Origin: an uncultured Pseudomonadales bacterium
GTDB taxonomy: Bacteria; Patescibacteriota; Microgenomatia; UBA1400; PJMF01
NCBI GenBank assembly: GCA_964404025.1
Contig: CAYOIJ010000001.1
Location: forward strand, 22,685-86,684
Direction of reading: 5' to 3'
DNA length: 64,000 bases
In this document: piece by piece, positions 1-64,000 of the stretch
Layout of the letters: the number at the start of each line of letters is the position of its first letter
Numbering within the stretch: the stretch's first letter is position 1
Program-made: the position numbers and the translations under genes
The notes under the pieces: model-generated
What the model was told of the DNA's origin: nothing
Databases searched by the model: none
What the model saw: only the letters and a program-made list of their open reading frames with translations

Positions 1-696
1 GGGGCAAATCAAAACCCTGATGTTAATCCTGAAATTAATTACTCACCAGCTAGAAAAAAACGTATTCAAGAATATTTAAAAAGTATTCCAGAAAACGATG
101 AGAAACTTGATGATTGGGATCATCATTATAAACAAAAAACTCAGGCTTTAATTGCCAATTATGATCAAGTTAAGGTTCGAGCTGAGAACATTTCCGTTAA
201 ACAAGGGGAAGAGACGAGTAAGCCACAGCTTAAAACAAGAATTCGTAAATTGAAAAACTTAAAAGAGGTTCAAGAAAAAAATGTTCAAGATAATTTGCAA
301 AATGAGATAGGGGTAAATGAGGAAATAATTAATTTAGAAAACAAACAAACAACCAACTACAGCTTAAGCGCAAATAATCCCCCCAACAAACAGCTAGAAA
401 ACAAAAGTGTTGATGAAAATAAATTAGAGCCAGAGCAAGCCAACCAATTAGTTGGAAGAGTGACTGATTCACAAGGGCAAAGTGTTAATAATGCTTTGCT
501 GGAAATATTTGCTAATGATCAAGATCAAGCCTTGCGCATCATTAAAACCAACGCTGCTGGTCAATTTTATATTAAAACAGCCCTTCCTAACGGAGAATAT
601 TTGATCAAAACTGAGGCCGAAGGCTTAGTGTTTTCTCCATTAAGTATTAGGTTGACTGGAAAAATAGTTCCAAGCATAAAAATTATTGCTGATTAA
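1..696 (+). CDS. C-terminal part of a protein whose 5' end lies outside the window. The C-terminus has a carboxypeptidase-regulatory-like / Cna-B-like beta-sandwich motif (GRVTDSQGQSV...NDQDQALRIIKTNAAGQFYI...LPNGEYLIKTEAEG)
   Basis: Frame 1 is open from nt 1 to the stop at 696. The ORF-track Met at 250 is internal. VTD..G.PV..A...TDANG.Y.I..LP.G.Y pattern by eye. Lies directly upstream of the VirB4-like pair. Confidence 0.4.
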   Translation, partial: GANQNPDVNPEINYSPARKKRIQEYLKSIPENDEKLDDWDHHYKQKTQALIANYDQVKVRAENISVKQGEETSKPQLKTRIRKLKNLKEVQEKNVQDNLQNEIGVNEEIINLENKQTTNYSLSANNPPNKQLENKSVDENKLEPEQANQLVGRVTDSQGQSVNNALLEIFANDQDQALRIIKTNAAGQFYIKTALPNGEYLIKTEAEGLVFSPLSIRLTGKIVPSIKIIAD

Positions 697-749
697 AAAT
701 TAAGACTCTTTTACTAAGGGTCAAAATCTAGTAAACTTAAACAAGACTC

Positions 750-1844
750 ATGAGTGATAACACTATTAGCTCTACTACGCAAGAATTTCTTGATGTTTTT
801 GATATTACCAACGACATGGTAATCCTTAAAGATGGTGTGGTATCCATCATTATGCAAATAGGCACCATGAACTTTAGTTTATTAGCAGAACAAGAACAAG
901 ATGCCATTATGTATACCTATGGTGCCTTGCTTAATTCTCTCAACTTCCCCATTCAAATTAATATTCAATCCAACATCAAAGACGCAACTAGATACCTAAG
1001 ATTACTCGAAAACCAGGCTAGACAAGCTAAATCTAGAGAGAAGGCTAAATTAATTGAAGAATACCGAGATTTTGTAGCTAATTTAATTCGCGAACGCAAT
1101 GTTTTAGAAAAAAAATTCTTTGTAGTTATTCCCACCAATGCTGGAGAAATGGGTTTATACACCGCAGAAAGCGTACTACCTGGTAAAACTAAATTTAACA
1201 TTAATAATTTTGAAAAAACCATCCTAATCGAAAAAGCCTCTACAATACTAGATCCTCGTAGAGATCATTTAATAGCTCAATTTAATAGGATTGGTTTATT
1301 CGCTAGACAACTAGATACTCAAGAAATTATTCAAAATTTTTATATTAACTACAATCCAGAATCAACAGAAGGACAAGAAGTTACTAATAGTGAAAGCTAT
1401 ACAACTCCTATGGTTAGGGCCAGTCTAACAAGCAATCAAAAACTTAGCACAGTAGAACAAGATAATGTCCAAGCTCAGACGCAGACTCAAGCTCCGGCCC
1501 CAAAACAAACACCAGCACAAACACCAGTTTCAGCGCCCAAGCCAGCACCAATACCGACATCACCACCAACACCGGCATCGTCACCAGAGATAACCACTGA
1601 ACCAACTGAAAGCTTTGTACCAAGCGAGATACCAAAAACCGACACCAATCCAACAAACTTCAGTGAAGAAATTGCGCAACTTCAAACAACAAGCCCCGAA
1701 CCAAATCAACCCTCACTAATAAATAATGATGCTCAAGAAACAAACTTAAACGTCCAAAACAATCAATTTAATCAAAAAATGATGCCACCTAGCTCAATCA
1801 ATCAAGTATTAAATAAAAATGAGTCAGGGCCCGTGGAGCTTTAA
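750..1844 (+). CDS. VirB4 N-terminal-domain-like protein with no Walker motifs and a Pro/Thr/Gln-rich low-complexity tail. Translationally coupled (TAATG overlap) to the downstream VirB4 ATPase
   Basis: N-terminus QEFLDVFDITNDMVILKDGVVSIIMQIGTMNFSLLAEQEQDAIMYTYGALLNSLNFPIQINIQ resembles the N-terminal signature of VirB4/TcpF/TraE ATPases (KDG...inf.l.s.eEq..i...f...ln.l....qi). No TM segment. Its stop overlaps the start of the next gene. Confidence 0.4.
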   Translation: MSDNTISSTTQEFLDVFDITNDMVILKDGVVSIIMQIGTMNFSLLAEQEQDAIMYTYGALLNSLNFPIQINIQSNIKDATRYLRLLENQARQAKSREKAKLIEEYRDFVANLIRERNVLEKKFFVVIPTNAGEMGLYTAESVLPGKTKFNINNFEKTILIEKASTILDPRRDHLIAQFNRIGLFARQLDTQEIIQNFYINYNPESTEGQEVTNSESYTTPMVRASLTSNQKLSTVEQDNVQAQTQTQAPAPKQTPAQTPVSAPKPAPIPTSPPTPASSPEITTEPTESFVPSEIPKTDTNPTNFSEEIAQLQTTSPEPNQPSLINNDAQETNLNVQNNQFNQKMMPPSSINQVLNKNESGPVEL

Positions 1845-4039
1845 TGTCAATTTTAGATTTTAACCTACCATTTCTTAACAAGAAAAAACCCAGCATCGAC
1901 CCTGTAGAACAAAAACAAATTGATGCAGAACAATACACCCAAGAAAAATTGAGAGATTTTTCTCGAGGCCTTGTTACCATTCAAGACATTATTGCTCCAG
2001 AAGCAATTGAGGTGGACTTCACCTATCAAAAAATTAATTCTACCTATACTAGAACTCTTTTTGTAGCTGGCTATCCCAGGAGTGTTCCTGCTAACTGGCT
2101 GTCCCCTCTAATTAATTTTCCTACTCAAGCCAATATTTCAATGTTTATTTTTCCTTCAGACACTAGTGAAATTTTAGACAACTTGAAGAGAAAAATTACC
2201 GAAATGGAGGCTGAGATTACCTCCGATGTCAGGGCGGGTAAAATTAGCAATATTAATACTGAAATTAAACTAAATGATGCTCGAGTTATGCGTGAACAGC
2301 TTGCTGCCGGATCAGAAAGATTTTTTCAATTTAGCTTATATGTCACCATCAAGAGTGAAAGTAAAGAGCAGTTAGAAAAAACCACTAAAGCTATTCAATC
2401 TGCTCTAGGATCTTTATTAATTGTTTCCAAAAAGTCAGCCCTACAAATGGATGAGGGCTTTAAAACAACCATTCCCATGGGTGTAGATCGCCTACTTGTT
2501 ACCAGAAACATGGACACCACTTCTCTTGCCACTACCTTTCCATTTACCTCCTCAGAACTAACCATGGAAACTGGTATTGTTTATGGGATTAACGAGCACA
2601 ATGACTCTCTGGTTATATTTGATCGCTTTCAAATGGAAAACGCCAATATGGTTATTTTTGCTAAGTCTGGAGCTGGTAAATCTTATACGGTTAAACTAGA
2701 AATTTTGCGACAGCTTATGTTCGACACAGAAATTATTGTTCTTGATCCAGAGCATGAGTATGAAGAGCTTTGTAAAATGGTGGGCGGAGAATACATTAAT
2801 TTTACTTTTGGTTCAAAAGCTAAGATTAATCCTTTCGATTTGTCCAACCTATATGAAGAAGGAGAAAACGAGCTTGGACAAAAAATTCTTTCACTTCACG
2901 GCTTGCTAAAAGTAATGTTGGGCGAAATGACTCCCCAACAAGAAGCAATACTAGATCGCGCTATTGTTGCTAGTTACAAGGCTAAAGGCATAACTCCAGA
3001 TCCCAACACACAAACCAACACTCCCCCACTAATGGAGGATCTTTATAAAGCCTTAATTGGCATGGAGCAAGATGAAAGCGCCGACTTAGCTGCTCGTTTA
3101 GAAAAATTTATTACCGGTTCTTTTCGCGGTATTTTTGATAAAGCTTCAAACATAGATATTAAATCTCCCTTCACAGTATTTAGTGTTAAAGAAATGGAAG
3201 AAGAACTGCGACCAATAGCAATGTATGTGATTCTTGACTTTATTTGGACAAAAATTAAGAAAGATCTCAAAAGAAGAATTTTGGTTATTGATGAGGCCTG
3301 GTACTTTATGATGCATCAGGACAGTTCAGCTTTTGTTTATTCAATGGTTAAAAGAGCGCGAAAATATTATTTAGGAATTACCACTATTACTCAAGACGTA
3401 GAAGACTTTTTACGAAATGATTATGGGCGAGCTATTGTTTCCAACTCCTCCATCCAGTTTTTAATGAAACAATCCACATCTTCAGTTCCTCTTTTAGCTC
3501 AAACTTTTTATCTGTCTGAAGGTGAAAGACAGCTCTTGGTTACTTCAGATGTTGGTGAGGGAATCTTTTTTGCTGGACAAAACCACGTGGCACTACGGGT
3601 AATTGCTTCTGATAAAGAACATCAGGTAATTACTACTGATCCAGAGGAAATTTTGAGTCAAAGAAAACAAGCTAGTGCTGAAAGAGAATTACGCCGCCAA
3701 AGACTTGAACAAAGCTCATCTGTAGAAACGCCAGAAGAAAAAGTTGGATCCTTTGAGACACCAAGTAAAATTCCCTGGCAAGGAGAAGAAATTAATTTTA
3801 CAACAGACGTATTGGAAGACGCAACAAATAAAGCAGAAAAAAATCTAAAACAAAATCCAGTGTTACCTCAAATTAAAAATATTTTTGATGGCGAAGGTCA
3901 TGCACAAACAGAATCTCAAAATATAGAGACTAAAAACCAAAATGCAAATCCTGATAGTCCTACAAGCACGGAGAGCGAAGAATCAAACAATAAACAGCAC
4001 TTTGGCTATTCAATTGACGACTATCAAGCTCCAAAATAA
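1844..4039 (+). CDS. virB4: VirB4/TraE/TcpF-family (AAA_10) type IV secretion / conjugative transfer ATPase
   Basis: Walker A VIFAKSGAGKSYTVK, Walker B RRILVIDEAWYFM, GITTITQDVEDF motif. VirB4-type N-terminal region (IAPEAIEVDFTYQKINSTYTRTLFVAGYPRSV). 731 aa with an unusual roughly 130-aa low-complexity acidic/polar C-terminal tail. Confidence 0.8.
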   Translation: MSILDFNLPFLNKKKPSIDPVEQKQIDAEQYTQEKLRDFSRGLVTIQDIIAPEAIEVDFTYQKINSTYTRTLFVAGYPRSVPANWLSPLINFPTQANISMFIFPSDTSEILDNLKRKITEMEAEITSDVRAGKISNINTEIKLNDARVMREQLAAGSERFFQFSLYVTIKSESKEQLEKTTKAIQSALGSLLIVSKKSALQMDEGFKTTIPMGVDRLLVTRNMDTTSLATTFPFTSSELTMETGIVYGINEHNDSLVIFDRFQMENANMVIFAKSGAGKSYTVKLEILRQLMFDTEIIVLDPEHEYEELCKMVGGEYINFTFGSKAKINPFDLSNLYEEGENELGQKILSLHGLLKVMLGEMTPQQEAILDRAIVASYKAKGITPDPNTQTNTPPLMEDLYKALIGMEQDESADLAARLEKFITGSFRGIFDKASNIDIKSPFTVFSVKEMEEELRPIAMYVILDFIWTKIKKDLKRRILVIDEAWYFMMHQDSSAFVYSMVKRARKYYLGITTITQDVEDFLRNDYGRAIVSNSSIQFLMKQSTSSVPLLAQTFYLSEGERQLLVTSDVGEGIFFAGQNHVALRVIASDKEHQVITTDPEEILSQRKQASAERELRRQRLEQSSSVETPEEKVGSFETPSKIPWQGEEINFTTDVLEDATNKAEKNLKQNPVLPQIKNIFDGEGHAQTESQNIETKNQNANPDSPTSTESEESNNKQHFGYSIDDYQAPK

Positions 4040-4050
4040 AAAATTGCCCC

Positions 4051-4080
4051 TTGTCAAATGTGGAAAACACTGTGTATAAC
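4051..4080 (+). promoter_or_regulatory. Putative dnaA promoter. A TTGTCA -35-like element and a TATAAC/GTATAA -10-like element overlap two DnaA-box-like 9-mers (TGTGGAAAA 4059-4067, TGTGTATAA 4071-4079)
   Basis: Read directly. Each 9-mer has one mismatch to TGTGGATAA (the reverse complement of TTATCCACA). 60-90 nt upstream of the dnaA ATG. Confidence 0.3.
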
Positions 4081-4143
4081 TATGAGTGTTAAATTTCTTT
4101 TGTAGTTTCAAATTCTGCCCCAGAAAGATGTCTAAGGATTAGT

Positions 4144-5652
4144 ATGTCAGAACAAGCTTATGATTCTCAAACCATAGAACAAATTTGGCAAATGGCTAAA
4201 AATGATCTAGAAAGCAGCTTAAGTCCAGCAATTTTTAATACATGGATTCTACCTAGCCCACTCACCCAACTGAGAGTTATTGATGAATTAAAAGCTGAGG
4301 CAACAATAAATTGCATGACTGCATTTCACGCAACCAATCTAAAATCCAATCTTTATTTACCAATTAAAACCGCTTTAGAAAAATATGTAAATCGACCGCT
4401 AGAAATAAATTTTGTGGTGGGTGATGGTAAAAAAACAGAAAAGCAAAACGACGGTTTTGTTCAAACCGACCATCGCCTCAGTTCTAAAAAAAAACAGACT
4501 CACAAAACAAATGAAAGTACAGACGGACCAGGACTAGTTTCCCCCACCGTAGACGAGTTGTTTTCTTACTCAAATATTGAGAATAATGCTATTGATAGGT
4601 TTAATTTAAGAGCTAAACAAATAGGTCTTAAAAACGATTTTACTTTTAACAATTTTGCTGTTGATCCTAGCAACCAAATGGCTCATGCCGCTGCTACCAA
4701 GGTTGCCAGTAGTCCCGGTTCAAGCTACAACCCTCTCTTTTTATATGGCGGGGTGGGCGTGGGCAAAACACATCTTATGCACGCCATTGCCAACTACATT
4801 TTAAAAAACGATCCAGACATCAATATTGTTTTCTGTACTGGCGAACAATTTACTAACGAAATTATTCGCTCAATTCAAAACAAAAACTCAGCTCAATTCC
4901 GCAATAAATATCGACGCGCTGAATTATTACTATTAGACGACATCCAATTTATTGCTGGTAAAAAAAGTGTTCAAGAGGAATTTTTCCATACTTTTAATGC
5001 TTTGACTGGAAATAATTCGCAAGTTATTTTAACCTCCGACCTTCCTCCCCACGAAATTAGTTTGCTAGAGGATAGAATTCGCTCACGCTTTGAGGCTGGT
5101 CTAATGATTGATATTCAACAACCAACTCTAGAACTTCGTACAGCAATTTTACTACTCAAAGCACAATCTAATCACATCAACATTCCCAACCACCTCGCCC
5201 AAAGAATTGCTGCTCAAGTTGACAGTGCTAGACGAATTGAGGGAATTATTAAAAAAATTCGCAGCGCCGTTGAACTACAAGGAGCAGAGATCAATGTTGA
5301 GTTAATCGACTTAATTCTTAAAAAAGAAATTAGACATAATCATAAAAAAATGCTCAAGGTTAAGCCACAAGACATTATTCAAAGCGTTAGTAACCACTTT
5401 CACCTTAAGCAAAGCGCTATTAAGGGTGGAAGGCGCAATAAAGAGTTGGTTAAGGCTCGCCATATTGCCATGTACCTTTTAAGACAGGAACTAAATAGCT
5501 CTCTTGAAGAAATTGGCCAGTGGTTTGGTGGTCGTGATCACACCAGCGTTATCCATGCCGTTAAAAAAATTGAAAAGGAGTTGTTGGTTGATGAGACAAT
5601 CATTCAAGATGTTTCTGCTTTAAAAATGTCTTTAGTAGCCATTTCTAAATAA
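4144..5652 (+). CDS. dnaA: Chromosomal replication initiator protein DnaA
   Basis: AAA+ Walker A LFLYGGVGVGKTHLMHAIANYI, Walker B LLLLDDIQFIAGK. C-terminal DnaA HTH (IAMYLLRQELNSSLEEIGQWFGGRDHTSVIHAVKKIE). 502 aa. Confidence 0.95.
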   Translation: MSEQAYDSQTIEQIWQMAKNDLESSLSPAIFNTWILPSPLTQLRVIDELKAEATINCMTAFHATNLKSNLYLPIKTALEKYVNRPLEINFVVGDGKKTEKQNDGFVQTDHRLSSKKKQTHKTNESTDGPGLVSPTVDELFSYSNIENNAIDRFNLRAKQIGLKNDFTFNNFAVDPSNQMAHAAATKVASSPGSSYNPLFLYGGVGVGKTHLMHAIANYILKNDPDINIVFCTGEQFTNEIIRSIQNKNSAQFRNKYRRAELLLLDDIQFIAGKKSVQEEFFHTFNALTGNNSQVILTSDLPPHEISLLEDRIRSRFEAGLMIDIQQPTLELRTAILLLKAQSNHINIPNHLAQRIAAQVDSARRIEGIIKKIRSAVELQGAEINVELIDLILKKEIRHNHKKMLKVKPQDIIQSVSNHFHLKQSAIKGGRRNKELVKARHIAMYLLRQELNSSLEEIGQWFGGRDHTSVIHAVKKIEKELLVDETIIQDVSALKMSLVAISK

Positions 5653-5713
5653 ACACATTAAAAAAACTGATTTATGCTTATTTTTTAAACAAAAACAAAC
5701 ATAAACAATACAC

Positions 5714-5722
5714 TTTTCCACA
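5714..5722 (+). promoter_or_regulatory. DnaA box, one mismatch (TTTTCCACA)
   Basis: Read directly. 15 bp upstream of the perfect box and in the opposite orientation. Confidence 0.5.
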
Positions 5723-5736
5723 AACCTGAAAAACTC

Positions 5737-5745
5737 TGTGGATAA
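5737..5745 (-). promoter_or_regulatory. Perfect DnaA box (TGTGGATAA on +, which is TTATCCACA on -)
   Basis: Exact 9-mer read at 5737-5745. Confidence 0.75.
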
Positions 5746-5860
5746 AGTATGAATAAACTGTGAAAAAGCTTGAATAATTATTAACCCCTTGTTTATTAAA
5801 CTTAAACTTATGCTAAGTTCTTCTAAAAAGCTCACAAGGAAATTCACTACTTTATGCCAT

Positions 5861-5869
5861 TTATTCACA
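5861..5869 (+). promoter_or_regulatory. DnaA box, one mismatch (TTATTCACA)
   Basis: Read directly. Confidence 0.5.
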
Positions 5870-5937
5870 AAAAAATTAGACCTAAAAAGAACATTTTTTT
5901 TGAGTAATTTCATCGTTTTCGTGAATAAATTTTCACT

Positions 5938-6005
5938 TTCCCACCACACCTACTACTACTATTACTATTTATATATAAATTAATTATAGAAATTAAAATT
6001 TATCA
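5938..6005. repeat. GC-cluster (CCCACCACACC), then six tandem trinucleotides TAC TAC TAC TAT TAC TAT (5951-5968), then an AT-rich tract (5969-6005). This architecture resembles DnaA-trios followed by a DNA unwinding element
   Basis: Read directly. The order DnaA box, GC cluster, 3-nt periodic repeat, AT-rich region matches the described bacterial basal unwinding module. Confidence 0.5.
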
Positions 6006-6011
6006 GTTACA

Positions 6012-7160
6012 ATGAAGTTTATGAAAATAATCGCTCTACAAGAAAATATTAAACAAGAACTTGTTTATTTACAAAAAATTATACCAAGTAGACCACAATT
6101 ACCAATTTTATCTTCTATTTTTCTTAAATCCCAGGATAATAAATTAGTTCTGGCCGCAACAGACCTATATCTAGGTATGCGGTCTAGCACAGTGGTTGAG
6201 GTTAAAGAAAAAGGATCTCTAGTTGTTGATGGTGATACTTTTCGTAGTTTAATTTTTTCCCTTTCTCCTGGAAAAATTACTCTAGAGTTAGTAGACTCTG
6301 TTTTGAAAATAACCCAGGGTAAAACAAAAATTAAATTAAGCTGTCAATCTACCGAAGAATATCCTAAATTTCCTGATGTCAGTGGTGACTCTTTTAAGTT
6401 ACAAACAACAGATTTGGAAAAGATTCAAAAATTAGTAATCTTTGCTACTAGCACTGATCAAACAAGACCGGTTCTAACATCGTTATTAATGAAATTTTCT
6501 GACAAAGGTTTGACCGTTGTCGGAACAGATGGTTTTAGATTAGCCAACCTTGAGCTTAATGAACTCAAATTCTCTTTTAATAAAAATCTAATGGTTCCGG
6601 CCAAAGCACTAAGTGAATTGTTGAGAATAGCTAAGCAGTGCCAGAGTGACGAAGTGGAAATAATTGTAGCTGAAGAATTAAAACAGCTTTTATTTAAGGT
6701 TAATGGTATTGAGTTTTTTGTCAGATTAATCGAGGGAGATTATCCACCCTATCAAAAAATTATTCCTCCAAGCTTTCGCTTAAAAGCACAAATTGATGGC
6801 GAGGAGTTTCTAGATCAACTTAAAAGAGCACAAATTTTTTCAAGAGAGAGTTCGAATATTGTTCGCTTGTCATTTAAAAATGAAAATAAAAACAATTATT
6901 TGATAATAAAATCAATCTCCCCAACTTACGGAGAATATGTTGGAGAGATGTCCATTGAGATAGATACTGAAATTTTAAAGCAAGAATTAAACGAACTACA
7001 AATAGCTTTTAATGTTTTGTACTTAATTGATTTCATTAACGCAGTTGACACAGAAAAAATATCTTTAAGCGTAAACGAAAGCTTAAAACCCGCGAAATTT
7101 ACCAATCCATCAGATAAAAACTATTTATATATTAGCATGCCGTTCAGAGTCAACGAATAA
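6012..7160 (+). CDS. dnaN: DNA polymerase III beta sliding clamp
   Basis: Position after dnaA. 382 aa. The N-terminus MKFMKIIALQENIKQELVYLQKIIPSRPQLPILSSIFLK...LAATDLYLGMRS matches the DnaN N-terminal signature (R.TLPILSN.L....L.L.ATDLE). Confidence 0.85.
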   Translation: MKFMKIIALQENIKQELVYLQKIIPSRPQLPILSSIFLKSQDNKLVLAATDLYLGMRSSTVVEVKEKGSLVVDGDTFRSLIFSLSPGKITLELVDSVLKITQGKTKIKLSCQSTEEYPKFPDVSGDSFKLQTTDLEKIQKLVIFATSTDQTRPVLTSLLMKFSDKGLTVVGTDGFRLANLELNELKFSFNKNLMVPAKALSELLRIAKQCQSDEVEIIVAEELKQLLFKVNGIEFFVRLIEGDYPPYQKIIPPSFRLKAQIDGEEFLDQLKRAQIFSRESSNIVRLSFKNENKNNYLIIKSISPTYGEYVGEMSIEIDTEILKQELNELQIAFNVLYLIDFINAVDTEKISLSVNESLKPAKFTNPSDKNYLYISMPFRVNE

Positions 7161-7181
7161 GTCATGTTATAATAATCGCTT

Positions 7182-7328
7182 ATGAAAAGAACCTGGAATC
7201 CTAAGAAAAAAAAGCGTTTAAGAATGCATGGCTTTTTAAAAAGAATGTCTACTTTGGGTGGTCGAAGAATTTTAGCTAGACGCAGAGCAAAAAAACGAAA
7301 AAAACTGACCGTAATTAAAAAAGCCTAA
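7182..7328 (+). CDS. rpmH: Ribosomal protein L34
   Basis: Not in the ORF track because it is only 48 aa. Hand translation gives [48 protein letters not shown], the classic L34 sequence. Directly precedes rnpA. Confidence 0.85.
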
Positions 7329-7370
7329 ATTTTTAACAATTTTTCTTTTTTTAGAGTAAAATTAAATTTA

Positions 7371-7736
7371 ATGTTGGCAAAAAAATATCGCCTCAATTTA
7401 ACTTTGACAGAAAATAGTCAAATGTTTAAGAGTGGCTTAAGCCAACAATTTACAGGCAAAAGCTTGTTGTTTTATTATCGGCCAAATAAAACTAAATTGA
7501 AGATCGCTGCCCTAGCCCCCTCAAGAATCTTCCCAAAAGCTTATCAGCGTAATCGCTACAGACGGCTACTTTACAACTTAATTATTAAAAAAAATAAAGA
7601 AATGTCGGGGGCTGGAAAATACAATCTATTTGATAAAAAAATTGATTTAATTATTGTTTACAAAGATCGCAATTTTAAAAATAGTGATTTAGAAGAAGAT
7701 TTAAATAAATTTTTAGAGAAATATGCGGATATATAA
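7371..7736 (+). CDS. rnpA: RNase P protein component
   Basis: 121-aa basic protein immediately after rpmH. Conserved RNR..RRL segment (YQRNRYRRLLYN). Canonical rpmH-rnpA synteny. Confidence 0.75.
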   Translation: MLAKKYRLNLTLTENSQMFKSGLSQQFTGKSLLFYYRPNKTKLKIAALAPSRIFPKAYQRNRYRRLLYNLIIKKNKEMSGAGKYNLFDKKIDLIIVYKDRNFKNSDLEEDLNKFLEKYADI

Positions 7737-7905
7737 GCTTTTAAGCACAATTAGACACAATATTATGTATAGTGTTTTTGGCTATTCCTCGGTGTGTGGT
7801 CAGACACCAAGCTGTAGTCAATATACTGCTCTAGAAATAAAAAAGAATGGTACAATTATCGGGTTAGCGAAAGGAATTTGGCGAGTGCTTAATTGTCGCC
7901 ACTAA
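7723..7905 (+). CDS. yidD: Membrane protein insertion efficiency factor YidD
   Basis: 60 aa with the YidD Cys motif (GQTPSCSQYTALEI...GTIIGLAKGIWRVLNCRH). Overlaps rnpA by 14 nt and precedes yidC. Confidence 0.7.
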   Translation: MRIYKLLSTIRHNIMYSVFGYSSVCGQTPSCSQYTALEIKKNGTIIGLAKGIWRVLNCRH

Positions 7906-7912
7906 GAGAATT

Positions 7913-8935
7913 ATGGGATTTTTAATTACTTTTTTCAGTGAAGTTTTATTATTTTTTAATGGCGCGCTGGGCAGTGTTGGTCTAGCTCTTATAGTTTTTA
8001 CTATAATTATTCGTTTGTTAATTTTGCCATTGACCCTACCAAGCATCAAGTCAAGTCAAAAAATTAAAAAACTTCAACCAGAATTAAAGAAAATTAAAGA
8101 AAAATTTAAAGGAGACAAACAGGGTTATGCTCTTGCTCAATCTCAGCTTTATAAAAGTTATAATATTAATCCCCTAGCTGGTTGTTTACCTCAAATAATT
8201 CAGCTAGTTATTTTAATTATTTTGTATCGGGCAATTATTGGCTTATTTGATCAATCAAATAGCCTAAACTTTAATTTTTTATGGACTGACCTTAGTCAAC
8301 CAGATAAACTATATATTTTCCCAATTTTAGCAGCACTTAGTCAATTTATTTTATCCTTGATGATTTCTCCAGCTACTCAAACTAGAGATGTAGTGTCAAA
8401 CAAAACCCAGGACGAGCTGTTGAAAAAAGCTAATGAAAAGGAAGAGGACATTGCTGAAATGGCTTCTACCATGCAACAGCAAATGATGTTTTTAATGCCA
8501 ATTATGACAGGTGTAATTGCTTTAAGGTTGCCATCAGGCCTAGCCCTTTACTGGATAATGGGAACTATTTTTAGTATTGTTACTCAGTATTTTGTGTCTG
8601 GATTGGGAGGAATTGCTGTTTTTTGGAATAATAATATTGCTAAAAAAGGGCTTTTTGGAGCTAAGCTTTTACCAGAAGAACAAGGCAAGAACTTTTTGCT
8701 AGAAGAAAACAAGCAAGAAAAGATAGTTAAAGAAGCTCCTTTAAAAAAACTATTAAAAAAAAGTGGTACCAGCAAAGAAACCACAGAACTAGCTGAACTT
8801 TTAATAAAAAAAGGAGCCAGCACAGAGGCTTTACCAGCAAAAAACACTAGGGCAACTAAAACAAAGGCTCAGGAAAAAATTAAAAAAAACCGTCGGCAAA
8901 AAAAACGAGCAGCTAAAAAAAAGAAACGCTCTTGA
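7913..8935 (+). CDS. yidC: Membrane protein insertase YidC/Oxa1 family with a Lys-rich C-terminal tail
   Basis: YidC core motif YNINPLAGCLPQIIQLVILIILY. Multiple TM segments. Basic ribosome-binding tail. Ends with a TGA stop. Confidence 0.85.
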   Translation: MGFLITFFSEVLLFFNGALGSVGLALIVFTIIIRLLILPLTLPSIKSSQKIKKLQPELKKIKEKFKGDKQGYALAQSQLYKSYNINPLAGCLPQIIQLVILIILYRAIIGLFDQSNSLNFNFLWTDLSQPDKLYIFPILAALSQFILSLMISPATQTRDVVSNKTQDELLKKANEKEEDIAEMASTMQQQMMFLMPIMTGVIALRLPSGLALYWIMGTIFSIVTQYFVSGLGGIAVFWNNNIAKKGLFGAKLLPEEQGKNFLLEENKQEKIVKEAPLKKLLKKSGTSKETTELAELLIKKGASTEALPAKNTRATKTKAQEKIKKNRRQKKRAAKKKKRS

Positions 8936-8944
8936 AAGACTAAT

Positions 8945-9400
8945 ATGAAAATTGAAGAATATTTAAGTAGGTTAATTGAATATCTTGGAATTGAGGGAGA
9001 AATTGAAATTAAAATTGAAGAGGGAGAGGAAAGAGTTCAAATAGATGTTCAAACAGATGAAAAAGATACAGCTCTATTAATTGGTAGTCGAGGGGAAACC
9101 CTTAGCGCCATTGAGCTTCTAACTAAGTTAAGCTTTAAAGACGATTACGAAGATAAGCGAATAACTTTAGACATCAATGGCTATAAGTTGCGACAAGAGG
9201 AACGATTAAAAGAAAAGGCTCTAGATTTAGCTCAAAGGGTTTTAGAAACTGGACAGCCCTATGAGTTTCGTTATTTAAACTCTTATGAGAGACACCTAGT
9301 TCATGAGGTGATTGCCAAAGAAACAGGTTTGGAAAAAATAAATACTCATTCTGAGGATAGAGATTTGGGTAGAGTCTTAATAATTGAGGTTAAAAATTAA
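8945..9400 (+). CDS. jag: Jag/KhpB-like RNA-binding protein (KH and R3H domains)
   Basis: KH-like DTALLIGSRGETLSAIELL. R3H-like YEFRYLNSYERHLVHEVIAKETGL. Canonical position after yidC. Confidence 0.7.
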   Translation: MKIEEYLSRLIEYLGIEGEIEIKIEEGEERVQIDVQTDEKDTALLIGSRGETLSAIELLTKLSFKDDYEDKRITLDINGYKLRQEERLKEKALDLAQRVLETGQPYEFRYLNSYERHLVHEVIAKETGLEKINTHSEDRDLGRVLIIEVKN

Positions 9401-9467
9401 GCTACTTGAGGTTGCAATAATTATGCGCTAATTATGCGTTAATAGTTTTCAACTTTGAGCTTTTTAT

Positions 9468-9896
9468 ATGGGAAAGAAAATAAAAATTTATACTGATGGC
9501 GGGTCAAGAGGTAACCCTGGAATAGCGGGCGCTGGAGTTTATATAGAAGATGCTTTTGGTAAAAAAATTTACCATGAAGCTAAGTTTTTAGGTACTAAAA
9601 CTAATAACGAGGCAGAATATTTAGCCTTTCTATTGGCGATTAATTTTTTATTACGTTATGAAATTAAAAACCCTGGGTTGGTAGAAAGTGCTGAGTTCTT
9701 CTTAGATTCAAAATTAGTGGTTGAACAAATTAATCGACGTTGGAAAATTAAGAAGGCGGAGTTAAGAGATTTAGCAGAAACTTCTTGGGAAAATCTAAGT
9801 AGCCTCCCCTACCCAATAACCGTCAAACACTTGCTTAGAGAAAACAATAAAATTGCTGATCAACTAGCCAACGAAGCTATGGATCGAGCTTGTTAA
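9468..9896 (+). CDS. rnhA: Ribonuclease HI
   Basis: IKIYTDGGSRGNPGIAGAGV N-terminal motif. C-terminal ENNKIADQLANEAMD. 142 aa. Confidence 0.75.
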   Translation: MGKKIKIYTDGGSRGNPGIAGAGVYIEDAFGKKIYHEAKFLGTKTNNEAEYLAFLLAINFLLRYEIKNPGLVESAEFFLDSKLVVEQINRRWKIKKAELRDLAETSWENLSSLPYPITVKHLLRENNKIADQLANEAMDRAC

Positions 9897-9930
9897 TTGC
9901 TTGGGCTTTAATTTACAATGTTGTTTACAA

Positions 9931-12900
9931 ATGATTGGTCAAAAACAACATTTAACAAGTGAATTGGTTGAGGATAGACCTGTTGTTTTTTTATTAGTTG
10001 AAGAAAAAAATCCATTTACCGATAGTTTAATTAGTTTTTTTAATTATTGTTCGCTAGACGCAAGGCTATTACTCCTGGATTCTTTTGTAGATCCTGCTCA
10101 AGCTTTAAAGCAATATCAGGCTATTAAAAAGGTTGAGGTCTATAAGCTATTAGTTGTGGGAGGTTTTAAAAAGACCTATGTAAAAAATCCAGACTTTCTT
10201 TTGCAGGTGCTACGAGCTTTTGAACGAGCTTTTGCAGAAGATGGTCGACTAATTTCAATATTTTTTTTGTTAAACTACTCTAGTCCCATTTCACCCATGG
10301 ATTTTGAGTTGCTTAATTTTAAAACTTTCTGGTTTAGGCAAGAGAGTTTTTTAAATCAAGCGCTAAAGGCTTTTCCCTTAGCTCAATTTTGTTTAGTAGA
10401 AGATCTTTTAGATTTGGATTTTGACTTTAACTTAAAGTTTAATTTATTTTTTAGTCCTTTTAAAAAACAACTGCTTTTGGATAGCCAGAGTAATTGTTGT
10501 TGGCAGACACAAGACGGTTTTTTAAGAAACTTTAGGACTTTATTTTTTCAGAGTAAGCCTGGGGAAAAACACTTGCTGCGAGGTCAGAAAACCCATAGCA
10601 CAAAGTTTGTGTTGGATGCTAAAGATTTGTGTAGTAGATATTTCTTACAGCAATTTGACATCCTAGATTTATTTCTACAGTCGGGCAAAGAAAATTATTT
10701 TTTGGCAGATTTTATAAAAGTTTATAATTCTGATGATAAAGTGTTGGAAATTTTAGATGAAAAAATTCGTCAACTTCCCCTTTCTTTAAATAAAGAGCTA
10801 ACTTTAGATCAAAATAGCTTGCAAACGATTGAGACACAAAAAACAGCCAAAGAGCTGTTGTTAAAATCAATCCCAGCAAGCAGTGATGAAAAGCTGGAAA
10901 AAGACGATAAGAGCTTGTCTAAGCTTAATAAAAAAACAGCTGCTACTGTACAAAGCGAAAATCATTTGAAGCAAGAAACTCAAAAAACAGATTTATTAGC
11001 AGGACAAAACAATATAAAGACTGATAAATCAAGCAATATAGATAAAACATTGCAAGATATTTTCCGTAAAGAACAAAAAACAAGGCACAAGCAACGTTTT
11101 AAACAAAATTTAAAAGGAGCAAAGAAAATTGTTAAAAAGAGCAAGTATCGTCGCTTTTCTTTTTATTTTGGAATTCTTCTTTCTTTAATTGGAACTTTAG
11201 TTCTAATTTTATTTGTAAATTTTTATTTTACTCAAAAGCTTTTTGAAAAAAATTTATTGGCTATTATGGAGGAAGATTTGTCCAACACCAATATTACGCA
11301 GGTTTCTCCTCCAAATAAGAGAGATTATCAATTCTTTAAATGGCAATTGGATAATTATGGAGAGCTTATTGGTGAAGAAATTTTTTCTACAGCTAATAAT
11401 TATTGGAAAATTTTTGAACACTTACAGAACCAAGCTAGCTTAACTGAAGGCTTGGAAAATGAGACCTTCCAGCTTTATCAGGCGATTTTAAAAACTGATG
11501 GAGATCTAAATATAAATTGGTCTAGCTATTTAAGTAAAAGACAGGAAATGTATCAGTTCAAACAAGAATTAAGTGGTCTTTTAGATCAATTAAACCCAGA
11601 TATTTTGCCAAAATCCCAGGCTGAAATTTTAGCTCAATACAAGAGTCAAACCCTAAAAGAGTTGATGTCTCAACAACGTTCAACACTTTTTTTAGATTCT
11701 TTGAGCAAATTTTTATTAAGCCCTGCAAGGAGTAATGTTGTAATTTTAATTCAGGACAGCAGTGAATTGAGGTCAAGTGGTGGTTTTCTGGTTTCGCTAG
11801 TAAGCTTGAGTTTTGAAAAAAGCCATTTATTGGATTGGCGAGTGTATGACGTGACTGATCTTGACCAAAGAATTTATGGAGAAAGAGAAGCGCCCGAGGA
11901 ATTAAAAAGTTTATTGGTGAGTGATAAACTCTTATTAAGAGACGCTAATTGGCCAGCTAGTTTTGCTGATGCAAGCTCCAACATTACTTGGTTTATAGAG
12001 CAAAGTTTAAATTTAAGTCCCGACCTTATTTTAACTTTAAATACTAAAGAAATTCATGATTTTCTAGAACTACTCTCCCCCCTTGTAGTCAATGATTTAG
12101 AGCTAAATCAAAATAATTTTTTTGAAGAGTTGCTGCGTCAAGAAAAGCTAAGTTTTAGTTTGGTTGTAGAGAACTTATTTAAACGCTTAATGACAGCATC
12201 AAAAGAAGAAATTATTTATATTTTAAAACAAGTAAATTTAGCTTTAGACACAAGAGAGATCTTTTTATACAGCAACATTGATCAATTACTTAGTGTTTTA
12301 AAGAATAATTTGTGGTCTGGAGAAATCTTGGAAACCCCTTGTCCAAGTGAGTTTGCTAGCGCTGGTGATGAATGTTTTACAGATGGAATTTTTCAACTAG
12401 AAAACAACGTGGGTTTAAATAAAGTTAACCGTTTAGTCACACAAGAAATTGATCATAGTTTAGGGATTAGCGAAAAGTTTATTCGTCATAAACGGGTGAT
12501 CCGTTTAGAAAACTTCAGTCGTCAAAACTTCTGGCCAGAAGGAAATTATCAAACTTATTTAAAATTTTACTTGCCAAAAAGCGCTAATTTAGAAAAAATT
12601 ACACTGAATGGGAAAGCCGTTAACCCCAGCGCTTATCGATGGTTTGAAGAAAAAAACAAGCGAGTCTTAGCCCATCGCCTTGTTGTCCCAGTACTTTCCA
12701 CTGCTACTTTAGAAATTATATATCTAGTTCCCCATCAATTAACTCCTCCTTTTTCTTATGTTTTCCTTGATCAAAAACAAGCGGGTCTATTTGACAAACA
12801 GACTAACTATAAAGTGTTATTTGCTGAAAACTTCTTACCAACTCTGATTGCACCTCAGGCTAATTATCAAGACAAAGTAATTGAATTTAGTAATGACAAT

Positions 12901-12933
12901 CAGGATAACTTTTTATTTGCGGTTGCTTTTTAG
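9931..12933 (+). CDS. Large single-pass membrane protein. Roughly 430-aa cytoplasmic N-terminal domain, one TM helix (FSFYFGILLSLIGTLVLILFVNFYF), roughly 540-aa extracytoplasmic domain, possibly DUF4012-like. Function unknown
   Basis: Roughly 1000-aa ORF. The track starts at a TTG at 9901; the first in-frame ATG is at 9931. The extracellular segment contains DSSELRSSGGFLVSLVS, reminiscent of the E.R..GGF motif of DUF4012 proteins. This is recalled from memory, not verified. Confidence 0.5.
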   Translation: MIGQKQHLTSELVEDRPVVFLLVEEKNPFTDSLISFFNYCSLDARLLLLDSFVDPAQALKQYQAIKKVEVYKLLVVGGFKKTYVKNPDFLLQVLRAFERAFAEDGRLISIFFLLNYSSPISPMDFELLNFKTFWFRQESFLNQALKAFPLAQFCLVEDLLDLDFDFNLKFNLFFSPFKKQLLLDSQSNCCWQTQDGFLRNFRTLFFQSKPGEKHLLRGQKTHSTKFVLDAKDLCSRYFLQQFDILDLFLQSGKENYFLADFIKVYNSDDKVLEILDEKIRQLPLSLNKELTLDQNSLQTIETQKTAKELLLKSIPASSDEKLEKDDKSLSKLNKKTAATVQSENHLKQETQKTDLLAGQNNIKTDKSSNIDKTLQDIFRKEQKTRHKQRFKQNLKGAKKIVKKSKYRRFSFYFGILLSLIGTLVLILFVNFYFTQKLFEKNLLAIMEEDLSNTNITQVSPPNKRDYQFFKWQLDNYGELIGEEIFSTANNYWKIFEHLQNQASLTEGLENETFQLYQAILKTDGDLNINWSSYLSKRQEMYQFKQELSGLLDQLNPDILPKSQAEILAQYKSQTLKELMSQQRSTLFLDSLSKFLLSPARSNVVILIQDSSELRSSGGFLVSLVSLSFEKSHLLDWRVYDVTDLDQRIYGEREAPEELKSLLVSDKLLLRDANWPASFADASSNITWFIEQSLNLSPDLILTLNTKEIHDFLELLSPLVVNDLELNQNNFFEELLRQEKLSFSLVVENLFKRLMTASKEEIIYILKQVNLALDTREIFLYSNIDQLLSVLKNNLWSGEILETPCPSEFASAGDECFTDGIFQLENNVGLNKVNRLVTQEIDHSLGISEKFIRHKRVIRLENFSRQNFWPEGNYQTYLKFYLPKSANLEKITLNGKAVNPSAYRWFEEKNKRVLAHRLVVPVLSTATLEIIYLVPHQLTPPFSYVFLDQKQAGLFDKQTNYKVLFAENFLPTLIAPQANYQDKVIEFSNDNQDNFLFAVAF

Positions 12934-13081
12934 TTTCACGTGCAAAAAGCCCTTTTTTTAAAAAATAAACTGATTCATTAGTCTTTTTTTAGTGTTTTTT
13001 TCTTAATTATTATTTTTCAAATGATAGCTTTCCTTCGCTGCTTTTTCGGTTTTAGCTCTCTTAGAGATTTTTCAAGCTTTG

Positions 13082-13090
13082 TGGTAGAAT
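13082..13090 (+). promoter_or_regulatory. Extended -10 promoter element TGgTAGAAT, 65 nt upstream of rplY
   Basis: Read directly. No strong -35. Confidence 0.3.
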
Positions 13091-13154
13091 GAGAACCTAT
13101 TTTGCTTCTAGAAATAGATAATCTTAAATTTTTAAAATTACAGAAAAGATATTT

Positions 13155-13877
13155 ATGACAAAAATTACATTTAAAGTAGCTAAACGTTCAAATAAGAAAG
13201 CTAAACAATTGCGCCGCCAAGGGGTGTTACCAGCTAATGTTTATATTCCAAAAAAAGATTCAATAGCTCTGGAAGTTAATCCCATAAATTTCGCCAAGCT
13301 TTACGACGAAGCAGGGGAAACTGGCCTAATTTATTTAAATATTGAAGGGGAGTCTCAAGCGATACCAGTCTTAATTGATCAAGTTGATATGGATTATTTG
13401 GGTAGTAGCTTTGAACACGTAGTTTTTAGAGGTGTAAACTTAAAAGAAAAAATTACAGCTAATGTACCAGTTGAAGTAATAGGGGAGTTTGATGTTCCAG
13501 AAGCAGTTTTAATTACTGTCCAAGATGAAGTTGAGGTCGAGGCTTTACCAGCTAACCTTCCAGAAAAATTTGTTTTTGATGTTAGTAGTTTGAAAGCCAT
13601 TGGAGATGCTTTTACTTTAGCTGACTTAGAATATGACAAGGATGAAGTTGAATTAGTTCTAGCCGAAGATGAGGATCCCGGCGAAAGAGTGTTGGTTTCT
13701 GTTCAGGCCCAAGAGGAAGAGGAAATTATAGAGACACCTGATGAGTTGGTTGAGCCAGAACTAGTTGGGGATGACGAGAAAGCTGAAATAACAGAAGACG
13801 GTGAAAAACCACAGGCTGAAAAGCCGGGCGCTGGAGAAAATGCAGCTGCTGAAGAAAAATCAAGCGACTCTAAATAG
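13155..13877 (+). CDS. rplY: Ribosomal protein L25 / general stress protein Ctc form, with an acidic C-terminal extension
   Basis: AKRSNKKAKQLRRQGVLPANVY, then the L25 beta-barrel pattern and a Glu/Asp-rich tail. 240 aa. Confidence 0.8.
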   Translation: MTKITFKVAKRSNKKAKQLRRQGVLPANVYIPKKDSIALEVNPINFAKLYDEAGETGLIYLNIEGESQAIPVLIDQVDMDYLGSSFEHVVFRGVNLKEKITANVPVEVIGEFDVPEAVLITVQDEVEVEALPANLPEKFVFDVSSLKAIGDAFTLADLEYDKDEVELVLAEDEDPGERVLVSVQAQEEEEIIETPDELVEPELVGDDEKAEITEDGEKPQAEKPGAGENAAAEEKSSDSK

Positions 13878-13928
13878 AAACCACCAAGGTTAACTCAGGG
13901 TAATTTTTAGATTTTTAAAGTGAACTAT

Positions 13929-14360
13929 TTAATAATTAGGGTCTAATTCCCAGGATTGTTGAAATTTTTCTTGAGCTATTTTGGAATCTTCAAGTTCTAA
14001 CAATTTTGCAAGGTTAAACAATATGTCTCGACTGTGTCTTTGTTTTACTTCCAATGATAAATAAAATTTTTTTAGCGTTTCGATTTCTATTTGATCTAGA
14101 GTAAGTAAAATTTCTCCAGGATTTTGACTAACTGCTTCTTTTAATTTAATTTCTGGAGTTTTATTTTTTTGCCAGAGCTGCCAATTAATTAACCAAATTA
14201 ACAGTAAAAGAAATAATAAGATGGGGGTTATTTCTTTTTTTAATTTAAGTTTGAGTAAGAGATATTGAGCACCAAATACACAGAGATTATAGAGAAGTTT
14301 TATGATTAAAAAACAAAACAGTATAAAAGTGGTAATTTTTTTTAACATTAAGCTGGCCAA
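13929..14360 (-). CDS. Hypothetical small membrane protein
   Basis: 143-aa ORF with two hydrophobic segments. Overlaps the 3' end of valS by 13 nt. No recognisable family. Confidence 0.35.
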   Translation of the reverse strand: MASLMLKKITTFILFCFLIIKLLYNLCVFGAQYLLLKLKLKKEITPILLFLLLLIWLINWQLWQKNKTPEIKLKEAVSQNPGEILLTLDQIEIETLKKFYLSLEVKQRHSRDILFNLAKLLELEDSKIAQEKFQQSWELDPNY

Positions 14361-16678
14361 GGACTACTCATTAATAATTTGTCTTTAACTAGTTTTTCTT
14401 GGTACAAAATCTGCCAAATGGTTTCAGTGACAAAGGGAATAAAAGGATGAAACATTTTTAAAAATATTATTAGTCCTTCTAAGATTTTTTCCTGACTTAT
14501 CAGTTTATTTTTTGATTCTTCTATGCATTCATCACAAAACCAATGCCAAAATTCATTATGTAAAGTTTCAGCAGCTAAGCCGAGTTGCTGTTGTTCTAAA
14601 TTACGAGTGATTATAGATTGAAGTTTTTTGAGTTTTTTATCAAATTCTTTATCTAATCGGCCCTGGCCTTTACTTTTAGCTGGAGAAGTTTCTGCTTCTC
14701 TTTGCAACAAGATGAAACGAGCAGCATTCCAGATTTTATTGTTAAGGTTGCGCATTGCTTTAAAATCAGCATCGCTAATGCTTTTGTCTAATCCAGCACT
14801 AGAACGAATAACAATAGCTATTCTGAGCGCATCTATACCGTATTTTTCGCCAATTTCTAGTGGATCGACAACATTGCCCTTACTCTTACTCATTTTCTGG
14901 CCCTTGCCGTCTCTAATGAGGCCGTGCAAGTAAACTTTTTTGAAAGGCAATTGTTGGGTGCTGTATAAGCCCATCATTAGCATGCGCATTACCCAAAACA
15001 TTAAAATATCATAAGCAGTTTCCATAATGCTAGTCGGATAAAAACGCTCAAAGTCTCCAGATTTATTGTTTTTTAGAGCAACTACTGGCCACTGGCTTGA
15101 AGAAAACCAAGTGTCAAAAGTGTCGGTTTCTTGTAAATATTGCTTAGTATTATCTGGTTTAGTGGTGCCAAGTAAATATTGAGCGTCAATGGGGGCAGCG
15201 AGGTTTTGTAAACCCTTTTCTATTTCCTCAAAAGAATATTTTTTAAGTAAGTTTTTGATGAGATCAGTAATTCTTTGTCCATCTTTATCTAAAAAAGTAA
15301 TCCGTAAATTTGGATTACTGTCAACTTCATACCAGACTGGCATACGAATACCCCAAACAACCTGTCGACTAATATTCCAATCTTCTAAGTTTTTTAACCA
15401 GTGTTTAAGAATTTTGTCATAACCAGCGCCATATATTGTCAGTTCTTTTTTCTGAATTTTCTGTAAAACAGCTTCTGTTAAGGATTTAACTCGAACATAG
15501 AATTGGGGTAGAGGAAGGGGTTCTATGGGGTTGTTGCAGCGATAGCATTTGGCTAAATTGTGTTGATATTGTTCGTCAATTTTTTCTAATAATTGATTTT
15601 GTTCTAAATCTTTAACAATGCTCTCTCGAGCAATATGCGTTTTGAGCCCAGCATATTTGCCGGTAAATTTGGTGAGTCGACCATCAAAACCAACTGCTAT
15701 AGCAGGTAATTTTTCTTCTTCCTTGCTTAGATTTTTTTCTTTTATTAATTGTTTTTTTAAATCAATATAACCAAGCTCATTATTATCAATAGCTTCTTGT
15801 AATTGATCTTGGTGCTTCTGCCAGAAAGCAAAGTCATTAAAGTCATGGAAGGGGGTAATTTTGACTGCACCAGTGCCAAATTCCGGATCAACAAAATCAT
15901 CAGCAATCACTTTAAGTTTAACTAAGCCCAATAAACCCTGAAATTCAATAGTTTTGCCATGATAAGCGCTGTAGCGCTTGTCCTTTGGGTGAACAGCAAT
16001 AGCTACATCGGCAAAGATAGTTTCTGGTCGAGTTGTAGCAATACTAATTGGCCCATACTTTAAATAATAAAGAGGACTTTCTTGTTCAGCATGATTAATT
16101 TCGAGATTACTGAAACCAGTGCCACATTTGGGACAGTAGTTTACTAAGCGATTAGCTCGATAAATCAAATCATCTTTTGCCATTTGTTTAAAAGTTTCGA
16201 TAACGTCTTCAACGATGTCTGGATCTAGAGTAAATTTAAAACGACTCCAATCGGCGCTAGCTCCTAGTTGCTTAATTTGTTGAACAGCTGTTTGAGTGTT
16301 TTTATCAACATAGTCCCAGATCATTTGATAAAGGGTATCGCGGTCAAAGTTAAAACGACTTTGCTTTTCTTTTTTTAGTTTTTTTTCAAAAACAAATTGA
16401 GTTTCAATACCAGCATGATCAGTGCCAGGAAGCCATAGTGTATCGTGACCTCTCATGCGAGCGAAACGAACCATAATGTCTTCTAAAGTCACAACACAAG
16501 CGTGACCCAAATGAAGAGGATCGTTGGCGTTTGGAGGAGGCATAACAATGGAAAAACTTGATAAATCATTATTTTTTAACTGTTGGTTAATTTTACTATC
16601 GGGATTAAAAGCATCGGCTTTTTCCCAGAGCTGATAAATCTTTTGCTCGTAAGTTTTGGCTTGGTAGTGTTTGTCCAT
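14348..16678 (-). CDS. valS: Valyl-tRNA synthetase, short form lacking the long C-terminal coiled coil
   Basis: Class I HIGH (PPPNANDPLHLGHA) and KMSKS (KMSKSKGNVVDP). ValRS-specific LWLPGTDHAGIETQ. 776 aa. Confidence 0.9.
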   Translation of the reverse strand: MDKHYQAKTYEQKIYQLWEKADAFNPDSKINQQLKNNDLSSFSIVMPPPNANDPLHLGHACVVTLEDIMVRFARMRGHDTLWLPGTDHAGIETQFVFEKKLKKEKQSRFNFDRDTLYQMIWDYVDKNTQTAVQQIKQLGASADWSRFKFTLDPDIVEDVIETFKQMAKDDLIYRANRLVNYCPKCGTGFSNLEINHAEQESPLYYLKYGPISIATTRPETIFADVAIAVHPKDKRYSAYHGKTIEFQGLLGLVKLKVIADDFVDPEFGTGAVKITPFHDFNDFAFWQKHQDQLQEAIDNNELGYIDLKKQLIKEKNLSKEEEKLPAIAVGFDGRLTKFTGKYAGLKTHIARESIVKDLEQNQLLEKIDEQYQHNLAKCYRCNNPIEPLPLPQFYVRVKSLTEAVLQKIQKKELTIYGAGYDKILKHWLKNLEDWNISRQVVWGIRMPVWYEVDSNPNLRITFLDKDGQRITDLIKNLLKKYSFEEIEKGLQNLAAPIDAQYLLGTTKPDNTKQYLQETDTFDTWFSSSQWPVVALKNNKSGDFERFYPTSIMETAYDILMFWVMRMLMMGLYSTQQLPFKKVYLHGLIRDGKGQKMSKSKGNVVDPLEIGEKYGIDALRIAIVIRSSAGLDKSISDADFKAMRNLNNKIWNAARFILLQREAETSPAKSKGQGRLDKEFDKKLKKLQSIITRNLEQQQLGLAAETLHNEFWHWFCDECIEESKNKLISQEKILEGLIIFLKMFHPFIPFVTETIWQILYQEKLVKDKLLMSSPWPA

Positions 16679-16735
16679 TGAGAGTTAATTATAGCACCGA
16701 AGCAGACCTGACTCTAGTTTATAACTTTTGTTTTT

Positions 16736-17380
16736 TTGTCTGTTAAAATAACGAGGATGAACAACAATTTGGTGGATTACAAGCGAGTAAATTTAGTTAA
16801 TGATCAAGATGAAATTATTGCTAGTGCTGATAAGCTTGAAGCTCATTTGGGAGAAGCCATGCTTCATCAAGCAATTTCTTTCTTTTTGTTTAGAAGAAAT
16901 AAGGCTGGTCGTTTTCAATTGTTACTGCAAAAACGCAGTGATAAAAAAATTGTAGGAGCTAGTCAATGGGCTAACACACTGTGTGCCAACGTGGCGATGG
17001 GAGAAAATCATCGACAATGTTTGCAGAGGCGCTTGAAAGAGGAGTTGGGGATCAGTTTACCTAAGGGTCTTCGTCAAAAGGTAAGAGAAGTTTTTGTTTT
17101 AAATTATCAAGTGCCTTGTAATCAGCGCTATAGCGAAAGAGAAATTGATCATATTTTTGCCTTATTTTTAAATTATCAAGAATTTAAAAAACTATTAATA
17201 AAAATCAACCCTGAAGAGGTGGATGAGGTAGCTTGGTTTGACTGGTTAAACTTAATTAATAAAAAGGGATTAGTAAATAAGAAAAAAGCTCCTTGGTTCC
17301 AGCTTTTTTTAGATGATGCGCGAGTAAAAGGAGCAATCAATCTTTTTTTAGAAAATAATATAATTAGTATGGAGAAATAA
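16736..17380 (+). CDS. idi: Isopentenyl-diphosphate delta-isomerase, type 1 (Nudix)
   Basis: LVNDQDEIIASADKLEAH...LHQAISFFLFRR..GRFQLLLQKRSDKKIVGASQWANTLCA...GENHRQCLQRRLKEELGI parallels the E. coli Idi core. The track start is a TTG; an in-frame ATG lies at 16757. Confidence 0.65.
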   Translation: MSVKITRMNNNLVDYKRVNLVNDQDEIIASADKLEAHLGEAMLHQAISFFLFRRNKAGRFQLLLQKRSDKKIVGASQWANTLCANVAMGENHRQCLQRRLKEELGISLPKGLRQKVREVFVLNYQVPCNQRYSEREIDHIFALFLNYQEFKKLLIKINPEEVDEVAWFDWLNLINKKGLVNKKKAPWFQLFLDDARVKGAINLFLENNIISMEK

Positions 17381-17394
17381 GTTAGTATGGAAAA

Positions 17395-18111
17395 ATGAGT
17401 ATGAAATCAAATAGGGTTCCTCGACACGTTGCCATCATTATGGACGGTAATCGGCGTTGGGCAAAAAAACAAGGATTATCAATTATTAAAGGTCATCGCA
17501 AAACTGCCGAGGAAACAATAGAAAGATTAGCTGATTACGCAATTAGCGTTGGCATTCAATTTTTGACTCTTTGGGCTTTTAGTACTGAAAATTGGCAGCG
17601 TGATGATAAAGAGCTAGAGGGAATCATGAGTTTATTTCGTGAAACTTTTAGTACTGCTGCTGAGCGCTTACATGAAAAAGGAGTGCGAGTACATACTATT
17701 GGCGATTTAAGTCGTTTTCCTCAAGATATTAAAGAAGGTGCTGAACACTGGAAAAAAGAGACGCTCAATAACAAGGGCCTTGTTGTTACTTTTGCGCTTA
17801 ATTACGGTGGTCGAGATGAAATAATTAGGGCTGTTAAGCGTCTGATCGCTCAAGAAAAAAACTTAGCTGAGCAAAAAATTACTCAAGATCTTCTCGAAAA
17901 ATATCTCGATACTAAATTTGAGTTAAATTTACCCGATCCAGATTTAATTATTAGACCTGGCGGAGAACAACGTTTATCTGGATATTTACCCTGGCAGGGG
18001 GTGTATAGTGAACTTTATTTTTGTTCGACACTAATGCCAGATTTTAATGAAAAAGAATTTGCCAAAGCTTTGGTTGAATTTTTTAAGCGCCAAAGACGCT
18101 TTGGACAATGA
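17395..18111 (+). CDS. uppS: Undecaprenyl diphosphate synthase (cis-prenyltransferase)
   Basis: HVAIIMDGNRRWAKKQGL...GH...LTLWAFSTENWQR signature. 238 aa. Confidence 0.9.
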   Translation: MSMKSNRVPRHVAIIMDGNRRWAKKQGLSIIKGHRKTAEETIERLADYAISVGIQFLTLWAFSTENWQRDDKELEGIMSLFRETFSTAAERLHEKGVRVHTIGDLSRFPQDIKEGAEHWKKETLNNKGLVVTFALNYGGRDEIIRAVKRLIAQEKNLAEQKITQDLLEKYLDTKFELNLPDPDLIIRPGGEQRLSGYLPWQGVYSELYFCSTLMPDFNEKEFAKALVEFFKRQRRFGQ

Positions 18112-18121
18112 TCATTAAAAA

Positions 18122-18553
18122 TTAGTTTTCAATCCAATTTTTTTCTGAGCCTGGAATGATAAATGATTTAATCATCTCAATGCCAGTGAAATTAGCGATC
18201 AGATTAATGATAATAAAAGCCGACAGGGCTAAAATTAGGCCAATAATAGCAAAGGTAATAGTATTCTTAGACTTTTCTACTTCTTGGCTTTTTCCAGCTG
18301 ATAACAATAGATTAAAAGCTGCGTAAATAATCATCACAAATCCTGCTATGCCAATTAATGTTAAAACAATGGAAAGAGTATTGGCCAGTAAACACCCAAT
18401 GCCTTGAACAGTGGCTACTCCTTCGATAGTGCAATTGGTGTTGATTTCATCCCATTTTTTAGTTTGTGCTTGGACAGGTTTAACAAGAGGAAAAAACGAA
18501 AGGGTTTGAATCATCATGGATTTGATTATAGCAATAAAAAACTCTCTTTCCAA
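18122..18553 (-). CDS. VirB2/TrbC-like pilin paralog 1 of 7
   Basis: Signal peptide ending VQAQT. Two TM helices flank the conserved loop LLSAGKSQEVEKSKNTITFAIIGLILA. C-terminal tail ...IIPGSEKNWIEN. Confidence 0.6.
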   Translation of the reverse strand: MEREFFIAIIKSMMIQTLSFFPLVKPVQAQTKKWDEINTNCTIEGVATVQGIGCLLANTLSIVLTLIGIAGFVMIIYAAFNLLLSAGKSQEVEKSKNTITFAIIGLILALSAFIIINLIANFTGIEMIKSFIIPGSEKNWIEN

Positions 18554-18590
18554 GCAAATGAAAAGAGAGTTTTTTAGTATTTAAATTTAA

Positions 18591-18992
18591 TTAGGGTTTA
18601 TTAATAGTGCCTACGTTTTGAAAAACTTCATTAAAGCTACCAAAGCCTAAGAAGTTTACAATTAAGTTAATTATGGCGTAGGAAGCTGCTACGACAATTA
18701 AACCAATGATGGCGGCCGTAATCTTGTTGCGAGCTTCTTCAGCTTTTCCCTTATCTCCTCCTGAAGTAATCCATTGAATACCTCCAAAAATTAGATAGGC
18801 AAAAACCAAGATAGCTGCAAGCAACATCACCACATTCAAAATAGAACTAAACATTTTGCCAAAATCAGTGGCGTAACCAGTACCTGGAGTGACTTCAATG
18901 TCATCAAAAGCTGCCATTACCAGCTTGGCTTGAAGAAGAATTCCACTTAAAGCACTGCCACTAGCCAGAGCAATTTTTTTAGTTAATTTCAT
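18591..18992 (-). CDS. VirB2/TrbC-like pilin paralog 2 of 7
   Basis: Signal peptide. TM hairpin with loop WITSGGDKGKAEEARNKITAAIIGLIVVAASYAI. RBS AAAAGGAGAC. An extended -10 lies upstream. Confidence 0.65.
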   Translation of the reverse strand: MKLTKKIALASGSALSGILLQAKLVMAAFDDIEVTPGTGYATDFGKMFSSILNVVMLLAAILVFAYLIFGGIQWITSGGDKGKAEEARNKITAAIIGLIVVAASYAIINLIVNFLGFGSFNEVFQNVGTINKP

Positions 18993-19028
18993 AAAAGTCT
19001 CCTTTTAAATTTTTTTATCTAACTTTTT

Positions 19029-19037
19029 ATTATATCA
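19029..19037 (-). promoter_or_regulatory. Extended -10 promoter (TGATATAAT on the minus strand) upstream of pilin paralog 2
   Basis: Read on the reverse complement of 18993-19063. About 37 nt from the start codon, with a strong RBS between. Confidence 0.4.
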
Positions 19038-19063
19038 AGTTTATTAGTCTTTAGCAAAAAAAT

Positions 19064-19405
19064 CTAGACGAATTTTATTACAGTGATACCAAGGAAACTG
19101 GCTACCAGACTAAAAATAGCCATAGTGGCTGCTAGAACTATTAAGCCAATAATAGCCGTAGTGATTTTGTTGCGGGCAAATTCTATTTTACTTTTATCTC
19201 CGGAAGAAGTTATCCATTCAATCGCTCCCCAAATAATTAAGCCTAAACAAGCAACAACCCCCAGAACCATAGCTACTCTTAAAATGTTGCTGAGCCAATT
19301 GCCGAATCCACCATCAGCTGTTTGAGACTCCTCAGCTCCATATAGACCCTGCTTAACAGCTTCCTCAGCTATGTCTAAAGTAACTTGTGCGATTTGTTTA
19401 CTCAT
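19064..19405 (-). CDS. VirB2/TrbC-like pilin paralog 3 of 7
   Basis: TM hairpin with loop WITSSGDKSKIEFARNKITTAIIGLIVLAATMAI. 113 aa. Confidence 0.65.
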   Translation of the reverse strand: MSKQIAQVTLDIAEEAVKQGLYGAEESQTADGGFGNWLSNILRVAMVLGVVACLGLIIWGAIEWITSSGDKSKIEFARNKITTAIIGLIVLAATMAIFSLVASFLGITVIKFV

Positions 19406-19430
19406 ATTTGATTTTTCAAAATTATTAATG

Positions 19431-19859
19431 TTAATTTACACCTGGAATAGTGAGTCTTAATAGGTCAAATTCACCACCAAACAGTAATTTACTCATAAAG
19501 CCTAGTAAAACAAAGGAGCTAACCAATAAAACCAAGCCAATAATGGCGTGAGTCATTTGATTGCGTGCTTTTTCAAGTTTGCTTGTATCTCCTCCTGAAG
19601 TAATCCAAGTGAAGGCTCCCATGAGAAAATAGGCGATAACAGCTAGTGAGCCAATAGTTATAGAAGCCCTCCACAGATAAACTGTATATTCAATAAATTT
19701 GCCACCACTGGTTACAGTGGCATCGTGTTGTCCAAGGTCACCAGTCACTGGGTTGTTAATTTGCGCCTGAACTATTTGTGGCTGAACGATGAAGCTTAAT
19801 AAAAGCAAATAAAAAAAACTTAGTTTTTGATACAGGTTTGAATATAAGATTTTTTTCAT
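19431..19859 (-). CDS. VirB2/TrbC-like pilin paralog 4 of 7
   Basis: Signal peptide ending VQAQI. Loop WITSGGDTSKLEKARNQMTHAIIGLVLL. C-terminal ...LTIPGVN. Confidence 0.65.
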   Translation of the reverse strand: MKKILYSNLYQKLSFFYLLLLSFIVQPQIVQAQINNPVTGDLGQHDATVTSGGKFIEYTVYLWRASITIGSLAVIAYFLMGAFTWITSGGDTSKLEKARNQMTHAIIGLVLLVSSFVLLGFMSKLLFGGEFDLLRLTIPGVN

Positions 19860-19865
19860 ATAAAT

Positions 19866-20255
19866 TTAACTGTTTCCAGGAATAATTTCTTGTATCATCT
19901 TGGCTGGCTCTAGTAAGTCTAAGCCTATAATGCCGCCAATAAGACCGATAATTGCATAAGTGGCAACAATTAAAATCAGGCCTAAAGTGCTCCAAACCAG
20001 ACGATCTTTGGCCTTTTCAACTTTGCCTGTGTCGCCGGCAGCGGTAATCCAGCTAAATGCAGCAATAAAAGCATAGACAATAAAAAATAAGGTACCCAAA
20101 ACAGTAATTACCCCGATAATGTCACTGATCCATAACTCTAGGGTTGACAATACAACAGTAGCGTCTTCTAAATTGGCTGGTTGACGAGCTTCACTAACTG
20201 GTTTTATTGAGCCAATATTGACATCTTTAGCAAGAAGAGTATTAATTTTTGACAT
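19866..20255 (-). CDS. VirB2/TrbC-like pilin paralog 5 of 7
   Basis: Loop WITAAGDTGKVEKAKDRLVWSTLGLILIVATYAI. C-terminal ...IIPGNS. Confidence 0.65.
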   Translation of the reverse strand: MSKINTLLAKDVNIGSIKPVSEARQPANLEDATVVLSTLELWISDIIGVITVLGTLFFIVYAFIAAFSWITAAGDTGKVEKAKDRLVWSTLGLILIVATYAIIGLIGGIIGLDLLEPAKMIQEIIPGNS

Positions 20256-20263
20256 AATTTTAT

Positions 20264-20704
20264 TTATATTATTGGACTTGGTATTTTGGGGTTAATTATA
20301 AAGCTAGCATCACCAAATAGAATTAAACCGATAACAGCGGCGATGGTGTAAGAGGCAACAATGATAGCGAGCCCAACAACGCTTAGAGTAAGTTTGGAGC
20401 CAATTTTTTCTATAGCTCCTGAGTTGTCGGCACTAGTGATATAGGTAAAACCAGCTAAGATAAAATTAAGCATGGTCCACAATCCAGCCACAATTGAGAT
20501 CAGTTTAATCAAGTTAGAAAAGAAAAGAATAAGGCCAATACCACTATCTGATTGTTGATTTAACTCAGCCACGCCAGGAGGAGCATCAATATTACCAAAA
20601 ACAGAAGCGGGTTTAGCGCTTGGGGTTTGGGCAAAGGTTTGATTATTTAAAAAGATGCTTGATGCAATAAGTAGAAAAAGTAGTCCTAAAATTATTTTTT
20701 TCAT
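20264..20704 (-). CDS. VirB2/TrbC-like pilin paralog 6 of 7
   Basis: Signal peptide ending FAQT. Loop YITSADNSGAIEKIGSKLTLSVVGLAIIVASYTI. Confidence 0.6.
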   Translation of the reverse strand: MKKIILGLLFLLIASSIFLNNQTFAQTPSAKPASVFGNIDAPPGVAELNQQSDSGIGLILFFSNLIKLISIVAGLWTMLNFILAGFTYITSADNSGAIEKIGSKLTLSVVGLAIIVASYTIAAVIGLILFGDASFIINPKIPSPII

Positions 20705-20733
20705 TTCAAATTTCCATTATACCTGGCTCTTTT

Positions 20734-21150
20734 TCAAAAGCCAATATCTGCTCCAGTAAATGTTTTGATTATTTGCATAATCCAATAAGCAGCGAAAATA
20801 ACTAAGAATCCGATGAGAGCCGAAGTCATGGTAGTTTTAGCTTTTTCTTTACTTTCTGACTCACTTCCGGCAATCATAGCTAAACCTGAAATAACGATCA
20901 TGGCAAAAAGAATTAAGCCAACTAAGACAAAGACAACTCTTACCAAAAGATTAACCATGTCTGCTGGCGTGCTAAAAACATCACTAACTTTTTGGCCGTC
21001 ACTAAGAACCAAGTATTCTGCAAGATCTATCTCAACAGCGTTAGTATCAGCTTGAGCTGTAAATTGAATGGATGAAAAATTAAAAATTAAAAAATTTGAA
21101 GCTAGAACTGACATTATTAATATAATTGTCATCAAGATTTTTTTCATCAA
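20734..21150 (-). CDS. VirB2/TrbC-like pilin paralog 7 of 7
   Basis: Signal peptide ending TAQA. Loop MIAGSESESKEKAKTTMTSALIGFLVIFAAYWI. Confidence 0.6.
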   Translation of the reverse strand: MMKKILMTIILIMSVLASNFLIFNFSSIQFTAQADTNAVEIDLAEYLVLSDGQKVSDVFSTPADMVNLLVRVVFVLVGLILFAMIVISGLAMIAGSESESKEKAKTTMTSALIGFLVIFAAYWIMQIIKTFTGADIGF

Positions 21151-21197
21151 AGCTAATTATAAAATAAAATTTTCTGATATGATAGGGTAGTTTGATC

Positions 21198-21755
21198 ATG
21201 AAGCGTTTTATCGGATTTACAGACGAGCGAGTTTTAGTTGAAGCCATCAAAAATGGTCATGAATTGGCCATCGAATATTGGTTTAAGCATTACTATAAAA
21301 AATTATTAACTCTAGCTTTACAAAAATTACCCAATTCAGCTGTAGCTGAAGAAATTGTGCAAGAAACCTTTGTTAATTGTTTGCGGGCAATCAACTTATT
21401 TAAGGGAAATAGTTCGTTGTTAACATACATGCAGAGTATTTTACGTCATGAAATTAATGATTTTTATCGTAAACGGTATGCAAAAAAATTTATCAAAACG
21501 ATTCCTCTCTCTGAGGTTTTTTTAGAGCATGAGTTTAAAGATGCTCATGAAACTGCTGTCATGGTTAAATTAGTTTTAAAAAAAATGGCTAGAAGATCTA
21601 GAGAGTTGCTAATGCAAAAATATGTAGATAAAAAAAGAGTAAAAGATTTGGCTCGAGAACTAGGTAGAACCGAAAAGGCTATCGAATCTGAATTGTTTAG
21701 GGCCAGAAAAGAATTTCGTTTGCTGTGGGCAAATATTAGTCAAACAATTGATTGA
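21198..21755 (+). CDS. ECF-type sigma-70 family sigma factor
   Basis: Region-2-like AVAEEIVQETFVNCLRAINLFKGNSSLLTYMQSILRHEINDFYRKR. Region-4 HTH RELLMQKYVDKKRVKDLARELGRTEKAIESELFRARKEFR. Divergent from the pilin array with only a roughly 45-bp spacer. The track start at 21192 is a TTG; the first ATG is at 21198. Confidence 0.75.
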   Translation: MKRFIGFTDERVLVEAIKNGHELAIEYWFKHYYKKLLTLALQKLPNSAVAEEIVQETFVNCLRAINLFKGNSSLLTYMQSILRHEINDFYRKRYAKKFIKTIPLSEVFLEHEFKDAHETAVMVKLVLKKMARRSRELLMQKYVDKKRVKDLARELGRTEKAIESELFRARKEFRLLWANISQTID

Positions 21756-21767
21756 TTAAAATATTGA

Positions 21768-21995
21768 TTGAATTCAAAAAAACACATGCAGAAAAATAAC
21801 AATCAAGAATTTTTAAGAAAACTAAAGACAGAAGCTAAATTAATCAGTTCACTCGAAAAAGAAAAATTTATTCCTGACCAATTGAGTGTTTTAGCTAATT
21901 TTGTTGCCACCCACGCTTGGCAAATATTATTAATTTTAGCTTTTATTACATCTTTACTCTGGGAATTATTACTTTATCAGGGAAATAATGGATAA
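21768..21995 (+). CDS. Small single-TM protein, candidate anti-sigma factor
   Basis: 75 aa. Charged N-terminus then one TM (WQILLILAFITSLLWELLLY). Immediately downstream of the ECF sigma. Assignment is by position only. Confidence 0.3.
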   Translation: MNSKKHMQKNNNQEFLRKLKTEAKLISSLEKEKFIPDQLSVLANFVATHAWQILLILAFITSLLWELLLYQGNNG

Positions 21996-22296
21996 GACGG
22001 GGATTGTTACATCAATGATTTATTCGCTGGGTCAAATTACTTTAGGTTTGTTTTTACACCCTTATCAGAGTATGCAAAACCTAGTCCGTGATCAGGTTTT
22101 TATACCACTAATGCTGTTGCCTACGCTTTTGGCAGGTCTGTTTTATGTTCTGTTTGCTTGGTGGTTGTTAGCCCTGTTTTATGATGGGTCAATAGTATTT
22201 AGATTGGTTTATCGTTCTTTTTTCTTTTTCTTTTTGTTTTGGCAAATTTTATTAGTTTATTTATTTTGGCGTTTTAAACGTGCTTTTAGTAATTAA
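21988..22296 (+). CDS. Hypothetical small polytopic membrane protein
   Basis: 102 aa, 3 hydrophobic segments. Overlaps the previous ORF by 8 nt. Confidence 0.3.
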   Translation: MDKTGIVTSMIYSLGQITLGLFLHPYQSMQNLVRDQVFIPLMLLPTLLAGLFYVLFAWWLLALFYDGSIVFRLVYRSFFFFFLFWQILLVYLFWRFKRAFSN

Positions 22297-22316
22297 TTAT
22301 AAAATGATTTTAATTT

Positions 22317-23438
22317 ATGTTATTGCGTAAGTTAGCTCTGCAAAATTTTCGAAATTTTGCTAATCAAAGTTGGAGTTTTGATAAAACCACAATTATTGTT
22401 GGTGATAATGGTAGTGGTAAAACCTCTCTTATAGAAGCAATTAATCTTTTAGCTAGTGGTGATAGTTTTCGAGCTAGTCGCATTGAAGAAATGATTCGTT
22501 TGGGAGCTGAACTGGGTCGAGCACAGGCCCTTTTTGATTTAGAGGATTTTACTTTTGCAAATGAAGAGGCCAAACAAGCCAATAAAGAAATTCAAGATTT
22601 AGAGCAATTAAAATTAGAAATAATGCTTACCAGAGGCATGGTTGCTGGTAAAAAAAGCCAGTATCGTCTGTTTACTGTTAATGATATTAGGCGGCGGCGT
22701 GCTGATTTTGTTAAAAACTTATCGGTAGTGGTTTTTCGTCCTGAGGATTTACGTTTGGTGGAAGGTAGCCCCCGCCGCCGCCGCTTATTTCTTGATCAAA
22801 CTTTATCGATGTTAGATTGGGAATATCAACGATCTCTTCAGCAATACGAAAAAACCCTAAAACGTCGTAATTTATTGTTGCAAAAAGTTCGCGAAGGGGA
22901 AGAAGACAGGAGTATTTTGTCTTTTTGGAATTTGAATTTAGCCAAACAAGGTCAGTTTTTGCAGGGAGAGAGAAGTAAATTTATTGATTTTATTAGAGAA
23001 GTAATTTTTCCCTTTGAACTAAATATTGAATATTTACCCTCTTTAATTAGTGATGATCGTTTAACAAAGTATTTAAATAGAGAAATTGCTGCTGGGCACA
23101 GCTTGCTTGGACCTCACAAAGATGATTTTTTAGTTAAATTTTCTCTACCTGAAAAAGGAATTGAAGATTTGAGTCTACTAGCTTACGGTTCTCGGGGCCA
23201 GCAGCGCTTGGGAGTTTTATGGCTAAAAGTTGCAGAACTGCAATTTTTGCACAGTCAGATTGATTATCAACCGCTTTTACTTTTGGACGATATTATGTCT
23301 GAACTAGATGAAGATAGTAAGAAAATGGTTTTAGGCCTACTAAATAATTATCAAACTGTGGTGACTACAGCTGATGAGGATTTAGCGAACGAACTAGAAA
23401 AAAGCATTCAACTTAGTAAACTAATTAAATTATCTTAA
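22317..23438 (+). CDS. recF: DNA replication and repair protein RecF
   Basis: LALQNFRNFANQSWSFDKTTIIVGDNGSGKTSLIEAINLLASGDSFRA (Walker A). C-terminal LLLLDDIMSELDEDS (Walker B / D-loop). 373 aa. Confidence 0.85.
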   Translation: MLLRKLALQNFRNFANQSWSFDKTTIIVGDNGSGKTSLIEAINLLASGDSFRASRIEEMIRLGAELGRAQALFDLEDFTFANEEAKQANKEIQDLEQLKLEIMLTRGMVAGKKSQYRLFTVNDIRRRRADFVKNLSVVVFRPEDLRLVEGSPRRRRLFLDQTLSMLDWEYQRSLQQYEKTLKRRNLLLQKVREGEEDRSILSFWNLNLAKQGQFLQGERSKFIDFIREVIFPFELNIEYLPSLISDDRLTKYLNREIAAGHSLLGPHKDDFLVKFSLPEKGIEDLSLLAYGSRGQQRLGVLWLKVAELQFLHSQIDYQPLLLLDDIMSELDEDSKKMVLGLLNNYQTVVTTADEDLANELEKSIQLSKLIKLS

Positions 23439-23468
23439 AATAATGATTTTTGAATTTTTAATTATTCT

Positions 23469-23861
23469 TTAAGACGTCAGGGTATTGCCTTGTTCTTTTA
23501 ATTCATTAAACCAAGTAAATTGTTCTAAAACCCCCACCATGTATTCAGCTCTTGAATGATGAAATTGATGCAGTGAACTATTAAAACCCGATTGTAATTG
23601 TTTACAAATGGTCCTTGATTCTCTCAGAGCGATAACCAAGTCTAATATGAAGTCCAGATCTTTATCATACAGGTTTGTATCAATTTCATCTAATATTTTT
23701 TTAAAATCTAATAACGATACATTTTTATATCTATTAATAATAACTTGTGACGCACCCATGTTTATTTCTAAATTGGTTTTGGGATTTGTGTTTAAACTGG
23801 CGTTCTCCCGCTCGGTTTTATCAATATTAATAGATGAAGTTTTTATTTCTTTTTGACTCAT
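23469..23861 (-). CDS. Hypothetical protein
   Basis: 130-aa ORF with no recognisable motif. Confidence 0.3.
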   Translation of the reverse strand: MSQKEIKTSSINIDKTERENASLNTNPKTNLEINMGASQVIINRYKNVSLLDFKKILDEIDTNLYDKDLDFILDLVIALRESRTICKQLQSGFNSSLHQFHHSRAEYMVGVLEQFTWFNELKEQGNTLTS

Positions 23862-23965
23862 AATTTTCTAACTGTGCTGTGTTTGTATTTAAATTGCTGT
23901 TTATTAAAAATAATTTAAAATTATTTGCAGCAAACCTGCTCATTTTACTTTTTTTCTCTAATTTT

Positions 23966-24844
23966 TCAAGTTTTGTCTTGAATTGCTTGCCATAATACTT
24001 GGGGGATTTTTCCTACTAAATCACTAGTATTAAAATAAGGACCAACATTTTTATAGAGGGAATCTCCAGTTTTTTTATTAATATAGCTAGCAATAATAGC
24101 ACTCACTAAAGCCTCATTTTTGCAATAGAGAGCGGCTAATAATCCAGCTAAAACATCTCCTGTACCGCCTTTGGTCATGCCAGCATTACCTCCACTGATT
24201 GTAATTACCTTTACTTGCGGATAATTTTTTCCAGGAAAAATTTGATCAGTTTGGCCCTTCAACAAGCAAGTGGGCAGTGCCTGATATTTTTCAGGATTAA
24301 AGTCGTTGTTTTTCTTAATCAGGACCTCCATTTCTTGATGATGTGGTGTAATAATACAGTTGCTATTAAAAAGGTCAGGGTTAATCATTTGTAAGGCACC
24401 CGCATCAATCACCCATTTTTTCTCTGGATATTTACTCAGTAAATGATCGCTTAGTTGAGCAGTATAGGAACTTCTTTCCATCCCTGGTCCTAATAAAACG
24501 CAGTCAGCCTCTTTCAAATAAGTCTCAATTTCTTTACGACTAACAACAATTCCTTGCCAAAAATTAGCTTTTGCTTCTTGATTAAGTTTTTTATCTGATT
24601 CTCTTTTTTGCCATCGTTTAATTAATGTGTTGTTGCTAGGCACCGAGCTGTAGAAAACCATATCAACAATTTTGCTAGCAACATCAAGACTCCATTTGCT
24701 AGCAGCATGAAATAACTCTGAACCACCAATAATTAGTAGTTTGCCGTTTTGACCTTTATGAGAATTTTCTTTAGCAATTTCCAGCTTTTGAAAAGCTTCT
24801 TTAATTGCTTTTTGAGATTCTAGTGTCTGTTCCTGATTGTACAT
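23966..24844 (-). CDS. nnrD: ADP-dependent (S)-NAD(P)H-hydrate dehydratase (YjeF C-terminal / carbohydrate-kinase-like)
   Basis: GKLLIIGGSELFHAASKWSLDVA...GPGM...GGNAGMTKGGTGDVLAGLLAALY motifs. Confidence 0.8.
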   Translation of the reverse strand: MYNQEQTLESQKAIKEAFQKLEIAKENSHKGQNGKLLIIGGSELFHAASKWSLDVASKIVDMVFYSSVPSNNTLIKRWQKRESDKKLNQEAKANFWQGIVVSRKEIETYLKEADCVLLGPGMERSSYTAQLSDHLLSKYPEKKWVIDAGALQMINPDLFNSNCIITPHHQEMEVLIKKNNDFNPEKYQALPTCLLKGQTDQIFPGKNYPQVKVITISGGNAGMTKGGTGDVLAGLLAALYCKNEALVSAIIASYINKKTGDSLYKNVGPYFNTSDLVGKIPQVLWQAIQDKT

Positions 24845-24955
24845 GATGTTCTTATTCTACTATGTTTTGAAACTCTGTGTTTTACTTTTCCTTAAAATAA
24901 ATTTGCATAATTTGCAAAAATAACTCTTGTTTTAGCAATCAAACTATGCCAAAAT

Positions 24956-26068
24956 ATGACTTTAATGTACGAGCCCCAATTTCAAATCAGCAACAACTTA
25001 TTGAGCTATATTTCTGCGATCGAATCAGCTAAAGCAGTAATTGATAATTCACCACTTGTGCCTGCTTGGGAAGCTAAATTTCGTGATGAAGCATTAGCTC
25101 GCAGTGTTCATTATGGCACCAGAATTGAGGGTAATGATTTAAGTGCTGCTCAAGCTGGGCAGGTTTTATCTTTAGAAAAAATTGATACTGTGCAATCAGT
25201 GCTTGATCAGACTGGCATAATTGCTCGTGAAAGAGATATTCAAGAAGTAATTAATTATCGCAATGTCTTGGCTTGGATAGACCAGCAGCCATTGTTAAAA
25301 AAAAGCCAAGATCAAGAAGATTCTTTACTCAATCTTGCAACCCTAAACCTATTGCACCGCTTAACAATGAACAATTTACTAGAAGAAGGTAGAATTGCTG
25401 TTTTGCGTGATAAGCAAGTTATTGTCAGAGGTGCAAGAGATGGACAGGTAGTTTTTCGTCCCCCAGTAGCTGCTGAAGTTCCATTTTTATTAGACGATCT
25501 TTTCACTTGGTTAAAGGGGGAAGAGAGTCAAAACTTACACCCAATTTTGCGAGCAGCAATTGTTCACTATCAACTAGTCTATATCCATCCCTATGTAGAG
25601 GGGAATGGTCGCACTGCTCGAGCTTTTGCTACTCTTGCTCTTTATGAGTCTGGCTATGATTTCAAGCGTTTTTTTTCAATTGAAGAGTATTTTGACAGCA
25701 ATGTTGACGCCTACTATCAAGCACTTTTATCTGTTCAGCAAAATGCTAAACACGATTTAACTTATTGGTTGGAGTATTTTGCCTATGGTTTGGCGCTGGA
25801 AATTGATAAGGTTAAACTAAAAGTAGCCAAGCTTTCACAAGATTTGAAGCTCAAGCGCGAGCTTGGACAGCAAGTAGCCCTATCTGAGCGACAAATTGTT
25901 TTATTAGAACTGCTACAAAATCAAGGGACTATGACCTCTGACGATGCCCAAAAAGTCTTACCCAATGTTTCGGTTGATACTATTCTGCGAGATCTTAAGG
26001 ACTTGATTGCCAAGGGTGTGGTTAAGAAACATGGGGTAACCAAGGGGGTTAGCTATAGTCTTAATTAA
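24956..26068 (+). CDS. Fic/DOC family protein with a C-terminal winged-helix domain
   Basis: Canonical Fic motif HPYVEGNGRTARAFATLALY (HPFx[DE]GNGR). C-terminal wHTH-like DLKDLIAKGVVKKHGVTKGVSYSL. Confidence 0.85.
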   Translation: MTLMYEPQFQISNNLLSYISAIESAKAVIDNSPLVPAWEAKFRDEALARSVHYGTRIEGNDLSAAQAGQVLSLEKIDTVQSVLDQTGIIARERDIQEVINYRNVLAWIDQQPLLKKSQDQEDSLLNLATLNLLHRLTMNNLLEEGRIAVLRDKQVIVRGARDGQVVFRPPVAAEVPFLLDDLFTWLKGEESQNLHPILRAAIVHYQLVYIHPYVEGNGRTARAFATLALYESGYDFKRFFSIEEYFDSNVDAYYQALLSVQQNAKHDLTYWLEYFAYGLALEIDKVKLKVAKLSQDLKLKRELGQQVALSERQIVLLELLQNQGTMTSDDAQKVLPNVSVDTILRDLKDLIAKGVVKKHGVTKGVSYSLN

Positions 26069-26132
26069 TTTTTTTGGTGAATGTGACTTGGTTTTTCTCA
26101 CTGATTTGACATAATATGTTCGAAGGAATTTT

Positions 26133-27959
26133 ATGCTTTTTAATCGATTAACCCAATATTTGCTCAATTTAGAAAAACTTAGTTCTCGTCTGGAAATGAC
26201 AGAATTATTAGCTGAAGTTTTTAAAGAGCTTGGTGAAGAAGAAATCGCGCCAGCTAGTTATTTATTGCAAGGAGGTTTGGTCCCTAGCTATCAATCTCTA
26301 GAGTTTCAATTATCCAATAAAATGTTGGTGCGCTCTCTAGCCAATTTTTATCTTCGTTATGAAAATTCTCTAAAAGATAAAGGTCGAGAGCTATTTTCAG
26401 AGCAAAATTTGTTTGGCGCTGACAATCAAGAGCTAATTGTTAAGAGGTTAAACAAACAATACAAAGAAATGGGTGACTTGGGAGATTTGTTTTATCAAAC
26501 ATTAGATAATTTTTCAGAATTACTAAATAATGATAAAAATTTAAATATTTTGGAAGTTCATCAAAAACTAGAAGATATTGCCAGGGTTGGAGGACTAGGT
26601 TCTCAGGATAAAAAAATCAATCTTTTGGCTGATTTATTAAGTCAGGTTAGTCCCTTATCAGGTAAGTTTATAGCGCGGATTATTTTGGGGAAAATGCGTT
26701 TGGGTTTTTCTACTATGACCATGTTGGACGCATTGTCATGGGTAAAAACAGGGGACAAAAGTGAGTCTCCGGCTTTGGAGGAAGCTTTTCAAAAAAAAGC
26801 TGATTTTGGTTTGTTGGCAAAACTATATCTTTTTGAAAAAGATCTTAATGCTAAAGAATTAGCCAGTCGTTACAAAATGGAGCTGGGCATTCCAGTAGTG
26901 CCAGCACTATGCCAAAGACTGAATAGTTCTCAAGAAATTATTGATAAAATGGGTGAACTTATAGCTGAACCAAAATATGATGGTTTACGTATCCAAATCC
27001 ATCTCAATAAAGCTGGCTTTGCTGATGGTAGCCGATATAAAGCTTATACTCGCAATTTAGAAGAAGTATCAGCGATGTTTCCAGAATTAGATCAATTATT
27101 GGAAGAATTTCAGGGTGAAACAGCTATTTTAGATAGTGAGGCTGTCGGTATTAATCCTGATTCTGGGAAGTTTGTTGCTTTTCAAGAAACCATTTCTCGT
27201 AAACGTAAATATGAAGTTGATGCTAAAGCCTTGGAGTTACCCATTCGCTTTTATGTTTTTGATTTATTGTATTTGAATGATGAGTCTCTAATTGATGAGC
27301 AACTACTTGATCGTAAAAAAAAGCTCAGCAAGGCAATTAATGACTCACAAGTGGTTAAAATAACTGATTACCAAATTATCAGTGATCCAATTGTTTTAAC
27401 TAATTATCATGAAAAACAATTAGACCTTGGTTTAGAGGGCGCAGTAATGAAAAAACCAGAATCTGCTTATGTGGCTGGTCGTAAAGGTTGGCGTTGGGTA
27501 AAAATCAAGGAAGCTGAGGGTAAACGAGGTAAATTAAATGATACTCTTGACTGCATTATGATGGGTTATTATCGAGGCAAAGGTAAGAGACAAAGCTTTG
27601 GTATTGGGGCGCTGTTAGTTGGTGTTTTAGATGAAGTCAGTGGCAAAATTAAAACTTTATCTAAGATTGGTACTGGTTTAACTGATGAGCAATTTCGCAA
27701 AGTTAAGAATTTGGCAGATCAGCACTTGACCAGCAATCATGAGCCTAACTCAAAATATGATTTTAAAAAAGAATTGGCAGCTGATGTGTGGATTGAGCCA
27801 AAATTAGTCTTGGAAATTGCAGCTGATGAAATTTCCAAATCTCCGAGCCATACTGCTACGGTGGCCCTGCGCTTCCCTCGTTTGATAAAAATTAGGGGCG
27901 ACAAGGATTGGCAACAAGCAACTACCCTTCAGGAATTAAAAAATATTAGTCAGGCTTAA
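26133..27959 (+). CDS. lig: ATP-dependent DNA ligase (Lig1-like, with N-terminal DNA-binding domain)
   Basis: Motif I AEPKYDGLRIQIH (KxDGxR). LDSEAVGI (motif III). EGAVMKK (motif IV). RKGWRWVKIK (motif V). 608 aa. Confidence 0.8.
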   Translation: MLFNRLTQYLLNLEKLSSRLEMTELLAEVFKELGEEEIAPASYLLQGGLVPSYQSLEFQLSNKMLVRSLANFYLRYENSLKDKGRELFSEQNLFGADNQELIVKRLNKQYKEMGDLGDLFYQTLDNFSELLNNDKNLNILEVHQKLEDIARVGGLGSQDKKINLLADLLSQVSPLSGKFIARIILGKMRLGFSTMTMLDALSWVKTGDKSESPALEEAFQKKADFGLLAKLYLFEKDLNAKELASRYKMELGIPVVPALCQRLNSSQEIIDKMGELIAEPKYDGLRIQIHLNKAGFADGSRYKAYTRNLEEVSAMFPELDQLLEEFQGETAILDSEAVGINPDSGKFVAFQETISRKRKYEVDAKALELPIRFYVFDLLYLNDESLIDEQLLDRKKKLSKAINDSQVVKITDYQIISDPIVLTNYHEKQLDLGLEGAVMKKPESAYVAGRKGWRWVKIKEAEGKRGKLNDTLDCIMMGYYRGKGKRQSFGIGALLVGVLDEVSGKIKTLSKIGTGLTDEQFRKVKNLADQHLTSNHEPNSKYDFKKELAADVWIEPKLVLEIAADEISKSPSHTATVALRFPRLIKIRGDKDWQQATTLQELKNISQA

Positions 27960-29106
27960 TAGTTTTTGTATTTTCGTTAAGTTTATTTTTATTGAGATAT
28001 TGATCAATTTCTTTAATTAAGATATTTGCTGATTTTTGATTGTATTCTTTAAGTTTTTTTAGACTTATTTGGAATTTTTCAAGTTTTTGAGGTTTATCAA
28101 TGAGGTTTAGTAGTTTTTGATTAGCTGCTTTGGCTTTTTCTTCTACAAAGCCCAGTTTATATTCCTTAATAATTTCTAAATTACCAGCCTCTTGAGCAAT
28201 GTGGGTGATGGCAAAAAATGGAGTAAGAGTTGCCACACTTTCAAATAGGCTATTGGGGCCAGCTTTACCAATAATTAAATCGGCTACTTGCATGTAAAGA
28301 TGCAAGTCTTTGGTAAAAGTCAAAGGTGTTATAAGAGCTTTGGACTGACTAAACATGTTTAAACTTTTTTTAATACCTAAAATATTGTTGTAAAGACTAC
28401 GATTATTACCACAAGCAATAAAAACCCTTACAGGTTTGGGGCAATTAATGAGTGCAGCTAAAACTTTCAATATGGCTGCTGAACCATCGGAGCCTGAAGC
28501 GATTAAAAAAACCAAATTCTCTTTAATTTTTAATTTTTTTCTCACTTCTTTTTTTTGATAATTTTCTTCGAATTTTTTACCAATAAACCAACCAGAGGCT
28601 TTCGCCTGACAGAGTTTTTGATATTCTGCTAAATTTTTGTTTTCAAAAAAGAAATTAGCTTCAGCCTCATGAGCAATTTGCCAAGGATGAATAGTTCGTG
28701 GATCAGTAATGATATTAAGAAATGGAATATTCTTATTTTTTTTAATTTTTTCGAGAGCGGGGATGAAGGGAAAATAACAATTGACTGCTAAATCGATCTT
28801 TTTATCCTTAACAAAACGATTGGTTGGCTCATAAGTGTATTGAAAAAAGATATTAAAAATTAGTTTGCTTAGTTCTGCATCTTTTTCTATTGCTTTTACG
28901 GATAAATCATAGGGTAGTTTTAAGATGCTCGGTGCCAAGCGATAAAGAGATTCGTAAGCTGTTTCAAAAATTTGTTTGATATAAAATATCTCTACTCTAT
29001 ATCGATCTCCCGCTTGGTGCTCAATTTTTTCTTTAATTGCTTCAGCAATGCTTTGATGACCTTGTTTGGTGCTGAAAATACCAATGTTTTTTTTCATCTC
29101 TTGCAT
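27946..29106 (-). CDS. MGDG-synthase/UgtP-like diacylglycerol glycosyltransferase (GT28 family)
   Basis: N-terminal IGIFSTKQGHQSIAEAIKEKIE and NIITDPRTIHPWQIAHEA parallel B. subtilis UgtP (NYGNGH...TDFCLHKIWVH). C-terminal GT-B half. Confidence 0.55.
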   Translation of the reverse strand: MQEMKKNIGIFSTKQGHQSIAEAIKEKIEHQAGDRYRVEIFYIKQIFETAYESLYRLAPSILKLPYDLSVKAIEKDAELSKLIFNIFFQYTYEPTNRFVKDKKIDLAVNCYFPFIPALEKIKKNKNIPFLNIITDPRTIHPWQIAHEAEANFFFENKNLAEYQKLCQAKASGWFIGKKFEENYQKKEVRKKLKIKENLVFLIASGSDGSAAILKVLAALINCPKPVRVFIACGNNRSLYNNILGIKKSLNMFSQSKALITPLTFTKDLHLYMQVADLIIGKAGPNSLFESVATLTPFFAITHIAQEAGNLEIIKEYKLGFVEEKAKAANQKLLNLIDKPQKLEKFQISLKKLKEYNQKSANILIKEIDQYLNKNKLNENTKTIKPD

Positions 29107-29153
29107 TATAACTGTAAAAACTTTAAAAGGGATAAAATGTTAGAATAGAGCTT

Positions 29154-29687
29154 ATGAAGATTTATGTGGGATTAGGTAATCCTGGGGAAAAATACCAAAA
29201 AACTCGTCACAATGCAGGCTTTATGTTTGTTGATACTATGGCTGAGGAGTTGGGCTTATCTTTTAAATTTGAAAAAAAATTTAACTCAGCATTAGCTGTA
29301 AAAAGAGATGATCTTTTTTTACTTAAGCCTCAAACTTTTATGAATAATTCTGGTCAGGCCCTAGGGGCGTTTTTAAATTATTTAAAAATTGACCTTAAAG
29401 ATTCACTTTCTGGTCCGGAAGATCTAGTTGTAGTTCATGATGACTTAGACTTAGCTTTAGGCACCTTTAAGTTGCAAAAAGCAGTTGGGCCTAAGGAACA
29501 CAATGGCTTACAATCAATCTATCAACATCTGGGAACTAAAGATTTCTGGCATTTGCGCTTGGGCGTGGACTCTAGACAAGGCCTGAGAAATATTCCTCCG
29601 GCAGACTATGTCTTGCAAACTATGCCACAACCTGAGCGTCAAATTTTTTATAAAACAGTAAAAGTGCTTTTGCAGGATTTGCTCTAG
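29154..29687 (+). CDS. pth: Peptidyl-tRNA hydrolase
   Basis: MKIYVGLGNPGEKYQKTRHNAGFMFVD signature. 177 aa. Confidence 0.9.
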   Translation: MKIYVGLGNPGEKYQKTRHNAGFMFVDTMAEELGLSFKFEKKFNSALAVKRDDLFLLKPQTFMNNSGQALGAFLNYLKIDLKDSLSGPEDLVVVHDDLDLALGTFKLQKAVGPKEHNGLQSIYQHLGTKDFWHLRLGVDSRQGLRNIPPADYVLQTMPQPERQIFYKTVKVLLQDLL

Positions 29688-29708
29688 CTAGATTATACTT
29701 AACTATCG

Positions 29709-30941
29709 ATGAAGCTGCCCAAGTTATCTTTCCAGAAAAACCAGAACTTAAAACATCTTTATGTAATTCGTTTATTTCGTGAATTAGTCAATAAATTGGT
29801 AATGTTTTTTTTACCAATTTACTTTTTTAATTTACACTTACCTTTTTGGGATCAAATTAATTGGGCTTTAAATCAGCGTGGACAGAATGTATTAACTGCT
29901 TTGCAGATAGGTATTTTTAATATAGCCATTTTGCACCTTCTCTCACGTCTAGTAGCTTTTATCTCTGCTATTTGGGTAGCTCAGCAGACTATTAAGTTGG
30001 GAACTAAACACGCCTTTATTATGGGGCATATTTCATATGCCTTGTTTGTAGCTTTTTTATTTTTATCACAAAGCAATCCTTATTGGATATTTTTGGCAGT
30101 AATGATAGATGGTTTTCAAATAAATTATTTTTGGAATAGTTATCATTATTCTTTGAGTCGCAACAGTAATCATCACAAAATGGGTAGTAATTTAGGTATT
30201 ATTAATTTTTTACTTAATCTAGTGACAATGATTTCGCCAGCCATAGGAGGCTTGGTAATTTCTGTTTTGGGATACGGGAATTTATTTTTAATGGGTTTAC
30301 TATTGATCGGGGTGGGTTTGATTTTTACAATTTTATTGGACAACGTTAAAGTGAGAGATAAAATTTCTTGGGAGGAGTTCGCTTCTTGGATGAGTGAACC
30401 GGGCTTTAGACGCTTGGGTTTAACATTTGCTGGTCGTTATTTTAATGATGGGATGTTAAGTCTTTGGCCACTGTATATTTTTATTTTGTTAGGTACGAGC
30501 GCTAAAGTGGGCTCTCTGTATAGTTTTTCTTTATTAGTGGCAATGGGTATTAGTTACTTGGTTGGATCAGTAATAGATAAGCGTAAAAGTCGCAAACCCT
30601 TCATGATGTCAGCCAGTGTTTTATCCTTTTTTTGGATAATTAGGTCTTTCGTAGTGGGTTTTTGGTCAATTGTGATTGTTAATACCCTAGATCGTGTGGC
30701 GTCTAGCTTTCATTGGTTATTTTTTGATCGAGTGTGGATGGTGAGGGGCAAGGGTCGAGAAGGTCTTTCTTATTTTACTTATCGACAAATGATTAGTAGT
30801 GTGGCTGCAATTGTGTTTTGGTCTCTGGTTTTCTTCTTGTTTTATTTTTTTGGCAATGCCTGGACCAGTTTATTTGTGATAGCTGCAGTTGGTGTTCTAT
30901 TAACTTTGCTGGTCAAAGAGCATCAAGACCCTAAGTTTTAG
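29709..30941 (+). CDS. Polytopic membrane protein, possibly an MFS-type transporter
   Basis: About 10-12 predicted TM helices. No diagnostic motif beyond topology. Confidence 0.4.
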   Translation: MKLPKLSFQKNQNLKHLYVIRLFRELVNKLVMFFLPIYFFNLHLPFWDQINWALNQRGQNVLTALQIGIFNIAILHLLSRLVAFISAIWVAQQTIKLGTKHAFIMGHISYALFVAFLFLSQSNPYWIFLAVMIDGFQINYFWNSYHYSLSRNSNHHKMGSNLGIINFLLNLVTMISPAIGGLVISVLGYGNLFLMGLLLIGVGLIFTILLDNVKVRDKISWEEFASWMSEPGFRRLGLTFAGRYFNDGMLSLWPLYIFILLGTSAKVGSLYSFSLLVAMGISYLVGSVIDKRKSRKPFMMSASVLSFFWIIRSFVVGFWSIVIVNTLDRVASSFHWLFFDRVWMVRGKGREGLSYFTYRQMISSVAAIVFWSLVFFLFYFFGNAWTSLFVIAAVGVLLTLLVKEHQDPKF

Positions 30942-30953
30942 TTTAATCTTTAA

Positions 30954-32054
30954 TCAGTGTTGACGAGAACGAGCAAAATCTAAAATTTCCAGAAGCAGTT
31001 CTTGTAAATTTTTATTTTTCAACTGATTAATTAGGGTCTGCGCTTCCAGATTTAATTGATCCAAGAGTTGATTGACTTGTTTTAAGCTGTGGTTTTCAAA
31101 TAATTTTTGAATGGCTGAATATTGATTTTCTTTAATATTTTGTTTGGCAAAACAGTTGTTTAGTAATTCTCTTTCTTGTTTTCTGAGAGTTTTGTCTTTA
31201 ACCAGATAATAGTAAAAAATAGTTTTTTTGCCTTCTTTTACATCAGATAGGATTGGTTTGCCAGTCTTTTGATTATTGCCAAAAATGCCTAGATAATCGT
31301 CTCTAATTTGAAAGATAAGACCGATTTTTTCTCCAATTTCACTAAGTTGATTGCTGTCCTTAAATTTATTGGCGAGTTTTGCGGCGAGTATTAGGGGTAG
31401 AGAAAAACTGTAGCGAGCAGTTTTGTACAGATTCATTTCTAAGATTTGTTCCAGCGAAGGTAATGTTTCTTGCATTGCTAACTGACTATCAAGCATTTCA
31501 GCCAAAATTACTTGGCTAATTTCTCGATTAATCAAATTCTGAATGCCTAAAAACTGCTCTCTATTTAGTTTAATTTGTGAGTCTGAATTATTAGTGCTTT
31601 CCAAGACTAATTGATTGGCTAGAAAAAAACATATATTGCCTAAGCAAATTGCTTGGCTTTTTCCATAGTGTTGGTTTGGAGTTTGGTTTTGTTTAGAGTA
31701 ATATTGCCAGATAGAATCTTGTCCTCTTCGCTGCTGATCTTGATCAATAATATCATCATGAATCAACAATCCAGCCTGAATTAATTCAAGGGCGCTAGCC
31801 AAGGGCAATAAAATCTCTTCAAAGATTTTTTCTCTTTTTTGTGGTTCAAATATTTCATAAGCGAGGATGAACAAATTAGCTCTTGTCATTTTACCCAGCA
31901 CTACAAAGTTTTTTAGAGTTTCGAAGACATCATCATCCAAGCTTATTTTTTTTAATGCCTGTTTTTCTTGATCTAAAGATTTTTGAAGATAGTTGCTAAT
32001 ACTCGTTCTATATTTACTTAAAATGGACATCGATTTAGTCATGTTAAGTATCAT
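30954..32054 (-). CDS. Polyprenyl diphosphate synthase (trans-isoprenyl diphosphate synthase, FPP/GGPP-synthase family)
   Basis: First DDxxD LLIHDDIIDQDQQRRG. Second DDxxD FQIRDDYLGIFG. 366 aa. Confidence 0.85.
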   Translation of the reverse strand: MILNMTKSMSILSKYRTSISNYLQKSLDQEKQALKKISLDDDVFETLKNFVVLGKMTRANLFILAYEIFEPQKREKIFEEILLPLASALELIQAGLLIHDDIIDQDQQRRGQDSIWQYYSKQNQTPNQHYGKSQAICLGNICFFLANQLVLESTNNSDSQIKLNREQFLGIQNLINREISQVILAEMLDSQLAMQETLPSLEQILEMNLYKTARYSFSLPLILAAKLANKFKDSNQLSEIGEKIGLIFQIRDDYLGIFGNNQKTGKPILSDVKEGKKTIFYYYLVKDKTLRKQERELLNNCFAKQNIKENQYSAIQKLFENHSLKQVNQLLDQLNLEAQTLINQLKNKNLQELLLEILDFARSRQH

Positions 32055-32119
32055 ACTATGAAATTGCTAATTAAGTAATTTTGCGTGATTTCTTGAAAAA
32101 ATCCGACTAATAAATTGTT

Positions 32120-33016
32120 ATGGAGGTTCCAAGACATTGGCGTTTACAAAAAACTCGTTATGGCAATGGGGAGGGAGAGCTAAAATTTGCTGTCTGTCCA
32201 GTTTGTGGTGAAAAAATATTTCCACCAAACCGACCAATTTGCACTCGTTGCAGTTCTTCAATGACGGAGAACATTGTTTTTCAATCAGATGCTGTAGGAG
32301 TGGGCGCTTTAACCTTTGTAGCTACAGAAAAAGGGTTAAAGCTTCTATTTTTTGACGATGTTGATAGTAACCATTCAGATGATGAAAGTAGAAAAAAAGA
32401 AAGAATTATTTATCCTGAAAATCAAAATAAACTTGGCCAGAACCTAGCAGTTCAACGTCGGCTTAATAAGCAAGAAGATGTTTTTACTAGGCCAACTGGT
32501 ATCAACACGGTCACTGGTAGGGTAGAAAATGAGTCAGAACTCTTATTAGATTTTCTAGACGATAATGAAGACCTTGAGTCTTTAAGTTTTAAACAATTGC
32601 CACCAGCTTTTGTTAATGCTTTGTTTTTCAGCATGTTGCGAGAAATTGAAGAAGAAGTGCCGGGTCTATCATCGGCTGATTTAAGAGATAAGGTGCATTT
32701 TTTCTCTAAGTCTTCTTTTAGAATTGAACAAATTAGACCACTTGAAGGTTCTAATCAAGAGTTAGCACTTTATAATTTTGTAGTTTTTGTTTTAGCAATT
32801 TTAATTAATGAAGAAGAGTTAGCAAAAATTAAAAGGGAGGGCTGGCGACTTTATTCTCCAAAGGAATTATCAAGCATGGATAAAAAAGAATTTCGAAAAG
32901 CGACTTTGGCGGTTTTAGACTTTTTACCAGCAGCTTTATTATTTTTGGCAGAAGAAGGTAAAATTCCTCAAGAAGAGTTGGCAAGATTATTACCCCAACA
33001 AGTAGAAATTAATTAG
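32120..33016 (+). CDS. Zinc-ribbon protein (CPVC...CTRC), possibly with a DUF35-like N-terminus, and an acidic C-terminal region. Function unknown
   Basis: N-terminal ELKFAVCPVCGEKIFPPNRPICTRCSS, then SDAVGVGALTFVATE, resembling the Zn-ribbon plus OB start of DUF35 proteins. The remaining 200 aa are unassigned. Confidence 0.45.
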   Translation: MEVPRHWRLQKTRYGNGEGELKFAVCPVCGEKIFPPNRPICTRCSSSMTENIVFQSDAVGVGALTFVATEKGLKLLFFDDVDSNHSDDESRKKERIIYPENQNKLGQNLAVQRRLNKQEDVFTRPTGINTVTGRVENESELLLDFLDDNEDLESLSFKQLPPAFVNALFFSMLREIEEEVPGLSSADLRDKVHFFSKSSFRIEQIRPLEGSNQELALYNFVVFVLAILINEEELAKIKREGWRLYSPKELSSMDKKEFRKATLAVLDFLPAALLFLAEEGKIPQEELARLLPQQVEIN

Positions 33017-33025
33017 AAAATATAA

Positions 33026-33826
33026 ATGAAAAAAAATCTTACTTTAATTAAGCTCGGTGGTTCAATTATTACTGATAAAGAAATTCCTATGTCTTTGAGA
33101 GGATCAATTCTTAAGCGCTTGGTCGGTGAAATTGCTAGCGCTAGACAAGAAAAACCTGATCAATTACTAATAATTGGTCATGGTCAGGGTAGTTTTGCCC
33201 ATGTTCCAGCTAGTCAATATAAAACAATGGCTGGATTTATCAATGATGAAAGTGTTTTGGGGATGGCTATTGTTCAAGATAGTGCTGCTTCACTCAATCG
33301 TTTAGTTGTTCATGAGTTTTTAAAACACGAGTTAGCAGCGGTTTCTTTTTATGCTAGCAATACAATTGTTACGAAAAAAAGAAAATTATTGAATTTTTGT
33401 GCTGATGCTATCGATCAATATTTACAAAAAGGCTTATTGCCAATTACTTGTGGAGACGTCTTAGTTGACAGTGACCAGGGTTGCACGATCTGGTCAACAG
33501 AAAAAATCTTAGCTTTTTTAGCTGATTATTTTTTAGAAAAAGGAATGCAAGTGAACAAGATTATCCATGTAACAGAAGTAGCTGGTTTTTTAGATAAACA
33601 AGGCCAGCTTGTACCAGAAATTACAGCCAGTACTTGGCCTCAAATCAGTAAAGATTTACGCCATACTAGAGGTTTTGATGTGACTGGGGGCATGGGTTTA
33701 AAAATTGAGAAGTCGCTGGATTTAGCAAAAAAAGGGATTGAGTCAGTAATAATTTCTGGAATGATGAAAGACAATTTATTTTGGGCACTCAGTGGTCAAG
33801 ACTGTGTTGGTACTACTATTCATTAA
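33026..33826 (+). CDS. ipk: Isopentenyl phosphate kinase (amino-acid-kinase fold), archaeal-type
   Basis: LTLIKLGGSIITDK, IIGHGQGSFAH and GFDVTGGMGLKI align with the archaeal IPK motifs ILKLGGS / HGGGAFGH / DVTGGM. Confidence 0.75.
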   Translation: MKKNLTLIKLGGSIITDKEIPMSLRGSILKRLVGEIASARQEKPDQLLIIGHGQGSFAHVPASQYKTMAGFINDESVLGMAIVQDSAASLNRLVVHEFLKHELAAVSFYASNTIVTKKRKLLNFCADAIDQYLQKGLLPITCGDVLVDSDQGCTIWSTEKILAFLADYFLEKGMQVNKIIHVTEVAGFLDKQGQLVPEITASTWPQISKDLRHTRGFDVTGGMGLKIEKSLDLAKKGIESVIISGMMKDNLFWALSGQDCVGTTIH

Positions 33827-34286
33827 TTGTTGTTTTATCTTCATCTAAACTAGATTTTTCTTTTTCTAAATTTTTTTCAACAGATTTCTGTTGCCAATCA
33901 TCTACCACTGCTTTGCAGTAAATATATTGACCATATTCAAAAGCTTTTTCACCAAGTTTCTTTTCTTCTAATTCGTTTGTTTGGATGGATTCTGAAACAA
34001 ATTCTTGAGCGACTTTTCCAGCTTCTAGAGCTTTTTGTGCACTTATTTTAATTTGTTCTCCTGCGTCACCACTTAATTTATTTAATTGTAAATTTAATTC
34101 TTCTTGATTTTGAAAAGAATTTATAAAATCTTGCCAATTCTGGATTTTGCCTGATTGAAACTTTTCAATTTGAGCTTGAAGTGGATGGTTTTTGAGCAAG
34201 CCTTTTTGGTAAGCAAATGCGCTTAAGGCCAATAAGATTAAAATAATAATCAATAATTTTATTAGTTTAATAATTAGTTTGATCAT
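33816..34286 (-). CDS. Hypothetical N-terminally membrane-anchored coiled-coil protein
   Basis: Hydrophobic N-terminus (IIKLIKLLIIILILLALSAFAY), then a polar, helix-prone region. 156 aa. Confidence 0.4.
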   Translation of the reverse strand: MIKLIIKLIKLLIIILILLALSAFAYQKGLLKNHPLQAQIEKFQSGKIQNWQDFINSFQNQEELNLQLNKLSGDAGEQIKISAQKALEAGKVAQEFVSESIQTNELEEKKLGEKAFEYGQYIYCKAVVDDWQQKSVEKNLEKEKSSLDEDKTTINE

Positions 34287-34290
34287 AGGG

Positions 34291-34364
34291 TGCGTGTGCT
34301 AGGACTTGAACCTAGAACCGCCAAGGTATAAGCTTGGTGCTCTAACCAATTGAGCTACACACGC
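34291..34364 (-). tRNA. tRNA with anticodon UAU. Ile-type, reading AUA, is inferred from the anticodon and D-arm only. 74 nt, with CC encoded after the discriminator A
   Basis: Hand-folded cloverleaf. Acceptor GCGTGTG/CACACGC is a perfect 7 bp. U8 A9. D-stem GCTC/GAGC with loop AATTGGTTA. Anticodon stem CCAAG/CTTGG with loop C-U-UAU-A-C. Variable loop CGGTT. T-arm CTAGG-TTCAAGT-CCTAG. Discriminator A. Confidence 0.8.
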
Positions 34365-34405
34365 GCTTGAAATGCATTATAGCAAAAAACCAAGGAAAAC
34401 TAACT

Positions 34406-35323
34406 TTACAAAAGTAGTAGTAGCAGTGCGCCAAAGCCAAGAACACCGAGTCCAGCTTTTAGGTAATTAAACCAATCGGCAAATCCTGATTCGGTTGGCA
34501 CAAGGGCTGGTCTCTCAATAACATTATTACCATCTGGCAAGCGACAGTTAACATCAGTTGGATTAACATCAAGACGACATAGTCCCTCATAACAAATGTG
34601 ACTGACATTGTCGCAGTCAGTATTTTCACTACAACTTTCATTACAACCAACAGTGGTAATTACTTGAGTTAAAACAGGAGTTGGCTCTTCTTTGGGAGGA
34701 GTAGTTACCGTAGTAGGTGTTGGAGTGGCAACTGGCTTATCGGTGGGAGTAGGTTCTGGAGTTTGAGTTGGGCTGGGAGTTCCTGTTGGTTCTGGAGTTG
34801 GAGTGAGTGTTAAAGATGGGGTTGGCGTGGTAGTTGGCTCAACACTAGGAGTGGGAGAGGGAGTAATGCTAATTGTTGGCTCCACACAGCAAGAGTCATA
34901 ATCACGCTGATTACGGCACTCATCAGTTTGTGAAGCTAAGCCACAAATACCAACTGCAATGGCCACTCCTTCATTTGGAGCGCCTTGTATACAAACATAA
35001 TCTTCTTGACAATCATTATCATCAGCGCAGCCACTTTCGGCACAGCTTAAGTTTAAAGGAACACTAAAGGTAGTGACACAAGATTCTTCTACAGGAATAT
35101 ATGCTTCTGGTTGAGATTGTGGGACGTTGGGAGCTACTGGTCCTGGTTCTAACTCTTGTTTGCGACTAATCAAAATAACACTAGCTGATCCCACGATAAA
35201 AAGTAGCAGAGTAAAAAACAATAGTACAGTTTTAAGTGGGTTTTTGCTCTTTTTTGTTTTAGAATCACCAGCACTCGGTGCTTTTGCATATTTGACTGGT
35301 TGGTAATTATTGTTTTTGTCCAT
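34406..35323 (-). CDS. Cys-rich, Thr/Pro-linker surface protein, paralog A. N-terminal signal-anchor and a shared C-terminal domain ending in a hydrophobic tail
   Basis: N-terminal basic region plus TM. Many Cys. PT-rich linker (TPSPTPSVEPTTTPTPS...). The roughly 95-aa C-terminal domain VITTVGCNESCSENTDCDNVSHICYEGLCRLDVNPTDVNCRLPDG...VPTESGFADWFNYLKAGLGVLGFGALLLLLL is near-identical to paralog C. Confidence 0.6.
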   Translation of the reverse strand: MDKNNNYQPVKYAKAPSAGDSKTKKSKNPLKTVLLFFTLLLFIVGSASVILISRKQELEPGPVAPNVPQSQPEAYIPVEESCVTTFSVPLNLSCAESGCADDNDCQEDYVCIQGAPNEGVAIAVGICGLASQTDECRNQRDYDSCCVEPTISITPSPTPSVEPTTTPTPSLTLTPTPEPTGTPSPTQTPEPTPTDKPVATPTPTTVTTPPKEEPTPVLTQVITTVGCNESCSENTDCDNVSHICYEGLCRLDVNPTDVNCRLPDGNNVIERPALVPTESGFADWFNYLKAGLGVLGFGALLLLLL

Positions 35324-35334
35324 TTTCTTATTTT

Positions 35335-36417
35335 TTATTCCAAGCTTGCCTCTTTAATTTCTGGGTTGGTCCATTCTTGGCAAGAATCTAAGCCTGTACA
35401 TAAGCGACATTCAGCAATAAAATCCCCACCTTCTTTAATTAAATAATCCGCAGAAGTATTGGCAATACTAAGTCTTTCTTCAAGAAAGACTACTTCTCCG
35501 TTTGGTTCTAAGACAGCAAAATCAAAGCGCTCAATTAAGTCATCAGGATTTCCGCTAGATGCTAGTTTACCAGAACATCTAAACCTAATAATGCTAACTC
35601 CAGGTATAAATTCTTGATCTGCATCTCCGGTTAAAACTTGATTATTTTGATCTAGAATTTCAACTTTGCGACACATTGGAACAGGAGTGGGTGTTGGTCC
35701 AGTAGTGGGTGTTGGTCCAGTGGTTGGAGTGGGACCGGTAGTTGGAGTGGGTCCAGTGGTGGGTGTTGGTGTTGGAGGACGTGGAGTGTTAGTTGGTTGA
35801 GGCGTATTGCCACACTCTCTTAGCGAAGTTTCATAATGCTGACAGCTCGAGTTAACATTGCAGTAGGTGTTTGAGTTGTTAACAGCATCAATTTGCCAGC
35901 ATTGAGGGTAGTTTGAGCTTCTGGCTTTATTCAGTAGGGTACTACAGTTTCCAAACTCCCAATAAGAACTAGGGTCAGACTCAGAGCATTTTCCAGGAAC
36001 TAGAATACCTTTTGGACAGTTGATGAGCACACATTTACCCTCCCAAGTACCTGAAGTATTTCGACAAGAACTTCCATAATGATAGGAATTACAGCTAAAA
36101 CCAGAACTATAAGCTTGTTGTCTGGTGTCTTGACGCTGTTTCATTAAAATTAAACCCGCAGCACTACTAGCCAGTAGGAAGAAAAGCAAGACAATTGCTA
36201 GTATATTGGTTTTATTTTTAGTCAAGTTGTCTTGTGGATTTTTAGAGCCAGAATCTTTACTAATCAGATTAGGTGGGGTTTTTTCTGTTTTAACTTCATT
36301 TTTCTTATCAAAATTATTACGTCTATTCAGGAAAAAAGTATTAGATTCTAGCTTATCAGGCTGACTCGGTATTGTTTCATTGTGAACTGGTGAAAAACGA
36401 TTGCTAGTGTCAGTCAT
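35335..36417 (-). CDS. Cys-rich, Thr/Pro-repeat surface protein, paralog B. It has a different C-terminal domain and no C-terminal hydrophobic tail
   Basis: N-terminal cytoplasmic stretch plus TM (ILAIVLLFFLLASSAAGLIL). Post-TM motif MKQRQDTRQQAYSS shared with paralog C (KRAQDLRQQAAYQ). (TGPTP)n repeats. Confidence 0.6.
   Translation of the reverse strand: MTDTSNRFSPVHNETIPSQPDKLESNTFFLNRRNNFDKKNEVKTEKTPPNLISKDSGSKNPQDNLTKNKTNILAIVLLFFLLASSAAGLILMKQRQDTRQQAYSSGFSCNSYHYGSSCRNTSGTWEGKCVLINCPKGILVPGKCSESDPSSYWEFGNCSTLLNKARSSNYPQCWQIDAVNNSNTYCNVNSSCQHYETSLRECGNTPQPTNTPRPPTPTPTTGPTPTTGPTPTTGPTPTTGPTPTPVPMCRKVEILDQNNQVLTGDADQEFIPGVSIIRFRCSGKLASSGNPDDLIERFDFAVLEPNGEVVFLEERLSIANTSADYLIKEGGDFIAECRLCTGLDSCQEWTNPEIKEASLE
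35690..35800. repeat. Tandem 15-nt coding repeat encoding (PTTGPT)n within surface protein paralog B
   Basis: GTGGGTGTTGGTCCAGTAGTGGGTGTTGGTCCAGTGGTTGGAGTGGGACCGGTAGTTGGAGTGGGTCCAGTGGTGGGTGTTGG read directly. Confidence 0.7.
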
Positions 36418-36522
36418 AAAAAGACTATGAATAAGGCATTACAAGTATTATCTTTAGATAAGCATACTCTATTTTTTGAGGCTTTAGCAAGAGTAATTTT
36501 TTATATTCCATTCTAGAATTAA

Positions 36523-37626
36523 CTAAAATAGAAGTAACAATAAGGTTCCAAGTCCTAGCGCACCCAAACCAATTTTAATGAAATTAAACCAATCAGCAAA
36601 ACCTGTTTCAGTTGGAATTTCTACTGCTCGCTCAATGATAGTACCACCATCTGGCAAGCGACAGTTAACATCAGTTGGGTAGACATCTAGACGACAAAAG
36701 CCTTCATAGCAAATATGGCTAATATTGGCACAATCAGCGTTTTCATTGCAACTTTCATTACAGCCAACAGTGGTAATTACTCTAGTTACGACTGGAGTTG
36801 GTTCTTCTGGTTTGTTAGTTGGCTGGATACTTGACGTGGGACTAGTAGTGGCTGTGGGTTCAGTGGTTGGGCCGGTGGTTGGCTCGGATGTTGGCCCAGT
36901 GGTTGGTCCGGTGGTAGGCTTAGTAGTTGGTTCGATTGTAGGTTCAGTGGTAGGTTCAGTGGTAGGTTCAGTGGTAGGTTCAGTAGTTGGTTCGATGGTG
37001 GGTTCAGTGGTTGGCTCGGATGTTGGCCCAGTGGTGGGTCCAGTGGTGGGTTTGGTGGTAGGCTCAGTGCTGGGTTTGGCTGTGGGTTGAGGAGAACTTT
37101 GACAATAATCTCCACCTCCTCCAGTACTAATACAAGTTCTTGGGCCACCATTTCCACCACAATTAGTAGTAATCCAACAATCGTGAGTATAGCACTTGGT
37201 ATACAAAAGATACCAATCCTTACAATAAGAACCTCCTTTGTTAGAACAACTACTAATCTGACTAGAGGTACAGATGATGTCCTGATAGGCAGCTTGTTGT
37301 CTCAGGTCTTGAGCTCTTTTAATTAAAAATAAAGAAGTTAAGGTGCCAATTACCAGTAATAAAAGTAAAATACCTAGCAAGATTGTTTTCTTTTGTTTAG
37401 GTGTTTTTTTTTGCTTGTTTTTTGTAGGTGCTTTACTTTTACCACTGTTGTTACCTGATTGAGATGTATTTACTGGATTTGTTTGAAGAATTGGGTTATT
37501 AGTAGAGGCATTTGTTGTTGAAGGCCCGTTAGGTCTAACCATCGGAGGCTCGCTAGGCTTGCTAGCTTGATTCTCATGAGGTTTTTGTTGGTATTTATTT
37601 GGTAAATATTTACTTAAGTCAGACAT
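36523..37626 (-). CDS. Cys-rich, Thr/Pro-repeat surface protein, paralog C, with the shared C-terminal domain and hydrophobic tail
   Basis: N-terminal Lys-rich region plus TM. Cys/Gly-rich segment. Roughly 80-aa (PTTE/PTTG/PTTK) repeat. C-terminus VITTVGCNESCNENADCANISHICYEGFCRLDVYPTDVNCRLPDGGTIIERAVEIPTETGFADWFNFIKIGLGALGLGTLLLLLF. Confidence 0.6.
   Translation of the reverse strand: MSDLSKYLPNKYQQKPHENQASKPSEPPMVRPNGPSTTNASTNNPILQTNPVNTSQSGNNSGKSKAPTKNKQKKTPKQKKTILLGILLLLLVIGTLTSLFLIKRAQDLRQQAAYQDIICTSSQISSCSNKGGSYCKDWYLLYTKCYTHDCWITTNCGGNGGPRTCISTGGGGDYCQSSPQPTAKPSTEPTTKPTTGPTTGPTSEPTTEPTIEPTTEPTTEPTTEPTTEPTIEPTTKPTTGPTTGPTSEPTTGPTTEPTATTSPTSSIQPTNKPEEPTPVVTRVITTVGCNESCNENADCANISHICYEGFCRLDVYPTDVNCRLPDGGTIIERAVEIPTETGFADWFNFIKIGLGALGLGTLLLLLF
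36845..37085. repeat. Tandem 12-nt coding repeat, about 20 units (GGTTCAGTGGTA-like), encoding (PTTE/PTTG/PTIE)n in paralog C
   Basis: Near-perfect 12-nt periodicity read directly. The antisense ORF-track entries here are frame artefacts of the repeat. Confidence 0.8.
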
Positions 37627-37756
37627 AGATTATTATATGTAATAAAACTACTTACACTCTAGTTTAATACACTGAGGCAATACTTGGCAAGCAGAAAAAC
37701 AAATCTCGATATATTTTGATCTATTAAAGGCAAATTGCTGATAAAATTTAATAAAT

Positions 37757-38401
37757 TTAAATCATTTTTAACAATTGATACCAAATTATTTGAAAAATTA
37801 AAAAATATTGTTGCCTTAAATTTAAAGAAAGAGTATCTTGTTCAAGTTTTTTCCAAGCTTGTAAGCTTGTGTGCCTTTCATTATCTAGCACCCACAAAGA
37901 AAAAAGACCTGGTTTTACTTGATGTCTCCACAAGCACCAATTAGGATCAATTTTTTTTAAAGCATTAGCTTCATTGACGGGTAGTGGTCTAGGACCGACT
38001 AAAGCCATTTGACCTTTTAAGACGTTAATTAATTGAGGAAGTTCATCAAGTCCGCTATGAGATAAAAACTTGCCAATTTTCAAAAAGCGAGGGTCGTCAC
38101 CAATTTTAAACATTGGTGTTGGGGCATAGTTTAAGTCAACAAGTTGTTGGTGGTTTTTAGAGCGAAGTGATTCAGCATTTTTAACCATAGTGCGTAATTT
38201 ATAAACGGTAAAAGTTTTTTTATATTGGCCCATTCTTTTTTGTTTAAAAATAATGGGACGACCAATTTTCCATAATAAAAATGGCCAAGTGATGATAGAT
38301 ATTGGTAATAAAATTATTATAAGTATTATTACTAAGACTAGGTCAACTGTTCTTTTAGATTGTTTGTTGAAACTAGGATGAAGGAAATTAATTTTTCTCA
38401 T
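37757..38401 (-). CDS. Polyprenyl-phosphate sugar phosphotransferase (Bac_transf / WbaP-PglC-like priming transferase)
   Basis: N-terminal TM. FKQKRMGQYKKTFTVYKLRTM and the diagnostic ALVGPRPL motif. 214 aa. Confidence 0.8.
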   Translation of the reverse strand: MRKINFLHPSFNKQSKRTVDLVLVIILIIILLPISIITWPFLLWKIGRPIIFKQKRMGQYKKTFTVYKLRTMVKNAESLRSKNHQQLVDLNYAPTPMFKIGDDPRFLKIGKFLSHSGLDELPQLINVLKGQMALVGPRPLPVNEANALKKIDPNWCLWRHQVKPGLFSLWVLDNERHTSLQAWKKLEQDTLSLNLRQQYFLIFQIIWYQLLKMI

Positions 38402-38485
38402 CTTAAAGATTATCTAAAATAATATTTAATCATTCTATCGAAAAATTTAATTAAAGATAGTCTTAATGTTTTTTTATGTTATCAT

Positions 38486-39331
38486 TTGAATGTTTTAAAA
38501 GGAAATGATTTTTTAGAAAATAGAATGAAATTTAGTAAAAAACAGTGTTATTGGTTAGATTTTTTATCGGCAATGACACAAAAAGAAATTAAAGCACGTT
38601 ATAAACGAGCTACTTTCGGTTTTCTATGGATAATATTAAATCCTCTTTTACAGATGTTGGTCTTGGGTTTTGTTTTTCAGTTTTTTGTTCCAATCCGAGT
38701 TGACAATTATTTTCTATTTTTATTTGCAGGATTGTTGCCTTGGAATTTTTTGTCTCAGAGTTTAACTAAAACAACACCAGCTTTTTTTTATGAAAGAAAT
38801 TTAATTAAAAAAGCTAAATTTCCTAGAGAAGGAATTGTTTTATCAATTATTTTTTCCAACTTTTTTCATTTTTTGGTAGCTTTATCTCTGCTTTTGGTAG
38901 CTTTAATTGGTGATAAATTATTGATTGAAAGTTACGGTTTTGTACAAATAATTTTTTACATGTTAAGAATGTTATGGCTTTTACCGGCGATGTTACTATT
39001 AATAGTTTTTACCACTGGTTTATCCTTAATTACCTCATCTCTTAATGTCAGATTTCGTGACATAAATTTTATTGTTCAATTAACAGTAATGCTGTGGTTT
39101 TATGCCACACCAGTGATTTACACATTAAATTTATTGCCAGAATTTTTGTGGCCGATTTTTTATTTAAATCCGATGACTGCTATAATTGAATTGTTTCATC
39201 ACGCATTGATGGGTCTACCGATTACAATAACCAGCTTTATTTGGATGACGGTTGGAGTAATTTTCTGTTTTTTTTATTTTGGTTTACGAATTTTTAGCAG
39301 AGAAAGTAAAAATTTTGATGATTGGTTGTAA
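38486..39331 (+). CDS. wzm: ABC-2 family polysaccharide export permease (Wzm/TagG-like)
   Basis: Six TM segments. KEIKARYKRATFGFLWIILNPLLQMLVLGFVF signature of ABC-2 permeases. Paired with the following ATPase. Confidence 0.7.
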   Translation: MNVLKGNDFLENRMKFSKKQCYWLDFLSAMTQKEIKARYKRATFGFLWIILNPLLQMLVLGFVFQFFVPIRVDNYFLFLFAGLLPWNFLSQSLTKTTPAFFYERNLIKKAKFPREGIVLSIIFSNFFHFLVALSLLLVALIGDKLLIESYGFVQIIFYMLRMLWLLPAMLLLIVFTTGLSLITSSLNVRFRDINFIVQLTVMLWFYATPVIYTLNLLPEFLWPIFYLNPMTAIIELFHHALMGLPITITSFIWMTVGVIFCFFYFGLRIFSRESKNFDDWL

Positions 39332-39343
39332 TTTTGGAAAAAT

Positions 39344-40054
39344 ATGACTGTTTTACAAGAAAAGACAATAAAAAAACGCAAAGTAAGCAATGAGGTTGCT
39401 ATTTCTTTATCTAATATTGGAAAGAAATATACCATTACTCACGAAAAACCAACTCTTGTAGAGGATGTTAGTAGAATATTACATTTTCAAAAAAAACAAG
39501 AATATTGGGCATTAAAGAACGTTGACTTAAAAATTTATAAAGGGGAAAAAGTTGGCCTTTATGGACCTAATGGAATTGGGAAGACTACGATATTGAAGAT
39601 TATTGCTGGTATTAGTGCTCCTACTGAGGGCAAAATAAAAACTAAAGGACGAACTGTTTCTTTAATAGACTTGGAAGCTGGTTTTCATCCTGATCTAACT
39701 GGACAGGAAAACATCTTTTTAAACGGCTTAATTATTGGTATGGAAAAAAATGAAATAAAAGAAAAATTTAATAAGATTGTTGATTTTGCTGGTATTGGTG
39801 ATTTTATTACCGCACCTTTGTACACCTACTCTAGTGGCATGAAGTTGAGATTGGGTTTTAGTGTGGCAATTCATTCTAATCCGGAAATATTACTTCTTGA
39901 TGAGGTAATCAATGCAGGAGATGAAAAATTTCGAGAAAAAGTTTGGAACGTTTTATTAAAAATGTTTGATGAAGAAATTACAGTGTTGATGGCCAGTCAG
40001 TGGTTGGAGATACTAAACAAACACATGTCGAAGATTATAAGTTTGTCTAAATAA
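39344..40054 (+). CDS. wzt: ABC transporter ATP-binding protein (Wzt/TagH-like, short form without a C-terminal glycan-binding domain)
   Basis: Walker A GLYGPNGIGKTT. Signature YSSGMKLRLGFSVA. Walker B ILLLDE. 236 aa. Confidence 0.85.
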   Translation: MTVLQEKTIKKRKVSNEVAISLSNIGKKYTITHEKPTLVEDVSRILHFQKKQEYWALKNVDLKIYKGEKVGLYGPNGIGKTTILKIIAGISAPTEGKIKTKGRTVSLIDLEAGFHPDLTGQENIFLNGLIIGMEKNEIKEKFNKIVDFAGIGDFITAPLYTYSSGMKLRLGFSVAIHSNPEILLLDEVINAGDEKFREKVWNVLLKMFDEEITVLMASQWLEILNKHMSKIISLSK

Positions 40055-40066
40055 TTGTTTTATTTT

Positions 40067-41113
40067 TTAATCGTTTATTAAAACCTTATAAGCTGATAAA
40101 AAGAAAACCTCCTTTTTTCTAAATCCACTTTTTTTTAAAACACTAATAAAATCTGTAATTTTATAAAATTTATACCAGTTCTGGTTAAAATTTAACTTTA
40201 ATATTGATTTTTTCAGCGAAAGAAACAAGTAGCCATATTCAATATCCTTGGTTGAGGAATCGGGAGTAAAGTGAATAAAAGTAATTTTTTCATTCTTAGT
40301 TTTCAATAAGGAGTAACTTTTATCCAATGCTTTTGGTTTTTTTTGACTCAAATACAGGCAATACACTGTTTGTTCTACTAAGTGAATCTGATATAAAAAT
40401 TCTACGCCTCTGTAGTAGTCTCTAATTATTCTTTCATACAAGGCATTACCAATGTTTTCTAACCAGTGATTTAAGTTTTTAAGGGTTCGCTGAGGATTTA
40501 CTGATTCTCTATTTATGCATAGCAAGCCACTATTTAATTGCTGAGGTAGGTTTTTCATTTTTAAATACTTTTGTGCCTCAATCGGTGAAATTACTTTAAA
40601 GTTCAAGTAATCCTGCAAGTACAATGAAAATAAATTTTTTGCATCTTTATCATTTACCCAGTCGATAATTTTTTTAGGAGAAGAAAAAAATAAACAGTCG
40701 GCATCTATAACAATGATTTTCTTGTATTGAGATAAAATTGGAGTGAATAATTTTTTTCCTGCCCAGGTTTTTTGATACATCTCCTCTGCAATTGAATGTT
40801 TTTTAAGCAGCGTTAGTGTTTGGGAATTAAGTTTTTCTAATAATTCAAATTCAGAACCCATTAATTTTATAAGCTTTTTGTGAAACTTTGTAAGTGATCC
40901 GTCATTGACGAAAATGATTTTGACATTTTTCACGAATTTTTTAAAACTAATTGCACTCAAAATTCCTAAATATATGTATTGATTGCCAACAGTAATAAAA
41001 GCAGCGGTGTTTTTTATTAATTTATTTTTAGAATTTTTCTTAAAAGAAATAATTAATACATTGACAAATATGGCAGTATTGACAATGTATCTTTTTAAAC
41101 GATGTTTGATCAT
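40067..41113 (-). CDS. Hypothetical protein, possible nucleotide-sugar-dependent glycosyltransferase (DxD-like KIIVIDADCLFF)
   Basis: 348 aa. N-terminal hydrophobic segment. Only weak motif evidence. Confidence 0.35.
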   Translation of the reverse strand: MIKHRLKRYIVNTAIFVNVLIISFKKNSKNKLIKNTAAFITVGNQYIYLGILSAISFKKFVKNVKIIFVNDGSLTKFHKKLIKLMGSEFELLEKLNSQTLTLLKKHSIAEEMYQKTWAGKKLFTPILSQYKKIIVIDADCLFFSSPKKIIDWVNDKDAKNLFSLYLQDYLNFKVISPIEAQKYLKMKNLPQQLNSGLLCINRESVNPQRTLKNLNHWLENIGNALYERIIRDYYRGVEFLYQIHLVEQTVYCLYLSQKKPKALDKSYSLLKTKNEKITFIHFTPDSSTKDIEYGYLFLSLKKSILKLNFNQNWYKFYKITDFISVLKKSGFRKKEVFFLSAYKVLIND

Positions 41114-41248
41114 AAGTTGTTGTGTTTTAAGTTTTAGTTTTTATAAGTAAATAATAGACTAATCTTTTACCAGCAGGGTTCAGGTAATGATATACTATGT
41201 GCAATTATTCTACAATAAAGGCATGGGAATTATTTTTCGATATAAATT

Positions 41249-42625
41249 ATGAAAACAAAGGTTATTTTTGTTAATCCACCATTTTATAGGTCAGAAAATT
41301 CAAACGCATCCAATAACTTCAAGGTGGATGGACCGAGATTTCACAAGATATATAGGAACATCCCTCAATTATTAAAAATTTGGAATAAATTTAGAGATCC
41401 TACGGTTAGATTTGGTGTAAGAGCTGGGTCTAGATGGCCGTGGACTTGGGATCAGCCCCTAGAACCAATTCACTATCCATTTATGATGGCTTATGCAACT
41501 TCATATTTGATTTCAAAAGGAATAGAATCAAAATTAATTGATTCTATCGCTGAAGAAGACTACTCTTATTCTAACTTTCTCAAAAAAATAAAAAAGGAAA
41601 AAGCAGATATTGTTGTCATGGAAACCTCTATGATTTCTTTGGACATTGATATGTGGTTGGCTAAAAAAATTAGTAGCTTTAGCGAGGTAGGAATAGCTGG
41701 CTCTTATGTAACTTATTATGCTCAAAGTATGCAAAATAAATATCCTTTTATCAGCTATTTGTTGCCAGGAGAATATATAAAATCATCTTTTAAAATGGCA
41801 GTCAAGAAACAAAAGGGTGTTTATAAATCAGAAATTATAAGTGACTTGGATGCATTGCCTTTTCCATACAGAGACTATCCAGAGTCAATAAAGTATTACG
41901 ATCCTACGATGCCAACCCCCAAGCCTCAACTGCAAATTTATGGGAGCAAGGGTTGTCCCTTCAAATGTTCGTTTTGTCTTTGGACTCAAACCATGTATTT
42001 TCATAAGTTCACACTGAGAGACCCTAAGAGAATTGCCGAAGAAATTAAGCATTGTGTAAAAAAATATAAATTTAAAAGTATTTTTTTTGATGATGACACT
42101 TTTAATATTGGCAATGAACGCATAAGTGAATTATGCGACCTATTAAAAGAAATTAATTTACCATGGACGATGATGGGGAGACTAGATTGTTCTCCTGATT
42201 GGTTGATTGACAAAATGGTTGCTTGTGGCTGTGTTGGCATGAGGTTTGGTTTGGAGACTTTTAATAAAAAAGTTAGTAAAAGAGTAGATAAGGGATTGGT
42301 CGATCAGAATCTTTACAAGAAAATAAAAAGATTGAGTGATAAGTATCCTAAATTAATGTTGAGAATATTCATGATGAAAGATTTACCAGGTCAGACAAAT
42401 CAAATGCATCAATCTGATATGAAAAAATTACAAGGTCTAGGATTTAAAGAATTTGGTGATAAATATAGACAAATTCAAGTATCTGTTTGTGCGCCTTTTC
42501 CCGGAACTAAACTGTTTGAAGAAATTAAGGACAAAGTTGATTCTGATAAATTAGACGATTATCGTTTATATGATGGGCACTTAAATACAATAATGAAATA
42601 TTTTAATAAAAATAATTCAAACTAG
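41249..42625 (+). CDS. B12-binding-domain radical SAM enzyme
   Basis: CxxxCxxC cluster YGSKGCPFKCSFCLW. N-terminal roughly 180 aa consistent with a cobalamin-binding Rossmann-like domain (ADIVVMETSM...). 458 aa. Confidence 0.7.
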   Translation: MKTKVIFVNPPFYRSENSNASNNFKVDGPRFHKIYRNIPQLLKIWNKFRDPTVRFGVRAGSRWPWTWDQPLEPIHYPFMMAYATSYLISKGIESKLIDSIAEEDYSYSNFLKKIKKEKADIVVMETSMISLDIDMWLAKKISSFSEVGIAGSYVTYYAQSMQNKYPFISYLLPGEYIKSSFKMAVKKQKGVYKSEIISDLDALPFPYRDYPESIKYYDPTMPTPKPQLQIYGSKGCPFKCSFCLWTQTMYFHKFTLRDPKRIAEEIKHCVKKYKFKSIFFDDDTFNIGNERISELCDLLKEINLPWTMMGRLDCSPDWLIDKMVACGCVGMRFGLETFNKKVSKRVDKGLVDQNLYKKIKRLSDKYPKLMLRIFMMKDLPGQTNQMHQSDMKKLQGLGFKEFGDKYRQIQVSVCAPFPGTKLFEEIKDKVDSDKLDDYRLYDGHLNTIMKYFNKNNSN

Positions 42626-42636
42626 TATTTTCAGTT

Positions 42637-43494
42637 ATGAAAATTTTAATTGTTGGGGCTTCAGGATTTATCGGTTCAGCACTACATTTTTCTTTGGCAA
42701 AAAAAACAAAGGTGATAGGTACTTATTACAAAAACTACGTTCCTGGCACTTATTATTTAGATGCCAATAGTCCTGATAATATAAAAAACTTTTTAAAAAA
42801 ACATACAGATATTGATTTTATTATTTTGAGTCATGGTGTTAAAGATTTAGTAAAGTGTGAAAATGATTATTCGTTGGCTTATCAAAACAACGTTCAACAA
42901 ACAATTAACATTGTTGAATCATTAAAATGCTTTAATAATAAAGCTAGGGTTATATATATATCATCTAATTATGTTTTTGATGGAAAAAAAGGTTTATATA
43001 AAGAGTATGATAAAAAAAATCCAAGAACTATTTACGGCAAGACTAAGTCTTTGGCAGAAGACTATTTAATTAGCCAGGATGTTCCTTGGACAATTATTAG
43101 AACGTCTTCTGTCATAGGTTTAAAAAGTAGTTTTATTAGCTATGTTAAACGGGAGTCTTTGAAAAAGAATAAAATATTTCTCTATAAAAATGTAAACATT
43201 AACCCGACTCCAGCAACAATGTTGATGGATTTTTTTGATTTACTAGTCTTTGATAGTGATTTAAACAGTACTAAAAATCAAATCCTTCATTTTGTAGATA
43301 AAAAAATTGAAAGCAAATATAGCTTTGTTATAAATAACTACAAAGTATTGAGTTTAGAAGTTGAGATAGAGCCAATAATAAGTGAGAGTCCACTTTATTT
43401 TGAGAATTTAACAATGAAGGTTACTGATAAATTTTACTCTCAACTAAGCTCATCTTATGACAAATATTTAAGAGAATCACTAACTGAAAACTAA
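42637..43494 (+). CDS. NAD(P)-dependent sugar-nucleotide reductase, RmlD-like (dTDP-4-dehydrorhamnose reductase family)
   Basis: MKILIVGASGFIGSAL Rossmann motif. YISSNYVFDGKKGLYKEYDKKNPRTIYGKTKSLAE matches the RmlD S.DYVFDG...Y.E.D...P...YG.SK pattern. 285 aa. Confidence 0.6.
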   Translation: MKILIVGASGFIGSALHFSLAKKTKVIGTYYKNYVPGTYYLDANSPDNIKNFLKKHTDIDFIILSHGVKDLVKCENDYSLAYQNNVQQTINIVESLKCFNNKARVIYISSNYVFDGKKGLYKEYDKKNPRTIYGKTKSLAEDYLISQDVPWTIIRTSSVIGLKSSFISYVKRESLKKNKIFLYKNVNINPTPATMLMDFFDLLVFDSDLNSTKNQILHFVDKKIESKYSFVINNYKVLSLEVEIEPIISESPLYFENLTMKVTDKFYSQLSSSYDKYLRESLTEN

Positions 43495-43496
43495 TT

Positions 43497-44690
43497 TTAT
43501 TTCAATAATGAATTGACTATATTAACTAGTTTTTTGATTTCGATGTCCATATTAGCTTGTTCAGTCACATACTTGTAACCTTTTTCTATTATTTTTTCTT
43601 TTAAATCTGGATTCTTTAAATAAAAAGATATTTTTTTTTCTAGATCTCTGTTGCCACTACTGACTATTAGTTTGTTGTGCAGAGAGTGTTTTTTATTAAT
43701 AAATCTTGCATCGGTAATCACAAATCCCTTGCAAGCTAACGCTTCCAATGTTCTAAGAGTAACAACATTCAATCTTAAATGATCTAGGGCTGTAAAATTC
43801 AAACAAATTTTACTTGAATTATATAGACTTCTTACATGAGCTTGTGATATTTTTCCTCTGGATATTTGAGAAAAAATTGAACTGTCATAGTAGGTATAAC
43901 TATAAATGTTTGCAATTATTCTGACTTTTAAATTATTTATTTCAATTTCTAATTTTTGTTTTTTGTCTTCTATTTTTAAAATGAAATTATTGGCTATCTT
44001 TTTTAGATGTCTGAATTTATTTTTTAAATATATCAGCACAGCTTTAAAATTACGTTTATCTGAAGCAAAATTTTTAATACTTATTTTAATTTTTTTATAT
44101 ACTTTTAACTGTTTTGATTCTTCTTTTTTTATAATTTCTTTAGAGTTGGCTTGATTCCAGCCTCCAAATAATCCAAACTTGAATTTTAATGGTGGAAGCA
44201 GATATTTTTCTGTATGTTCTTTATTTTTAATATTATTCCCAACATAAACGACATCATAAGAATTCTTTTTTACTTTTTTCTCAGGGAAAAATATTTCTGT
44301 ATCTACACAAAAAGGGAAATAAAATACTTTTTTATTTTTTAATTTAGTTTTGTATGATTCATACAATTTTTTTGAAACAAATATATAGGCATCGTATTTA
44401 TATTTGCTAATTTTAAACAAAATCTTTTCAGATTTTTCTTGATAAGGATCTTGCAAATAGAGAACGTGTTTTTTTGCCCAATTTTTGTTTAAAGGCGTTT
44501 CGTCCAGATAGATCATCAAATCAATCTTTTTTAAGGGTAGATTGATGGCAGAATATAATCTTGCACGAATCTTATTAGGTTTATTAATTCTTTTACATAG
44601 TGATTCTGCATACAACTCATCTCCAACAACATAGTTATTGTTTTTTAGAGATCCTGTATGGTATTTTGTATAGAAACCAATATTAATCAT
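43497..44690 (-). CDS. CgeB-like glycosyltransferase (Glyco_trans_1_2 C-terminal domain)
   Basis: C-terminal LRLNVVTLRTLEALACKGFVITDA...KKISFYLKNPDLKEKIIEKGYKYV fits the R.FEa.acG...kl.yyl.np..r motif of CgeB-type GT-B enzymes. Confidence 0.5.
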   Translation of the reverse strand: MINIGFYTKYHTGSLKNNNYVVGDELYAESLCKRINKPNKIRARLYSAINLPLKKIDLMIYLDETPLNKNWAKKHVLYLQDPYQEKSEKILFKISKYKYDAYIFVSKKLYESYKTKLKNKKVFYFPFCVDTEIFFPEKKVKKNSYDVVYVGNNIKNKEHTEKYLLPPLKFKFGLFGGWNQANSKEIIKKEESKQLKVYKKIKISIKNFASDKRNFKAVLIYLKNKFRHLKKIANNFILKIEDKKQKLEIEINNLKVRIIANIYSYTYYDSSIFSQISRGKISQAHVRSLYNSSKICLNFTALDHLRLNVVTLRTLEALACKGFVITDARFINKKHSLHNKLIVSSGNRDLEKKISFYLKNPDLKEKIIEKGYKYVTEQANMDIEIKKLVNIVNSLLK

Positions 44691-45616
44691 TATTGAAATT
44701 GTTCTTTTGTTGAATGATAGTTTGCTATAGTTAAACCTTTAACAATTTCATAAGTTTTTTTACTGAATTTTAAAAAGTTTTCCTTTACAGTTTTATAATG
44801 ACAAAAATTAAAAATATTTTTAAAATCTGAATAAACATATTTAAGATTTTCATTCAATACTTGCTTGCTTAATTGATGGTCAAATTTACCAATATAACTA
44901 TAACAAGCAATTTCTCCGCCAAGATAAGATAACTTTAATTTTTGATGCTCCTTTTTTGTTAGCCACCTATTGTGGTGCAAAATTATCTTGGGTTCATAAA
45001 GTATAGTTTTTTTGTTTATCAGAGCTCTCAGTGCTATTTCTGCATCTTCAGCACTTTTGGTTCTTGTTCCAGGTCCCAGCCATTCTTTAAAACCTCCATG
45101 TTTTTTAAAAAAACTGCTTTTCCAAGCCATGTTGTTGCCAAAACCTATGTTTTCCCAATGTTTACATGGTTTACTAATATATCTTTTTTGATTTTTTAAA
45201 AAAACTGCTGGGCAAACCAAACCGTTATTAATATTTTTTTTGTAAGGCAATGTTTTACCAAAGACAGCGACTATTTTTTTGTCATTTTGCAGGGTTGATT
45301 TAATATTTTTTAGCCAATTGAAGCTTGGTAAACAGTCATCATCAGTAAAAGCAATTATTGGAGTGGTGCTTAGTTTAATTGCGAGATTTAAGGCTTTAGA
45401 TTTACCTTCATTACTTGTATAAATATAGCGACAATTTTTTATTTTTTTAATTTCTTTTTTTAAGGCATGGCTCATCTTTTTTGAGCAACTTTGATCTACA
45501 ATAATTAATTCAAAATTATTAAAATTGCCATTATTTAAAGCCTGTAGACAATTAGTTAATTGTTTTTGACGATTTTTTGTTGCGATAATGAGAGATAATT
45601 CTGTTGACGTTGACAT
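44690..45616 (-). CDS. Glycosyltransferase family 2
   Basis: SLIIATKNRQKQLTNCLQAL...ELIIVDQSC...GKSKALNLAI...IIAFTDDDCLP (GT-A DxD). Confidence 0.8.
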   Translation of the reverse strand: MSTSTELSLIIATKNRQKQLTNCLQALNNGNFNNFELIIVDQSCSKKMSHALKKEIKKIKNCRYIYTSNEGKSKALNLAIKLSTTPIIAFTDDDCLPSFNWLKNIKSTLQNDKKIVAVFGKTLPYKKNINNGLVCPAVFLKNQKRYISKPCKHWENIGFGNNMAWKSSFFKKHGGFKEWLGPGTRTKSAEDAEIALRALINKKTILYEPKIILHHNRWLTKKEHQKLKLSYLGGEIACYSYIGKFDHQLSKQVLNENLKYVYSDFKNIFNFCHYKTVKENFLKFSKKTYEIVKGLTIANYHSTKEQFQ

Positions 45617-45634
45617 TGATATAATATTTTTGTA

Positions 45635-46051
45635 TTAGAGGCTATAATATTTTTTTTGCACTGAACCGAGAAAAGGTCCTTGTTTGACTTCAAATATTTC
45701 AGCTTGTGTTAACAGTTCGAAGCTATGACCCAAAGATCTTTGAAATAAAATATCCCCCTTTTTTAAAATTTCAGTTTGAAATAATTTCCCTTGCTTGTTG
45801 TAGAAATTTACTTTAACTTTTCCCTTAACAATGTAAAAAACCTCCTGCAAGCTATCCACAGAACATTTTTGAAAGCAATGGTAATGAGCTTTTAATTTAG
45901 CACCTTTGGGCTTTTTATGATAACCAACTTGCAAATAATCTTCCTTTTTTGAAAAAAAATCCAAATTATCAATTGGAAACTGTGCCCTCACAATATAAGC
46001 AATTTCTTTGTTGTTGTAGAGGATTTTTTTGATGTTTTCTGTTTTTGACAT
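45635..46051 (-). CDS. Cupin-fold WxcM/FdtA-like protein (possible sugar-nucleotide ketoisomerase)
   Basis: 138 aa. GYHKKPKGAKLKAHYHCF... resembles the WxcM-like C-terminal cupin domain. Lies in a glycan locus. Confidence 0.5.
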   Translation of the reverse strand: MSKTENIKKILYNNKEIAYIVRAQFPIDNLDFFSKKEDYLQVGYHKKPKGAKLKAHYHCFQKCSVDSLQEVFYIVKGKVKVNFYNKQGKLFQTEILKKGDILFQRSLGHSFELLTQAEIFEVKQGPFLGSVQKKYYSL

Positions 46052-46242
46052 ATTTGGTTAAAAACTAGCGGTGTAGATTAAATACAAAATACAAATAAAA
46101 AACACTAATAGCAACCAGTATTTAATTTCGATCAATTTATGACATAATATACCAGATAATCAACATTTTATTTATTAGAGCTTTTACTCTTTTGAGGTTT
46201 AGATTTATTAAACTTCACTGTTAGAAATTATTAAAAAAATCA

Positions 46243-47409
46243 ATGGATATAATTTTTTCAACCTATGAGGCTAAAGAAATTGGTGGAAGTTATTTGCGTT
46301 CCTTGTCTTTAGCGCAGGGATTAACTGAGCTAGAACATCAAGTGACTTTGTGGACTAGTGCTAAAAAAATTAGTTTCTTACCAAAAGTAAGTTATGAAAA
46401 GGGTGTAAAGGTTGTAGAATCAATAGGCTTAATGCCTTATCGTTTTCGAAAAGGGGGAAATGACATTTTTGATATTTGTTTTAGAAGTTTGGCTATTTTC
46501 TTTTCAAAATGTGATGTTATTCAAAGTTTTAATCATCGGCCAGCAGCGACTATTCCTGCTTTGATTAAGTCTCGCTTTTTTCCAAAAACAAAGTGGTTTT
46601 TGGATTGGGCTGACCTCTGGGGAAGAGGAGGTATAGCAGATCGTCGTTATGGACCTTTTAGTTTTTTAACAGTGAATTTTGATCATTATACTGAGCGTCT
46701 TTTTATTCGTTTAGCTTTTGCTGTTACAGTAATTAGTGATGATTTAGTTAAAAAAGCTAAATTAATTAGAAAAAAAAAGAACAATGTATTTTTTCTAGGT
46801 GTTGGAGCTAATATTCAAGGCATTAAGACGATGTCTAAATTTCTTGCGAGACGCAAACTGGGTTTGAGTCAAACAAAAAAAATACTAGTTTATTTATATG
46901 TTGGTACTTATGATGAAGAGTTATTGGCTAAAACTTTTATAGAGTTAAACCATTTAAGGAAAGATGTGCTATTAATGTTGTTGGGTCCTCCAATACCAGC
47001 TTTCGAGAAAGAAATAAACGTTCATAAGAGTTTAAACAATAAGGTTATATATCAAGGAGTTGTTGATAGAGATTTGCTAAGTTTATATTTGTCGGCTGGC
47101 GATTTAATGCTTTTACCTTTTGCAGATAAAGAAATTAATAGAGGTAAATTTCCCAATAAACTGGGAGATTATTTGGCAGTTGGCAGACCCACGATTGCTA
47201 ATCCAACCGGCGAAGTTAAGAAATTATTGACTCAGGAAAAAGTTGGAATTTTAGCTCCAGAGACACCAAAAGAGTTTGCTTCTGCGATAAATAAAAGTCT
47301 TAAACAAGTAAGCAAATTAAGACAGCTGGGTAAAAATGCTAGGATATTAGCTGATAAACTATCTTGGCGCACTATTGCTCAAGAGCTTGAAGCTTTTTAC
47401 ATTAAATAG
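46243..47409 (+). CDS. Glycosyltransferase family 1 (GT4-like, GT-B fold)
   Basis: C-terminal LMLLPFADKEINRGKFPNKLGDYLAVGRPTIANPTGEV (E..G.P.KL.EY.A.G.P.I motif). Confidence 0.75.
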   Translation: MDIIFSTYEAKEIGGSYLRSLSLAQGLTELEHQVTLWTSAKKISFLPKVSYEKGVKVVESIGLMPYRFRKGGNDIFDICFRSLAIFFSKCDVIQSFNHRPAATIPALIKSRFFPKTKWFLDWADLWGRGGIADRRYGPFSFLTVNFDHYTERLFIRLAFAVTVISDDLVKKAKLIRKKKNNVFFLGVGANIQGIKTMSKFLARRKLGLSQTKKILVYLYVGTYDEELLAKTFIELNHLRKDVLLMLLGPPIPAFEKEINVHKSLNNKVIYQGVVDRDLLSLYLSAGDLMLLPFADKEINRGKFPNKLGDYLAVGRPTIANPTGEVKKLLTQEKVGILAPETPKEFASAINKSLKQVSKLRQLGKNARILADKLSWRTIAQELEAFYIK

Positions 47410-48222
47410 GTTTTTTCTAAAAAACCAAATATTTTTTTCTTGATTGAAATATATGCTTGGACTTAACTTACATAAGTGAACAAGTTTTGTTATCTGTCTC
47501 CATATAACTTTAATTATTGTTGCTAAGACAATTGGTGTTTTATCGTTTATTTCGGCGTAATATTTTCGGTGTTGATCATTGTTTTTTCGATTAGGATTGA
47601 GTCGATATGAGGCCAAACAGGCATCAACACAATAGAGTTGACTGTGTTGTGCAAATTTTTGCCAAAGCTTCATGTCCATTGAATAAGGCACTTCATCTAA
47701 TTTACCTCCAGTTTTTTCCCATAGTGATCTTCGCCAAAAAGTTCCCTCTTGCATAATAAAACCCAATAGTTTTCTGGTATATAATCCTTTTTTAATTAAA
47801 GACCTTATGTACAGAGGTTTTCTAGCTAAATATATGAGGTGTCCAGTTTCGTTTATGGTAGATGGCAAACTTGTTAGCCAATCTATTTCTGGAAATTTTG
47901 CAAAAATGCTAGCTACTAGCTTGAAGGTGCCTGGTTTAATAATGTCGTCACTATTAATCCAAGCCATAATTTCACCGTTAGTTTGTGCAAAACCCTTGTT
48001 AATGGCATGAGATTGTCCTCGATCTTTTTTGCTCTCAAAATAATCAATTTTTTTTTGATATTTTTTGATAATTTCCAAACTTTGATCACTTGAACCCCCA
48101 TCTATTATTAGATATTCAAAATTGGGATAATCTTGATTTAAAACTGATTGAATTGTTTCTTCAATAAATTCTCCTTGATTGTAAGATGGAGTGACAATAG
48201 AAATTTTAGGCAATTTCTTCAT
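47359..48222 (-). CDS. Glycosyltransferase family 2
   Basis: KISIVTPSYNQGEFIEETIQSVLNQDYPNFEYLIIDGGSSDQSLEII, classic GT2 N-terminus. 287 aa. Confidence 0.85.
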   Translation of the reverse strand: MKKLPKISIVTPSYNQGEFIEETIQSVLNQDYPNFEYLIIDGGSSDQSLEIIKKYQKKIDYFESKKDRGQSHAINKGFAQTNGEIMAWINSDDIIKPGTFKLVASIFAKFPEIDWLTSLPSTINETGHLIYLARKPLYIRSLIKKGLYTRKLLGFIMQEGTFWRRSLWEKTGGKLDEVPYSMDMKLWQKFAQHSQLYCVDACLASYRLNPNRKNNDQHRKYYAEINDKTPIVLATIIKVIWRQITKLVHLCKLSPSIYFNQEKNIWFFRKNLFNVKSFKLLSNSAPR

Positions 48223-48247
48223 AGAAAAGTGTTTCTAGTAACAGACA

Positions 48248-49114
48248 TCAATTTTCTTCAACTGATATAATTTCACCGAGAACACTTACCTGATCAAAAT
48301 TTAACCACAAGTTTTCACCGACCAACAAGCTTTCCTTTTTACGATAAAAATAATAATCATTAATATTCTCAGCTAATAGATTCACATGTAGATAGACTTG
48401 GGTTCTTTCTGGATCTATGATTTTTACAATACCGCTTGTACTTGTAAGCTCTCTTTCTCCAGGCTTTTTTTCTACCTTAGTGACTTCTACCAAATTGGTA
48501 TTTTCACTATCTTTTACTGTGATACCTTTTTTTAGAAGATCGGCAATGTGATTGTCTATTCCCTTAATCAACACTTGACTGTTATTTACGTAATCAACCT
48601 TTGCTTCATTTTCTTTGATTTTTAAAACCAATTTAAAACTTTTTAAATCTCTTTTCTTTTCAAAAAGATCAATAATTTCTCCACTAATAAGCAAATCTTT
48701 TACTTTAAAAGATCTAACGTCATGTATTAGTAGTGGAATGCCCTCGTAAAGATATTGTTTAGTTACCTTATTTTGAAGAGCCTTAATCTTTAAAGTAACA
48801 TAAACATCATTAAAAACATAAGCATTGGGGTAGCTATAAACATCAGCAATTTCTATCAGAGTTTCACCTAATTGATTTTTTTGTGATTTTCCTGGAATGA
48901 TTTGTTCTACGTACCATGCTTTTGGCTGATTAGTATCAATGTAGTTTTCAGGATATTCATGATTAAAAAGTCTAATGGTGATATATAAGTACTCTGTTTT
49001 TCTACTGAATAAAAAATAAATACTGGCTGTAATAAAGAAGATAGCAAATAGAGCTATTAGATCAAAGATTTTATGTTTATTTTTGTTGTTTTTTTTAAAT
49101 AGTTTTTTTTTCAT
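48248..49114 (-). CDS. Hypothetical N-terminally membrane-anchored protein
   Basis: 288 aa, single N-terminal TM. No recognised family. Confidence 0.35.
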   Translation of the reverse strand: MKKKLFKKNNKNKHKIFDLIALFAIFFITASIYFLFSRKTEYLYITIRLFNHEYPENYIDTNQPKAWYVEQIIPGKSQKNQLGETLIEIADVYSYPNAYVFNDVYVTLKIKALQNKVTKQYLYEGIPLLIHDVRSFKVKDLLISGEIIDLFEKKRDLKSFKLVLKIKENEAKVDYVNNSQVLIKGIDNHIADLLKKGITVKDSENTNLVEVTKVEKKPGERELTSTSGIVKIIDPERTQVYLHVNLLAENINDYYFYRKKESLLVGENLWLNFDQVSVLGEIISVEEN

Positions 49115-50576
49115 AGTGTGTTAATGAGACTCCAATTAGGAATAAAGTATTTAATAAATTTCTTTCTGGATGAAAAAGCATTATTATAAAACTTCCTATT
49201 ATTCCAGAGTATAACATTGTTTTATTGATGCTGCTAATAGCATCCAATTTTATTAGATGTTTTAAAAAGTAATAAAAAAACAATAAATATACTAATAAAC
49301 CAAAAATACCTCTTTCTATCATAAACAGCAAGAAACCCTGATGAACATTCTCTGGAAAGTAGCTAACAACTCCCTTTGGAAAAAGTTGGTAAGCAATGGG
49401 AACAAACATTTGATCGCCAATACCTAGAAATGGACTTTTCTTAAATATTTCCCAAGCTTCTTGATATTGTATTAATCTAGTGCTGAAACCTCCCCAATCA
49501 CTAAAACTATAGATTGAATTAAGTAAGCGACTACTAAATTTGCTAAATAGAAAAAGTGCAATCAATAAAAATAAAAACCTATGGGCCCTACTAGTCTTAG
49601 TTAACTTTTTTTTCCAATTTGAAAATTGATCATTAAAAAATTTTGGGTGTCTGAAACAAACAAATAGAGCGCTGATTATCAAAGCTAAATAAGCGGCTCT
49701 ACTCAAAGAAAGAAATATAACAACTATTGAACCTAAGATTGTCCAATTAACAAAGTCTTTAAAGGGAGCTGCTAGCTTTTTTAAATAAAATTTAATAAAA
49801 GCCAATAAGAATATGTAAATGAGATGTTTATTAGCTAAGCCATTGGGGTGATAGGCTAGGCCGAAAGGTCTAAATCCACCCGAGCCCTCGTCTGCTCCTA
49901 GGCCAAAAATTGGAGCCGTTTTTGTAGTTTCTACGATTAAGCCAATTGGTCGTTTAAATAATACTTGTGCTAAGACAAGAATACTTTCGTAGTTGACTAA
50001 AATGAGCCATATAAATAAAAAAGTAGTGAGCAATCTATAAAACTCTTTTTTATTTAAATTATTTTTTAATAAGATCAAATAATAGGCCCAAATCACTGAT
50101 AAAAAACTATTAAAAACAAAAAAAAGGCTAATTTCTAATAATACGGCCCCATAAATAGCAGATAAAAATCCACTAGCAGCTACAATAATTATTAATTTCT
50201 CATGAATTAACAATTTCACTTTGTTTTTGTATATTCTTTGCCAAAATGGAATTAGAAGTAGAGCAACAGTGGCAATCATTAAGTAAGGAGTAAAAGTCCA
50301 AGATAAGTGTCGACCTTCAAAATATTGATGAACAACTATGGCTTTTGCAGGAACAACTAGAGTCGAATGGGATTGACCTATCCAAAGAGTAGTTAATATA
50401 GGTGCGACATAAATGATTGCTTTACTAAAAGAGTAGCGCCAAGTTAAAAAAAATAAAAATACAAAAGATAGGGCAAAAAAACTTTTTACATTAGGTAACA
50501 GGCTAGTAACTAATAAAAACAGCAAACAGGATAAGACCGCAAGCAAATCAGTTGATTTTTTAATTTTTTGCCACAT
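49095..50576 (-). CDS. Polytopic membrane protein, possible O-antigen polymerase/ligase (Wzy-like)
   Basis: About 11-12 TM helices with a larger loop near the C-terminal third. Context within the glycan locus. Confidence 0.4.
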   Translation of the reverse strand: MWQKIKKSTDLLAVLSCLLFLLVTSLLPNVKSFFALSFVFLFFLTWRYSFSKAIIYVAPILTTLWIGQSHSTLVVPAKAIVVHQYFEGRHLSWTFTPYLMIATVALLLIPFWQRIYKNKVKLLIHEKLIIIVAASGFLSAIYGAVLLEISLFFVFNSFLSVIWAYYLILLKNNLNKKEFYRLLTTFLFIWLILVNYESILVLAQVLFKRPIGLIVETTKTAPIFGLGADEGSGGFRPFGLAYHPNGLANKHLIYIFLLAFIKFYLKKLAAPFKDFVNWTILGSIVVIFLSLSRAAYLALIISALFVCFRHPKFFNDQFSNWKKKLTKTSRAHRFLFLLIALFLFSKFSSRLLNSIYSFSDWGGFSTRLIQYQEAWEIFKKSPFLGIGDQMFVPIAYQLFPKGVVSYFPENVHQGFLLFMIERGIFGLLVYLLFFYYFLKHLIKLDAISSINKTMLYSGIIGSFIIMLFHPERNLLNTLFLIGVSLTHYEKKTI

Positions 50577-51567
50577 AACCTAATAAGTAGTGTCTTTCAA
50601 AGTTTTTAATCAAGCAAGTAGCAAAAATTTTTTTAAAAAAAGAATTACATTCTATATGTTCTTTATATTTTTGATAATCTTTAACAAAATTTTTAATGGC
50701 ACGTAAAAAAAATAATAAGAATAATTGGTTTTTTAGATTAACTAAATTATCGTTGAGTTTCCACTTATCGTTTAAGTATTTGGCTAATTTCCCACGGTGA
50801 AAAGCTCGGCATTTAAATCTAGCAAAAGAATCAGTTTCTTCGTGATAAATTAACATTTTTGGAGTATAAGCTCCTTTAACACATCCTTTTTTAACTTGAA
50901 AATCTAAATCAAAATCAGCTGAATCATAATATAAACTTTGACATTTTTCATCAAATTTTAATTTCTTTTTTTTGAAAAAAGTAGCGTCAAGCAATAGGTT
51001 TTTAGTATCTAATAATTGGCCATTATATTCTTTCCAAAAGTTGTCTCTAGCGTGTTGAGCAATAGCAAAAATATTTTGGGTATTTAATAATTTAGTAATT
51101 CCTAAGACATATTTTGATTTTGTATCAGAGATTGTTTCTAGAGCTTTTTTAAGCCAGTTCTTGTCTGCTACGCAATCATCATCAATAAAGGCTAGATAAG
51201 GACTTTGATTAAATTTCATTGCTTGATTGCGGCAAGCAGGCACAGTTTTTTTGGGTAAATGATGGTACTCAATTTTTAACTTGTTGAACAATTCGTCTTG
51301 GGCGATTGGAAGTGCAGATTGCTTATCATCATTATCCACAATAATGATGGTGAACAATTTAAAACTTTGTTTTTTTAAGCTTAATAAACATCTCTTTAAC
51401 TTGATCGGTCTATTTTTGGTTATGATAGCAATGCTGACTGGTAAGACTGAATTTTTCATTAGAATTGTTATTATAATATAATAAACCAATGCTAAAGAAT
51501 GCTTTAATCTTAATTCCTGATTTATCTGGAGGACAACAAGTTTGTGATTTTGTTTGGCAAACAGCAC
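50560..51567 (-). CDS. Glycosyltransferase family 2
   Basis: VSIAIITKNRPIKLKRCLLSLKKQ...TIIIVDNDDKQS...LAFIDDDCVADKNW. Confidence 0.75.
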   Translation of the reverse strand: MLFAKQNHKLVVLQINQELRLKHSLALVYYIIITILMKNSVLPVSIAIITKNRPIKLKRCLLSLKKQSFKLFTIIIVDNDDKQSALPIAQDELFNKLKIEYHHLPKKTVPACRNQAMKFNQSPYLAFIDDDCVADKNWLKKALETISDTKSKYVLGITKLLNTQNIFAIAQHARDNFWKEYNGQLLDTKNLLLDATFFKKKKLKFDEKCQSLYYDSADFDLDFQVKKGCVKGAYTPKMLIYHEETDSFARFKCRAFHRGKLAKYLNDKWKLNDNLVNLKNQLFLLFFLRAIKNFVKDYQKYKEHIECNSFFKKIFATCLIKNFERHYLLGYVAKN

Positions 51568-52607
51568 TGGGTTTATCTAAAAACAATCAAGTTTATATTA
51601 TTAATTTTAATCAGCAAGAATTTAAGAAAAATAAAAACATAAGGCAGATAAAGCCTTTTAATTGTTTACCATTTAGTAGATTTACTCTTATTAAAAAAAT
51701 AAATCAGCATTTATACAAATTCTTATTAGGACTTTGGTTTTCTTTGAAATTTCCTTTAAAGAGACGTTATCTATGGATCTTTTTTCCTCAATTGGCAGAT
51801 TTATTAAGTTTGAGATTTTTTGCTTTTTCAATTGTTTTTGATATTGTTGACTTTCACTTTTCTTTTGATTCTGATGCTTATCAAAAACTACAAACACAAA
51901 AGAAAAAAATACTGGACAGCGCTGATTATATTTTTTCTATATCAAAAAGTTTAAAAAAATTATATGAAAATGAAACTGATAAAGAAATTCACTTGGTAAA
52001 ACAAGGGTTCGATTATCAAACTTTCAAAAAAAGAGCCAAAAAGAGTGTTAAGGTACCTGGTAGTAAGCCAATTATAGGTTTTGTGGGACAGATAAGCATG
52101 CGTTTAGATTTTTCATTATTAGATGATTTGCTTAAGGATAATCCAAATCTAAACTTTGTTTTTATTGGTCCTTTGCACTATGAGCCCAACGTTAGCCAAG
52201 ATTCAGGCTTATTACTTTTAAAAGAAAAATTTAATCAGCTTTTGACTCATTCAAATTTTTTTCATTATGATAAGCAAGAGAGAAATAAAATTTTATCCTT
52301 TATTGAGACCTTTGATCTTGCAATTATTCCTTATGACGCATCTTTAGTATTCAATCGCTATTGTTATCCAATGAAATTATTCGAATATTTTTATGCTGGT
52401 AAGCCGGTGGTCAGCAGTAATATTAAGGAGCTACAAAAATTTCCTAATTTTGTTAAAATTGCTTATTCACGAGATGATTGGCAAAAGCTGATTTTGCAGT
52501 TACTAAACCAGGATTGGTCAAAAAAACAACAGCAAAAGCAAAGGAAAATAGCTTTAGTAAATTCTTGGGAAAATAAATTGAATGAGATGATGTCTATCAT
52601 CGATTAA
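51489..52607 (+). CDS. Glycosyltransferase family 1-like (GT-B)
   Basis: C-terminal FDLAIIPYDASLVFNRYCYPMKLFEYFYAGKPVVSSNIKEL. Confidence 0.6.
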   Translation: MLKNALILIPDLSGGQQVCDFVWQTALGLSKNNQVYIINFNQQEFKKNKNIRQIKPFNCLPFSRFTLIKKINQHLYKFLLGLWFSLKFPLKRRYLWIFFPQLADLLSLRFFAFSIVFDIVDFHFSFDSDAYQKLQTQKKKILDSADYIFSISKSLKKLYENETDKEIHLVKQGFDYQTFKKRAKKSVKVPGSKPIIGFVGQISMRLDFSLLDDLLKDNPNLNFVFIGPLHYEPNVSQDSGLLLLKEKFNQLLTHSNFFHYDKQERNKILSFIETFDLAIIPYDASLVFNRYCYPMKLFEYFYAGKPVVSSNIKELQKFPNFVKIAYSRDDWQKLILQLLNQDWSKKQQQKQRKIALVNSWENKLNEMMSIID

Positions 52608-52615
52608 AAGATAAA

Positions 52616-53614
52616 ATGAAACATAATAAAAACAAGAAAACTAAAAAAACAAAAATTTTAATTACTGGGGCTGGTGGTTTTATTGGTGGTCATTTAGTTA
52701 ATTATTTTGATCTTCAACAAAATACAGAAATTAGAGCGGTAGATATTAAACCTCTGGCTGAGTGGCAACAAGTTAATAAAAATGCAGAAAATTTAATTTT
52801 CGATCTGAAAGATTTCAAAAATTGCCAAATTGTCAGTGAGGGTATTGACGAAGTTTATAATCTAGCTGCTGATATGGGTGGCATGGGCTTCATTGAAAAC
52901 AATAAGGGCTTGTGTATGCTTAATGTTTTAATTAATACTCATATGTTGATGGCAGCTGCTGATTCTGGAGTAAAAAGATTTTTTTACTCTTCTTCAGCTT
53001 GTATTTATCCTTTAAATAAACAATCCAACAGTAGCGTTATTGAATTAAAAGAGAGTGATGCTTATCCAGCTATGCCAGAAGATGGATATGGTTGGGAAAA
53101 GCTTTTTTCTGAACGAATGTGTCGTCATTTTAGTGAAGATTTTAATTTAGTAACAAGAGTGGCTCGTTTTCACAATGTTTATGGACCTTTTGGTGAGTAT
53201 AAAGGTGGTCGAGAAAAAGCACCGGCTGCTTTATGCAGGAAAGTAATAGAAGCCAAAATTAATAAAAAGAAAGATATCGAAATTTGGGGTGATGGTCAAC
53301 AGACAAGAACCTTTATGTATATGGACGATTGTGTTAAAGGTATTGATTTAATCATGCATAGTGAAATTGATGAGCCAATTAATTTAGGTAGAAGTGAGTT
53401 GGTAACAATCAATGAATTATTGTCAATAATAGAAAAAATTGCTGAAATTAAATTGAATCGTCAATATAACTTAGAAGCTCCGCAAGGGGTTCGTGGTAGA
53501 AGTAGTGATAATACTTTGATTAAAAAACACCTTGATTGGGAACCAGAAGTTGATTTGCACGAGGGTATGAAAAAAACTTATGAATGGATAGAAAAAAAGG
53601 TGATGAACAGATAG
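52616..53614 (+). CDS. GDP-mannose 3,5-epimerase homolog (plant GME-type extended SDR)
   Basis: Near-collinear similarity, recalled by eye, to plant GME. NLAADMGGMGFIENN / RFFYSSSACIYP / ESDAYPAMPEDGYGWEKL (YxxxK) / RFHNVYGPFGEYKGGREKAPAALCRK / IWGDGQQTRTFMYMDDCV / GVRGRSSDNTLIKKHLDWEP. Confidence 0.75.
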   Translation: MKHNKNKKTKKTKILITGAGGFIGGHLVNYFDLQQNTEIRAVDIKPLAEWQQVNKNAENLIFDLKDFKNCQIVSEGIDEVYNLAADMGGMGFIENNKGLCMLNVLINTHMLMAAADSGVKRFFYSSSACIYPLNKQSNSSVIELKESDAYPAMPEDGYGWEKLFSERMCRHFSEDFNLVTRVARFHNVYGPFGEYKGGREKAPAALCRKVIEAKINKKKDIEIWGDGQQTRTFMYMDDCVKGIDLIMHSEIDEPINLGRSELVTINELLSIIEKIAEIKLNRQYNLEAPQGVRGRSSDNTLIKKHLDWEPEVDLHEGMKKTYEWIEKKVMNR

Positions 53615-53635
53615 AATTTTTGCGAAGTTTATTTT

Positions 53636-55168
53636 TTAAAGACAATGCGTATATACCCTAGTAAAATCATAATCTGGCCCTTCTTGATACCATAGACAAC
53701 TTTTTTCTGAGTTAATAAAATTTCCTAGCCGGTATAGCCCAATTGACTCATACCAACTTCTCAAGGAATTGTCGTATTCTCCATAAATCCCCCAGTCCAA
53801 CAAATTGTTATAGGGAATTATAACTTTTGTATTATGCATTTTTTCATATTCAACGATACTATTTGCTAAATTATCCTGGTTGCTAATTTTTTCAATATTT
53901 TTTACAGAGATTAGAGAAATATTTGAATTATTTTTGTAATAGTATTCTAATGTTTCTGGATAGGGAGATAGAATGACGTATTGTTGTTGATCTTTTTGTA
54001 TTTTGTTTTGAATACTTTGTGCTGTTGAATAATCGTGACTACAAAAAACATATTGATTGTTTACAGTAAAATTTGGAAGAATTTTCCAAAAATTAATTAT
54101 GCAGATTACTAGCGTGATAACAATTAATATCTTTTTAAAATTGTTTTTTAGATTTTTTACAGCAAGGGTTGTCGATAAAACAAAGCTAAATATCACAGGA
54201 GTAAAATATCTTTCTAAATAAGCAGGAAATAAAGTATGAAAAACTAAAAACAACCCACTAAATAGTAGAGTTGTTTTGATTAAATTATTATTTTTATTTT
54301 TATTAAAATTATATTTTTGTAAAAAAAATATTAATAAATAAAAAATAACACTAATAAAAATAATAATTAAATTTGGCTTGGCATATAAATAATTTTCATT
54401 ATAGAAAAGAGTAAAAGGGAAATTACTTATGAATCTTAATTCTGGAATATCTCCTGATCTTTGAAACAACTCGACTAAAAAAGGAGTATTTAAGAAATTC
54501 CTAGAATAATTTCTAGTCATTAGCACAGTCAATATAACTGTGGCTGGAATAAAAAATACTATAATTTTTTTAATCAAATTTACTAAATTGCGCTTGTTCA
54601 AGAAATCAATAAGAATAAGGCTTATAAATAATAAAATAGATTCATATCTAATTAATATTCCTAAAGCAGTCAAAAAACTAGCTAAAAGAATCTTTTTCTT
54701 CCATACCAAAAAGAAGATAAATAAGCTAAACATGGAGAATAACACTTCAGAATTATTGGAAACTGCAGATTTAAATACTATTGGGTTTGATATTAAAAAT
54801 AATATGGCTAAACCGGCATGCCATATATCTCTATCTTTTTTTAAAATGAAATAAACCAAAAGAATGGCTGCGGTCATAGTAATAGCATTGATTAACAAAG
54901 CGACTTCAATTTCAGTCAAAAAAGCAGATAATACTTTTGAAAAAATGCCAATTAATATCGGGTTTGCAGGTAAAGATTGGATTGTTGGTGGTAATTGAAA
55001 CTTTAAATAAAAGTTGCTATCTCTTAAAAACTGAAAAAAATCTGGATCAACATGACGCTGTGGACCAATTAACTGTACTAAAAAAGCAAAATATATAAAA
55101 ATAATTGTATAAAAAATAATGTTAAATAATTTAACTATTTTTATGTTTTTAGTTTTTTTATTTTGCAT
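53636..55168 (-). CDS. Polytopic membrane protein, GT-C-like (ArnT/PMT-type glycosyltransferase candidate)
   Basis: 510 aa, about 12-13 TM helices. Topology resembles GT-C fold transferases. No definitive motif. Confidence 0.3.
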   Translation of the reverse strand: MQNKKTKNIKIVKLFNIIFYTIIFIYFAFLVQLIGPQRHVDPDFFQFLRDSNFYLKFQLPPTIQSLPANPILIGIFSKVLSAFLTEIEVALLINAITMTAAILLVYFILKKDRDIWHAGLAILFLISNPIVFKSAVSNNSEVLFSMFSLFIFFLVWKKKILLASFLTALGILIRYESILLFISLILIDFLNKRNLVNLIKKIIVFFIPATVILTVLMTRNYSRNFLNTPFLVELFQRSGDIPELRFISNFPFTLFYNENYLYAKPNLIIIFISVIFYLLIFFLQKYNFNKNKNNNLIKTTLLFSGLFLVFHTLFPAYLERYFTPVIFSFVLSTTLAVKNLKNNFKKILIVITLVICIINFWKILPNFTVNNQYVFCSHDYSTAQSIQNKIQKDQQQYVILSPYPETLEYYYKNNSNISLISVKNIEKISNQDNLANSIVEYEKMHNTKVIIPYNNLLDWGIYGEYDNSLRSWYESIGLYRLGNFINSEKSCLWYQEGPDYDFTRVYTHCL

Positions 55169-55169
55169 T

Positions 55170-56669
55170 TTAGTTTTGAAAAACTATGTATTCGATATTT
55201 TGTAATTGAAATTTTAATAAAATTTTTTCTTTGGAAAGATAAGCTGTATTTGTTTGATTGTAATCTGTATTTCGCCAACATAGTAAAACAGTGTTGTTGT
55301 TTTTTAAAGTTATTTGACTATTAAAATCATCAAATAAAAAATAGGGTTCTTCTTTCTGAAAATACCAATACATTCTTGATTCCCAATAAAAATTGTTTAT
55401 GGTGTTTTTGCAAAATTCACCACCATCAATAATGCTTGAATCAGGGAGATATTGATGGATTGTGTCACTCACTTGCAGATGGTGTCGATAAGAAATATTA
55501 CTAGGCATTTTTTCTTGTTCAAAAGATTTGCCACTGATTAAAATAGTTAAGGATAATAATAAAAAAGCTAACTTGTTTTTTTCTAAAGTAATTTTTAAAC
55601 CACAAGCTAGTAAAGCAGCTAAGAAAAAATAAATATTATTTAAATAATGACTCAATGGGTTTTCATGAATATTATAAAAAACATAGTGCAATATTAAGGC
55701 AAAAAGAGAAATAAATGTAAATTTATTTAAATGTTTGTTTTTACTAATCAAACCGATGATAATTATTAGGCTATATATTAAATACATAATAAGTGTTAAT
55801 TTCGGGTGAACCATATTGATTGTTAAATCAACAGTTTTTAAAAAATTTTCAATTCTAAAGTTAGAAAAATTAAGTTGATTGGTGCCAGCGCCAAGTAATT
55901 GTTGGTGTATATCGCTTAAAGCCAGATCTTTTATAATTTGTGAATAAAATATTAAAAAAGAGAGTAAACCACTAATTCCAAAAGTTATTAATTTAAGTAA
56001 ATTTTTTATTTTTAATTGTTTAAAATTAAAACTTAAAACATATATCATTAAATATATTGGCCAGATAAAAATAGCTCCATACCAGAAGCTACTAGCTAGT
56101 GAAAGTAAAGTGGCGCTGATTACTAAATTAATTGTATTGTTGTTTCTAATTGCTGACTGAAAAAACAATAATGATGTAAGAACAATTATTACACTGTTTG
56201 AGGCAGTTGTTTGCACAATGCTAAAATCTATAAATATTGATGAAAGAGCATAAAAAAGGCTTATGATTAGTGCTGGAAGGCTGGAGAATTCCTTTTTAAT
56301 AATTAAGAAAACCAAAACAATACCTAAGGATTGATAAAATATTATTAATCCAGAGATATAGTCGTAGTTTCCTTTAGCGATTAAAGTTAATAGTGCAATG
56401 AAATAGTAATAAATAGAGGGGTAGGTAGAACCAATACCAGTATTCCATGGTCCATATTGAGAACTCATATTTTTAAAAGCAATCAGATATCCGGCTAACA
56501 TATCTCTAGCAACATCACCAAGCCACACACTATTTGTTGAGTAGAGGTATAGCCTAATAAAAAATCCCAAGCAAAATATCAAAATAATTGTCAAAATGTC
56601 AAATTTTTGTTGTTGTTCTTGGTAAGTAGAAATTATTTGTGACAATTTCTTTTTGTTTTTGATTTTCAT
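55170..56669 (-). CDS. Polytopic membrane protein, GT-C-like (ArnT/PMT-type glycosyltransferase candidate)
   Basis: 499 aa. The first extracytoplasmic loop carries an acidic WLGDVARD motif after TM1, reminiscent of the D-containing loop of GT39/GT83 enzymes. About 11 TM helices. Confidence 0.35.
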   Translation of the reverse strand: MKIKNKKKLSQIISTYQEQQQKFDILTIILIFCLGFFIRLYLYSTNSVWLGDVARDMLAGYLIAFKNMSSQYGPWNTGIGSTYPSIYYYFIALLTLIAKGNYDYISGLIIFYQSLGIVLVFLIIKKEFSSLPALIISLFYALSSIFIDFSIVQTTASNSVIIVLTSLLFFQSAIRNNNTINLVISATLLSLASSFWYGAIFIWPIYLMIYVLSFNFKQLKIKNLLKLITFGISGLLSFLIFYSQIIKDLALSDIHQQLLGAGTNQLNFSNFRIENFLKTVDLTINMVHPKLTLIMYLIYSLIIIIGLISKNKHLNKFTFISLFALILHYVFYNIHENPLSHYLNNIYFFLAALLACGLKITLEKNKLAFLLLSLTILISGKSFEQEKMPSNISYRHHLQVSDTIHQYLPDSSIIDGGEFCKNTINNFYWESRMYWYFQKEEPYFLFDDFNSQITLKNNNTVLLCWRNTDYNQTNTAYLSKEKILLKFQLQNIEYIVFQN

Positions 56670-56716
56670 GAGGCTCTACAACTATAATAAAATAAATCAC
56701 AACTAACAAGTTATTT

Positions 56717-58891
56717 ATGAAAGACTTTTTGTTTAAGCTGTTTTATCCGTTTTTTTCAATACTTATTTTATTATCAATTTTTTTAATGGAAACTGAATAT
56801 AAGTTTTATCTATTTGCCTTGTGGTCATGCTTTCTACTATTTTATAGTTTTATGATAGGAGACAAAAAAACCAGATCTTCGACTTCAGACTTGAACCAAA
56901 ATCAGACTTCATTACTAAAGATAAAAAAACCATTTTTGCGCAAAATTCACTTTTTTAGTTTCCTTTTTTTGTTTTTGGCTCTAATCAGTAGTGTTTTTTC
57001 TCATCACAAGCCTCTTTCTTTAGAAAAGTACTTATTTTATTTGGTAGCTATCAGTATTTTTTTGTTTTTTTTACAAATTAAAAAAAAGTTTTTTAAAGCC
57101 AAATTATTTGTTGAATACTTGTTGTTAATTACTTTTATATTAAATATCTTGGTTATTATTTTGAGCTTTGTTAGTAATTCTAGGGAATTTTTTCAAGGTG
57201 TGAATCTGTTAGTTAGGAGTTATGGACACAATCACTATGTAGCTTTTTTACTCTTAGTTTTACCTTTGATCTGGTGGCATTTGTTAGAAGAAACTCCTTC
57301 TTATTTTCTAACGAATAAGGTAAAAGTATTTTTCGATATTTTTTTATTGATTAGTTCTTACTTATTACTATTAATTAGCTTATCTCGTTGGGCTTTATTT
57401 ATTAGTATTATTCAGTTTTTCTTAATTTTTTTATTAGTAAAAAAAGTTTTTTTTAATTTATACAAAAAAAAAGCTGTTTATTTTTTAATTAAGAGCGCGA
57501 TTTTGAGTTTTTTATCTCTTGCTTTAATTTTTTTGTTTTTATCTTTGCCTCTGTCGATCAATGATAAAGAGAATTGTTTTTTGCGCTTGTACGGTAAAGA
57601 TTTATGTACACCAATAGAACAAAATAGCCGTTTTTTTTATTGGCGACAGGCTTGGTTAAGTTTCAAAAATTACCCAATTGTCGGTTATGGTTTAGGTTCT
57701 TTTAAATATGCAGCTCGTCGTTTCCCAATAATTAATCAACAAAATAGTGCTTATGCTCATAATATTTTTTTACACAATTTGGCCGAAATGGGCGTTTTGG
57801 GTGGAGGAAGTTTTATTTTATTTATCATATATATTTTTTATCAATCTGGACTTTTAGTTTTTAAATCAAAAAATCCATTGGCTAAATTTCTATATTTAGC
57901 TGCCATAAGCTCTTCAATCAACGCCATGTTAGATTTTGATTGGCATTTTTTTATTATTTTTTTGTTAACACTCATTTTTTTGGCTTTCATTTTATCTGAC
58001 TTTGCTAAAATTAATGATAACCAAAGACTAAGGAATTCGAAGTCGAGTTTTTTGTTTATATTAGCTTTTTTTACCTTTATATTGGTTGTTGCTGATATTT
58101 TAACTGTTAGTTGGCAATCAAAAAAACCAGAATATTGGTTAAAATTTACTCCGTTTTTAAATTTTGCTGCTAATGCAACGCTCGAGGAGTCAGTAATCAA
58201 TGTTAGTAATTATGAAAGTTTGTACAACTGGTATCGTTATGATACAGGATTTATAAATCGCTTCTTAAATTTAGAAGAACTAGACGATGAGCGTGAGAAA
58301 CAGCTGTATTTAGATTTAGCTGAGATAGATCCAGTAAGTTTTATGGCCAAAATTCATTTTAAAGATAGATCTTTAGAAGAAGCTGAGATTTTATTGAAAG
58401 AATTATTAAGAATTATAGATAGTTATCAGGCATTTAATGACTATTATTTTATTAGTTATCAGCAGCGAATTGATTTGGCTGAACAAATTTATAGTTTAGG
58501 ACAAAACGCTTATTTACAAAGTGATTGGTCAAGGGCTAGCTATTTTTATCAATCAGCGCATTTTTTTGATCCTTATATTTTCTTTAACGAACGAGCAATC
58601 TTTTTAGATGAAGACAACTTAGATCGACTTTCATTATTTTTTTTAAATTTTCAAGATTTTTCACCACATGAGAGTGGAGATTATTATCATTATCTATTTT
58701 TATATAGACAGGTGATAACTAAGCTTTTTGAAGATAATCAGTTGTTAGAATTTAAGCAGTTAGTAGGGGCAATGCTTGATCAGGAGCCAGAGTCAAAAGA
58801 TTATCTAACTAATCATTTACAAGAATTAGTGATCAGTGAAGAGCAAGCACAAGCTCTTATTTATGTTGAAGAAAATTATAAATCTAATTAA
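56717..58891 (+). CDS. O-antigen ligase (Wzy_C) domain membrane protein fused to a C-terminal soluble helical/TPR-like domain
   Basis: TM-rich N-terminal half with the Wzy_C signature IVGYGLGSFKYAARRF...AHNIFLHNLAEMGVLGG. A roughly 270-aa C-terminal soluble domain rich in Y/F/L/E/D. Confidence 0.6.
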   Translation: MKDFLFKLFYPFFSILILLSIFLMETEYKFYLFALWSCFLLFYSFMIGDKKTRSSTSDLNQNQTSLLKIKKPFLRKIHFFSFLFLFLALISSVFSHHKPLSLEKYLFYLVAISIFLFFLQIKKKFFKAKLFVEYLLLITFILNILVIILSFVSNSREFFQGVNLLVRSYGHNHYVAFLLLVLPLIWWHLLEETPSYFLTNKVKVFFDIFLLISSYLLLLISLSRWALFISIIQFFLIFLLVKKVFFNLYKKKAVYFLIKSAILSFLSLALIFLFLSLPLSINDKENCFLRLYGKDLCTPIEQNSRFFYWRQAWLSFKNYPIVGYGLGSFKYAARRFPIINQQNSAYAHNIFLHNLAEMGVLGGGSFILFIIYIFYQSGLLVFKSKNPLAKFLYLAAISSSINAMLDFDWHFFIIFLLTLIFLAFILSDFAKINDNQRLRNSKSSFLFILAFFTFILVVADILTVSWQSKKPEYWLKFTPFLNFAANATLEESVINVSNYESLYNWYRYDTGFINRFLNLEELDDEREKQLYLDLAEIDPVSFMAKIHFKDRSLEEAEILLKELLRIIDSYQAFNDYYFISYQQRIDLAEQIYSLGQNAYLQSDWSRASYFYQSAHFFDPYIFFNERAIFLDEDNLDRLSLFFLNFQDFSPHESGDYYHYLFLYRQVITKLFEDNQLLEFKQLVGAMLDQEPESKDYLTNHLQELVISEEQAQALIYVEENYKSN

Positions 58892-58902
58892 AAGTTTTTA
58901 AA

Positions 58903-60219
58903 CTAGTTGGAGATTAAAGCATCAATTCCGGGCAACTCTTTACCACTCAAAAACTCTAAGGCAGCTCCGCCAGCAGTAGATATATGGGTAAATTGTTCGT
59001 GTAATCCTGTTCGATTAATAACACTATTGCTTTCTCCACCACCTACTAGTGAAATGGCGCCTTTTTGAGTGGCGCGCGCAATTGCGCGCGCTACCTCTCG
59101 ACTACCACGAGCAAATGTGGGATTTTCAAATACTCCCATGGGACCATTCCAAACAATGGTTTTTGCTTCTTGTAAGATATATCGATAAAGCCTGATAGTT
59201 TCTGGACCAATATCCAAATATTTAATGTCGCGATCGTTATCTGTGTCTGCAACATCTGATAATAAACTAATCTTTTCACTTGTTTTAGTTTCAGCATCTT
59301 TAGCTGCTAGCACATCAATTGGTAAAATAATTTTAGGAAGAGGTAGATTTTTGCGGTCTTTACCAAGATCCTCAAACAAAACTCGTTCTGTGGCGTGTTC
59401 AATCAGTATTTCTTTTGCCATATTCATGATTTTTTCTACTTCTTCTGCTTCTTTTTTTTCATCTGCACCAATAAAAGATCGATGTGTTTCAATTCCACCA
59501 GCCCTGAGCATGGCATTGGCAATTCCGCCTCCCACCAAAACCACATCTGCTAGGCGAGATAAATTTTGCATAGTAGTTACTTTATCGGAAATTTTTGCAC
59601 CACCCATTACTAAAACTAAAGGGCGTTTAATATTTTCTAAAGCTTTATTGAAGTGTTCAACTTCTCGTTTAAAATTAAAACCAGCAAAGCTAGGTAAACG
59701 TTTGGCTAAGCCAACTACGCTGGCATGTTCTCGATGGCTAGCGCTAAAAGCTTCATTAATAAAAATGTTTGCCCCACTATCTTTGATTAATTGTTTAGTG
59801 AAATTGAGATTATTTGCTTCTTCTCCAGGATAGAAACGCAAGTTTTCTAATAGTAGAGCTTGACCACCAATCAATTTTTTTGTTTTTTCTGCAACTTTTA
59901 TTCCAACACAATCGTCAACGAACTCAACGGGTAAATCTAAATTATTTTTCAAAAATTTGGCCACTGGTAACAAGCTCAAGTCGTGGTTTTTTTTACCTTT
60001 AGCTCTGCCAAGATGTGAGATTAAAATTACTTTTGCTTTGTGATCGAGTAAAAAATTAATAGTTTCCAGTGCGCTACTAATTCTGTCATTATCAGCCACC
60101 CTCCAAACTGCACTTTTACCTCCAGCTTTACCAGCAACTAATTTTAGGGGAACGTTGAAGTCGACTCTTACCAAAACTCTTTTATTTTTAATGTCTTTAG
60201 TTTTAGGGCAGTTAATCAT
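58903..60219 (-). CDS. pgk: Phosphoglycerate kinase
   Basis: N-terminal KRVLVRVDFNVPL. C-terminal GGGESNSVINRTGL...ISTAGGAALEFLSGKELPGIDAL. The likely start is the MINCPKT Met at 60219; the ORF track extends to 60255. Confidence 0.9.
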   Translation of the reverse strand: MINCPKTKDIKNKRVLVRVDFNVPLKLVAGKAGGKSAVWRVADNDRISSALETINFLLDHKAKVILISHLGRAKGKKNHDLSLLPVAKFLKNNLDLPVEFVDDCVGIKVAEKTKKLIGGQALLLENLRFYPGEEANNLNFTKQLIKDSGANIFINEAFSASHREHASVVGLAKRLPSFAGFNFKREVEHFNKALENIKRPLVLVMGGAKISDKVTTMQNLSRLADVVLVGGGIANAMLRAGGIETHRSFIGADEKKEAEEVEKIMNMAKEILIEHATERVLFEDLGKDRKNLPLPKIILPIDVLAAKDAETKTSEKISLLSDVADTDNDRDIKYLDIGPETIRLYRYILQEAKTIVWNGPMGVFENPTFARGSREVARAIARATQKGAISLVGGGESNSVINRTGLHEQFTHISTAGGAALEFLSGKELPGIDALISN

Positions 60220-60307
60220 AGCTTCTATTTTGCCATCTTTTTCTAGAGGAAACAACTAGATACTTGTGTTACAATACACAGATCAAAAAGAAAGGAACTA
60301 TTTTGAT

Positions 60308-61417
60308 ATGGCTAAGAGTATAAAAAAAATGAGTATGGAGGAGCTTTTAAAAGCTAATGCTGATAAATTAGTTGTCCCTCACAAAGGTGACACAATAACT
60401 GGTGTTATCGTTGAAAAAAATAAGAAAAATTTAGTTATTGATTTAGGATCTAAAACAGAAGCTTATGTGGCTGACAAAGAATTTGAGTTTGCTAGTGATT
60501 TTATTGATGACTTAAAAGTTGGTGATGAAATTAAAGCAATTGTTGTTTCTACTGATTATGAAAATGGTCAAGTGCTTTTATCTCTGAAAGGAGCAGCTTC
60601 TGACGCTAAGTGGGAATATTTTGAGGAAGCGCTTGATAAAGATCAAAGTATAGAAGCCAAAGGAGTAGAGTTGAATCGTGGTGGATTAATTGTTTTGGTT
60701 AATGGAGTGCGAGGTTTTGTACCTTCTAGTCAATTTGGACGTCAATACATGGGTAAAATTGCCTCCCTTAAAGGAGAAACGTTTAAAGTTAAGGCTATTG
60801 AGGTTGATCGAGAAAAAAATCGTTTAATTTTTTCTGAGCGTCACGTAAGTGAGGCCAAAGAACTAGCTCAAAAAGATTTGGCAGTTGAAAGTGTCAAAGA
60901 AGGTGAAGTCTATGAGGGAGTAGTTTCCGGAGTTATGCATTTTGGCTTGTTTGTTACGGTAGAGGTGCCCGTTAAAGATGAGGACGATAAGGACAGTACT
61001 GGTTACATTGAAGGCCTAATTCATATTTCTGAAATTTCATGGGAAAAAGTTAATCATCCTAGAGATTACCATAAAGTTGGTGACAGAATTAAAGTCAAAG
61101 TTTTAGGCATTGATGAGCGAACCAATAAACTAAATTTATCTATTAAGCAATTAGAGGAAGATCCTTGGACCACTTTAGAATCACGTTATGCGGCTAGTAC
61201 TACCTTTACCGGTAAGGTTACTCGTATTGAACCATTTGGAGTCTTTGTTAATGTGGAAAAGGGTGTTGATGGTTTAATTCACTCTACCAAGCTAGATCCA
61301 AGTAAGGAGCTCAAAGTTGGTGACGAAGTGACAGTTAACGTAGAAAATGTAGTTCCAGAACAACGTCGGATGAGCTTATCCATTGTTCAGACAGATTTGC
61401 CAGTTGCTTATAAGTAA
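60308..61417 (+). CDS. rpsA: 30S ribosomal protein S1 (four S1 domains)
   Basis: Repeated S1 OB-fold motifs (GDTITGVIVEKNKKNLVIDLG, GGLIVLVNGVRGFVPSSQ, GEVYEGVVSGVMHFGLFV, TFTGKVTRIEPFGVFVNV). RBS AAAGGA 8 nt before the ATG at 60308. The track start at 60266 is a GTG. Confidence 0.85.
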   Translation: MAKSIKKMSMEELLKANADKLVVPHKGDTITGVIVEKNKKNLVIDLGSKTEAYVADKEFEFASDFIDDLKVGDEIKAIVVSTDYENGQVLLSLKGAASDAKWEYFEEALDKDQSIEAKGVELNRGGLIVLVNGVRGFVPSSQFGRQYMGKIASLKGETFKVKAIEVDREKNRLIFSERHVSEAKELAQKDLAVESVKEGEVYEGVVSGVMHFGLFVTVEVPVKDEDDKDSTGYIEGLIHISEISWEKVNHPRDYHKVGDRIKVKVLGIDERTNKLNLSIKQLEEDPWTTLESRYAASTTFTGKVTRIEPFGVFVNVEKGVDGLIHSTKLDPSKELKVGDEVTVNVENVVPEQRRMSLSIVQTDLPVAYK

Positions 61418-61523
61418 ATTTTAGTAATTTCTTAATTGTTAAAACTAGCAGAATATATAGTTGAAAAATACCCTATATTTCAGTAAAAAAATAGTCTTTA
61501 AACTAGATTTTTTTCTCGACTAA

Positions 61524-61532
61524 TGCTATAAT
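61524..61532 (+). promoter_or_regulatory. Extended -10 promoter TGcTATAAT, placing a TSS within a few nt of the ATG at 61541 (probable leaderless transcript)
   Basis: Read directly. Confidence 0.4.
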
Positions 61533-61540
61533 GAGGGTCT

Positions 61541-61693
61541 ATGGCGAAACAAAGAATGATCGTTACTGACGACCAATTATTAATCGATATGGAATTGTTG
61601 TTTAATGCAATTCGAGAAGTTGATGGTGATTGGGAACAGGTGGAAAAAGAAATGAATCAATACTTGGCCGCTGTGCAAGCTATGGCCGAGTAG
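61541..61693 (+). CDS. Small hypothetical protein (50 aa, MAKQRMIVTDDQLLIDMELLFNAIREVDGDWEQVEKEMNQYLAAVQAMAE)
   Basis: ORF translated by hand, below the ORF-track size cutoff. It sits immediately downstream of a consensus extended -10 with no room for an RBS. Confidence 0.25.
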   Translation: MAKQRMIVTDDQLLIDMELLFNAIREVDGDWEQVEKEMNQYLAAVQAMAE

Positions 61694-61711
61694 TTAATAA
61701 AAAAAGGTTTC

Positions 61712-62401
61712 ATGAGCAAAAGTAATCAAACAGCTCAGTCTGCAGACTATCAATCAGTACCTTTGGTGATTGCAGATGGTGATGAGGGGGTACAACTCAA
61801 TCATGGTCGCCGTTTTGCTTTTTTGGGCTCTGGCTTTCGCTTACCACATTTTTCTCAAGTAATTGAGGTTTTACAAAAAACAATTATTGAGAATTTCCCA
61901 AAAGAACAGTTAAACAAGAAATTGAAAATTGCTGCTAGTGAAGAAAATGCTTGGTTTAAACAAGAACTTAAACTCAATGATTGGGATGAAACTAATGCTA
62001 GTGCTCAACAGCACCTAGCTGCTTTAGCTGATAAATTAAAACTCAAATATGTAGGAATTTTGCCTTTTGCCGATCCTAAAGAATTAGAAGCAGAAGTCAA
62101 AGGACACATGGTTCGTCCTCACAACATGCATCTAGCCAATAAAGCTTGTTTTACAGTTGCTGGGGGAGAAGAAGTTTATAATTTAGGACAATATTTAATA
62201 AGTGCCGATTGGCTAGCTGATTTTACCAATAGTGGTAAGAAAAATATGTCTCAAGCTAAAGAGTTATTGCGAAGTCAATTAGATTTTTATCAAAACCTAG
62301 CGGGAGAAACTAAACTAGAAATTATTATTGAAGAACAGGGGTTGTTTAGTGAAGAATTAGTTAAAAAGAATCATCAAGTTTTAGATAAAATTTTAGCTTA
62401 G
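61712..62401 (+). CDS. Hypothetical protein
   Basis: 229 aa, soluble. No recognised motif. Confidence 0.4.
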   Translation: MSKSNQTAQSADYQSVPLVIADGDEGVQLNHGRRFAFLGSGFRLPHFSQVIEVLQKTIIENFPKEQLNKKLKIAASEENAWFKQELKLNDWDETNASAQQHLAALADKLKLKYVGILPFADPKELEAEVKGHMVRPHNMHLANKACFTVAGGEEVYNLGQYLISADWLADFTNSGKKNMSQAKELLRSQLDFYQNLAGETKLEIIIEEQGLFSEELVKKNHQVLDKILA

Positions 62402-62432
62402 TTTAATTCAATTTAGGTTTATCAAATTTTTT

Positions 62433-62846
62433 ATGTCTGTTAAAAAACATAAAAGTCAAAAACAAGTTGAAAAGACTAGAATTGTTGAACAAACTCTATT
62501 TGACAATTTCCAAAAAAGTGAAAAGCTTGAATCAAAACAGCAACAGAGCGTTAAAAACGAGGGTTTTAGTGCTGTGGCTGAATTATTAACAAAACACTCA
62601 ATTAAACAAAATAATAAATATATTAGTCGGGAATTTCAGGCTTTTGGTTGTCATATGGCCACAGTTTTAGGGGATCAAGCTCATACCTCACTTTATATTA
62701 AACTAGCCAAAACTTATCCACGTGCCCTATTAGAACAAGCCCTGTCTTTTGTTAGTGATGCTGAAAATGCTAAAAGTAAGGCTAAGTTGTTTATGTGGAA
62801 GTTGGATTTATTGAAAAAAGCTAAAGATAAAAAGCCGAAAAACTAA
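62433..62846 (+). CDS. Hypothetical basic protein
   Basis: 137 aa, Lys-rich termini. Confidence 0.35.
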   Translation: MSVKKHKSQKQVEKTRIVEQTLFDNFQKSEKLESKQQQSVKNEGFSAVAELLTKHSIKQNNKYISREFQAFGCHMATVLGDQAHTSLYIKLAKTYPRALLEQALSFVSDAENAKSKAKLFMWKLDLLKKAKDKKPKN

Positions 62847-62877
62847 AAAAGACAATTTTCATTTCTAATGTAATAAT

Positions 62878-64000
62878 TTATTCGATCGTATTGAGTTCAA
62901 TTTTTAAGACCAAATCTTCTTTAAAGGAAGGTGATTGAAGAAAATGGCGACCAGAGCTTAATTGTTGATCACTAACTACTTCACCAGTTTTGGGATTTAG
63001 CCATTGTAAGTCTCCGTTCTGTTCAAGATTGATTTCAAAAGTAAAACTTGTTTCGAAACCATTGTGAGCAAAATGGTAGGCGTAAGCGATCCACTCTCTT
63101 TCTGAAGTAAGGGTATAAATTCTAGTATCATTTGTTTTTAGATTAGTAATGAAAGATTTTTTTTCCAATTGTGAACTAAGTTTTTTGGTAAAATCAGAAA
63201 TGATTTTCATATATTGTCTTTCTTCTACTCCAATATATTGATTAGCATTGTTAAAAGCTTCATTGTAAAAATCTTTGGAATGACTTGAGTTCCAAAAGAT
63301 TAAACTAGCACCATTAAACAAAGAGGTCCAAGCTCTGACACGCATAATTAAAGCTGAATCTTCATTCCAGTTTTTTGTACCATTACCAATTTCTCCAAAA
63401 ATAATAGGTTTTTGATATTCTTCAAACTTATTGATTTCTCTCAAAATCTCTGTATCAGCGATTATAGGCAGACTGGTTGAATACCAATGAGGAGAAATAA
63501 TATCAACTTCTTCTAGTTGTGGTTTTTCCCAACTAATACTTAAAGGTTTGTTTGGTTCAAGAGTTTTTAATTTGTTCAGGTATTGAGTGGCGGTTTTGTC
63601 ATCTAGTACTCCTTCGTTAGTTAATTCCCAAACAGATGTATAAGCTCCATAACGAGCTACCATGTATTCTAAATAATGATTAATAGCAAGTTCTCCTTGA
63701 GGACTTTGTGGATCACCAGGTAGTCCCCAGGCAAACAAGGTTAAATATATCTGAACATCTCTTTGATAGAGGTTCTCTAACAGAGAGTCGGCCAGCTTAG
63801 AATTTGCAATAGAATAATCATTCTCTGGATACTTAATGTTTCCGGCAATAAAAAACTGGTAGTTTCCTGGACTCCAACGAAAAGTGTTGAATCCGCTTTC
63901 CTCATAATAAACATCTAAGTATTCTTCAAGATCAACTATTTTATTTTCTTGTTCTTCGCCTATGTAAAAATCATCAAAATAATTGCTATTGTAGTTAAAA
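62878..64000 (-). CDS. Glycoside hydrolase family 5-like protein (N-terminus outside the window)
   Basis: Frame open to the window edge. WELTNEGV (NE acid/base) and IIFGEIGN (nucleophile Glu) are spaced as in GH5 (beta/alpha)8 enzymes. Confidence 0.55.
   Translation of the reverse strand, partial: FNYNSNYFDDFYIGEEQENKIVDLEEYLDVYYEESGFNTFRWSPGNYQFFIAGNIKYPENDYSIANSKLADSLLENLYQRDVQIYLTLFAWGLPGDPQSPQGELAINHYLEYMVARYGAYTSVWELTNEGVLDDKTATQYLNKLKTLEPNKPLSISWEKPQLEEVDIISPHWYSTSLPIIADTEILREINKFEEYQKPIIFGEIGNGTKNWNEDSALIMRVRAWTSLFNGASLIFWNSSHSKDFYNEAFNNANQYIGVEERQYMKIISDFTKKLSSQLEKKSFITNLKTNDTRIYTLTSEREWIAYAYHFAHNGFETSFTFEINLEQNGDLQWLNPKTGEVVSDQQLSSGRHFLQSPSFKEDLVLKIELNTIE

Follow-up and report, generated by a model that had tools for sequence, protein, structure and literature searches.

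The VirB4 ATPase encoded directly upstream of dnaA in the 64,000-nucleotide stretch of DNA that we analysed (the window) is divided between two polypeptides: the ~200 N-terminal residues are those of ORF1, and ORF2 contains the remainder of the N-terminal domain together with the RecA-like ATPase domain. The region is very probably the cytoplasmic motor module of the kind of chromosomal T4SS that characterises the ultra-small Patescibacteria (CPR), in a Pacebacteria-type genome; such systems descend from the MPF-FATA class of monoderms. Descriptions of this T4SS, with its TrsD partner, its pilin arrays, its lack of a relaxase and its proximity to dnaA, had already appeared in 2023-2025; what is new here is minor, namely the complementarity of the split, the conserved terminal peptides on both disordered tails, and the ranking of conservation.

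ORF1 (364 aa) occupies positions 750-1844 and ORF2 (731 aa) positions 1844-4039 on the + strand, exactly as given in a preceding sequence-only reading of this DNA, which had also described the two as translationally coupled. Direct reading of the sequence bears this out: the stop codon of ORF1 and the start codon of ORF2 overlap as TAATG at 1842-1846 (+), and a GGAG lies 9 nt 5' of the ATG. The named related loci with which we compared this arrangement come from Patescibacteria, Pacebacteria, Paceibacterota or Woesebacteria MAGs. In 20 related species the first in-frame ATG of virB4 lies -1, 0 or +1 nt from the stop of ORF1, and among relatives this gap ranges from -20 to +481 nt; tight start/stop coupling is thus not universal.

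Judged by its profile matches and motifs, ORF2 is a T4SS VirB4 ATPase whose body (aa 1-600, 1844-3643, +) lacks the first ~166 profile positions. The best-scoring family is the NCBIfam CD1110 VirB4 profile (NF045971; 389.4 bits against a cut-off of 325, E 3.3e-116), which is of the MPF-FATA type; Pfam matches are to P-loop_TraG, AAA_10 and DUF87, and the C-terminal domain matches the VirB4 C-terminal domain of 4AG5 (E 3.4e-49) as well as TrwK (E 2.3e-5). The Walker A, Walker B and TQD motifs of VirB4 ATPases, which had been reported earlier, are read on the + strand as AKSGAGKS at aa 273-280 (nt 2660-2683), ILVIDE at aa 479-484 (nt 3278-3295) and TQD at aa 516-518 (nt 3389-3397). Grouping with a non-T4SS AAA family would have spoken against the VirB4 assignment; in the family comparison ORF2 grouped with T4SS VirB4 families.

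The N-domain of ORF1 (aa 1-225, 750-1424, +) is TrsD-like and corresponds to residues 1 to ~200 of unsplit VirB4 proteins. Against NCBIfam TrsD (NF041427; model length 201 positions) it scores 30.4 bits (E 3e-7), far below the curated cut-off of 200, and the best TrsD score in the ORF1 family is E 8e-12; ORF1 is a remote homologue of TrsD and not a member by NCBI's cut-off. In profile searches with 47 diverse ORF1 relatives, VirB4_plasma was matched by all 47, TrsD by 46 and CD1110 VirB4 by 26. ORF1 also resembles TrsD/TraD in that it lies directly 5' of virB4 and is kin to the VirB4 N-terminus. The TraC-like family PF26593 appears in the precomputed annotation of ORF1 and of nearly all listed homologues, and ORF1 had no hit in our local scan of Pfam. 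Searches of PDB sequences with ORF1 (phmmer) and with its family profile (hmmsearch) gave nothing meaningful. An AF2 model of the N-domain built from 47 diverse homologues reached a pLDDT of 86.8, superseding an earlier, poor model from 30 close homologues (pLDDT 65), and in a Foldseek comparison with the PDB its top 14 matches were all TrwK/VirB4 chains (probability 0.80-0.99). These are the sole consistent PDB matches, exclusive but modest (E 5e-3 to 0.1, none at E <= 1e-3; TM-score 0.27-0.43), and they agree with the proposal that ORF1 is a VirB4 N-terminal segment only, coupled to ORF2. A lack of structural similarity to VirB4 N-domains would have spoken against that proposal.

That the two proteins are complementary parts of one VirB4 is supported by where each aligns. 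On the VirB4_plasma profile ORF1 covers positions 111-289 and ORF2 begins at position 278 of 894; on CD1110 (752 positions) ORF2 aligns to 167-734 only, and the complete N-terminal domain is not on the ORF2 chain; the missing part is on ORF1. A single-chain homologue (P0208, 787 aa, from three contigs) carries both parts colinearly with no repeated segment, covering CD1110 positions 3-735 in one stretch; its N-domain (residues 2-205) is 43% identical to ORF1 and its body 62% identical to ORF2. Because ORF2 lacks exactly the segment that ORF1 carries, we read the arrangement as a split gene and not as a duplication. The sequence-only reading had left both open, as "a split or duplicated N-domain": the split stands, and duplication falls on profile coverage, on a BLASTP comparison that finds zero similarity between ORF1 and ORF2, and on the fused homologue. 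Its identification of a VirB4 N-terminal signature in ORF1 likewise holds, except that this is not a second copy; ORF2 starting where it does on CD1110, ORF1 has the only one.

An alternative is that the VirB4 N-domain was duplicated and that ORF1 is an accessory paralogue, a regulator or adaptor beside a self-sufficient ORF2. ORF2 alone does exceed the VirB4 family cut-off, TrsD has no assigned function, the long ORF1 tail with conserved motifs of its own would suit an adaptor, and coupling is loose in some relatives. We nevertheless consider this reading improbable, since the ORF2 alignment to every full-length VirB4 profile begins ~166-278 positions in, the two proteins share no similarity, and the fused chain is colinear and unrepeated. 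Still less probable, to the point of being negligible, are the ideas that an error of sequencing or assembly produced the split, that it marks a pseudogene broken by a frameshift or nonsense mutation, or that one long VirB4 is restored by programmed frameshifting. The one-polypeptide form in another lineage could be taken that way, and it was found in just 2 of 260 retrieved family members; against this, the locus protein is identical in two independent assemblies, the split form is present in 70 of the 70 species loci in which both genes were read, both halves are highly conserved, and ~190 residues (ORF1 tail plus ORF2 leader) separate the two homologous parts. Fusion by programmed frameshift or readthrough was rejected because gap length and frame differ among species.

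Beyond the split itself, each protein ends in a disordered tail, and P0208 lacks both. The ORF1 tail (aa 226-364, 1425-1841, +) is by composition rich in P, T, Q and N (139 aa; P 16%, T 12%, Q 11.5%, N 11%), in keeping with the PT-rich C-terminal tract described before, and it is hypervariable in sequence and length, whole ORF1 proteins running from 243 to 704 aa across homologues. Within it are a conserved short motif, FSEEIAQLQ (nt 1659-1685, +), and a conserved C-terminus, GPVEL (nt 1827-1841, +), which corresponds to the family end LPP[ILV][AP]E[IL]. A terminal [ILVP][AP]E[ILV] occurs in 42 of 75 species; because it persists at loci where virB4 starts 96-443 nt downstream, we rejected the idea that the Shine-Dalgarno sequence of virB4 gives rise to this peptide incidentally. 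In ORF2 the tail (aa 601-731, 3644-4039, +) is polar, of low complexity as had been noted, and only mildly acidic (D+E 19%, K+R 11.5%, net charge -10). Tails of this type extend 31-216 aa past the last aligned residue across species, and on visual inspection most of ~70 listed tails carry, close to their C-terminal end, a peptide resembling Y[ST]I[DN]DYxPP; here it is YSIDDYQAPK (nt 4007-4036, +), with the stop codon after it. Whether these terminal peptides of ORF1 and VirB4 serve as docking motifs that recruit substrates or partners to the ATPase is a speculative suggestion, to which we give little weight.

Upstream, the partial ORF at 1-696 (+), which had been suspected of belonging to the same unit, does belong to it and is the 3' part (231 codons) of a PrgI/VirB3-like gene. 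It encodes a charged linker and a C-terminal CarboxypepD_reg beta-sandwich (32.4 bits against a cut-off of 32.3) and is 71% identical to residues 107-317 of a 317-aa orthologue in a related locus (L002), whose N-terminus matches Pfam PrgI (27.6 bits against a cut-off of 27) and contains two TM-like segments. The two-TM PrgI domain lies upstream of the window start, and both contigs that carry this locus end within the PrgI-like gene. Further upstream in L002, a 580-aa polytopic protein and proteins of 1115 and 135 aa match neither Pfam nor NCBIfam, and a search of PDB sequences with the last 236 residues of the 1115-aa protein gave no match; as VirB6-, VirB1- and VirB8-like partners these proteins would be guessed candidates.

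Downstream, ORF2 ends 104 nt before dnaA (4144-5652, +; Bac_DnaA E 1.9e-64, Bac_DnaA_C E 1.2e-26), so a T4SS ATPase does adjoin dnaA, as the sequence-only reading had it. The spacer at 4040-4143 is probably a dnaA promoter or autoregulatory region; a pattern search finds DnaA-box-like 9-mers at 4059-4067 and 4071-4079 (one mismatch each). A promoter and terminator scan of 1-6100 showed no terminator-like site on the + strand of this spacer; its results were at or below chance and gave no operon boundaries. The dnaA-dnaN spacer (5653-6011) is the probable oriC, with a GC content of 0.245 and three DnaA boxes at 5714, 5737 (perfect) and 5861; windowed GC skew is negative to 6000 and positive after, its cumulative minimum falling in the 4001-6000 block. 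Calling this adjacency to the origin unusual, as the earlier description did, is not warranted for this phylum: it is a published and common trait of Patescibacteria T4SS loci (PMC12102498).

Of 65 species-level genomes, 64 keep the order PrgI-like, TrsD-like (ORF1), VirB4, dnaA, dnaN. Identity is ~80% in the VirB4 body and 53% in DnaA; by domain, median identity is 82-83% for VirB4 and 64% for DnaA domains III-IV, and VirB4 exceeds DnaA in 64-65 of the 65 paired loci. Purifying selection on the gene order and on both proteins is strong throughout the lineage, and the locus is a fixed core system and not a recent insertion; because the ATPase is more conserved than DnaA across ~65 species, a core cellular role is supported.

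Seven tandem, divergent VirB2-like pilin genes lie 14 kb downstream of ORF1/ORF2 (18122-21150, - strand), each encoding 113-146 aa with two hydrophobic helices. Six of the seven exceed the Pfam T4SS_pilin (PF18895) cut-off, mean pairwise identity is 25% (range 16-41%), and an equivalent VirB2-like array is annotated in an independent contig (L008); by analogy, this array would work with the ATPase described here. Relaxase, T4CP and integrase genes were absent from the ~45 ORFs scanned in the window, which include every ORF >=450 aa. A look-up of the exact LeuRS protein gave no record. The locus thus shows neither the relaxase, coupling protein and integrase nor the variable presence that mark an ICE or conjugative plasmid.

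These observations bear on the possibility that a recent conjugative element, the remnant of an ICE or plasmid, landed beside dnaA with the ATPase as cargo, possibly decaying. VirB4, TrsD and PrgI are ancestrally conjugation proteins, and GC content is a little higher at 750-4039 (0.369) than in the window as a whole (mean 0.329); however, that difference falls inside the window's own range of 0.24-0.41, and the synteny beside dnaA, the conservation of VirB4 above that of DnaA, the lack of relaxase, T4CP and integrase in the ORFs scanned, and the monophyletic, vertically inherited Patescibacteria clade of the published phylogeny leave a recent arrival with very little probability. Of the earlier suggestion of an "integrated or domesticated" conjugative module, then, we retain domesticated and drop integrated, and a domesticated, non-conjugative T4SS is what the module appears to be.

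The locus does not differ in any essential way from the Patescibacteria T4SS already described (Quinonero-Coronel et al. 2025, PMC12102498; Southlakia epibionticum SEML1_0006-0019, PMC10633639). Those systems have the same VirB4, TrsD homologue and PrgI/VirB3, with TrsD adjoining virB4; their tandem array of divergent VirB2-like pilins has the same mean identity of 25% (PMC12102498); they likewise lack an associated relaxase or coupling protein, and they lie next to dnaA, dnaN, rpmH and rnpA. In the published phylogeny their VirB4 proteins are nested in MPF-FATA (PMC12102498). The PrgI-like gene is directly adjacent here, whereas that paper gives 22.6% association in Microgenomatia, and two details are absent from it: the CarboxypepD_reg domain on the PrgI-like protein, and the disordered tails ending in conserved peptides. 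Among MPF-FATA systems, TrsD-TrsE of pGO1/pSK41 and TraD-TraE of pIP501 (pGO1 subclass) similarly place a small relative of the VirB4 N-terminus directly 5' of VirB4, but they are plasmid-borne and conjugative, with relaxase and coupling protein, and ORF1 reaches only 30 bits against TrsD (cut-off 200) and adds its 139-aa disordered tail. Unsplit MPF-FATA VirB4 proteins (CD1110 of CTn2, PrgJ of pCF10) have the same Walker motifs and C-terminal domain as ORF2 in a single ~750-800-aa chain, whereas here a second polypeptide, ORF1, carries what corresponds to the first ~166 profile positions.

For the working of the machine the closest guide is TrwK/VirB4-TrwM/VirB3 of R388 (PDB 7O41, 8RTB, 8RTD), the structural match of the ORF1 N-domain model and a docking model for an N-terminal domain on VirB3 and membrane; R388 is a diderm system with an outer-membrane core and a single-polypeptide VirB4, and its identity to ORF1 is 6-16%, with a TM-score of at most 0.43. 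VirB4 N-terminal domains contact VirB3, VirB8 and the membrane (PMC12857230). We propose that ORF1 and ORF2 join non-covalently into a VirB4-like protomer, which would dock through its ORF1-derived N-terminal part on a membrane VirB3-like anchor, as TrwK/VirB4 does in R388; such protomers would then oligomerise and use ATP to assemble a pilus or channel from VirB2-like pilins. The origin-proximal site would plausibly give high, early gene dosage. Since neither a relaxase nor a coupling protein is associated with it, the machine is most likely used for interaction with the host cell, through transfer of protein or other macromolecules or through pilus contact, and not for conjugation, in agreement with the essential T4SS of S. 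epibionticum.

A rival view would make the machine an importer of DNA, RNA or other host macromolecules, comparable to archaeal Ced or ComB, and not a device for export or effector injection. In its favour, nucleotide synthesis is lacking in these organisms, there is no relaxase or T4CP for DNA export, and a 2026 preprint on a relative feeding on host RNA reports T4SS-like tubes where it meets its host and ties VirB4 to macromolecule transfer. ORF2 also matches the DNA-import ATPase CedB, at E 1.3e-14, which is far below cut-off and much lower than its scores to conjugative VirB4 families; and in S. epibionticum competence, which depends on comEC, can be separated from the essential role of the T4SS. 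On balance we think import unlikely, though it deserves some weight, and favour host-cell interaction as stated above.

S. epibionticum has been reported to require both its T4SS and the pilins of that system (Wang et al. 2023, PMC10633639). Few envelope machines have been shown to be indispensable to the epibiotic way of life of Patescibacteria, and the T4SS is among them. The window provides a clean, typical Pacebacteria-type example and leaves the published picture unchanged, adding that the "TrsD" partner would literally be the missing N-terminal piece of VirB4. If the terminal peptides were indeed docking motifs, they would offer an essential, non-conjugative T4SS a means of choosing cargo independently of a coupling protein, or of tethering its motor.

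The gene directly upstream of dnaA, ORF2 (1844-4039, forward strand, 731 aa), is by sequence the VirB4-family ATPase of a type IV secretion system (T4SS) that the sequence-only reading took it to be. The protein scores above the curated cut-off of the NCBIfam CD1110 VirB4 family (389.4 bits vs 325, E 3.3e-116), also matches the Mbov_0397 VirB4, TraC and VirB4_CagE models as well as Pfam P-loop_TraG, AAA_10 and DUF87, and aligns over residues 239-597 with the sequence of 4AG5, the crystal structure of a VirB4 C-terminal domain (E 3.4e-49). Walker A (AKSGAGKS, residues 273-280), Walker B (ILVIDE, 479-484) and TQD (516-518) motifs are found. The preceding gene, ORF1 (750-1844, forward strand, 364 aa), overlaps the ORF2 start at its stop codon (TAATG), with a GGAG 9 nt 5' of the ATG; the coordinates and lengths first assigned to both genes were exact.

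ORF1 is, from its sequence relationships, the N-terminal part of VirB4 that is absent from ORF2. It matches the TrsD/TraD model (E 3e-7), and positions 111-289 of VirB4_plasma cover its residues 17-215 (E 2.3e-4). ORF1 had been described as a second copy of the VirB4 N-terminal signature; this does not hold, as the full-length profiles all begin internally on ORF2 (CD1110 at 167/752, VirB4_plasma at 278/894) and the two ORFs share no similarity by BLASTP. An exhaustive HMMER search with ORF1 residues 1-235 retrieved 1537 clusters at E <= 1e-3, and the ORF1-type domain is N-terminal in 150 of the 150 matches listed. Among 47 diverse ORF1 relatives, all match a VirB4 profile (best E 4.7e-13), 46 match TrsD and 26 match CD1110. 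A natural fused counterpart, the 787-aa one-chain homologue P0208, shares 43% identity with the ORF1 N-domain over its residues 2-205 and 62% identity with ORF2 residues 50-614 over its residues 213-778, and it matches CD1110 profile positions 3-735 in one continuous stretch, so that of "split or duplicated", the two options originally offered, the split stands and the duplication falls. This unsplit, tail-less VirB4 comes from another CPR lineage and was read from three contigs (among them L009, 7477-9840, and L010, 877-3240), adjoining a PrgI gene and near dnaN/dnaA; the gene for an 890-aa Peptidase_M23 protein also adjoins it. The fused form occurs in just 2 of 260 retrieved family members.

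The fold prediction that the sequence-only reading had called for points the same way. An AF2 model of the ORF1 family alignment (47 relatives) is confident (pLDDT 86.8, pTM 0.75), and its best 14 PDB matches are TrwK/VirB4 chains of R388 (probability 0.80-0.99), with modest scores (E 5e-3 to 0.1, TM-score 0.27-0.43). This match is consistent with the N-domain identity and is not strong on its own; the case is carried by the sequence profiles and the colinear fusion in P0208.

The locus was compared across 80 loci found by scanning a single genome for each GTDB species; the 65 that extend 5.5 kb or more downstream were used for the synteny count. ORF1, VirB4 and dnaA are colinear on one strand in 64 of these 65, with the PrgI-like gene 5' of the block and dnaN 3' of it where matches are present. 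Median identity to the window proteins is 80% for the VirB4 body, 60% for the ORF1 N-domain, 53% for DnaA, 46% for DnaN and 38% for the PrgI-like protein; domain by domain, VirB4 stands at 82-83% vs 64% for DnaA domains III-IV, and is the higher in 64-65 of the 65 paired loci. Judged by this conservation, the locus is a fixed core under strong purifying selection, and neither a recent insertion nor a decaying element. The proposal of an integrated or domesticated module is accordingly narrowed to domestication, recent integration being disfavored both by the colinearity and by the lack of relaxase, coupling protein or integrase domains in the roughly 45 window ORFs scanned, including every ORF of at least 450 aa. 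Across about 65 species genomes (from related loci L011-L090), YidC (median 53%) and DnaN also fall below the VirB4 domains.

Named ORF1 relatives belong to 'Candidatus Pacebacteria' or 'Patescibacteria group' MAGs, which NCBI files under Minisyncoccota (former CPR). Many of the species-representative MAGs with this CPR-specific locus (L011-L090) go by the titles 'uncultured Pseudomonadales', 'TM6', 'Methylococcaceae' or 'Limisphaerales', and such public records appear to be mislabelled.

Both halves end in disordered tails, and it is here that the size spread between species is located (ORF1 243-704 aa; VirB4 625-809 aa, save one truncated 434-aa call), tail lengths varying several-fold. In ORF1, a 139-aa P/T/Q/N-rich tail comes after the N-domain. 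The ORF2 C-terminal tail, first read as a roughly 130-aa low-complexity acidic stretch, has that length (131 aa) and is polar, but only mildly acidic (D+E 19% vs K+R 11.5%). Fused P0208 lacks both. ORF1 ends in [ILVP][AP]E[ILV] in 42 of 75 species, and the motif is kept also where virB4 begins 96-443 nt downstream; it is therefore not a ribosome-binding-site artefact. A Y[ST]I[DN]DYxPP-like peptide lies near the VirB4 C-terminus in most of about 70 listed tails, as judged by eye. In the window and L011-L090, ORF1 tails (window 1425-1841) close with LPP[ILV][AP]E[IL] or GPVEL and VirB4 tails (window 3644-4036) with Y[ST]I[DN]DYxPP; one subclade also retains F[SAT]EEIxxLQ internally.

The window begins inside a forward-strand gene (partial ORF, 1-696) that had been suspected to belong to the same unit, and the closest relative, L002, bears this out. 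The partial ORF shares 71% identity with residues 107-317 of an L002 protein of 317 aa, which has two TM-like segments and a C-terminal CarboxypepD_reg domain and whose N-terminus passes the Pfam PrgI (VirB3-like) threshold (27.6 bits vs 27). The genes found farther upstream in relatives specify a 135-aa TM-anchored protein, a 1115-aa one-TM protein and a 580-aa polytopic protein; no profile support was found for these three, and assigning them VirB8-, VirB1- and VirB6-like roles is guesswork. Proteins identical to those of the window are encoded by two contigs, one of 141 kb and an independent one of 7.8 kb, and each terminates within the PrgI-like gene. Because conservation among relatives is lowest in the upstream part of the cluster, strain heterogeneity may have broken both assemblies there.

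Downstream on the forward strand lie dnaA (4144-5652), dnaN (6012-7160) and then rnpA, yidD, yidC and a jag/KhpB-like gene; the gene calls of co-linear contig L001 place rpmH, whose 48 aa fall under the size threshold of the ORF list, between dnaN and rnpA. Five of the window's 23 DnaA-box-like 9-mers sit in two spacers totaling 463 bp: two in the virB4-dnaA spacer and three (including a perfect one) in the AT-rich dnaA-dnaN spacer (5653-6011, GC 0.245), the probable oriC. Windowed GC skew is negative to 6000 and positive beyond, and its cumulative minimum falls in the 4001-6000 block.

Seven tandem VirB2-like pilin genes (18122-21150, reverse strand) lie 14 kb downstream; six exceed the PF18895 cut-off, and pairwise identity averages 25%. 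An ECF-type sigma factor gene (Sigma70_r2, r4_2; 21192-21755, forward strand) adjoins the array divergently and could regulate it. Elsewhere, a gene whose Fic/DOC product also has a DeoR-type HTH domain (24956-26068, forward strand) adjoins one for an ATP-dependent (archaeal/eukaryotic-type) DNA ligase (26133-27959, forward strand). At 34289-37626 (reverse strand), a tRNA-Ile gene (anticodon UAU) adjoins three consecutive ORFs of 305, 360 and 367 aa that have no Pfam matches; the 34-36 kb block has the highest GC of the window (0.405). A low-GC (0.24-0.30) envelope glycosylation island at about 38000-58900 encodes several glycosyltransferases of the GT2 and GT1 types, Wzy_C and PMT_2-like proteins (two of each), RmlD, an epimerase, a radical SAM enzyme and an ABC-2 permease.

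Novelty is low, since the system has already been described (PMC12102498, PMC10633639). Surveying 3,035 Patescibacteria genomes, Quinonero-Coronel et al. (2025) found VirB4 to form a monophyletic clade within MPF-FATA, the monoderm conjugation class, and reported TrsD beside virB4, PrgI/VirB3 homologues, tandem divergent VirB2 arrays that are especially abundant in Microgenomatia and share the 25% mean identity of the window's array, a near-absence of relaxases, and coupling proteins encoded elsewhere; the T4SS frequently adjoins dnaA, dnaN, rnpA and rpmH, which the authors read as a gene-dosage effect (PMC12102498). Their survey makes no mention of tails, split complementarity or selection (PMC12102498). 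What the present analysis adds to the published picture is incremental: it makes explicit that the two halves are complementary and have a natural one-chain counterpart, it shows conserved peptides at the ends of both tails, and it ranks VirB4 above DnaA in conservation for this lineage.

Together, these comparisons show a predicted ATPase split into complementary halves, next to a VirB3-like anchor gene and the predicted origin, with VirB2-like pilins nearby and no DNA-processing partners in the window; the original interpretation, a split VirB4 in a domesticated T4SS, was essentially right. According to Tn-seq, S. epibionticum requires its T4SS (SEML1_0006-0019) and the pilins for epibiotic growth (Wang et al. 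2023, PMC10633639), a finding that a 2025 review restates (PMC12857230). Import of host macromolecules by the machine is a live alternative to export. In the proposed mechanism, the ORF1 and ORF2 halves would reassemble, and the ORF1-derived part would attach them to the VirB3-like protein, a role suggested because VirB4 N-terminal domains join protomers, embed in the membrane and touch VirB3 and VirB8 (PMC12857230); the docked ATPase would then form an oligomer that drives the building of a pilus or channel for host-cell interaction.

Follow-up and report, generated by a model that had tools for sequence, protein, structure and literature searches.

A probable chromosomal origin with a Bacillus subtilis-type unwinding module between dnaA and dnaN in a Patescibacteria genome

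The intergenic region between dnaA and dnaN (positions 5653-6011) of the 64-kb stretch of DNA analyzed here, hereafter the window, is very probably the chromosomal oriC of a member of the Patescibacteria, opened by a basal unwinding system (BUS) of the Bacillus subtilis type, a reading to which we assign a probability of about 0.85. The sequence elements, their geometry, their conservation in related genomes, the switch in GC skew, the minimum in duplex stability and the conserved residues of DnaA, on which this reading is based, were all observed directly.

The spacer is 359 bp long, with a GC content of 24.5%, and is flanked by two genes whose identities, proposed in the initial annotation, were confirmed by Pfam. 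The dnaA gene (4144-5652, plus strand) encodes a protein of 502 aa with the domains Bac_DnaA (1.9e-64) and Bac_DnaA_C, and the dnaN gene (6012-7160, plus strand) encodes a sliding clamp with three DNA_pol3_beta domains. The region recurs without any difference on a 7.8-kb JGI metagenome contig (sample 3300044603), for which the JGI gene call (L001) gives an alternative ATG start for dnaN at 6021. The comparative set consisted of 80 genome loci, including 11 from Patescibacteria. The nearest public dnaA loci were those of Patescibacteria (CPR) metagenome-assembled genomes labelled Pacebacteria or Paceibacterota, with DnaA proteins 50-65% identical to that of the window; remoter relatives were found in Amesbacteria, Saccharibacteria and WWE3, and then in Firmicutes and Chloroflexota.

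Judging from its sequence, the dnaA-dnaN spacer appears to encode nothing else. Positions 5500-6200 gave no Rfam matches, even at E = 1. A scan with the sigma-70 consensus yielded promoter-like sites no more commonly than in shuffled sequences, and none on the plus strand within the spacer; the spacer contained no terminator-like site either, so read-through from dnaA into dnaN is possible. Two open reading frames of the spacer (5632-5949, minus strand, and 5789-5983, plus strand) were rejected as genes, given that they had no Pfam match and that the spacers of the relatives differ by indels.

A motif scan detected one perfect DnaA box, two boxes with one mismatch and three with two mismatches in the 359 bp of the spacer. 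The perfect box (TGTGGATAA, 5737-5745, minus strand) and the two rightward, plus-strand boxes with one mismatch (TTTTCCACA, 5714-5722, and TTATTCACA, 5861-5869) are located where they had been initially annotated, while a leftward box with two mismatches (TTATTCACG) lies at 5920-5928 on the minus strand. The perfect box is part of a leftward phased array on the minus strand (5737-5767), formed by TTATCCACA (5737-5745), TTATTCATA (5748-5756) and TTTTTCACA (5759-5767), which are arranged head to tail, 11 bp start to start, the boxes at 5748 and 5759 having two mismatches each; a possible fourth box (CTTGAATAA, 5769-5777, minus strand), with three mismatches, lies beside them. Nowhere else in the 64 kb, on either strand, do three boxes of one strand follow one another in helical phase (11 + 11 bp), and leftward arrays with a phase of 10-12 bp are also present right after dnaA in L002, L003, L004, L005 and L077.

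The 23 boxes with at most one mismatch in the window are not unusual in number (18.5 expected); five of them sit in the 463 non-coding bp that flank dnaA (binomial P = 6e-7). Their orientation divides the spacer in two: the left half contains one rightward box followed by the leftward phased array, just past the dnaA stop codon, and the right half contains rightward boxes aimed at the triplet repeat described below, a division shared by L002-L005 and L077. No second array of triplets that could serve the leftward boxes was seen left of 5737 when the sequence was read by eye. The other perfect box in the window, at 51332, stands alone within an ORF, with no cluster around it, and was rejected as an origin.

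A triplet repeat precedes dnaN, as initially annotated; the TAC register in which it had been read was not retained, since the functional register, CTA, starts one base earlier, at 5950. In this register it comprises six canonical DnaA-trios on the minus strand (5950-5967), with CTA CTA CTA CTA TTA CTA on the top strand and 3'-GAT GAT GAT GAT AAT GAT-5' on the lower strand. The triplet 3'-GAT-5' is the published DnaA-trio consensus, the single-strand binding motif of DnaA (PMC6669920, PMC10721633), and the trio rule of the BUS calls for three or more trios in a row, each with adenine in the middle (3'-NAN-5') and preferably GAT (PMC8287927). Under the NAN rule (PMC8287927), two extra triplets with a central A on the lower strand (5968-5973, minus strand; TTT ATA on the top strand) can be included, giving a total of eight NAN triplets (5950-5973), six of which are GAT or AAT. 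No other run of YTA triplets in the window, whatever the strand, is as long as these six units, and a six-unit run appeared anywhere in only 2 of 300 third-order Markov simulations.

The trios run into an AT-rich DNA unwinding element (5966-6003), which had been annotated as a pure AT tract of about 40 bp; the tract is there, and the purity is confined to its first 23 bp (5966-5988), the full 38 bp containing a single G at 5989. The GC content of 5966-6011 is 0.087. Calculation with nearest-neighbour energies places the stability minimum of the 64 kb here, both for duplexes of 30 bp (5959-5988) and for those of 40 bp (5960-5999), and this minimum covers the distal trios together with the AT tract.

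Two tandem boxes on the plus strand point at the trios: ATTTTCACT (5929-5937), the putative equivalent of DnaA-box 6, lies 12 bp from the first trio, and TTTCCCACC (5937-5945), the putative equivalent of DnaA-box 7, lies 4 bp from it, which are the distances found in B. subtilis, so the initial proposal that the repeat is positioned like DnaA-trios was upheld. In a BUS, the boxes face the trios, the upstream one at about 12-13 bp and the downstream one at about 4 bp. The 4-bp spacer ACAC (5946-5949), in the place of GGCC in B. subtilis, separates boxes and trios. A "GC cluster" (CCCACCACACC) had been described at this site; that sequence is present, and is really the C-rich degenerate box 5937-5945 plus the ACAC spacer. 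In order, the module of the window thus reads ATTTTCACT (box, 9 bp), TTCCCACC (box, 8 bp), ACAC (spacer, 4 bp), CTACTACTACTATTACTA (trios) and TTTATATATAAA (AT), followed by dnaN.

Both trio-proximal boxes are degenerate, with four (5929-5937) and three (5937-5945) mismatches to TTATCCACA. The search rule of the BUS asks for a box with at most two mismatches in the 16 bp that precede the trios, to which a second one with up to four may be added, and permits a species-specific box motif (PMC8287927). Measured against TTATCCACA, the E. coli motif, the best proximal box has three mismatches, one too many for the formal rule. The boxes TTTTCCACA, TTATTCACA and TTTTTCACA accept T at positions 3 and 5, and a relaxed consensus, TTWTYCACA, was built from the window's own boxes; against this motif, so derived, each of the two proximal boxes has two mismatches. 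Two boxes this good at a spacing of 8 bp have a joint frequency of 5e-4 per position in the window. The position of the 5937-5945 box is occupied in the relatives by TTATCCACA (L007), CAATCCACA (L073), GTTTCCACA (L078) and TTACGCACA (L002), and C stands at -1 of this short spacer in each of the nine Patescibacteria loci listed. From their sequence and placement, we read the boxes at 5929-5945 as probably genuine low-affinity DnaA boxes.

The DnaA encoded by the window keeps the residues known to capture such trios. It aligns with B. subtilis DnaA (8btg) at E = 1.5e-92, with no gaps through the AAA+ core. In the cryo-EM structure of trio capture by the B. subtilis protein, Arg202 and Glu228 form hydrogen bonds with the guanine and Asn187 with the adenine, while Ile190 and Ile193 flank the third base (PMC10721633). 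All five residues are identical in the DnaA of the window (N238, I241, I244, R253 and E279, corresponding to N187, I190, I193, R202 and E228), and the arginine finger is also kept (R315).

The module is conserved across lineages. The succession of box, spacer, trios and AT-rich DNA before dnaN was recognized in eight of the nine other Patescibacteria spacers (L002-L005, L007, L073, L077 and L078), in agreement with the expectation that orthologous spacers would keep boxes and repeat. Those eight loci have one rightward box or a pair of them, then a short spacer with C as its last base, then CTA CTA (CTA/TTA...), and the Patescibacteria arrays end 17-40 bp before the start region of dnaN. One Saccharibacteria locus (L081) presented no clear trio run, and in a WWE3 locus the module follows dnaA although dnaN is not adjacent. 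In a MAFFT alignment (A1) of five spacers of the clade, whose DnaA proteins are 50-65% identical, the block CCTACTA...ACTA was the longest invariant and best conserved, the remainder being 55% identical on average. Most of the Firmicutes loci retrieved carry TTATCCACA-tAT-yCACA-GCCC-CTACTACTATTACTA followed by AT-rich DNA, and since this is the same layout, the module of the window is the common one. Patescibacteria and Firmicutes have almost the same trio array (CTACTACTAnTACTA; e.g., CTACTACTATTACTACTA in the latter). No trio run was seen in seven dnaA-dnaN spacers from Chloroflexota (L009, L011, L014, L018, L024, L029 and L037).

The skew within the window changes sign at this locus. A switch had been anticipated near 5.8 kb, and the minimum of the cumulative G-C curve was indeed located at 6171, within a 64-kb window that provides 5.6 kb to the left of the site. 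The pooled skew of plus-strand genes was -0.069 on the left (n = 4) vs +0.160 on the right (n = 28; Mann-Whitney P = 2e-4), and none of the 28 plus-strand genes on the right had a negative skew. The minus-strand genes on the right (n = 29) had a skew of +0.018; because of this value, and because genes of equal orientation were compared, the switch is not due to gene orientation. A two-term solution gave contributions of 0.089 for replication and 0.071 for coding, from which the plus-strand genes on the left are predicted to be slightly negative, as observed. Less in keeping with an origin at this site, the genes to its left are head-on to the leftward fork, and the right side has no strong gene-strand bias. 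Among the relatives, skew was higher in the right than in the left 4-kb flank in eight of nine Patescibacteria loci, for which the cumulative minima were noisy, and this lends the origin weak support.

By homology with B. subtilis and with the further species assayed in PMC8287927, we infer an order of binding, an ATP dependence, a mode of strand capture, a site of helicase loading and an autorepression for this origin. DnaA would first occupy the strong boxes, namely the perfect box at 5737 plus those at 5714 and 5861, and DnaA-ATP would next fill the 11-bp phased array (5737-5767) and the weak rightward tandem boxes (5929-5945). The AAA+ domains would then polymerise from the last box along the 3'-GAT/AAT-5' trios of the lower strand (5950-5967), one protomer per triplet, and the resulting stretching would melt the duplex into the AT-rich element (5966-6003), where the helicase would be loaded, just upstream of dnaN. 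Forks would depart both ways, giving rise to the skew switch. Separately, the boxes at 4059-4079 in the dnaA promoter would let DnaA repress its own gene.

These last boxes, both leftward (minus strand) and with one mismatch (4059-4067 and 4071-4079), had been annotated as overlapping the putative dnaA promoter, and were found as described. The putative promoter/operator (4051-4080, plus strand) consists of a -35-like TTGTCA (4051-4056) and a -10-like TATAAC (4075-4080) separated by an 18-bp spacer; the first box falls inside this spacer and the second over the -10. The consensus promoter scan missed it, since the -10 ends in C. L002-L005 keep the whole block, TTGTCA-aa-TGTGGAAAA-cac-TGTGTATAAC, nearly unchanged, in the form TTGYYA..TGTGGAAAA-N3-TGTGTATAAC. 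Upstream boxes placed in so conserved a promoter look autoregulatory for dnaA, as far as the sequence can tell.

The origin had been described as bipartite and Gram-positive-style. The B. subtilis-type layout of the spacer is supported by the data above; the bipartite label is treated here as unproven because the upstream pair has the layout of a promoter operator and is accompanied by neither trios nor an AT-rich element. In a truly bipartite origin, the 4059-4079 boxes would reach the dnaA-dnaN spacer by looping and initiation would require them, following the models of B. subtilis (incA/B + incC) and Helicobacter pylori (oriC1 + oriC2). The B. subtilis incA/B has more boxes than the two found upstream of dnaA in the window. 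The fact that boxes flank dnaA on both sides, with a conserved upstream pair, speaks for such an arrangement, as does the ability of a B. subtilis distal box to loop from hundreds of bp away in either orientation (PMC6669920). Against it, the 104-bp spacer upstream of dnaA contains just two boxes, placed between the -35-like and -10-like hexamers and over the latter as expected for autorepression, with no trios and no AT-rich element, and the distal boxes of the downstream spacer (5714-5869) could already supply the looping, so that we regard a bipartite origin as doubtful.

A further possibility, taken as a whole and rather unlikely, is a looping-dependent variant of the BUS. In this Patescibacteria clade it would have no strong trio-proximal box, and the loading of DnaA onto the trios would proceed via the conserved, helically phased leftward array about 200 bp upstream; loading might also need a conserved GAGTAAAAA-like element located 37-48 bp upstream of the trios and bound by DnaA or by another factor. 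As part of the same joint reading, the array shared by Patescibacteria and Firmicutes, and not seen in the sampled Chloroflexota, would date the complete module back to a very early ancestor of bacteria.

It is also conceivable, and very unlikely in our judgment, that the origin lies here but that the triplets are passive, being a microsatellite or belonging to the dnaN leader, with the duplex opened by DnaA boxes and the unstable AT tract alone and no trio-specific binding of single strands. Short tandem repeats do arise easily in AT-rich genomes, and the proximal boxes are weak. A microsatellite, however, would vary in unit and length, whereas the sequence, register, strand and box distance of the repeat are kept across DnaA proteins that are 35-65% identical, and in Firmicutes, with no such conservation elsewhere in the spacer; moreover, the DnaA residues that read the G and A of the trios are intact. 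It is hardly credible that the boxes serve only as operators controlling the transcription of dnaA and dnaN and that replication starts elsewhere on the chromosome, as in E. coli: the upstream boxes are clearly within a promoter, the skew test has 5.6 kb of left flank with four genes, and gene orientation lacks an origin-like divergence, but genes of one orientation have skews of opposite sign left and right of the site, with the minimum at 6171, and operators would explain neither why an array of six GAT-type trios is conserved at precisely the distance from tandem boxes seen in B. subtilis nor why the least stable duplex of the 64 kb adjoins that array.

A BUS-type oriC in the dnaA-dnaN spacer is therefore our preferred reading, and fixing the origin on the contig helps to finish the genome, to orient the replichores and to estimate growth rates from coverage in an uncultured lineage. 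The B. subtilis module of boxes, trios and AT-rich DNA is present in Patescibacteria with equal spacing and with identical contact residues in DnaA, which speaks for an ancestral bacterial module. A known mechanism is extended to a poorly studied lineage, the origin belonging to the type most common in bacteria, and no new mechanism is involved. A BUS was predicted in 85% of 2070 origins (PMC8287927), and neither Saccharibacteria nor other Patescibacteria are among the rows covered here of the supplementary table of that study. A full-text literature search retrieved no paper mentioning DnaA-trios together with Patescibacteria, so an explicit description of the BUS in this group may be new, the kind of element being already known. 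DnaA boxes and the CPR were named together in one paper.

The origin can be compared with those of E. coli, H. pylori and the Firmicutes. With E. coli oriC it shares phased, oppositely oriented boxes of mixed affinity beside an AT-rich unwinding element, which contains 13-mers in E. coli, and in both origins the weak sites are expected to need DnaA-ATP. Unlike the origin of the window, E. coli oriC is not beside dnaA and has a diverged trio arrangement. E. coli oriC uses IHF; no IHF site was identified here. The bipartite oriC of H. pylori (PMC8235120) resembles that of the window in that dnaA lies between two box clusters and the unwinding half has trios beside a box, but both halves are established parts of the origin in H. 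pylori (PMC8235120), whereas the upstream pair of the window looks like a promoter operator. Among Firmicutes origins, for which the unwinding region of Clostridioides difficile oriC2 is an example (PMC7561715), the same module was found in loci of Clostridium, Paenibacillus and Peribacillus, among others; in the Firmicutes loci it lies 23-225 bp before dnaN, and its upstream proximal box is usually perfect, while that of the window is degenerate.

The incC/BUS of B. subtilis (Richardson 2016/2019; Pelliciari 2021, 2023) occupies the same site between dnaA and dnaN, with the same order and orientation (boxes, trios, AT-rich DNA, dnaN). The top strand of its module reads TTATCCACA, AATCCACA, GGCC, CTACTATTACTTCTACTA and TTTTTTATA (Pelliciari et al. 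2021, PMC8287927 supplementary table). The geometry is also the same, with tandem boxes 8 bp start to start, the upstream box and the first trio 12 bp apart and a 4-bp spacer, and in both systems trios of the GAT/AAT type on the lower strand are followed by an AT-rich flank, and the five residues of DnaA that contact the trios are the same. A difference in gene order concerns rpmH-rnpA-yidC-jag, which in the window follow dnaN and are not upstream of dnaA. The proximal boxes have four and three mismatches in the window vs none and two in B. subtilis, while the trio array of the window is the more regular (4 x GAT, AAT, GAT). Distal boxes are likewise present farther upstream in B. subtilis, at variable distance and in either orientation, probably acting by looping, whereas its trio-proximal boxes are fixed in orientation (PMC6669920). 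By analogy, the box layout of the window, with its mixed orientations on the left and its rightward boxes before the trios, fits this distal/proximal picture.

The block upstream of dnaA at positions 4051-4080, which consists of a -35-like hexamer, TGTGGAAAA, a 3-bp interval and TGTGTATAAC, was matched nearly base for base in the closest Patescibacteria relative L002 (about 3912-3942) and at the equivalent positions of L003-L005, relatives whose DnaA proteins are only 50-65% identical to that of the window. This promoter/operator block is likely a site of dnaA autorepression.

A second motif, (T/C)WGAGTAAAAA-like, was located upstream of the DnaA-trios at 5899-5910, corresponding to columns of about 258-270 in the alignment of the five clade spacers, and was common to the window, L002, L003 and L004. 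In these sequences the first trio lies 37-48 bp downstream of the motif, whereas in L005, where the match is weaker, the distance is 27 bp, indicating a spacing offset of approximately one helical turn. The motif may represent a weak DnaA box facing left, or else a site for some other factor. At the dnaN end of the spacer, the AT-rich unwinding element reaches to 9 bp or less from the first ATG of dnaN (6012), which opens the longest ORF, while the gene call on the identical JGI contig places the start at ATG 6021. The start of dnaN is ambiguous between the two, and a Shine-Dalgarno-like sequence was absent before both.

Directly upstream of dnaA, on the forward strand, are type IV secretion-like genes (750-4039), a TraC-like gene and one for a 731-aa VirB4/TraG P-loop ATPase, whose transcription runs toward the origin and head-on to the leftward fork. 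This synteny is kept in the closest relative, with the same positions in L002 and in L001, the identical metagenome region. Downstream, on the same strand as dnaN (+), lie rpmH, rnpA, yidC and jag/khpB (7182-9400); more usually these genes are found on the upstream side of dnaA, in divergent orientation to it.

The sole RNA gene detected within the 64-kb window was a tRNA-Ile on the reverse strand (34289-34364) with the anticodon TAT (UAU), which is uncommon in bacteria, where AUA is usually decoded by a lysidine-modified CAU tRNA. A low-GC block (GC 0.24-0.30, versus 0.32-0.40 elsewhere) extends over about 38000-58000 and is of note especially at 54279-54374; a 40-bp pure A/T run inside it ranks second in the window for low duplex stability.

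The dnaA-dnaN spacers of seven Chloroflexota loci that the same locus search yielded (L009, L011, L014, L018, L024, L029 and L037) are GC-rich, and no CTA/TTA triplet run was seen in them; either the origin of these Chloroflexota is elsewhere or another trio sequence is in use. In a WWE3 genome (locus L061), tandem boxes TAATGCACA and TATCCACA, followed by CCTC and a CTA...CTAGTACTA array, were found downstream of dnaA (5640-5700) even though dnaN is not a neighbour there; the module thus goes with dnaA and not with dnaN.

Follow-up and report, generated by a model that had tools for sequence, protein, structure and literature searches.

An array of seven VirB2-like pilin candidates beside an ECF-type sigma factor gene in a Microgenomates-group Patescibacterium

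Pilin arrays of Patescibacteria and their nearest relatives

Arrays of VirB2-like pilin genes belonging to an essential type IV secretion system (T4SS) have been described in the Patescibacteria, and are especially abundant in the Microgenomatia (PMC10633639, PMC12102498, PMC12857230). Patescibacterial arrays of 2-11 such genes are reported from 383 assemblies, the survey counting 441 arrays (PMC12102498). They are essential in S. epibionticum, the ML1 array comprising SEML1_0006-0019 (PMC10633639). The locus considered here lies in a 64,000-nucleotide stretch of DNA (the window) and is probably the pilin array of a chromosomal, origin-proximal T4SS in a Patescibacterium of the Microgenomates group. 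It shares with the published arrays the family PF18895, tandem small two-helix genes with about 25% identity between paralogs, and genes for a monoderm-type VirB4 and TrsD adjoining dnaA. It differs in that about 13 housekeeping genes separate the array from virB4, and the window array lends no support to the part that the published arrays were suggested to play in adaptation to varied hosts. The preliminary description of this DNA, which read the genes as patescibacterial VirB2-like T4SS pilins, is essentially right on this point, but the reading is already published.

Clear sequence relatives of the array pilins are found in the Mbov_0395 family (NCBIfam NF045849) of Mycoplasma ICEs and Bacillota elements. 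A Pontibacillus homolog annotated as a 'pilin-like conjugal transfer protein' reaches 63 bits with the array HMM and 97.9% in hhalign, carries the motif Y-I-T-S-Q-G-D-P-K-K-S-E-E-A-K, and is encoded in a Bacillota T4SS cluster that also specifies a VirB4 of the CD1110 type and a cell-wall hydrolase. This homolog is present in single copy on a mobile element, whereas seven chromosomal copies occur here, and the window protein scores 30.4 bits against NF045849, below its cut-off of 40 bits.

The VirB2/TrbC pilins (PF04956) of the T-pilus, the F-pilus and R388 are likewise small, with two hydrophobic helices, a short charged turn and a VirB4 machine, as well as a signal peptide, which most array copies also have; the present organism, in contrast, is a monoderm with no VirB5. 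PrgF(B2) of pCF10, for which a role as conjugative pilin of Gram-positive T4SS was recently proposed (bioRxiv 10.64898/2025.12.18.695078), shows that a VirB2-like protein can be needed by monoderm CD1110-type systems. It too forms a hairpin of two helices around a charged turn and belongs to a monoderm T4SS whose VirB4 is of the same type, but it is only 75 aa long, lacks a signal peptide and has just one functional copy. Rows of divergent VirB2-type genes occur in the host-dependent bacteria Bartonella, Anaplasma and Rickettsia, where they have been read as a source of antigenic or host variation; the window copies instead each keep their rank among relatives and are under purifying selection.

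The array, its protein family and the secretion machinery

The open reading frames of the window bear out seven consecutive minus-strand genes, which encode 113-146 aa and are separated by 6-71 bp. W1 (20734..21150; 138 aa from TTG or 137 aa from ATG 21147) is transcribed first and adjoins the sigma gene; it is assigned by its PF18895 score (34.0 bits), by a signal-peptide-like N-terminus followed by two transmembrane helices, and by same-rank orthologs in related arrays. W2 (20264..20704; 146 aa) also has same-rank orthologs and scores 117.9 bits against an array-derived HMM. It is followed by W3 (19866..20255; 129 aa; PF18895 31.1 bits), W4 (19431..19859; 142 aa; 30.0 bits), with a hairpin predicted from hydropathy, W5 (19064..19405; 113 aa; 34.1 bits), the candidate major subunit W6 (18591..18992; 133 aa) and W7 (18122..18553; 29.4 bits). 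The maximal W7 frame encodes 143 aa, but the gene probably starts at ATG 18517, giving 131 aa; gene calls from other contigs give 130-131 aa.

Six of the seven paralogs exceed the curated cut-off (26.6 bits) of PF18895 (T4SS_pilin, 'type IV secretion system pilin'), the exception being W2 at 16.3 bits. Membership of the TrbC/VirB2 family proper, as first suggested, had to be given up: none of the seven matched PF04956 at E<=1 in a Pfam HMM search, hhalign against six real VirB2/TrbC proteins returned a probability of 1.1%, and a PDB profile search found no VirB2/TrbC pilins. An hhalign comparison with PrgF gave 1.7%, no detectable sequence relation. What remains of the VirB2 likeness is the two-helix topology and the T4SS context. 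Two hydrophobic helices with a short turn are seen in all seven paralogs by hydropathy, in agreement with the hairpin originally proposed, and in W6 an AF2 model places them at residues 44-76 and 81-114 (pLDDT about 88-93). The supposed inter-helix loop of about 20 residues is, in this model, a break at S-G-G-D only, and most of the remainder belongs to the first part of helix 2. The associated motif, W-I-T-S-G-G-D..K.E.A-R-N..T.A-I-I-G-L, holds for W6, W5 and W4 and is degenerate in W7, W3, W2 and W1; across all seven paralogs one E and one G alone are invariant. Signal peptides, attributed earlier to every copy, appear to be present in five; W3 and W5 lack an N-terminal hydrophobic segment, as do nearly all of their orthologs in 33 arrays (segment present in 6% for W5 and 0% for W3). 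As judged from sequence, the products of the array are seven distinct membrane proteins of PF18895, each with two helices and VirB2-like by topology.

The machinery lies 14 kb away, adjoining dnaA. The plus-strand gene at 1844..4039 encodes a VirB4-type T4SS ATPase of the monoderm CD1110 family (NF045971 389 bits, cut-off 325) with a TraG P-loop domain. Its upstream neighbor (750..1844, plus strand), taken in the preliminary description for the second of a VirB4 pair, is instead a TrsD/TraC-like protein, akin to the N-terminal portion of VirB4; it matches NF041427 TrsD weakly (30 bits), is annotated as PF26593 TraC-like in precomputed annotation, and matches the gene in the trsD position beside virB4 in two related loci, L074 and L084 (E 1e-61 to 1e-69). 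In both of these the same kind of array directly abuts the trsD-virB4 cluster. The 3' part of a further plus-strand gene (1..696), open from base 1, ends in a CarboxypepD_reg domain (Pfam) resembling the end of a 403-424-aa membrane protein that adjoins trsD in the same two loci (phmmer E 1e-14 and 5e-12). The window, off whose start the T4SS cluster runs, yielded no VirB6-like platform.

Transcription signals and the adjacent sigma factor module

W6 is distinguished from its neighbors by its expression signals. Its putative promoter (19029..19057, minus strand) consists of TTGCTA, a 17-nt spacer and TATAAT with TG, an extended -10, and is followed by a strong Shine-Dalgarno sequence, AAGGAG (18999..19004, minus strand). 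An extended -10 precedes W6 orthologs in 68% of 31 arrays as against 0-40% at other positions, a strong Shine-Dalgarno is found in 74% as against 0-10%, and 52% of W6 orthologs have both, a combination seen at none of the other positions (0%). Directly 3' of the W6 stop codon is an intrinsic-terminator hairpin (18535..18576, minus strand) with an 18-bp stem, an A-tract and a U-tract (dG -23 kcal/mol, z -5.8; 0/200 shuffles equally stable); of the 31 arrays, 77% have a terminator-like hairpin after W6, as against 0-6% at each of the other junctions. W6 is also the most conserved of the seven paralogs. No other paralog has a conserved strong promoter together with a strong ribosome-binding site and a terminator of its own, and W6 is therefore likely the major pilin subunit, judged solely by expression signals and conservation. 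The remaining candidate promoters of the array are of a leaderless type. W1-W5 have a -10 box TATAAT (21156..21161, minus strand), 6-9 nt before the W1 start codons, which is conserved at a fixed distance from the ATG in most of 17 aligned relatives. W7 has the extended -10 TGCTATAAT (18525..18533, minus strand), 7 nt before ATG 18517, a feature of about 23% of arrays, comprising the close relatives L005, L006, L010 and L011 as well as L022 and L057.

On the opposite strand, 41 bp from the first pilin ORF, begins the ECF-type sigma factor gene noted earlier (21192..21755, plus strand; 187 aa), whose identity is confirmed by Sigma70_r2 and Sigma70_r4_2 domains and a TIGR02937 score of 68 bits (cut-off 42.9). 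Its dN/dS is 0.03-0.04. An extended -10 of its own, TGATATGAT (21175..21183, plus strand), lies 8 nt before TTG 21192; a sigma-strand extended -10 occurs in 27 of 56 loci, and in 12 loci it and the -10 of the pilin strand overlap in a single symmetric element. Two small membrane proteins follow, as had been described. The candidate anti-sigma sm1 (21768..21995, plus strand; 75 aa; dN/dS about 0.11), present in 55 loci, has a conserved N-terminal helix, one C-terminal transmembrane helix and the conserved pattern FL..L..A..Q..L...P..L....WQ. The candidate sigma co-regulator sm2 (21988..22296, plus strand; 102 aa), present in 56 loci, is a multi-pass membrane protein with the conserved motif GL..HPY..MQ.LV. 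ECF sigma operons with small membrane partners include sigM-yhdL-yhdK and sigY-yxlC-yxlD of Bacillus subtilis, which likewise comprise a sigma factor with regions 2 and 4 only, followed by partly overlapping small membrane-protein genes. The present module differs from these in that sm1 and sm2 match no family in Pfam or NCBIfam, anti-sigma domain families included, and in that no ECF-type promoter was found here: the recognizable promoters of the array (W1, W6 and W7) and of the sigma gene itself look like housekeeping extended -10 promoters. Because of this appearance of the array promoters, we only infer control of the pilins by the array-linked sigma factor.

The housekeeping-type promoters would also suit a module that is a mere syntenic neighbor regulating something else, for example general envelope stress, and that owes its place beside the array to descent, in an origin-proximal region where rearrangement is slow. 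The module is missing from 13 related arrays, in one of which (L081) the flanks are otherwise unchanged, so the adjacent sigma gene is dispensable for the array; moreover, a distant sigma relative and an sm2-like gene adjoin rpmG, away from pilins (L101). Against simple neighborhood, the sigma-sm1-sm2 module adjoins the array in 55 of the 68 pilin-seeded loci that are informative, that is, whose upstream side is visible, the junction being kept in all 55 sigma-bearing loci, and an array is adjacent in 13 of 13 loci seeded with the sigma factor (at least 44% identity). Both outer flanks change meanwhile, the gene past sm2 being recF (32), nudix (17), uppS (3) or another (3) in the 55 loci and that past the last pilin uppS (26) or another (24). 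Across loci the pilin and sigma start codons lie just about 25-55 bp apart with -10 boxes overlapping or back-to-back, and the two transcription units are thus physically tied. Mere adjacency by descent is a serious possibility, if somewhat the less probable one.

A fixed gene set and a proposed filament

Whether the array proteins build a filament may be asked separately. They might instead be membrane-resident channel parts of the T4SS, or unrelated small membrane proteins of a holin-like or immunity type. To our knowledge, no pilus or filament built of PF18895-type array proteins has been observed or imaged in any organism, and the proteins have no sequence similarity to proven pilus formers. 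We nevertheless consider these alternatives unlikely: the family matched is a curated T4SS pilin family that accompanies VirB4 clusters both in Bacillota and in Patescibacteria, the structure matched best is that of a conjugation pilin, with 75 of its 84 residues covered, the sole holin-family matches fall far short of threshold (E 0.44-0.63), and one very highly expressed-looking member among lower ones suits a polymer with accessory subunits.

The preliminary description further proposed an expanded, diversifying pilin repertoire, and the comparison among relatives contradicts this. Collinear positional orthologs of each paralog extend across 30+ related genomes, down to about 40% identity, with same-rank best hits in nearly all arrays (orthologs 40-95% identical, paralogs 19-45%). 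Median ortholog identity is 51-66%, compared with 62 for LeuRS and 63 for UppS; the paralogs evolve at rates similar to those of LeuRS, UppS and RecF, and dN/dS is 0.02-0.16 for every one. No long DNA repeats of a recombination-prone kind were found between paralogs, and position-specific traits, such as the missing signal peptide of W3 and W5, are conserved. Given this orthology, selection and lack of repeats, variation for antigenic or host-range purposes, on the model of Bartonella and Anaplasma and as put forward for Patescibacteria (PMC12102498), is the least probable reading, even though the paralogs are mutually so divergent, relatives have 5 to 13 genes per array, and the presumably exposed N-terminal segments are less conserved between orthologs (21-41%) than the hairpins (49-71%). 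On the sequence evidence, the array is an ancient set of seven genes whose order has been conserved and which is under purifying selection.

The pilus model with W6 as major subunit and a coupled sigma module may be set out as follows. The array proteins would be inserted into the cytoplasmic membrane, five via a cleavable signal peptide and the two short-tailed ones without, and would then be extracted and, on the VirB4/TrsD machine, polymerized to form a pilus or conduit touching the host cell. The W6 gene would supply the bulk subunit, and the other six paralogs, expressed at lower levels from a W1-W5 and a W7 transcription unit, both of leaderless type, may serve as accessory or minor subunits. 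What seems new is the ancient fixed set of seven genes with one apparent main subunit and a co-travelling sigma factor module; PMC10633639, PMC12102498 and PMC12857230 report neither rank-for-rank orthology, nor a lone member equipped with a promoter and terminator of its own, nor an adjacent sigma module, and the word 'Sigma' is absent from the text and two supplement files of PMC12102498. The ECF-type sigma factor with sm1 and sm2 would constitute a sigma/anti-sigma-like module co-inherited with the array, the two sharing a 41-bp back-to-back promoter region that appears to overlap fully in some relatives. Given this co-inheritance and common promoter region, production of the pilus would most likely be coupled to an envelope signal.

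The pilin array and its family

On the minus strand of the window, positions 18122-21150 hold seven consecutive open reading frames of 113-146 aa separated by gaps of 6-71 bp, here called W1 to W7 in order of transcription (W1 20734-21150, W2 20264-20704, W3 19866-20255, W4 19431-19859, W5 19064-19405, W6 18591-18992, and W7 18122-18553). The row of pilin genes reported in the preliminary description is thus real, and so is the two-helix hairpin topology assigned to its products. All seven proteins have two strongly hydrophobic segments near the C-terminus by hydropathy, and an AlphaFold2 model of W6, calculated from 32 sequences, has helices at residues 44-76 and 81-114 (pLDDT about 88-93) with a four-residue turn, S-G-G-D, between them. 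By these measures the seven are small proteins with two transmembrane helices and a short charged loop. Identity to W7 is 19-30%, the highest value between any two paralogs is 45% (W6 and W5), and only one E and one G are invariant. The sequence motif attributed to all of them is real in W4, W5, and W6 but degenerate in the other four. Signal-peptide-like N-termini, said to be present in each, are found in five of the seven, while W3 and W5 lack any hydrophobic stretch at the N-terminus. The difference is tied to rank and is conserved, such a stretch being present at those two ranks in 0% and 6% of 33 related arrays.

The genes are members of Pfam PF18895 (T4SS_pilin), whose gathering cut-off of 26.6 bits (whole-protein score) is passed by six of the seven pilins at 29.4-35.5 bits. 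W2 scores 16.3 bits, under the cut-off, but 117.9 bits against an array HMM made from related pilin arrays, and by this profile it clearly belongs to the same family. Among named proteins, the closest relatives are the "Mbov_0395 family pilin-like conjugal transfer proteins." W6 matches the corresponding NCBIfam model, NF045849, at 30.4 bits (E 2.3e-7), under the 40-bit curated cut-off; on this score it is related to those proteins yet outside the equivalog. A member of the family from a Pontibacillus megaplasmid has a Y-I-T-S-Q-G-D-P-K-K-S-E-E-A-K stretch in common with the array pilins, scores 63 bits against the array HMM, and is recovered by hhalign at 97.9%. Its gene shares a cluster with the genes of a CD1110-type VirB4 and of a cell-wall hydrolase.

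The preliminary assignment to the TrbC/VirB2 family did not hold. None of the seven pilins matches PF04956 (TrbC/VirB2) at E<=1, and a search of PDB sequences with a 32-sequence pilin profile returned no VirB2, TraA, TrbC, or other conjugative pilin. Its sole match was FliL (E 0.28), dismissed as chance. Foldseek gave no match in the PDB at E<=0.001. Alignment of a 584-sequence pilin profile by hhalign with six annotated plasmid VirB2/TrbC proteins reached a probability of 1.1%. For PrgF of pCF10, recently proposed as the VirB2-like pilin of Gram-positive systems (preprint 10.64898/2025.12.18.695078), the values were 1.7% by hhalign and E 0.67 by hmmsearch, and homology to a PrgF(B2)-type pilin was not found. 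Pfam matches to holin families (E 0.44-0.63) and to transporters were noise, all non-pilin matches being far under their cut-offs. Given the PF18895 scores and the negative VirB2 and PrgF comparisons, the array pilins are PF18895 members that are VirB2-like in topology and genomic company, and homology to VirB2 could not be demonstrated.

The genomic company is that of a type IV secretion system (T4SS). From the 5′ end, the window carries a truncated gene, a TrsD/TraC-like gene (750-1844), virB4 (1844-4039), dnaA, dnaN, rnpA, yidC, jag, rnhA, a gene for a DUF4012 protein, the L25 gene, leuS, a NUDIX gene, uppS, the pilin array, the sigma module (an ECF-type sigma gene and two small membrane-protein genes, sm1 and sm2), and recF. 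VirB4 belongs to the CD1110 (monoderm) family, at 389.4 bits against a curated cut-off of 325. In the window virB4 and trsD sit 14 kb (about 13 genes) from the array; in two related loci, L074 and L084, arrays directly adjoin trsD-virB4. Joint encoding with a VirB4 machine is therefore found for PF18895 pilins in the window, in these two loci, and in the Bacillota homolog within its VirB4 cluster. Pfam scans of the rest of the 64-kb window found no VirB6, VirB3, VirB8, VirD4, or type IV pilus genes; the remainder consists of housekeeping genes and a low-GC surface-glycan cluster, with no further T4SS parts.

Several neighboring features were also recorded. The truncated gene upstream of trsD (1-696, plus strand) is open from base 1 and continues beyond the 5′ end of the window. 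Its CarboxypepD_reg end resembles the C-terminus of a 403-424-aa membrane protein that adjoins trsD-virB4 in L074 and L084, and a JGI contig with the same genes stops about 220 bp before this domain, suggesting that assemblies break at this point. The DUF4012-only protein (1010 aa; 9901-12933, plus strand) lies beyond leuS, on the far side of the array, a position kept in most related loci. The surface-glycan cluster (37757-58891, GC 24-32%) encodes a sugar transferase, an ABC-2 exporter pair, several glycosyltransferases, two Wzy_C (O-antigen ligase-like) proteins, a PMT_2 protein, a radical SAM protein, and RmlD. A 608-aa ATP-dependent DNA ligase with the three-domain archaeal/eukaryotic layout (26133-27959, plus strand) adjoins a gene for a protein with Fic and DeoR-HTH domains (24956-26068, plus strand). 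The 64 kb contain a single tRNA gene, for tRNA-Ile with the anticodon TAT (34289-34364, minus strand); for reading AUA in bacteria, such a tRNA is less common than the lysidine-modified CAT tRNA. The source metagenome-assembled genomes of the related loci are named Pacebacteria, Woesebacteria, Microgenomates, or Patescibacteria. Records titled "uncultured Pseudomonadales bacterium" carry a typically Patescibacterial locus (L005, L006, L010, L014, L017-L019, and many others), and the complete genome CP011212.1, titled "candidate division TM6," carries the same locus. Both labels look wrong for these genomes.

The broad reading of the array in the preliminary description was right overall, but the array is of an already known kind. 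The main point on such pilin arrays has been made in the literature (Wang et al.). Using PF18895 and other profiles, 441 arrays of 2-11 pilin genes were described in 383 assemblies, especially in Microgenomatia and Saccharimonadia, with a mean identity of 25%, TrsD adjoining VirB4, and T4SS genes by dnaA (Quinonero-Coronel et al., 2025; PMC12102498). Drawing a parallel with Bartonella and Anaplasma, those authors suggested a role in host-range versatility, and a 2025 review gives the same picture (PMC12857230).

Conservation and transcription of the seven paralogs

The array had been read as an expanded, diversifying pilin repertoire, and the comparison with related genomes contradicts this. 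When one genome per species was scanned with the three-paralog alignment of W4-W6 as seed, 80 loci were returned. In nearly all related arrays, each window paralog is best matched by the gene of its own rank, at 40-95% identity, far more than paralogs share with one another. Across 25 genomes, W6 has a median identity of 66% and the other six pilins 51-55%, and the housekeeping proteins of the same comparison have medians of 62% (LeuRS), 63% (UppS), and 61% (RecF). All seven pilins have dN/dS values of 0.02-0.16 relative to the two closest genomes; W6, at 0.024-0.035, lies below LeuRS, at 0.07-0.08. Conservation among orthologs is 21-41% in the N-terminal segments as against 49-71% in the hairpins. 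No long DNA repeats were found between paralogs, the best shared stretch being 107 nt at 66-70% identity. The rapid turnover, positive selection, and recombination among copies expected of an antigenically variable array are not seen. Because orthology follows rank, identity is housekeeping-like, dN/dS is low, and long repeats are missing, the array is an old, ordered, and fixed set of seven different proteins under purifying selection.

Transcription signals within the array could be read only through comparison across genomes. In this region, a consensus scan for sigma-70 promoters and terminators did no better than shuffles (19 promoter-like sites vs. 17.4 expected), so that real and chance signals are separable only in this way. 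W6 is preceded by a putative promoter (TTGCTA, a 17-nt spacer, and TATAAT with a TG extension) and a leader of about 30 nt bearing AAGGAG, and directly 3′ of its stop codon stands a hairpin (18-bp stem, dG -23 kcal/mol, z -5.8) that has both an A-tract and a U-tract. Across 31 seven-gene arrays, the combination of an extended -10 and a strong Shine-Dalgarno sequence precedes W6 in 52% and each of the other ranks in 0%, and a terminator-like hairpin follows W6 in 77% as compared with 0-6% for the other ranks. A conserved TATAAT lies 6-9 nt before the W1 start codons, and in the window TGCTATAAT lies 7 nt upstream of the W7 ATG at 18517. These short distances from -10 element to start codon suggest that the W1 and W7 mRNAs may be leaderless. 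From the layout of promoters and terminator around W1, W6, and W7, the array seems to comprise three transcription units: W1-W5, W6 alone, and W7. Its expression signals and its conservation make W6 the likely bulk (major) subunit.

The sigma module and its promoter region

The sigma gene (21192-21755, plus strand) starts 41 bp from the W1 open reading frame and encodes a protein of 187 aa with regions 2 and 4 only (Sigma70_r2 45.8 bits, Sigma70_r4_2 31.6 bits). On domain content and a TIGR02937 score of 68 bits (cut-off 42.9) it is classed as an ECF (group 4) sigma factor, and no named ECF subfamily was reached at its cut-off. It is followed by sm1 (21768-21995), encoding a small membrane protein with a conserved N-terminal helix and one transmembrane segment, by sm2 (21988-22296), encoding a multi-pass membrane protein with a conserved GL..HPY..MQ.LV motif, and then by recF. 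Two conserved small membrane-protein genes are found 3′ of the sigma gene in 55-56 loci. Neither sm1 nor sm2 matches a known family or an anti-sigma domain in Pfam or NCBIfam. The dN/dS of the three genes (0.03-0.12) indicates purifying selection.

Linkage of the array with the sigma module is conserved. Sigma-sm1-sm2 stands divergently beside the first pilin gene in 55 of the 68 loci with a visible upstream side. The gene past sm2 differs (recF in 32, nudix in 17, uppS in 3, and others in 3), and the gene past the last pilin differs likewise (uppS in 26, others in 24). The search was also run the other way, with the sigma factor as seed in a metagenome scan: all 13 orthologs at >=44% identity (13/13) had divergently adjacent pilin genes, and remote ECF sigma genes of other bacteria had no adjacent pilins. 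No mention of this linkage was found in Wang et al., in PMC12102498 including two of its supplement files, in PMC12857230, in preprint 10.64898/2025.12.18.695078, or by a full-text literature search.

The start codons of the sigma gene and the first pilin gene are only about 25-55 bp apart. The window has the pilin -10 at 21161-21156 and the extended -10 of the sigma gene at 21175-21183, back to back, so that each sits at the -35 position of the other. In 12 more distant loci (L027-L033, L035, L037, L039, L040, and L042) the sigma-pilin intergenic region contains a single symmetric element, TGnTATTATAnCA, which can be read as an extended -10 from either strand. As the start codons there are only about 3-30 bp apart, the element resembles a bidirectional promoter whose two halves overlap completely, serving two near-leaderless genes.

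The simplest model would have the sigma factor drive the pilins, and three observations count against it. First, every recognizable promoter looks to be of the housekeeping type. The sigma gene itself has a conserved upstream element that resembles a housekeeping extended -10 (TGnTATGAT or TGnTATTAT), and inspection by eye of the sigma-pilin intergenic region and the region upstream of the sigma gene in 56 loci recognized no ECF-type promoter, only housekeeping-like -10 boxes. Second, 13 arrays stand without a sigma module, and L081 is missing it between unchanged flanks. Third, in L101 (708-1599) a distant sigma relative (33% identity), followed by an sm2-like gene with the HPY motif, adjoins rpmG and not pilins. 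From this last case, the pairing of sigma with sm2 may predate its association with the array, and the actual partner of the sigma factor may be sm2. Sigma control of the pilins is put forward as a hypothesis, with strong co-inheritance on one side and promoters that look housekeeping-type on the other.

Among loci without the module, L045, L048, L051, L063, L067, L069, L073, and L082 have 10-13 pilin genes per array. Two of them were inspected, L045 and L063, and there the array begins with a 410-443-aa protein that matches the pilin HMM and lies opposite a divergent gene for a 586-aa secreted coiled-coil protein. In L081 (6135-7789) recF is 137 bp from the first pilin gene, with sigma-sm1-sm2 missing and the flanks otherwise unchanged; here the three genes were apparently lost, or moved, as a single block.

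A tentative model and its reach

The pilins would be put into the membrane and then drawn out by VirB4/TrsD to form a filament or conduit, with W6 as major subunit and the other six paralogs as minor subunits, some of them made from leaderless transcripts. Sigma-sm1-sm2 would act as a sigma/anti-sigma switch tying pilus production to an envelope signal. A further-reaching reading, which we consider rather unlikely, is that the T4SS filament of this Microgenomates lineage is a heteropolymer of VirB2-like subunits, one of them major and six minor and fixed, its production switched by a dedicated membrane-signaling sigma/anti-sigma module at a shared bidirectional promoter. The minor pilin of type IV secretion is VirB5, unrelated to the major one, and we know of no precedent in type IV secretion for a heteropolymer of VirB2-like major and minor subunits.

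The new points do not change the kind of system to which the array belongs. They are that the paralogs form a fixed, ancient set and not a variable one; that one of them, W6, has all the marks of a bulk structural subunit and is the protein to choose for tagging, purification, and modeling on a VirB6 platform; and that a sigma factor and two membrane partners are co-inherited with the array across a whole clade. The T4SS is essential in the sole genetically tested Patescibacterium, and its role is completely unknown according to a recent perspective (PMC11665869). The sigma module is a first candidate for the regulation of the host-contact organelle in these minimal cells and, if the model is true, would be the first regulator identified for a host-interaction organelle of the candidate phyla radiation.

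Follow-up and report, generated by a model that had tools for sequence, protein, structure and literature searches.

A tRNA-Ile with a gene-encoded UAU anticodon as a probable reader of AUA codons in a Microgenomates-group bacterium

The window (the whole 64-kb stretch of DNA analysed here) carries a tRNA-Ile gene with the anticodon UAU, and prediction and comparison with relatives make it almost certain that this is a real, conserved, vertically inherited and working AUA-reading tRNA of the type Ile3(UAU), also written tRNAIle2(UAU). How to tell AUA (Ile) from AUG (Met) is a textbook problem of decoding. Nearly all bacteria are said to rely for this on lysidine, the product of the essential enzyme TilS; in most of them AUA is read by a tRNA-Ile2 whose CAU anticodon TilS converts to LAU. 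The canonical tRNA-Ile2 and its TilS serve the same task, AUA to Ile, but the anticodon in the window is TAT, not CAT, so that no lysidine step should be needed for this tRNA. By analogy with Mycoplasma mobile, we lean towards the view that tRNA-Ile(UAU) is the principal AUA decoder of this Microgenomates-group bacterium.

The tRNA-Ile(UAU) gene and its relatives

ARAGORN recovered a single tRNA from the 64-kb window, a minus-strand tRNA-Ile with anticodon tat at 34289..34364, and when all of Rfam was compared with the same 64 kb the sole above-threshold match was RF00005 (minus strand, 34364..34291; 73.9 bits, the gathering score being 29; E 2.6e-14; model positions 1-71 complete). All 21 stem pairs in the RF00005 alignment are canonical and none is flagged. 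The coordinates used here span 74 nt and end at the discriminator A73; the ARAGORN call is 76 nt long. The first-pass annotation had proposed a canonical cloverleaf with a genomic UAU anticodon and an Ile-type body, and this is supported, both programs agreeing on the gene and the anticodon. The loop it had read, C-U-U-A-U-A-C, and its coordinates are exact, and the strand, which it left out, is minus. ARAGORN returned the same anticodon and a canonical fold, and the RF00005 score is well above the gathering score. The features at and beside the gene are as follows.

34291..34364, minus strand: tRNA-Ile gene, anticodon TAT (UAU), from ARAGORN, Rfam RF00005, covariation and relatives
34328..34330, minus strand: anticodon T34-A35-T36 in the loop C32-T-T-A-T-A-C38, from the sequence, ARAGORN and the Rfam alignment
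34376..34384, minus strand: promoter-like extended -10 element TGCTATAAT, predicted from the sequence and relatives, with a putative function
34406..37626, minus strand: three tandem paralogous PT-repeat, Cys-rich proteins with a C-terminal membrane anchor, from open reading frames

Read on the minus strand, the gene is GCGTGTG TA GCTC AATTGGTTA GAGC A CCAAG CTTATAC CTTGG CGGTT CTAGG TTCAAGT CCTAG CACACGC A. The 76-nt ARAGORN call has the anticodon at position 35, and the Rfam alignment has CUUAUAC as the anticodon loop, which is 7 nt long and contains U33 and A37, as expected of an Ile3-TAT gene; a tRNA-Ile2(CAU) gene would carry CAT where this one has TAT. The discriminator A73 runs on into CCC, and the gene is thus without an encoded CCA.

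A clade-specific tRNA pattern in which the acceptor stem was left free retrieved 21 metagenome contigs. The same gene is present in 20 of them, the remaining contig (L143) beginning inside it, and across the 21 the tRNA is near-identical, with compensatory changes. Where the window has the acceptor stem GCGTGTG/CACACGC, relatives show the paired changes GCGTGCG/CGCACGC, GCGTCCG/CGGACGC and GCGCTCA/TGAGCGC, and also GCGCGCG/CGCGCGC, GCGTGTA/TACACGC and GCGCCTG/CAGGCGC. In L070, the closest species-representative genome among the matches listed, 72 of the 74 positions match and the two differences form one compensatory pair.

The wider family was examined in an alignment (A1) of 73 distinct UAU tRNAs of the same architecture, with pairs counted on the cloverleaf; a filter of at most two mismatches applied to the UAU-tRNA set removed no sequences. 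Pairing is kept in 99.7% of stem cells and 15 of the 21 pairs change on both sides. The covariation score was 0.752, compared with 0.162 in shuffles (0 of 500 reached 0.752) and at most 0.13 for slid partners, and since the search patterns fixed the D stem, anticodon loop and T loop, the free covariation evidence in these figures is limited to the acceptor and anticodon stems and a portion of the T stem. The A73 and the D and T arms of the window tRNA fit the pattern common to the whole UAU family.

The element TGCTATAAT, a box of the TGnTATAAT type, ends 11 nt upstream of the mature tRNA 5' end. The same box, or one resembling TATAAT or TAAAAT, occupies the same place in most relatives (for example L130, L131, L132, L137, L142, L144, L125 and L070). 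A scan for two-hexamer promoters and for terminators found nothing convincing at the tRNA gene, being silent at the box because there is no -35 match. The box is probably a dedicated promoter of tRNA-Ile(UAU).

Reading of AUA with and without lysidine

Gene-encoded UAU tRNAs-Ile are a known type, to which the window tRNA adds one more lineage. The tRNAIle2(UAU) of M. mobile and the corresponding tRNAs of hemotropic Mycoplasma, Neorickettsia and Bifidobacterium adolescentis resemble it in the gene-encoded TAT, A37 and A73, and this group likewise combines small AT-rich genomes with heavy AUA use (PMC3575796, PMC8450103); like theirs, the window tRNA would read AUA without lysidine. In M. mobile, U34 is unmodified and A37 is t6A, the IleRS depends on Arg865 at the place of E. 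coli Trp905, and AUG is rejected by the cognate ribosome (PMC3575796). There are also differences: those systems belong to other, unrelated phyla, whereas the window is from the Microgenomates group of the Patescibacteria (CPR); position 38 is C here; and the M. mobile system is defined by an unmodified U34, by the loss of both tilS and trnI(CAU) and by an IleRS that is either of eukaryote type or adapted to U34 (Arg or Lys at the position of E. coli W905), whereas the window resembles it in the tRNA gene and in codon use. Among the matches listed, the loop CUUAUAC with C38 is common to about half of the UAU tRNAs.

Comparable solutions exist in other domains. Nanoarchaeum equitans and Korarchaeum cryptofilum have an archaeal Ile3(UAU), and eukaryotes use a tRNA-Ile(psi-A-psi) in which positions 34 and 36 are pseudouridylated; in these small-genome lineages a decoder with a UAU-type anticodon has taken the place of one with a modified cytidine, as may be the case here. 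The D arm (UAGCUCA..GGUUAGAGC) and T arm (GGUUCAAGUCC) of the window tRNA presumably resemble those of E. coli tRNA-Ile2; a blastn comparison of the window tRNA with E. coli genomes gave no match at E 0.01, the query being too short for that database.

If tRNA-Ile(UAU) is the principal decoder, the gene would be transcribed from its own extended -10 promoter, the 5' end would be trimmed by RNase P (rnpA lies in the window at 7371..7736) and CCA would be added post-transcriptionally. A37 would most likely be modified to t6A, IleRS would charge the tRNA with isoleucine, and AUA would be read by plain U34-A pairing, allowing the many AUA codons of an AT-rich genome to be translated without the conversion of CAU to lysidine. 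The M. mobile analogy further requires an IleRS that accepts U34, and a means of preventing the tRNA from reading AUG, either competition by tRNA-Met or discrimination by the ribosome.

The strongest alternative is that the UAU tRNA is redundant: tilS and tRNA-Ile2(CAU to LAU) would also be kept, with the UAU tRNA only adding AUA-reading capacity, a role suggested for it in Lactobacillus casei and L. plantarum, and perhaps being a poor substrate of IleRS. We regard this as doubtful but a real possibility. It has precedents in several bacteria, since Lactobacillus casei, L. plantarum, Cyanothece and Ferrimonas, like the window, have a gene-encoded UAU tRNA-Ile, trnI(TAT), and in their case tilS is present as well (PMC3575796). 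The supplementary list of genomes without Ile2 that accompanies tRNAscan-SE 2.0 contains no CPR genome. Neither tilS nor ileS nor tRNA-Ile2(CAU) was found in the 64-kb window, and the absence of a tilS-like sequence and a CAU tRNA counts against redundancy, but the window is a small part of the genome and each of the three genes could lie outside these 64 kb. Searches with E. coli TilS (tblastn, phmmer) of the window and about 1.07 Mb of fetched loci also found no TilS, in an amount of sequence too small to carry weight. Strong conservation in a phylum of reduced genomes fits an essential role better than a spare one. In five patescibacterial loci (L004, L024, L057, L099 and L113) the UAU tRNA shares a cluster with two CAU tRNAs, the one initiator-like and the other elongator-like, and no third CAU tRNA lies nearby. 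This argues against redundancy but is suggestive only, because these CAU tRNAs are not rigorously classified: they were sorted as initiator-like or elongator-like, and Met and Ile2 are not separable without isotype models. Some of the initiator-like CAU tRNAs in these clusters have an unusual 71-nt form starting TGCGGGG.

Several genes seen in the course of these searches deserve mention. A scan of the window and relatives for the SGGxDS PP-loop motif detected proteins in L131, L140 and L142 that were considered as TilS and rejected as divergent and QueC-like, and they have no counterpart in the window. Each (L131 1779.., L140 4748.., L142 5929..) is a PP-loop protein of about 325 aa in which only the C-terminal zinc-binding QueC part is matched (PF06508, 50-54 bits), the TIGR00364 score being far below cutoff. 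The QueC-like gene lies in the variable glycan region of these close relatives, a few kb from the UAU tRNA. With E. coli IleRS as query, the only matches in the window and fetched loci were in L048 (860..3858) and L077 (7045..8000), loci of MAGs labelled 'archaeon' in which the UAU tRNA directly adjoins ileS. By eye, the L048 IleRS (966 aa) has no C-terminal CxxC zinc-finger motif, in comparison with E. coli IleRS, and a partial synthetase in L004 appears MetRS-like.

The distribution of UAU tRNAs was surveyed by scanning one genome per species (185,579 species) with the pattern GGTNAGAGC-N6-CTTATA-N14-GGTTCRANTCC. This generic pattern matched at least 120 loci in species-representative genomes, a lower bound only that gives no frequency, because a single pattern and an arbitrary scan order were used. 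ARAGORN called tRNA-Ile(tat) in 119 of the 120 loci listed. Patescibacteria names are attached to 63 of the 120, including 25 Saccharibacteria, and the other labels from this phylum are Parcubacteria or Paceibacteria, Nomura-, Taylor-, Kaiser-, Uhr-, Falkow-, Kuenen-, Moranii-, Nealson-, Woese- and Dojkabacteria, Peribacteria and WWE3. Many of the remaining loci listed are from unnamed 'bacterium' MAGs, with Planctomycetota, Chloroflexota, Ignavibacteria and others also represented; at least one locus labelled 'archaeon', L069, looks bacterial by its neighbour genes. Among the matches listed, the UAU tRNA stands beside valS in at least nine loci and beside ileS in two. Patescibacteria are a minority of the species in the scanned collection. 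As predicted tRNAs, those with the UAU anticodon are widespread in Patescibacteria.

The first-pass annotation had called a genomically encoded UAU rare, which holds for cultured bacteria and is in keeping with published surveys. tRNAscan-SE 2.0 reported 17 bacterial genomes in which 'Ile3-TAT' replaces Ile2, all of them Bifidobacterium adolescentis, Mycoplasma or Neorickettsia (PMC8450103); in 2013 the species described as lacking tilS and having trnI(TAT) numbered nine, from three clades (PMC3575796); and a 2026 preprint still speaks of 'rare cases'. For Patescibacteria the description does not hold, given 63 of the 120 loci listed. Nothing relevant that links lysidine, TilS or tRNA modification with CPR names was found in the literature searched. 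These observations suggest that what counts as an exception could be the norm in Patescibacteria, to which a large part of bacterial diversity belongs. It is quite possible, though we would stop short of calling it probable, that tRNA-Ile(UAU) is the usual and perhaps ancestral AUA decoder across Patescibacteria, TilS and tRNA-Ile2(LAU) having been lost or become dispensable in much of the phylum.

Were this true phylum-wide, CPR would be by far the largest clade with lysidine-free AUA reading, TilS would not be universally essential, and a tRNA-Ile with U34 would have to be accommodated by the IleRS and ribosomes of CPR. There would also be consequences for the suggestion that AUA was read through an unmodified UAU anticodon in the last common ancestor (PMC3575796, Discussion). 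Cultivable members of the Saccharibacteria, a group whose uncultured MAGs yielded UAU tRNAs in the scan, would lend themselves to experiments on how the misreading of AUG is prevented. Annotation would be affected, because isotype models and completeness checks that expect Ile2(CAU) would mislead for these genomes.

AUA codons and isoleucine identity

The Ile determinants of E. coli, in work by Nureki and colleagues from 1994, are reportedly A73, U12-A23, C4-G69, C29-G41 and A38. Compared with this set, the window tRNA has A73 and U12-A23, whereas pair 4-69 is U-A, pair 29-41 is A-U and position 38 is C. In the UAU-tRNA family A73 is invariant (73 of 73 members) although the search pattern left it unconstrained, and pairs 4-69 and 29-41 covary freely, so C4-G69 and C29-G41 do not appear to be determinants in this family. 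With C4-G69, C29-G41 and A38 absent, Ile identity would rest on the anticodon, A73, U12-A23 and the overall body of the tRNA.

Demand for AUA decoding is considerable. The 63 open reading frames of the window (19,914 codons) contain 352 AUA codons, equal to 17.7 per 1000 and 21.6% of Ile codons, and AUA is present in 58 of the 63 genes, five being without it; the earlier description of AUA as abundant thus stands for the window. This usage falls in the 'high' class, above 10 per 1000, of a published classification (PMC12514573). It is uneven: outside a glycan cluster at 40067..58891 the figure is about 13 per 1000, compared with about 28 per 1000 inside the cluster.

The meaning of AUA was examined in the valyl-tRNA synthetase of the window.

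14348..16678, minus strand: ValRS, 776 aa (NF004349, 739.7 bits)

In an alignment with 17 homologues (60-71% identity), the gene's 12 AUA codons fall in columns where 37% of residues are Ile and 11% are Val. Columns 385, 486 and 719 are invariant Ile and column 727 is mostly Ile. As far as this small sample of 12 ValRS codons goes, AUA stands for Ile in proteins of the window, because the codons align mainly with Ile and Val in the comparison. AUA codon 620 stands where 16 of the 17 homologues have Met, a single case that may reflect a simple replacement of Met by Ile or may point to ambiguity between AUA and AUG.

It is very unlikely that the tRNA is something other than an Ile decoder, whether a decaying pseudogene, a tRNA of other identity with a mutated anticodon, or a tRNA in an organism that has reassigned AUA. 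The missing E. coli identity pairs and the AUA codon at the conserved ValRS Met column would be in line with such a reading, but they are set against 73.9 bits in Rfam with 21 of 21 stem pairs canonical, a near-identical tRNA with compensatory changes in 21 contigs and a 72/74 match in L070, A73 and D and T arms as in the whole UAU family, AUA columns that are mainly Ile or Val, with three invariant Ile, and long open reading frames that are normal under code 11.

The same synthetase gene was considered as a possible IleRS and rejected on its match to NF004349. The protein matches this equivalog profile to position 696 of 860, without the usual C-terminal extension, and more than 100 close homologues listed are mostly 745-781 aa long, so the short form is natural and not the product of a frameshift. 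The nearest named homologues listed are from Candidatus Woesebacteria (75% identity), Candidatus Pacebacteria GW2011_GWF2_38_9 (64%) and Microgenomates bacterium 39_7 (60%). Together with the gene content of the window, these matches place the source, an ultrasmall bacterium of groundwater type, in the Microgenomates group of the Patescibacteria. An open reading frame that overlaps the ValRS stop codon (13929..14360, minus strand) encodes a membrane protein unrelated to ValRS.

Neighbouring genes

Seven contigs (L127, L129, L132, L137, L142, L143 and L144) are collinear with window 24-40 kb at about 70-73% nucleotide identity, their orthologous proteins being 57-88% identical in the closest contigs and 33-73% identical in the more distant L127. 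The common gene order is isopentenyl phosphate kinase, a small membrane protein, tRNA-Ile(UAU), a PT-rich surface protein, a sugar transferase and an ABC-2 transporter pair. The full series of six is present in L132, L137 and L142, and L127 and L144 reach the surface-protein gene only; in these five the tRNA slot lies between the gene for a membrane protein of 140-156 aa and the surface-protein gene. L129 and L143 show the membrane-protein side alone because their sequences end at or within the tRNA. Since the gene order is kept in syntenic relatives, tRNA-Ile(UAU) is part of the inherited backbone.

The surface proteins at 34406..37626 have only a weak PT-repeat match in Pfam. In L132, L137 and L142 their slot holds a single gene of 475-491 aa, compared with three paralogues in the window, and in the more distant L040 a homologous surface-protein domain adjoins the tRNA too. 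By this comparison, what sets the window apart from its relatives is that one surface-protein gene has locally become three, with no repeat-bounded insertion.

The first-pass annotation had also raised the idea that the tRNA flanks the surface-protein island as an integration site; on this reading the adjacent surface-protein genes would have arrived with an element integrated at the tRNA. The tRNA does abut the three paralogous genes, which are followed by a low-GC glycan cluster, but a second copy of its 3' part (22 nt, up to three mismatches, 0 expected by chance) was not found in the 64-kb window, no scanned window open reading frame has an integrase, recombinase or transposase domain in Pfam, the slot and the order from isopentenyl phosphate kinase to ABC transporter are kept in relatives of 70-73% identity, the L040 tRNA likewise stands beside a homologous domain, and the paralogue expansion lacks bounding repeats. 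With no att-like repeat, no integrase and the same position in syntenic relatives, the integration-site reading fails; it is largely refuted and we consider it highly improbable.

The window has a GC content of 28-37% (33% overall), and its other genes are varied. The segment at 4-9.4 kb holds dnaA, dnaN, rnpA, yidC and a KhpB-like gene, a DUF4012 protein is also encoded, and three further features can be listed.

1844..4039: VirB4/TraG-like ATPase
18122..21150, minus strand: seven tandem small genes of 113-146 aa, six of which match PF18895 (type IV secretion system pilin family)
26133..27959, plus strand: three-domain ATP-dependent DNA ligase (PF04675, PF01068, PF04679)

Three-domain ATP-dependent DNA ligases are the form usually found in archaea and eukaryotes. 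Genes of isoprenoid synthesis are dispersed in the neighbourhood of the tRNA, comprising an archaeal-type isopentenyl phosphate kinase (33026..33826, plus strand; NF040647, 186.9 bits), an IPP isomerase (16736..17380, plus strand), a polyprenyl synthase (30954..32054, minus strand) and UppS (17395..18111, plus strand). The low-GC (28-30%) cell-envelope glycan cluster at 40067..58891 contains glycosyltransferases, Wzy-like ligases, PMT_2-like proteins, epimerases and a B12/radical SAM enzyme, and beyond the ABC transporter its content differs from that of relatives. In L144 (4216..4748) the gene for peptidyl-tRNA hydrolase is split into two open reading frames of 90 and 87 aa, probably by a frameshift or an assembly error, whereas both the window (29154..29687) and L129 have it intact.
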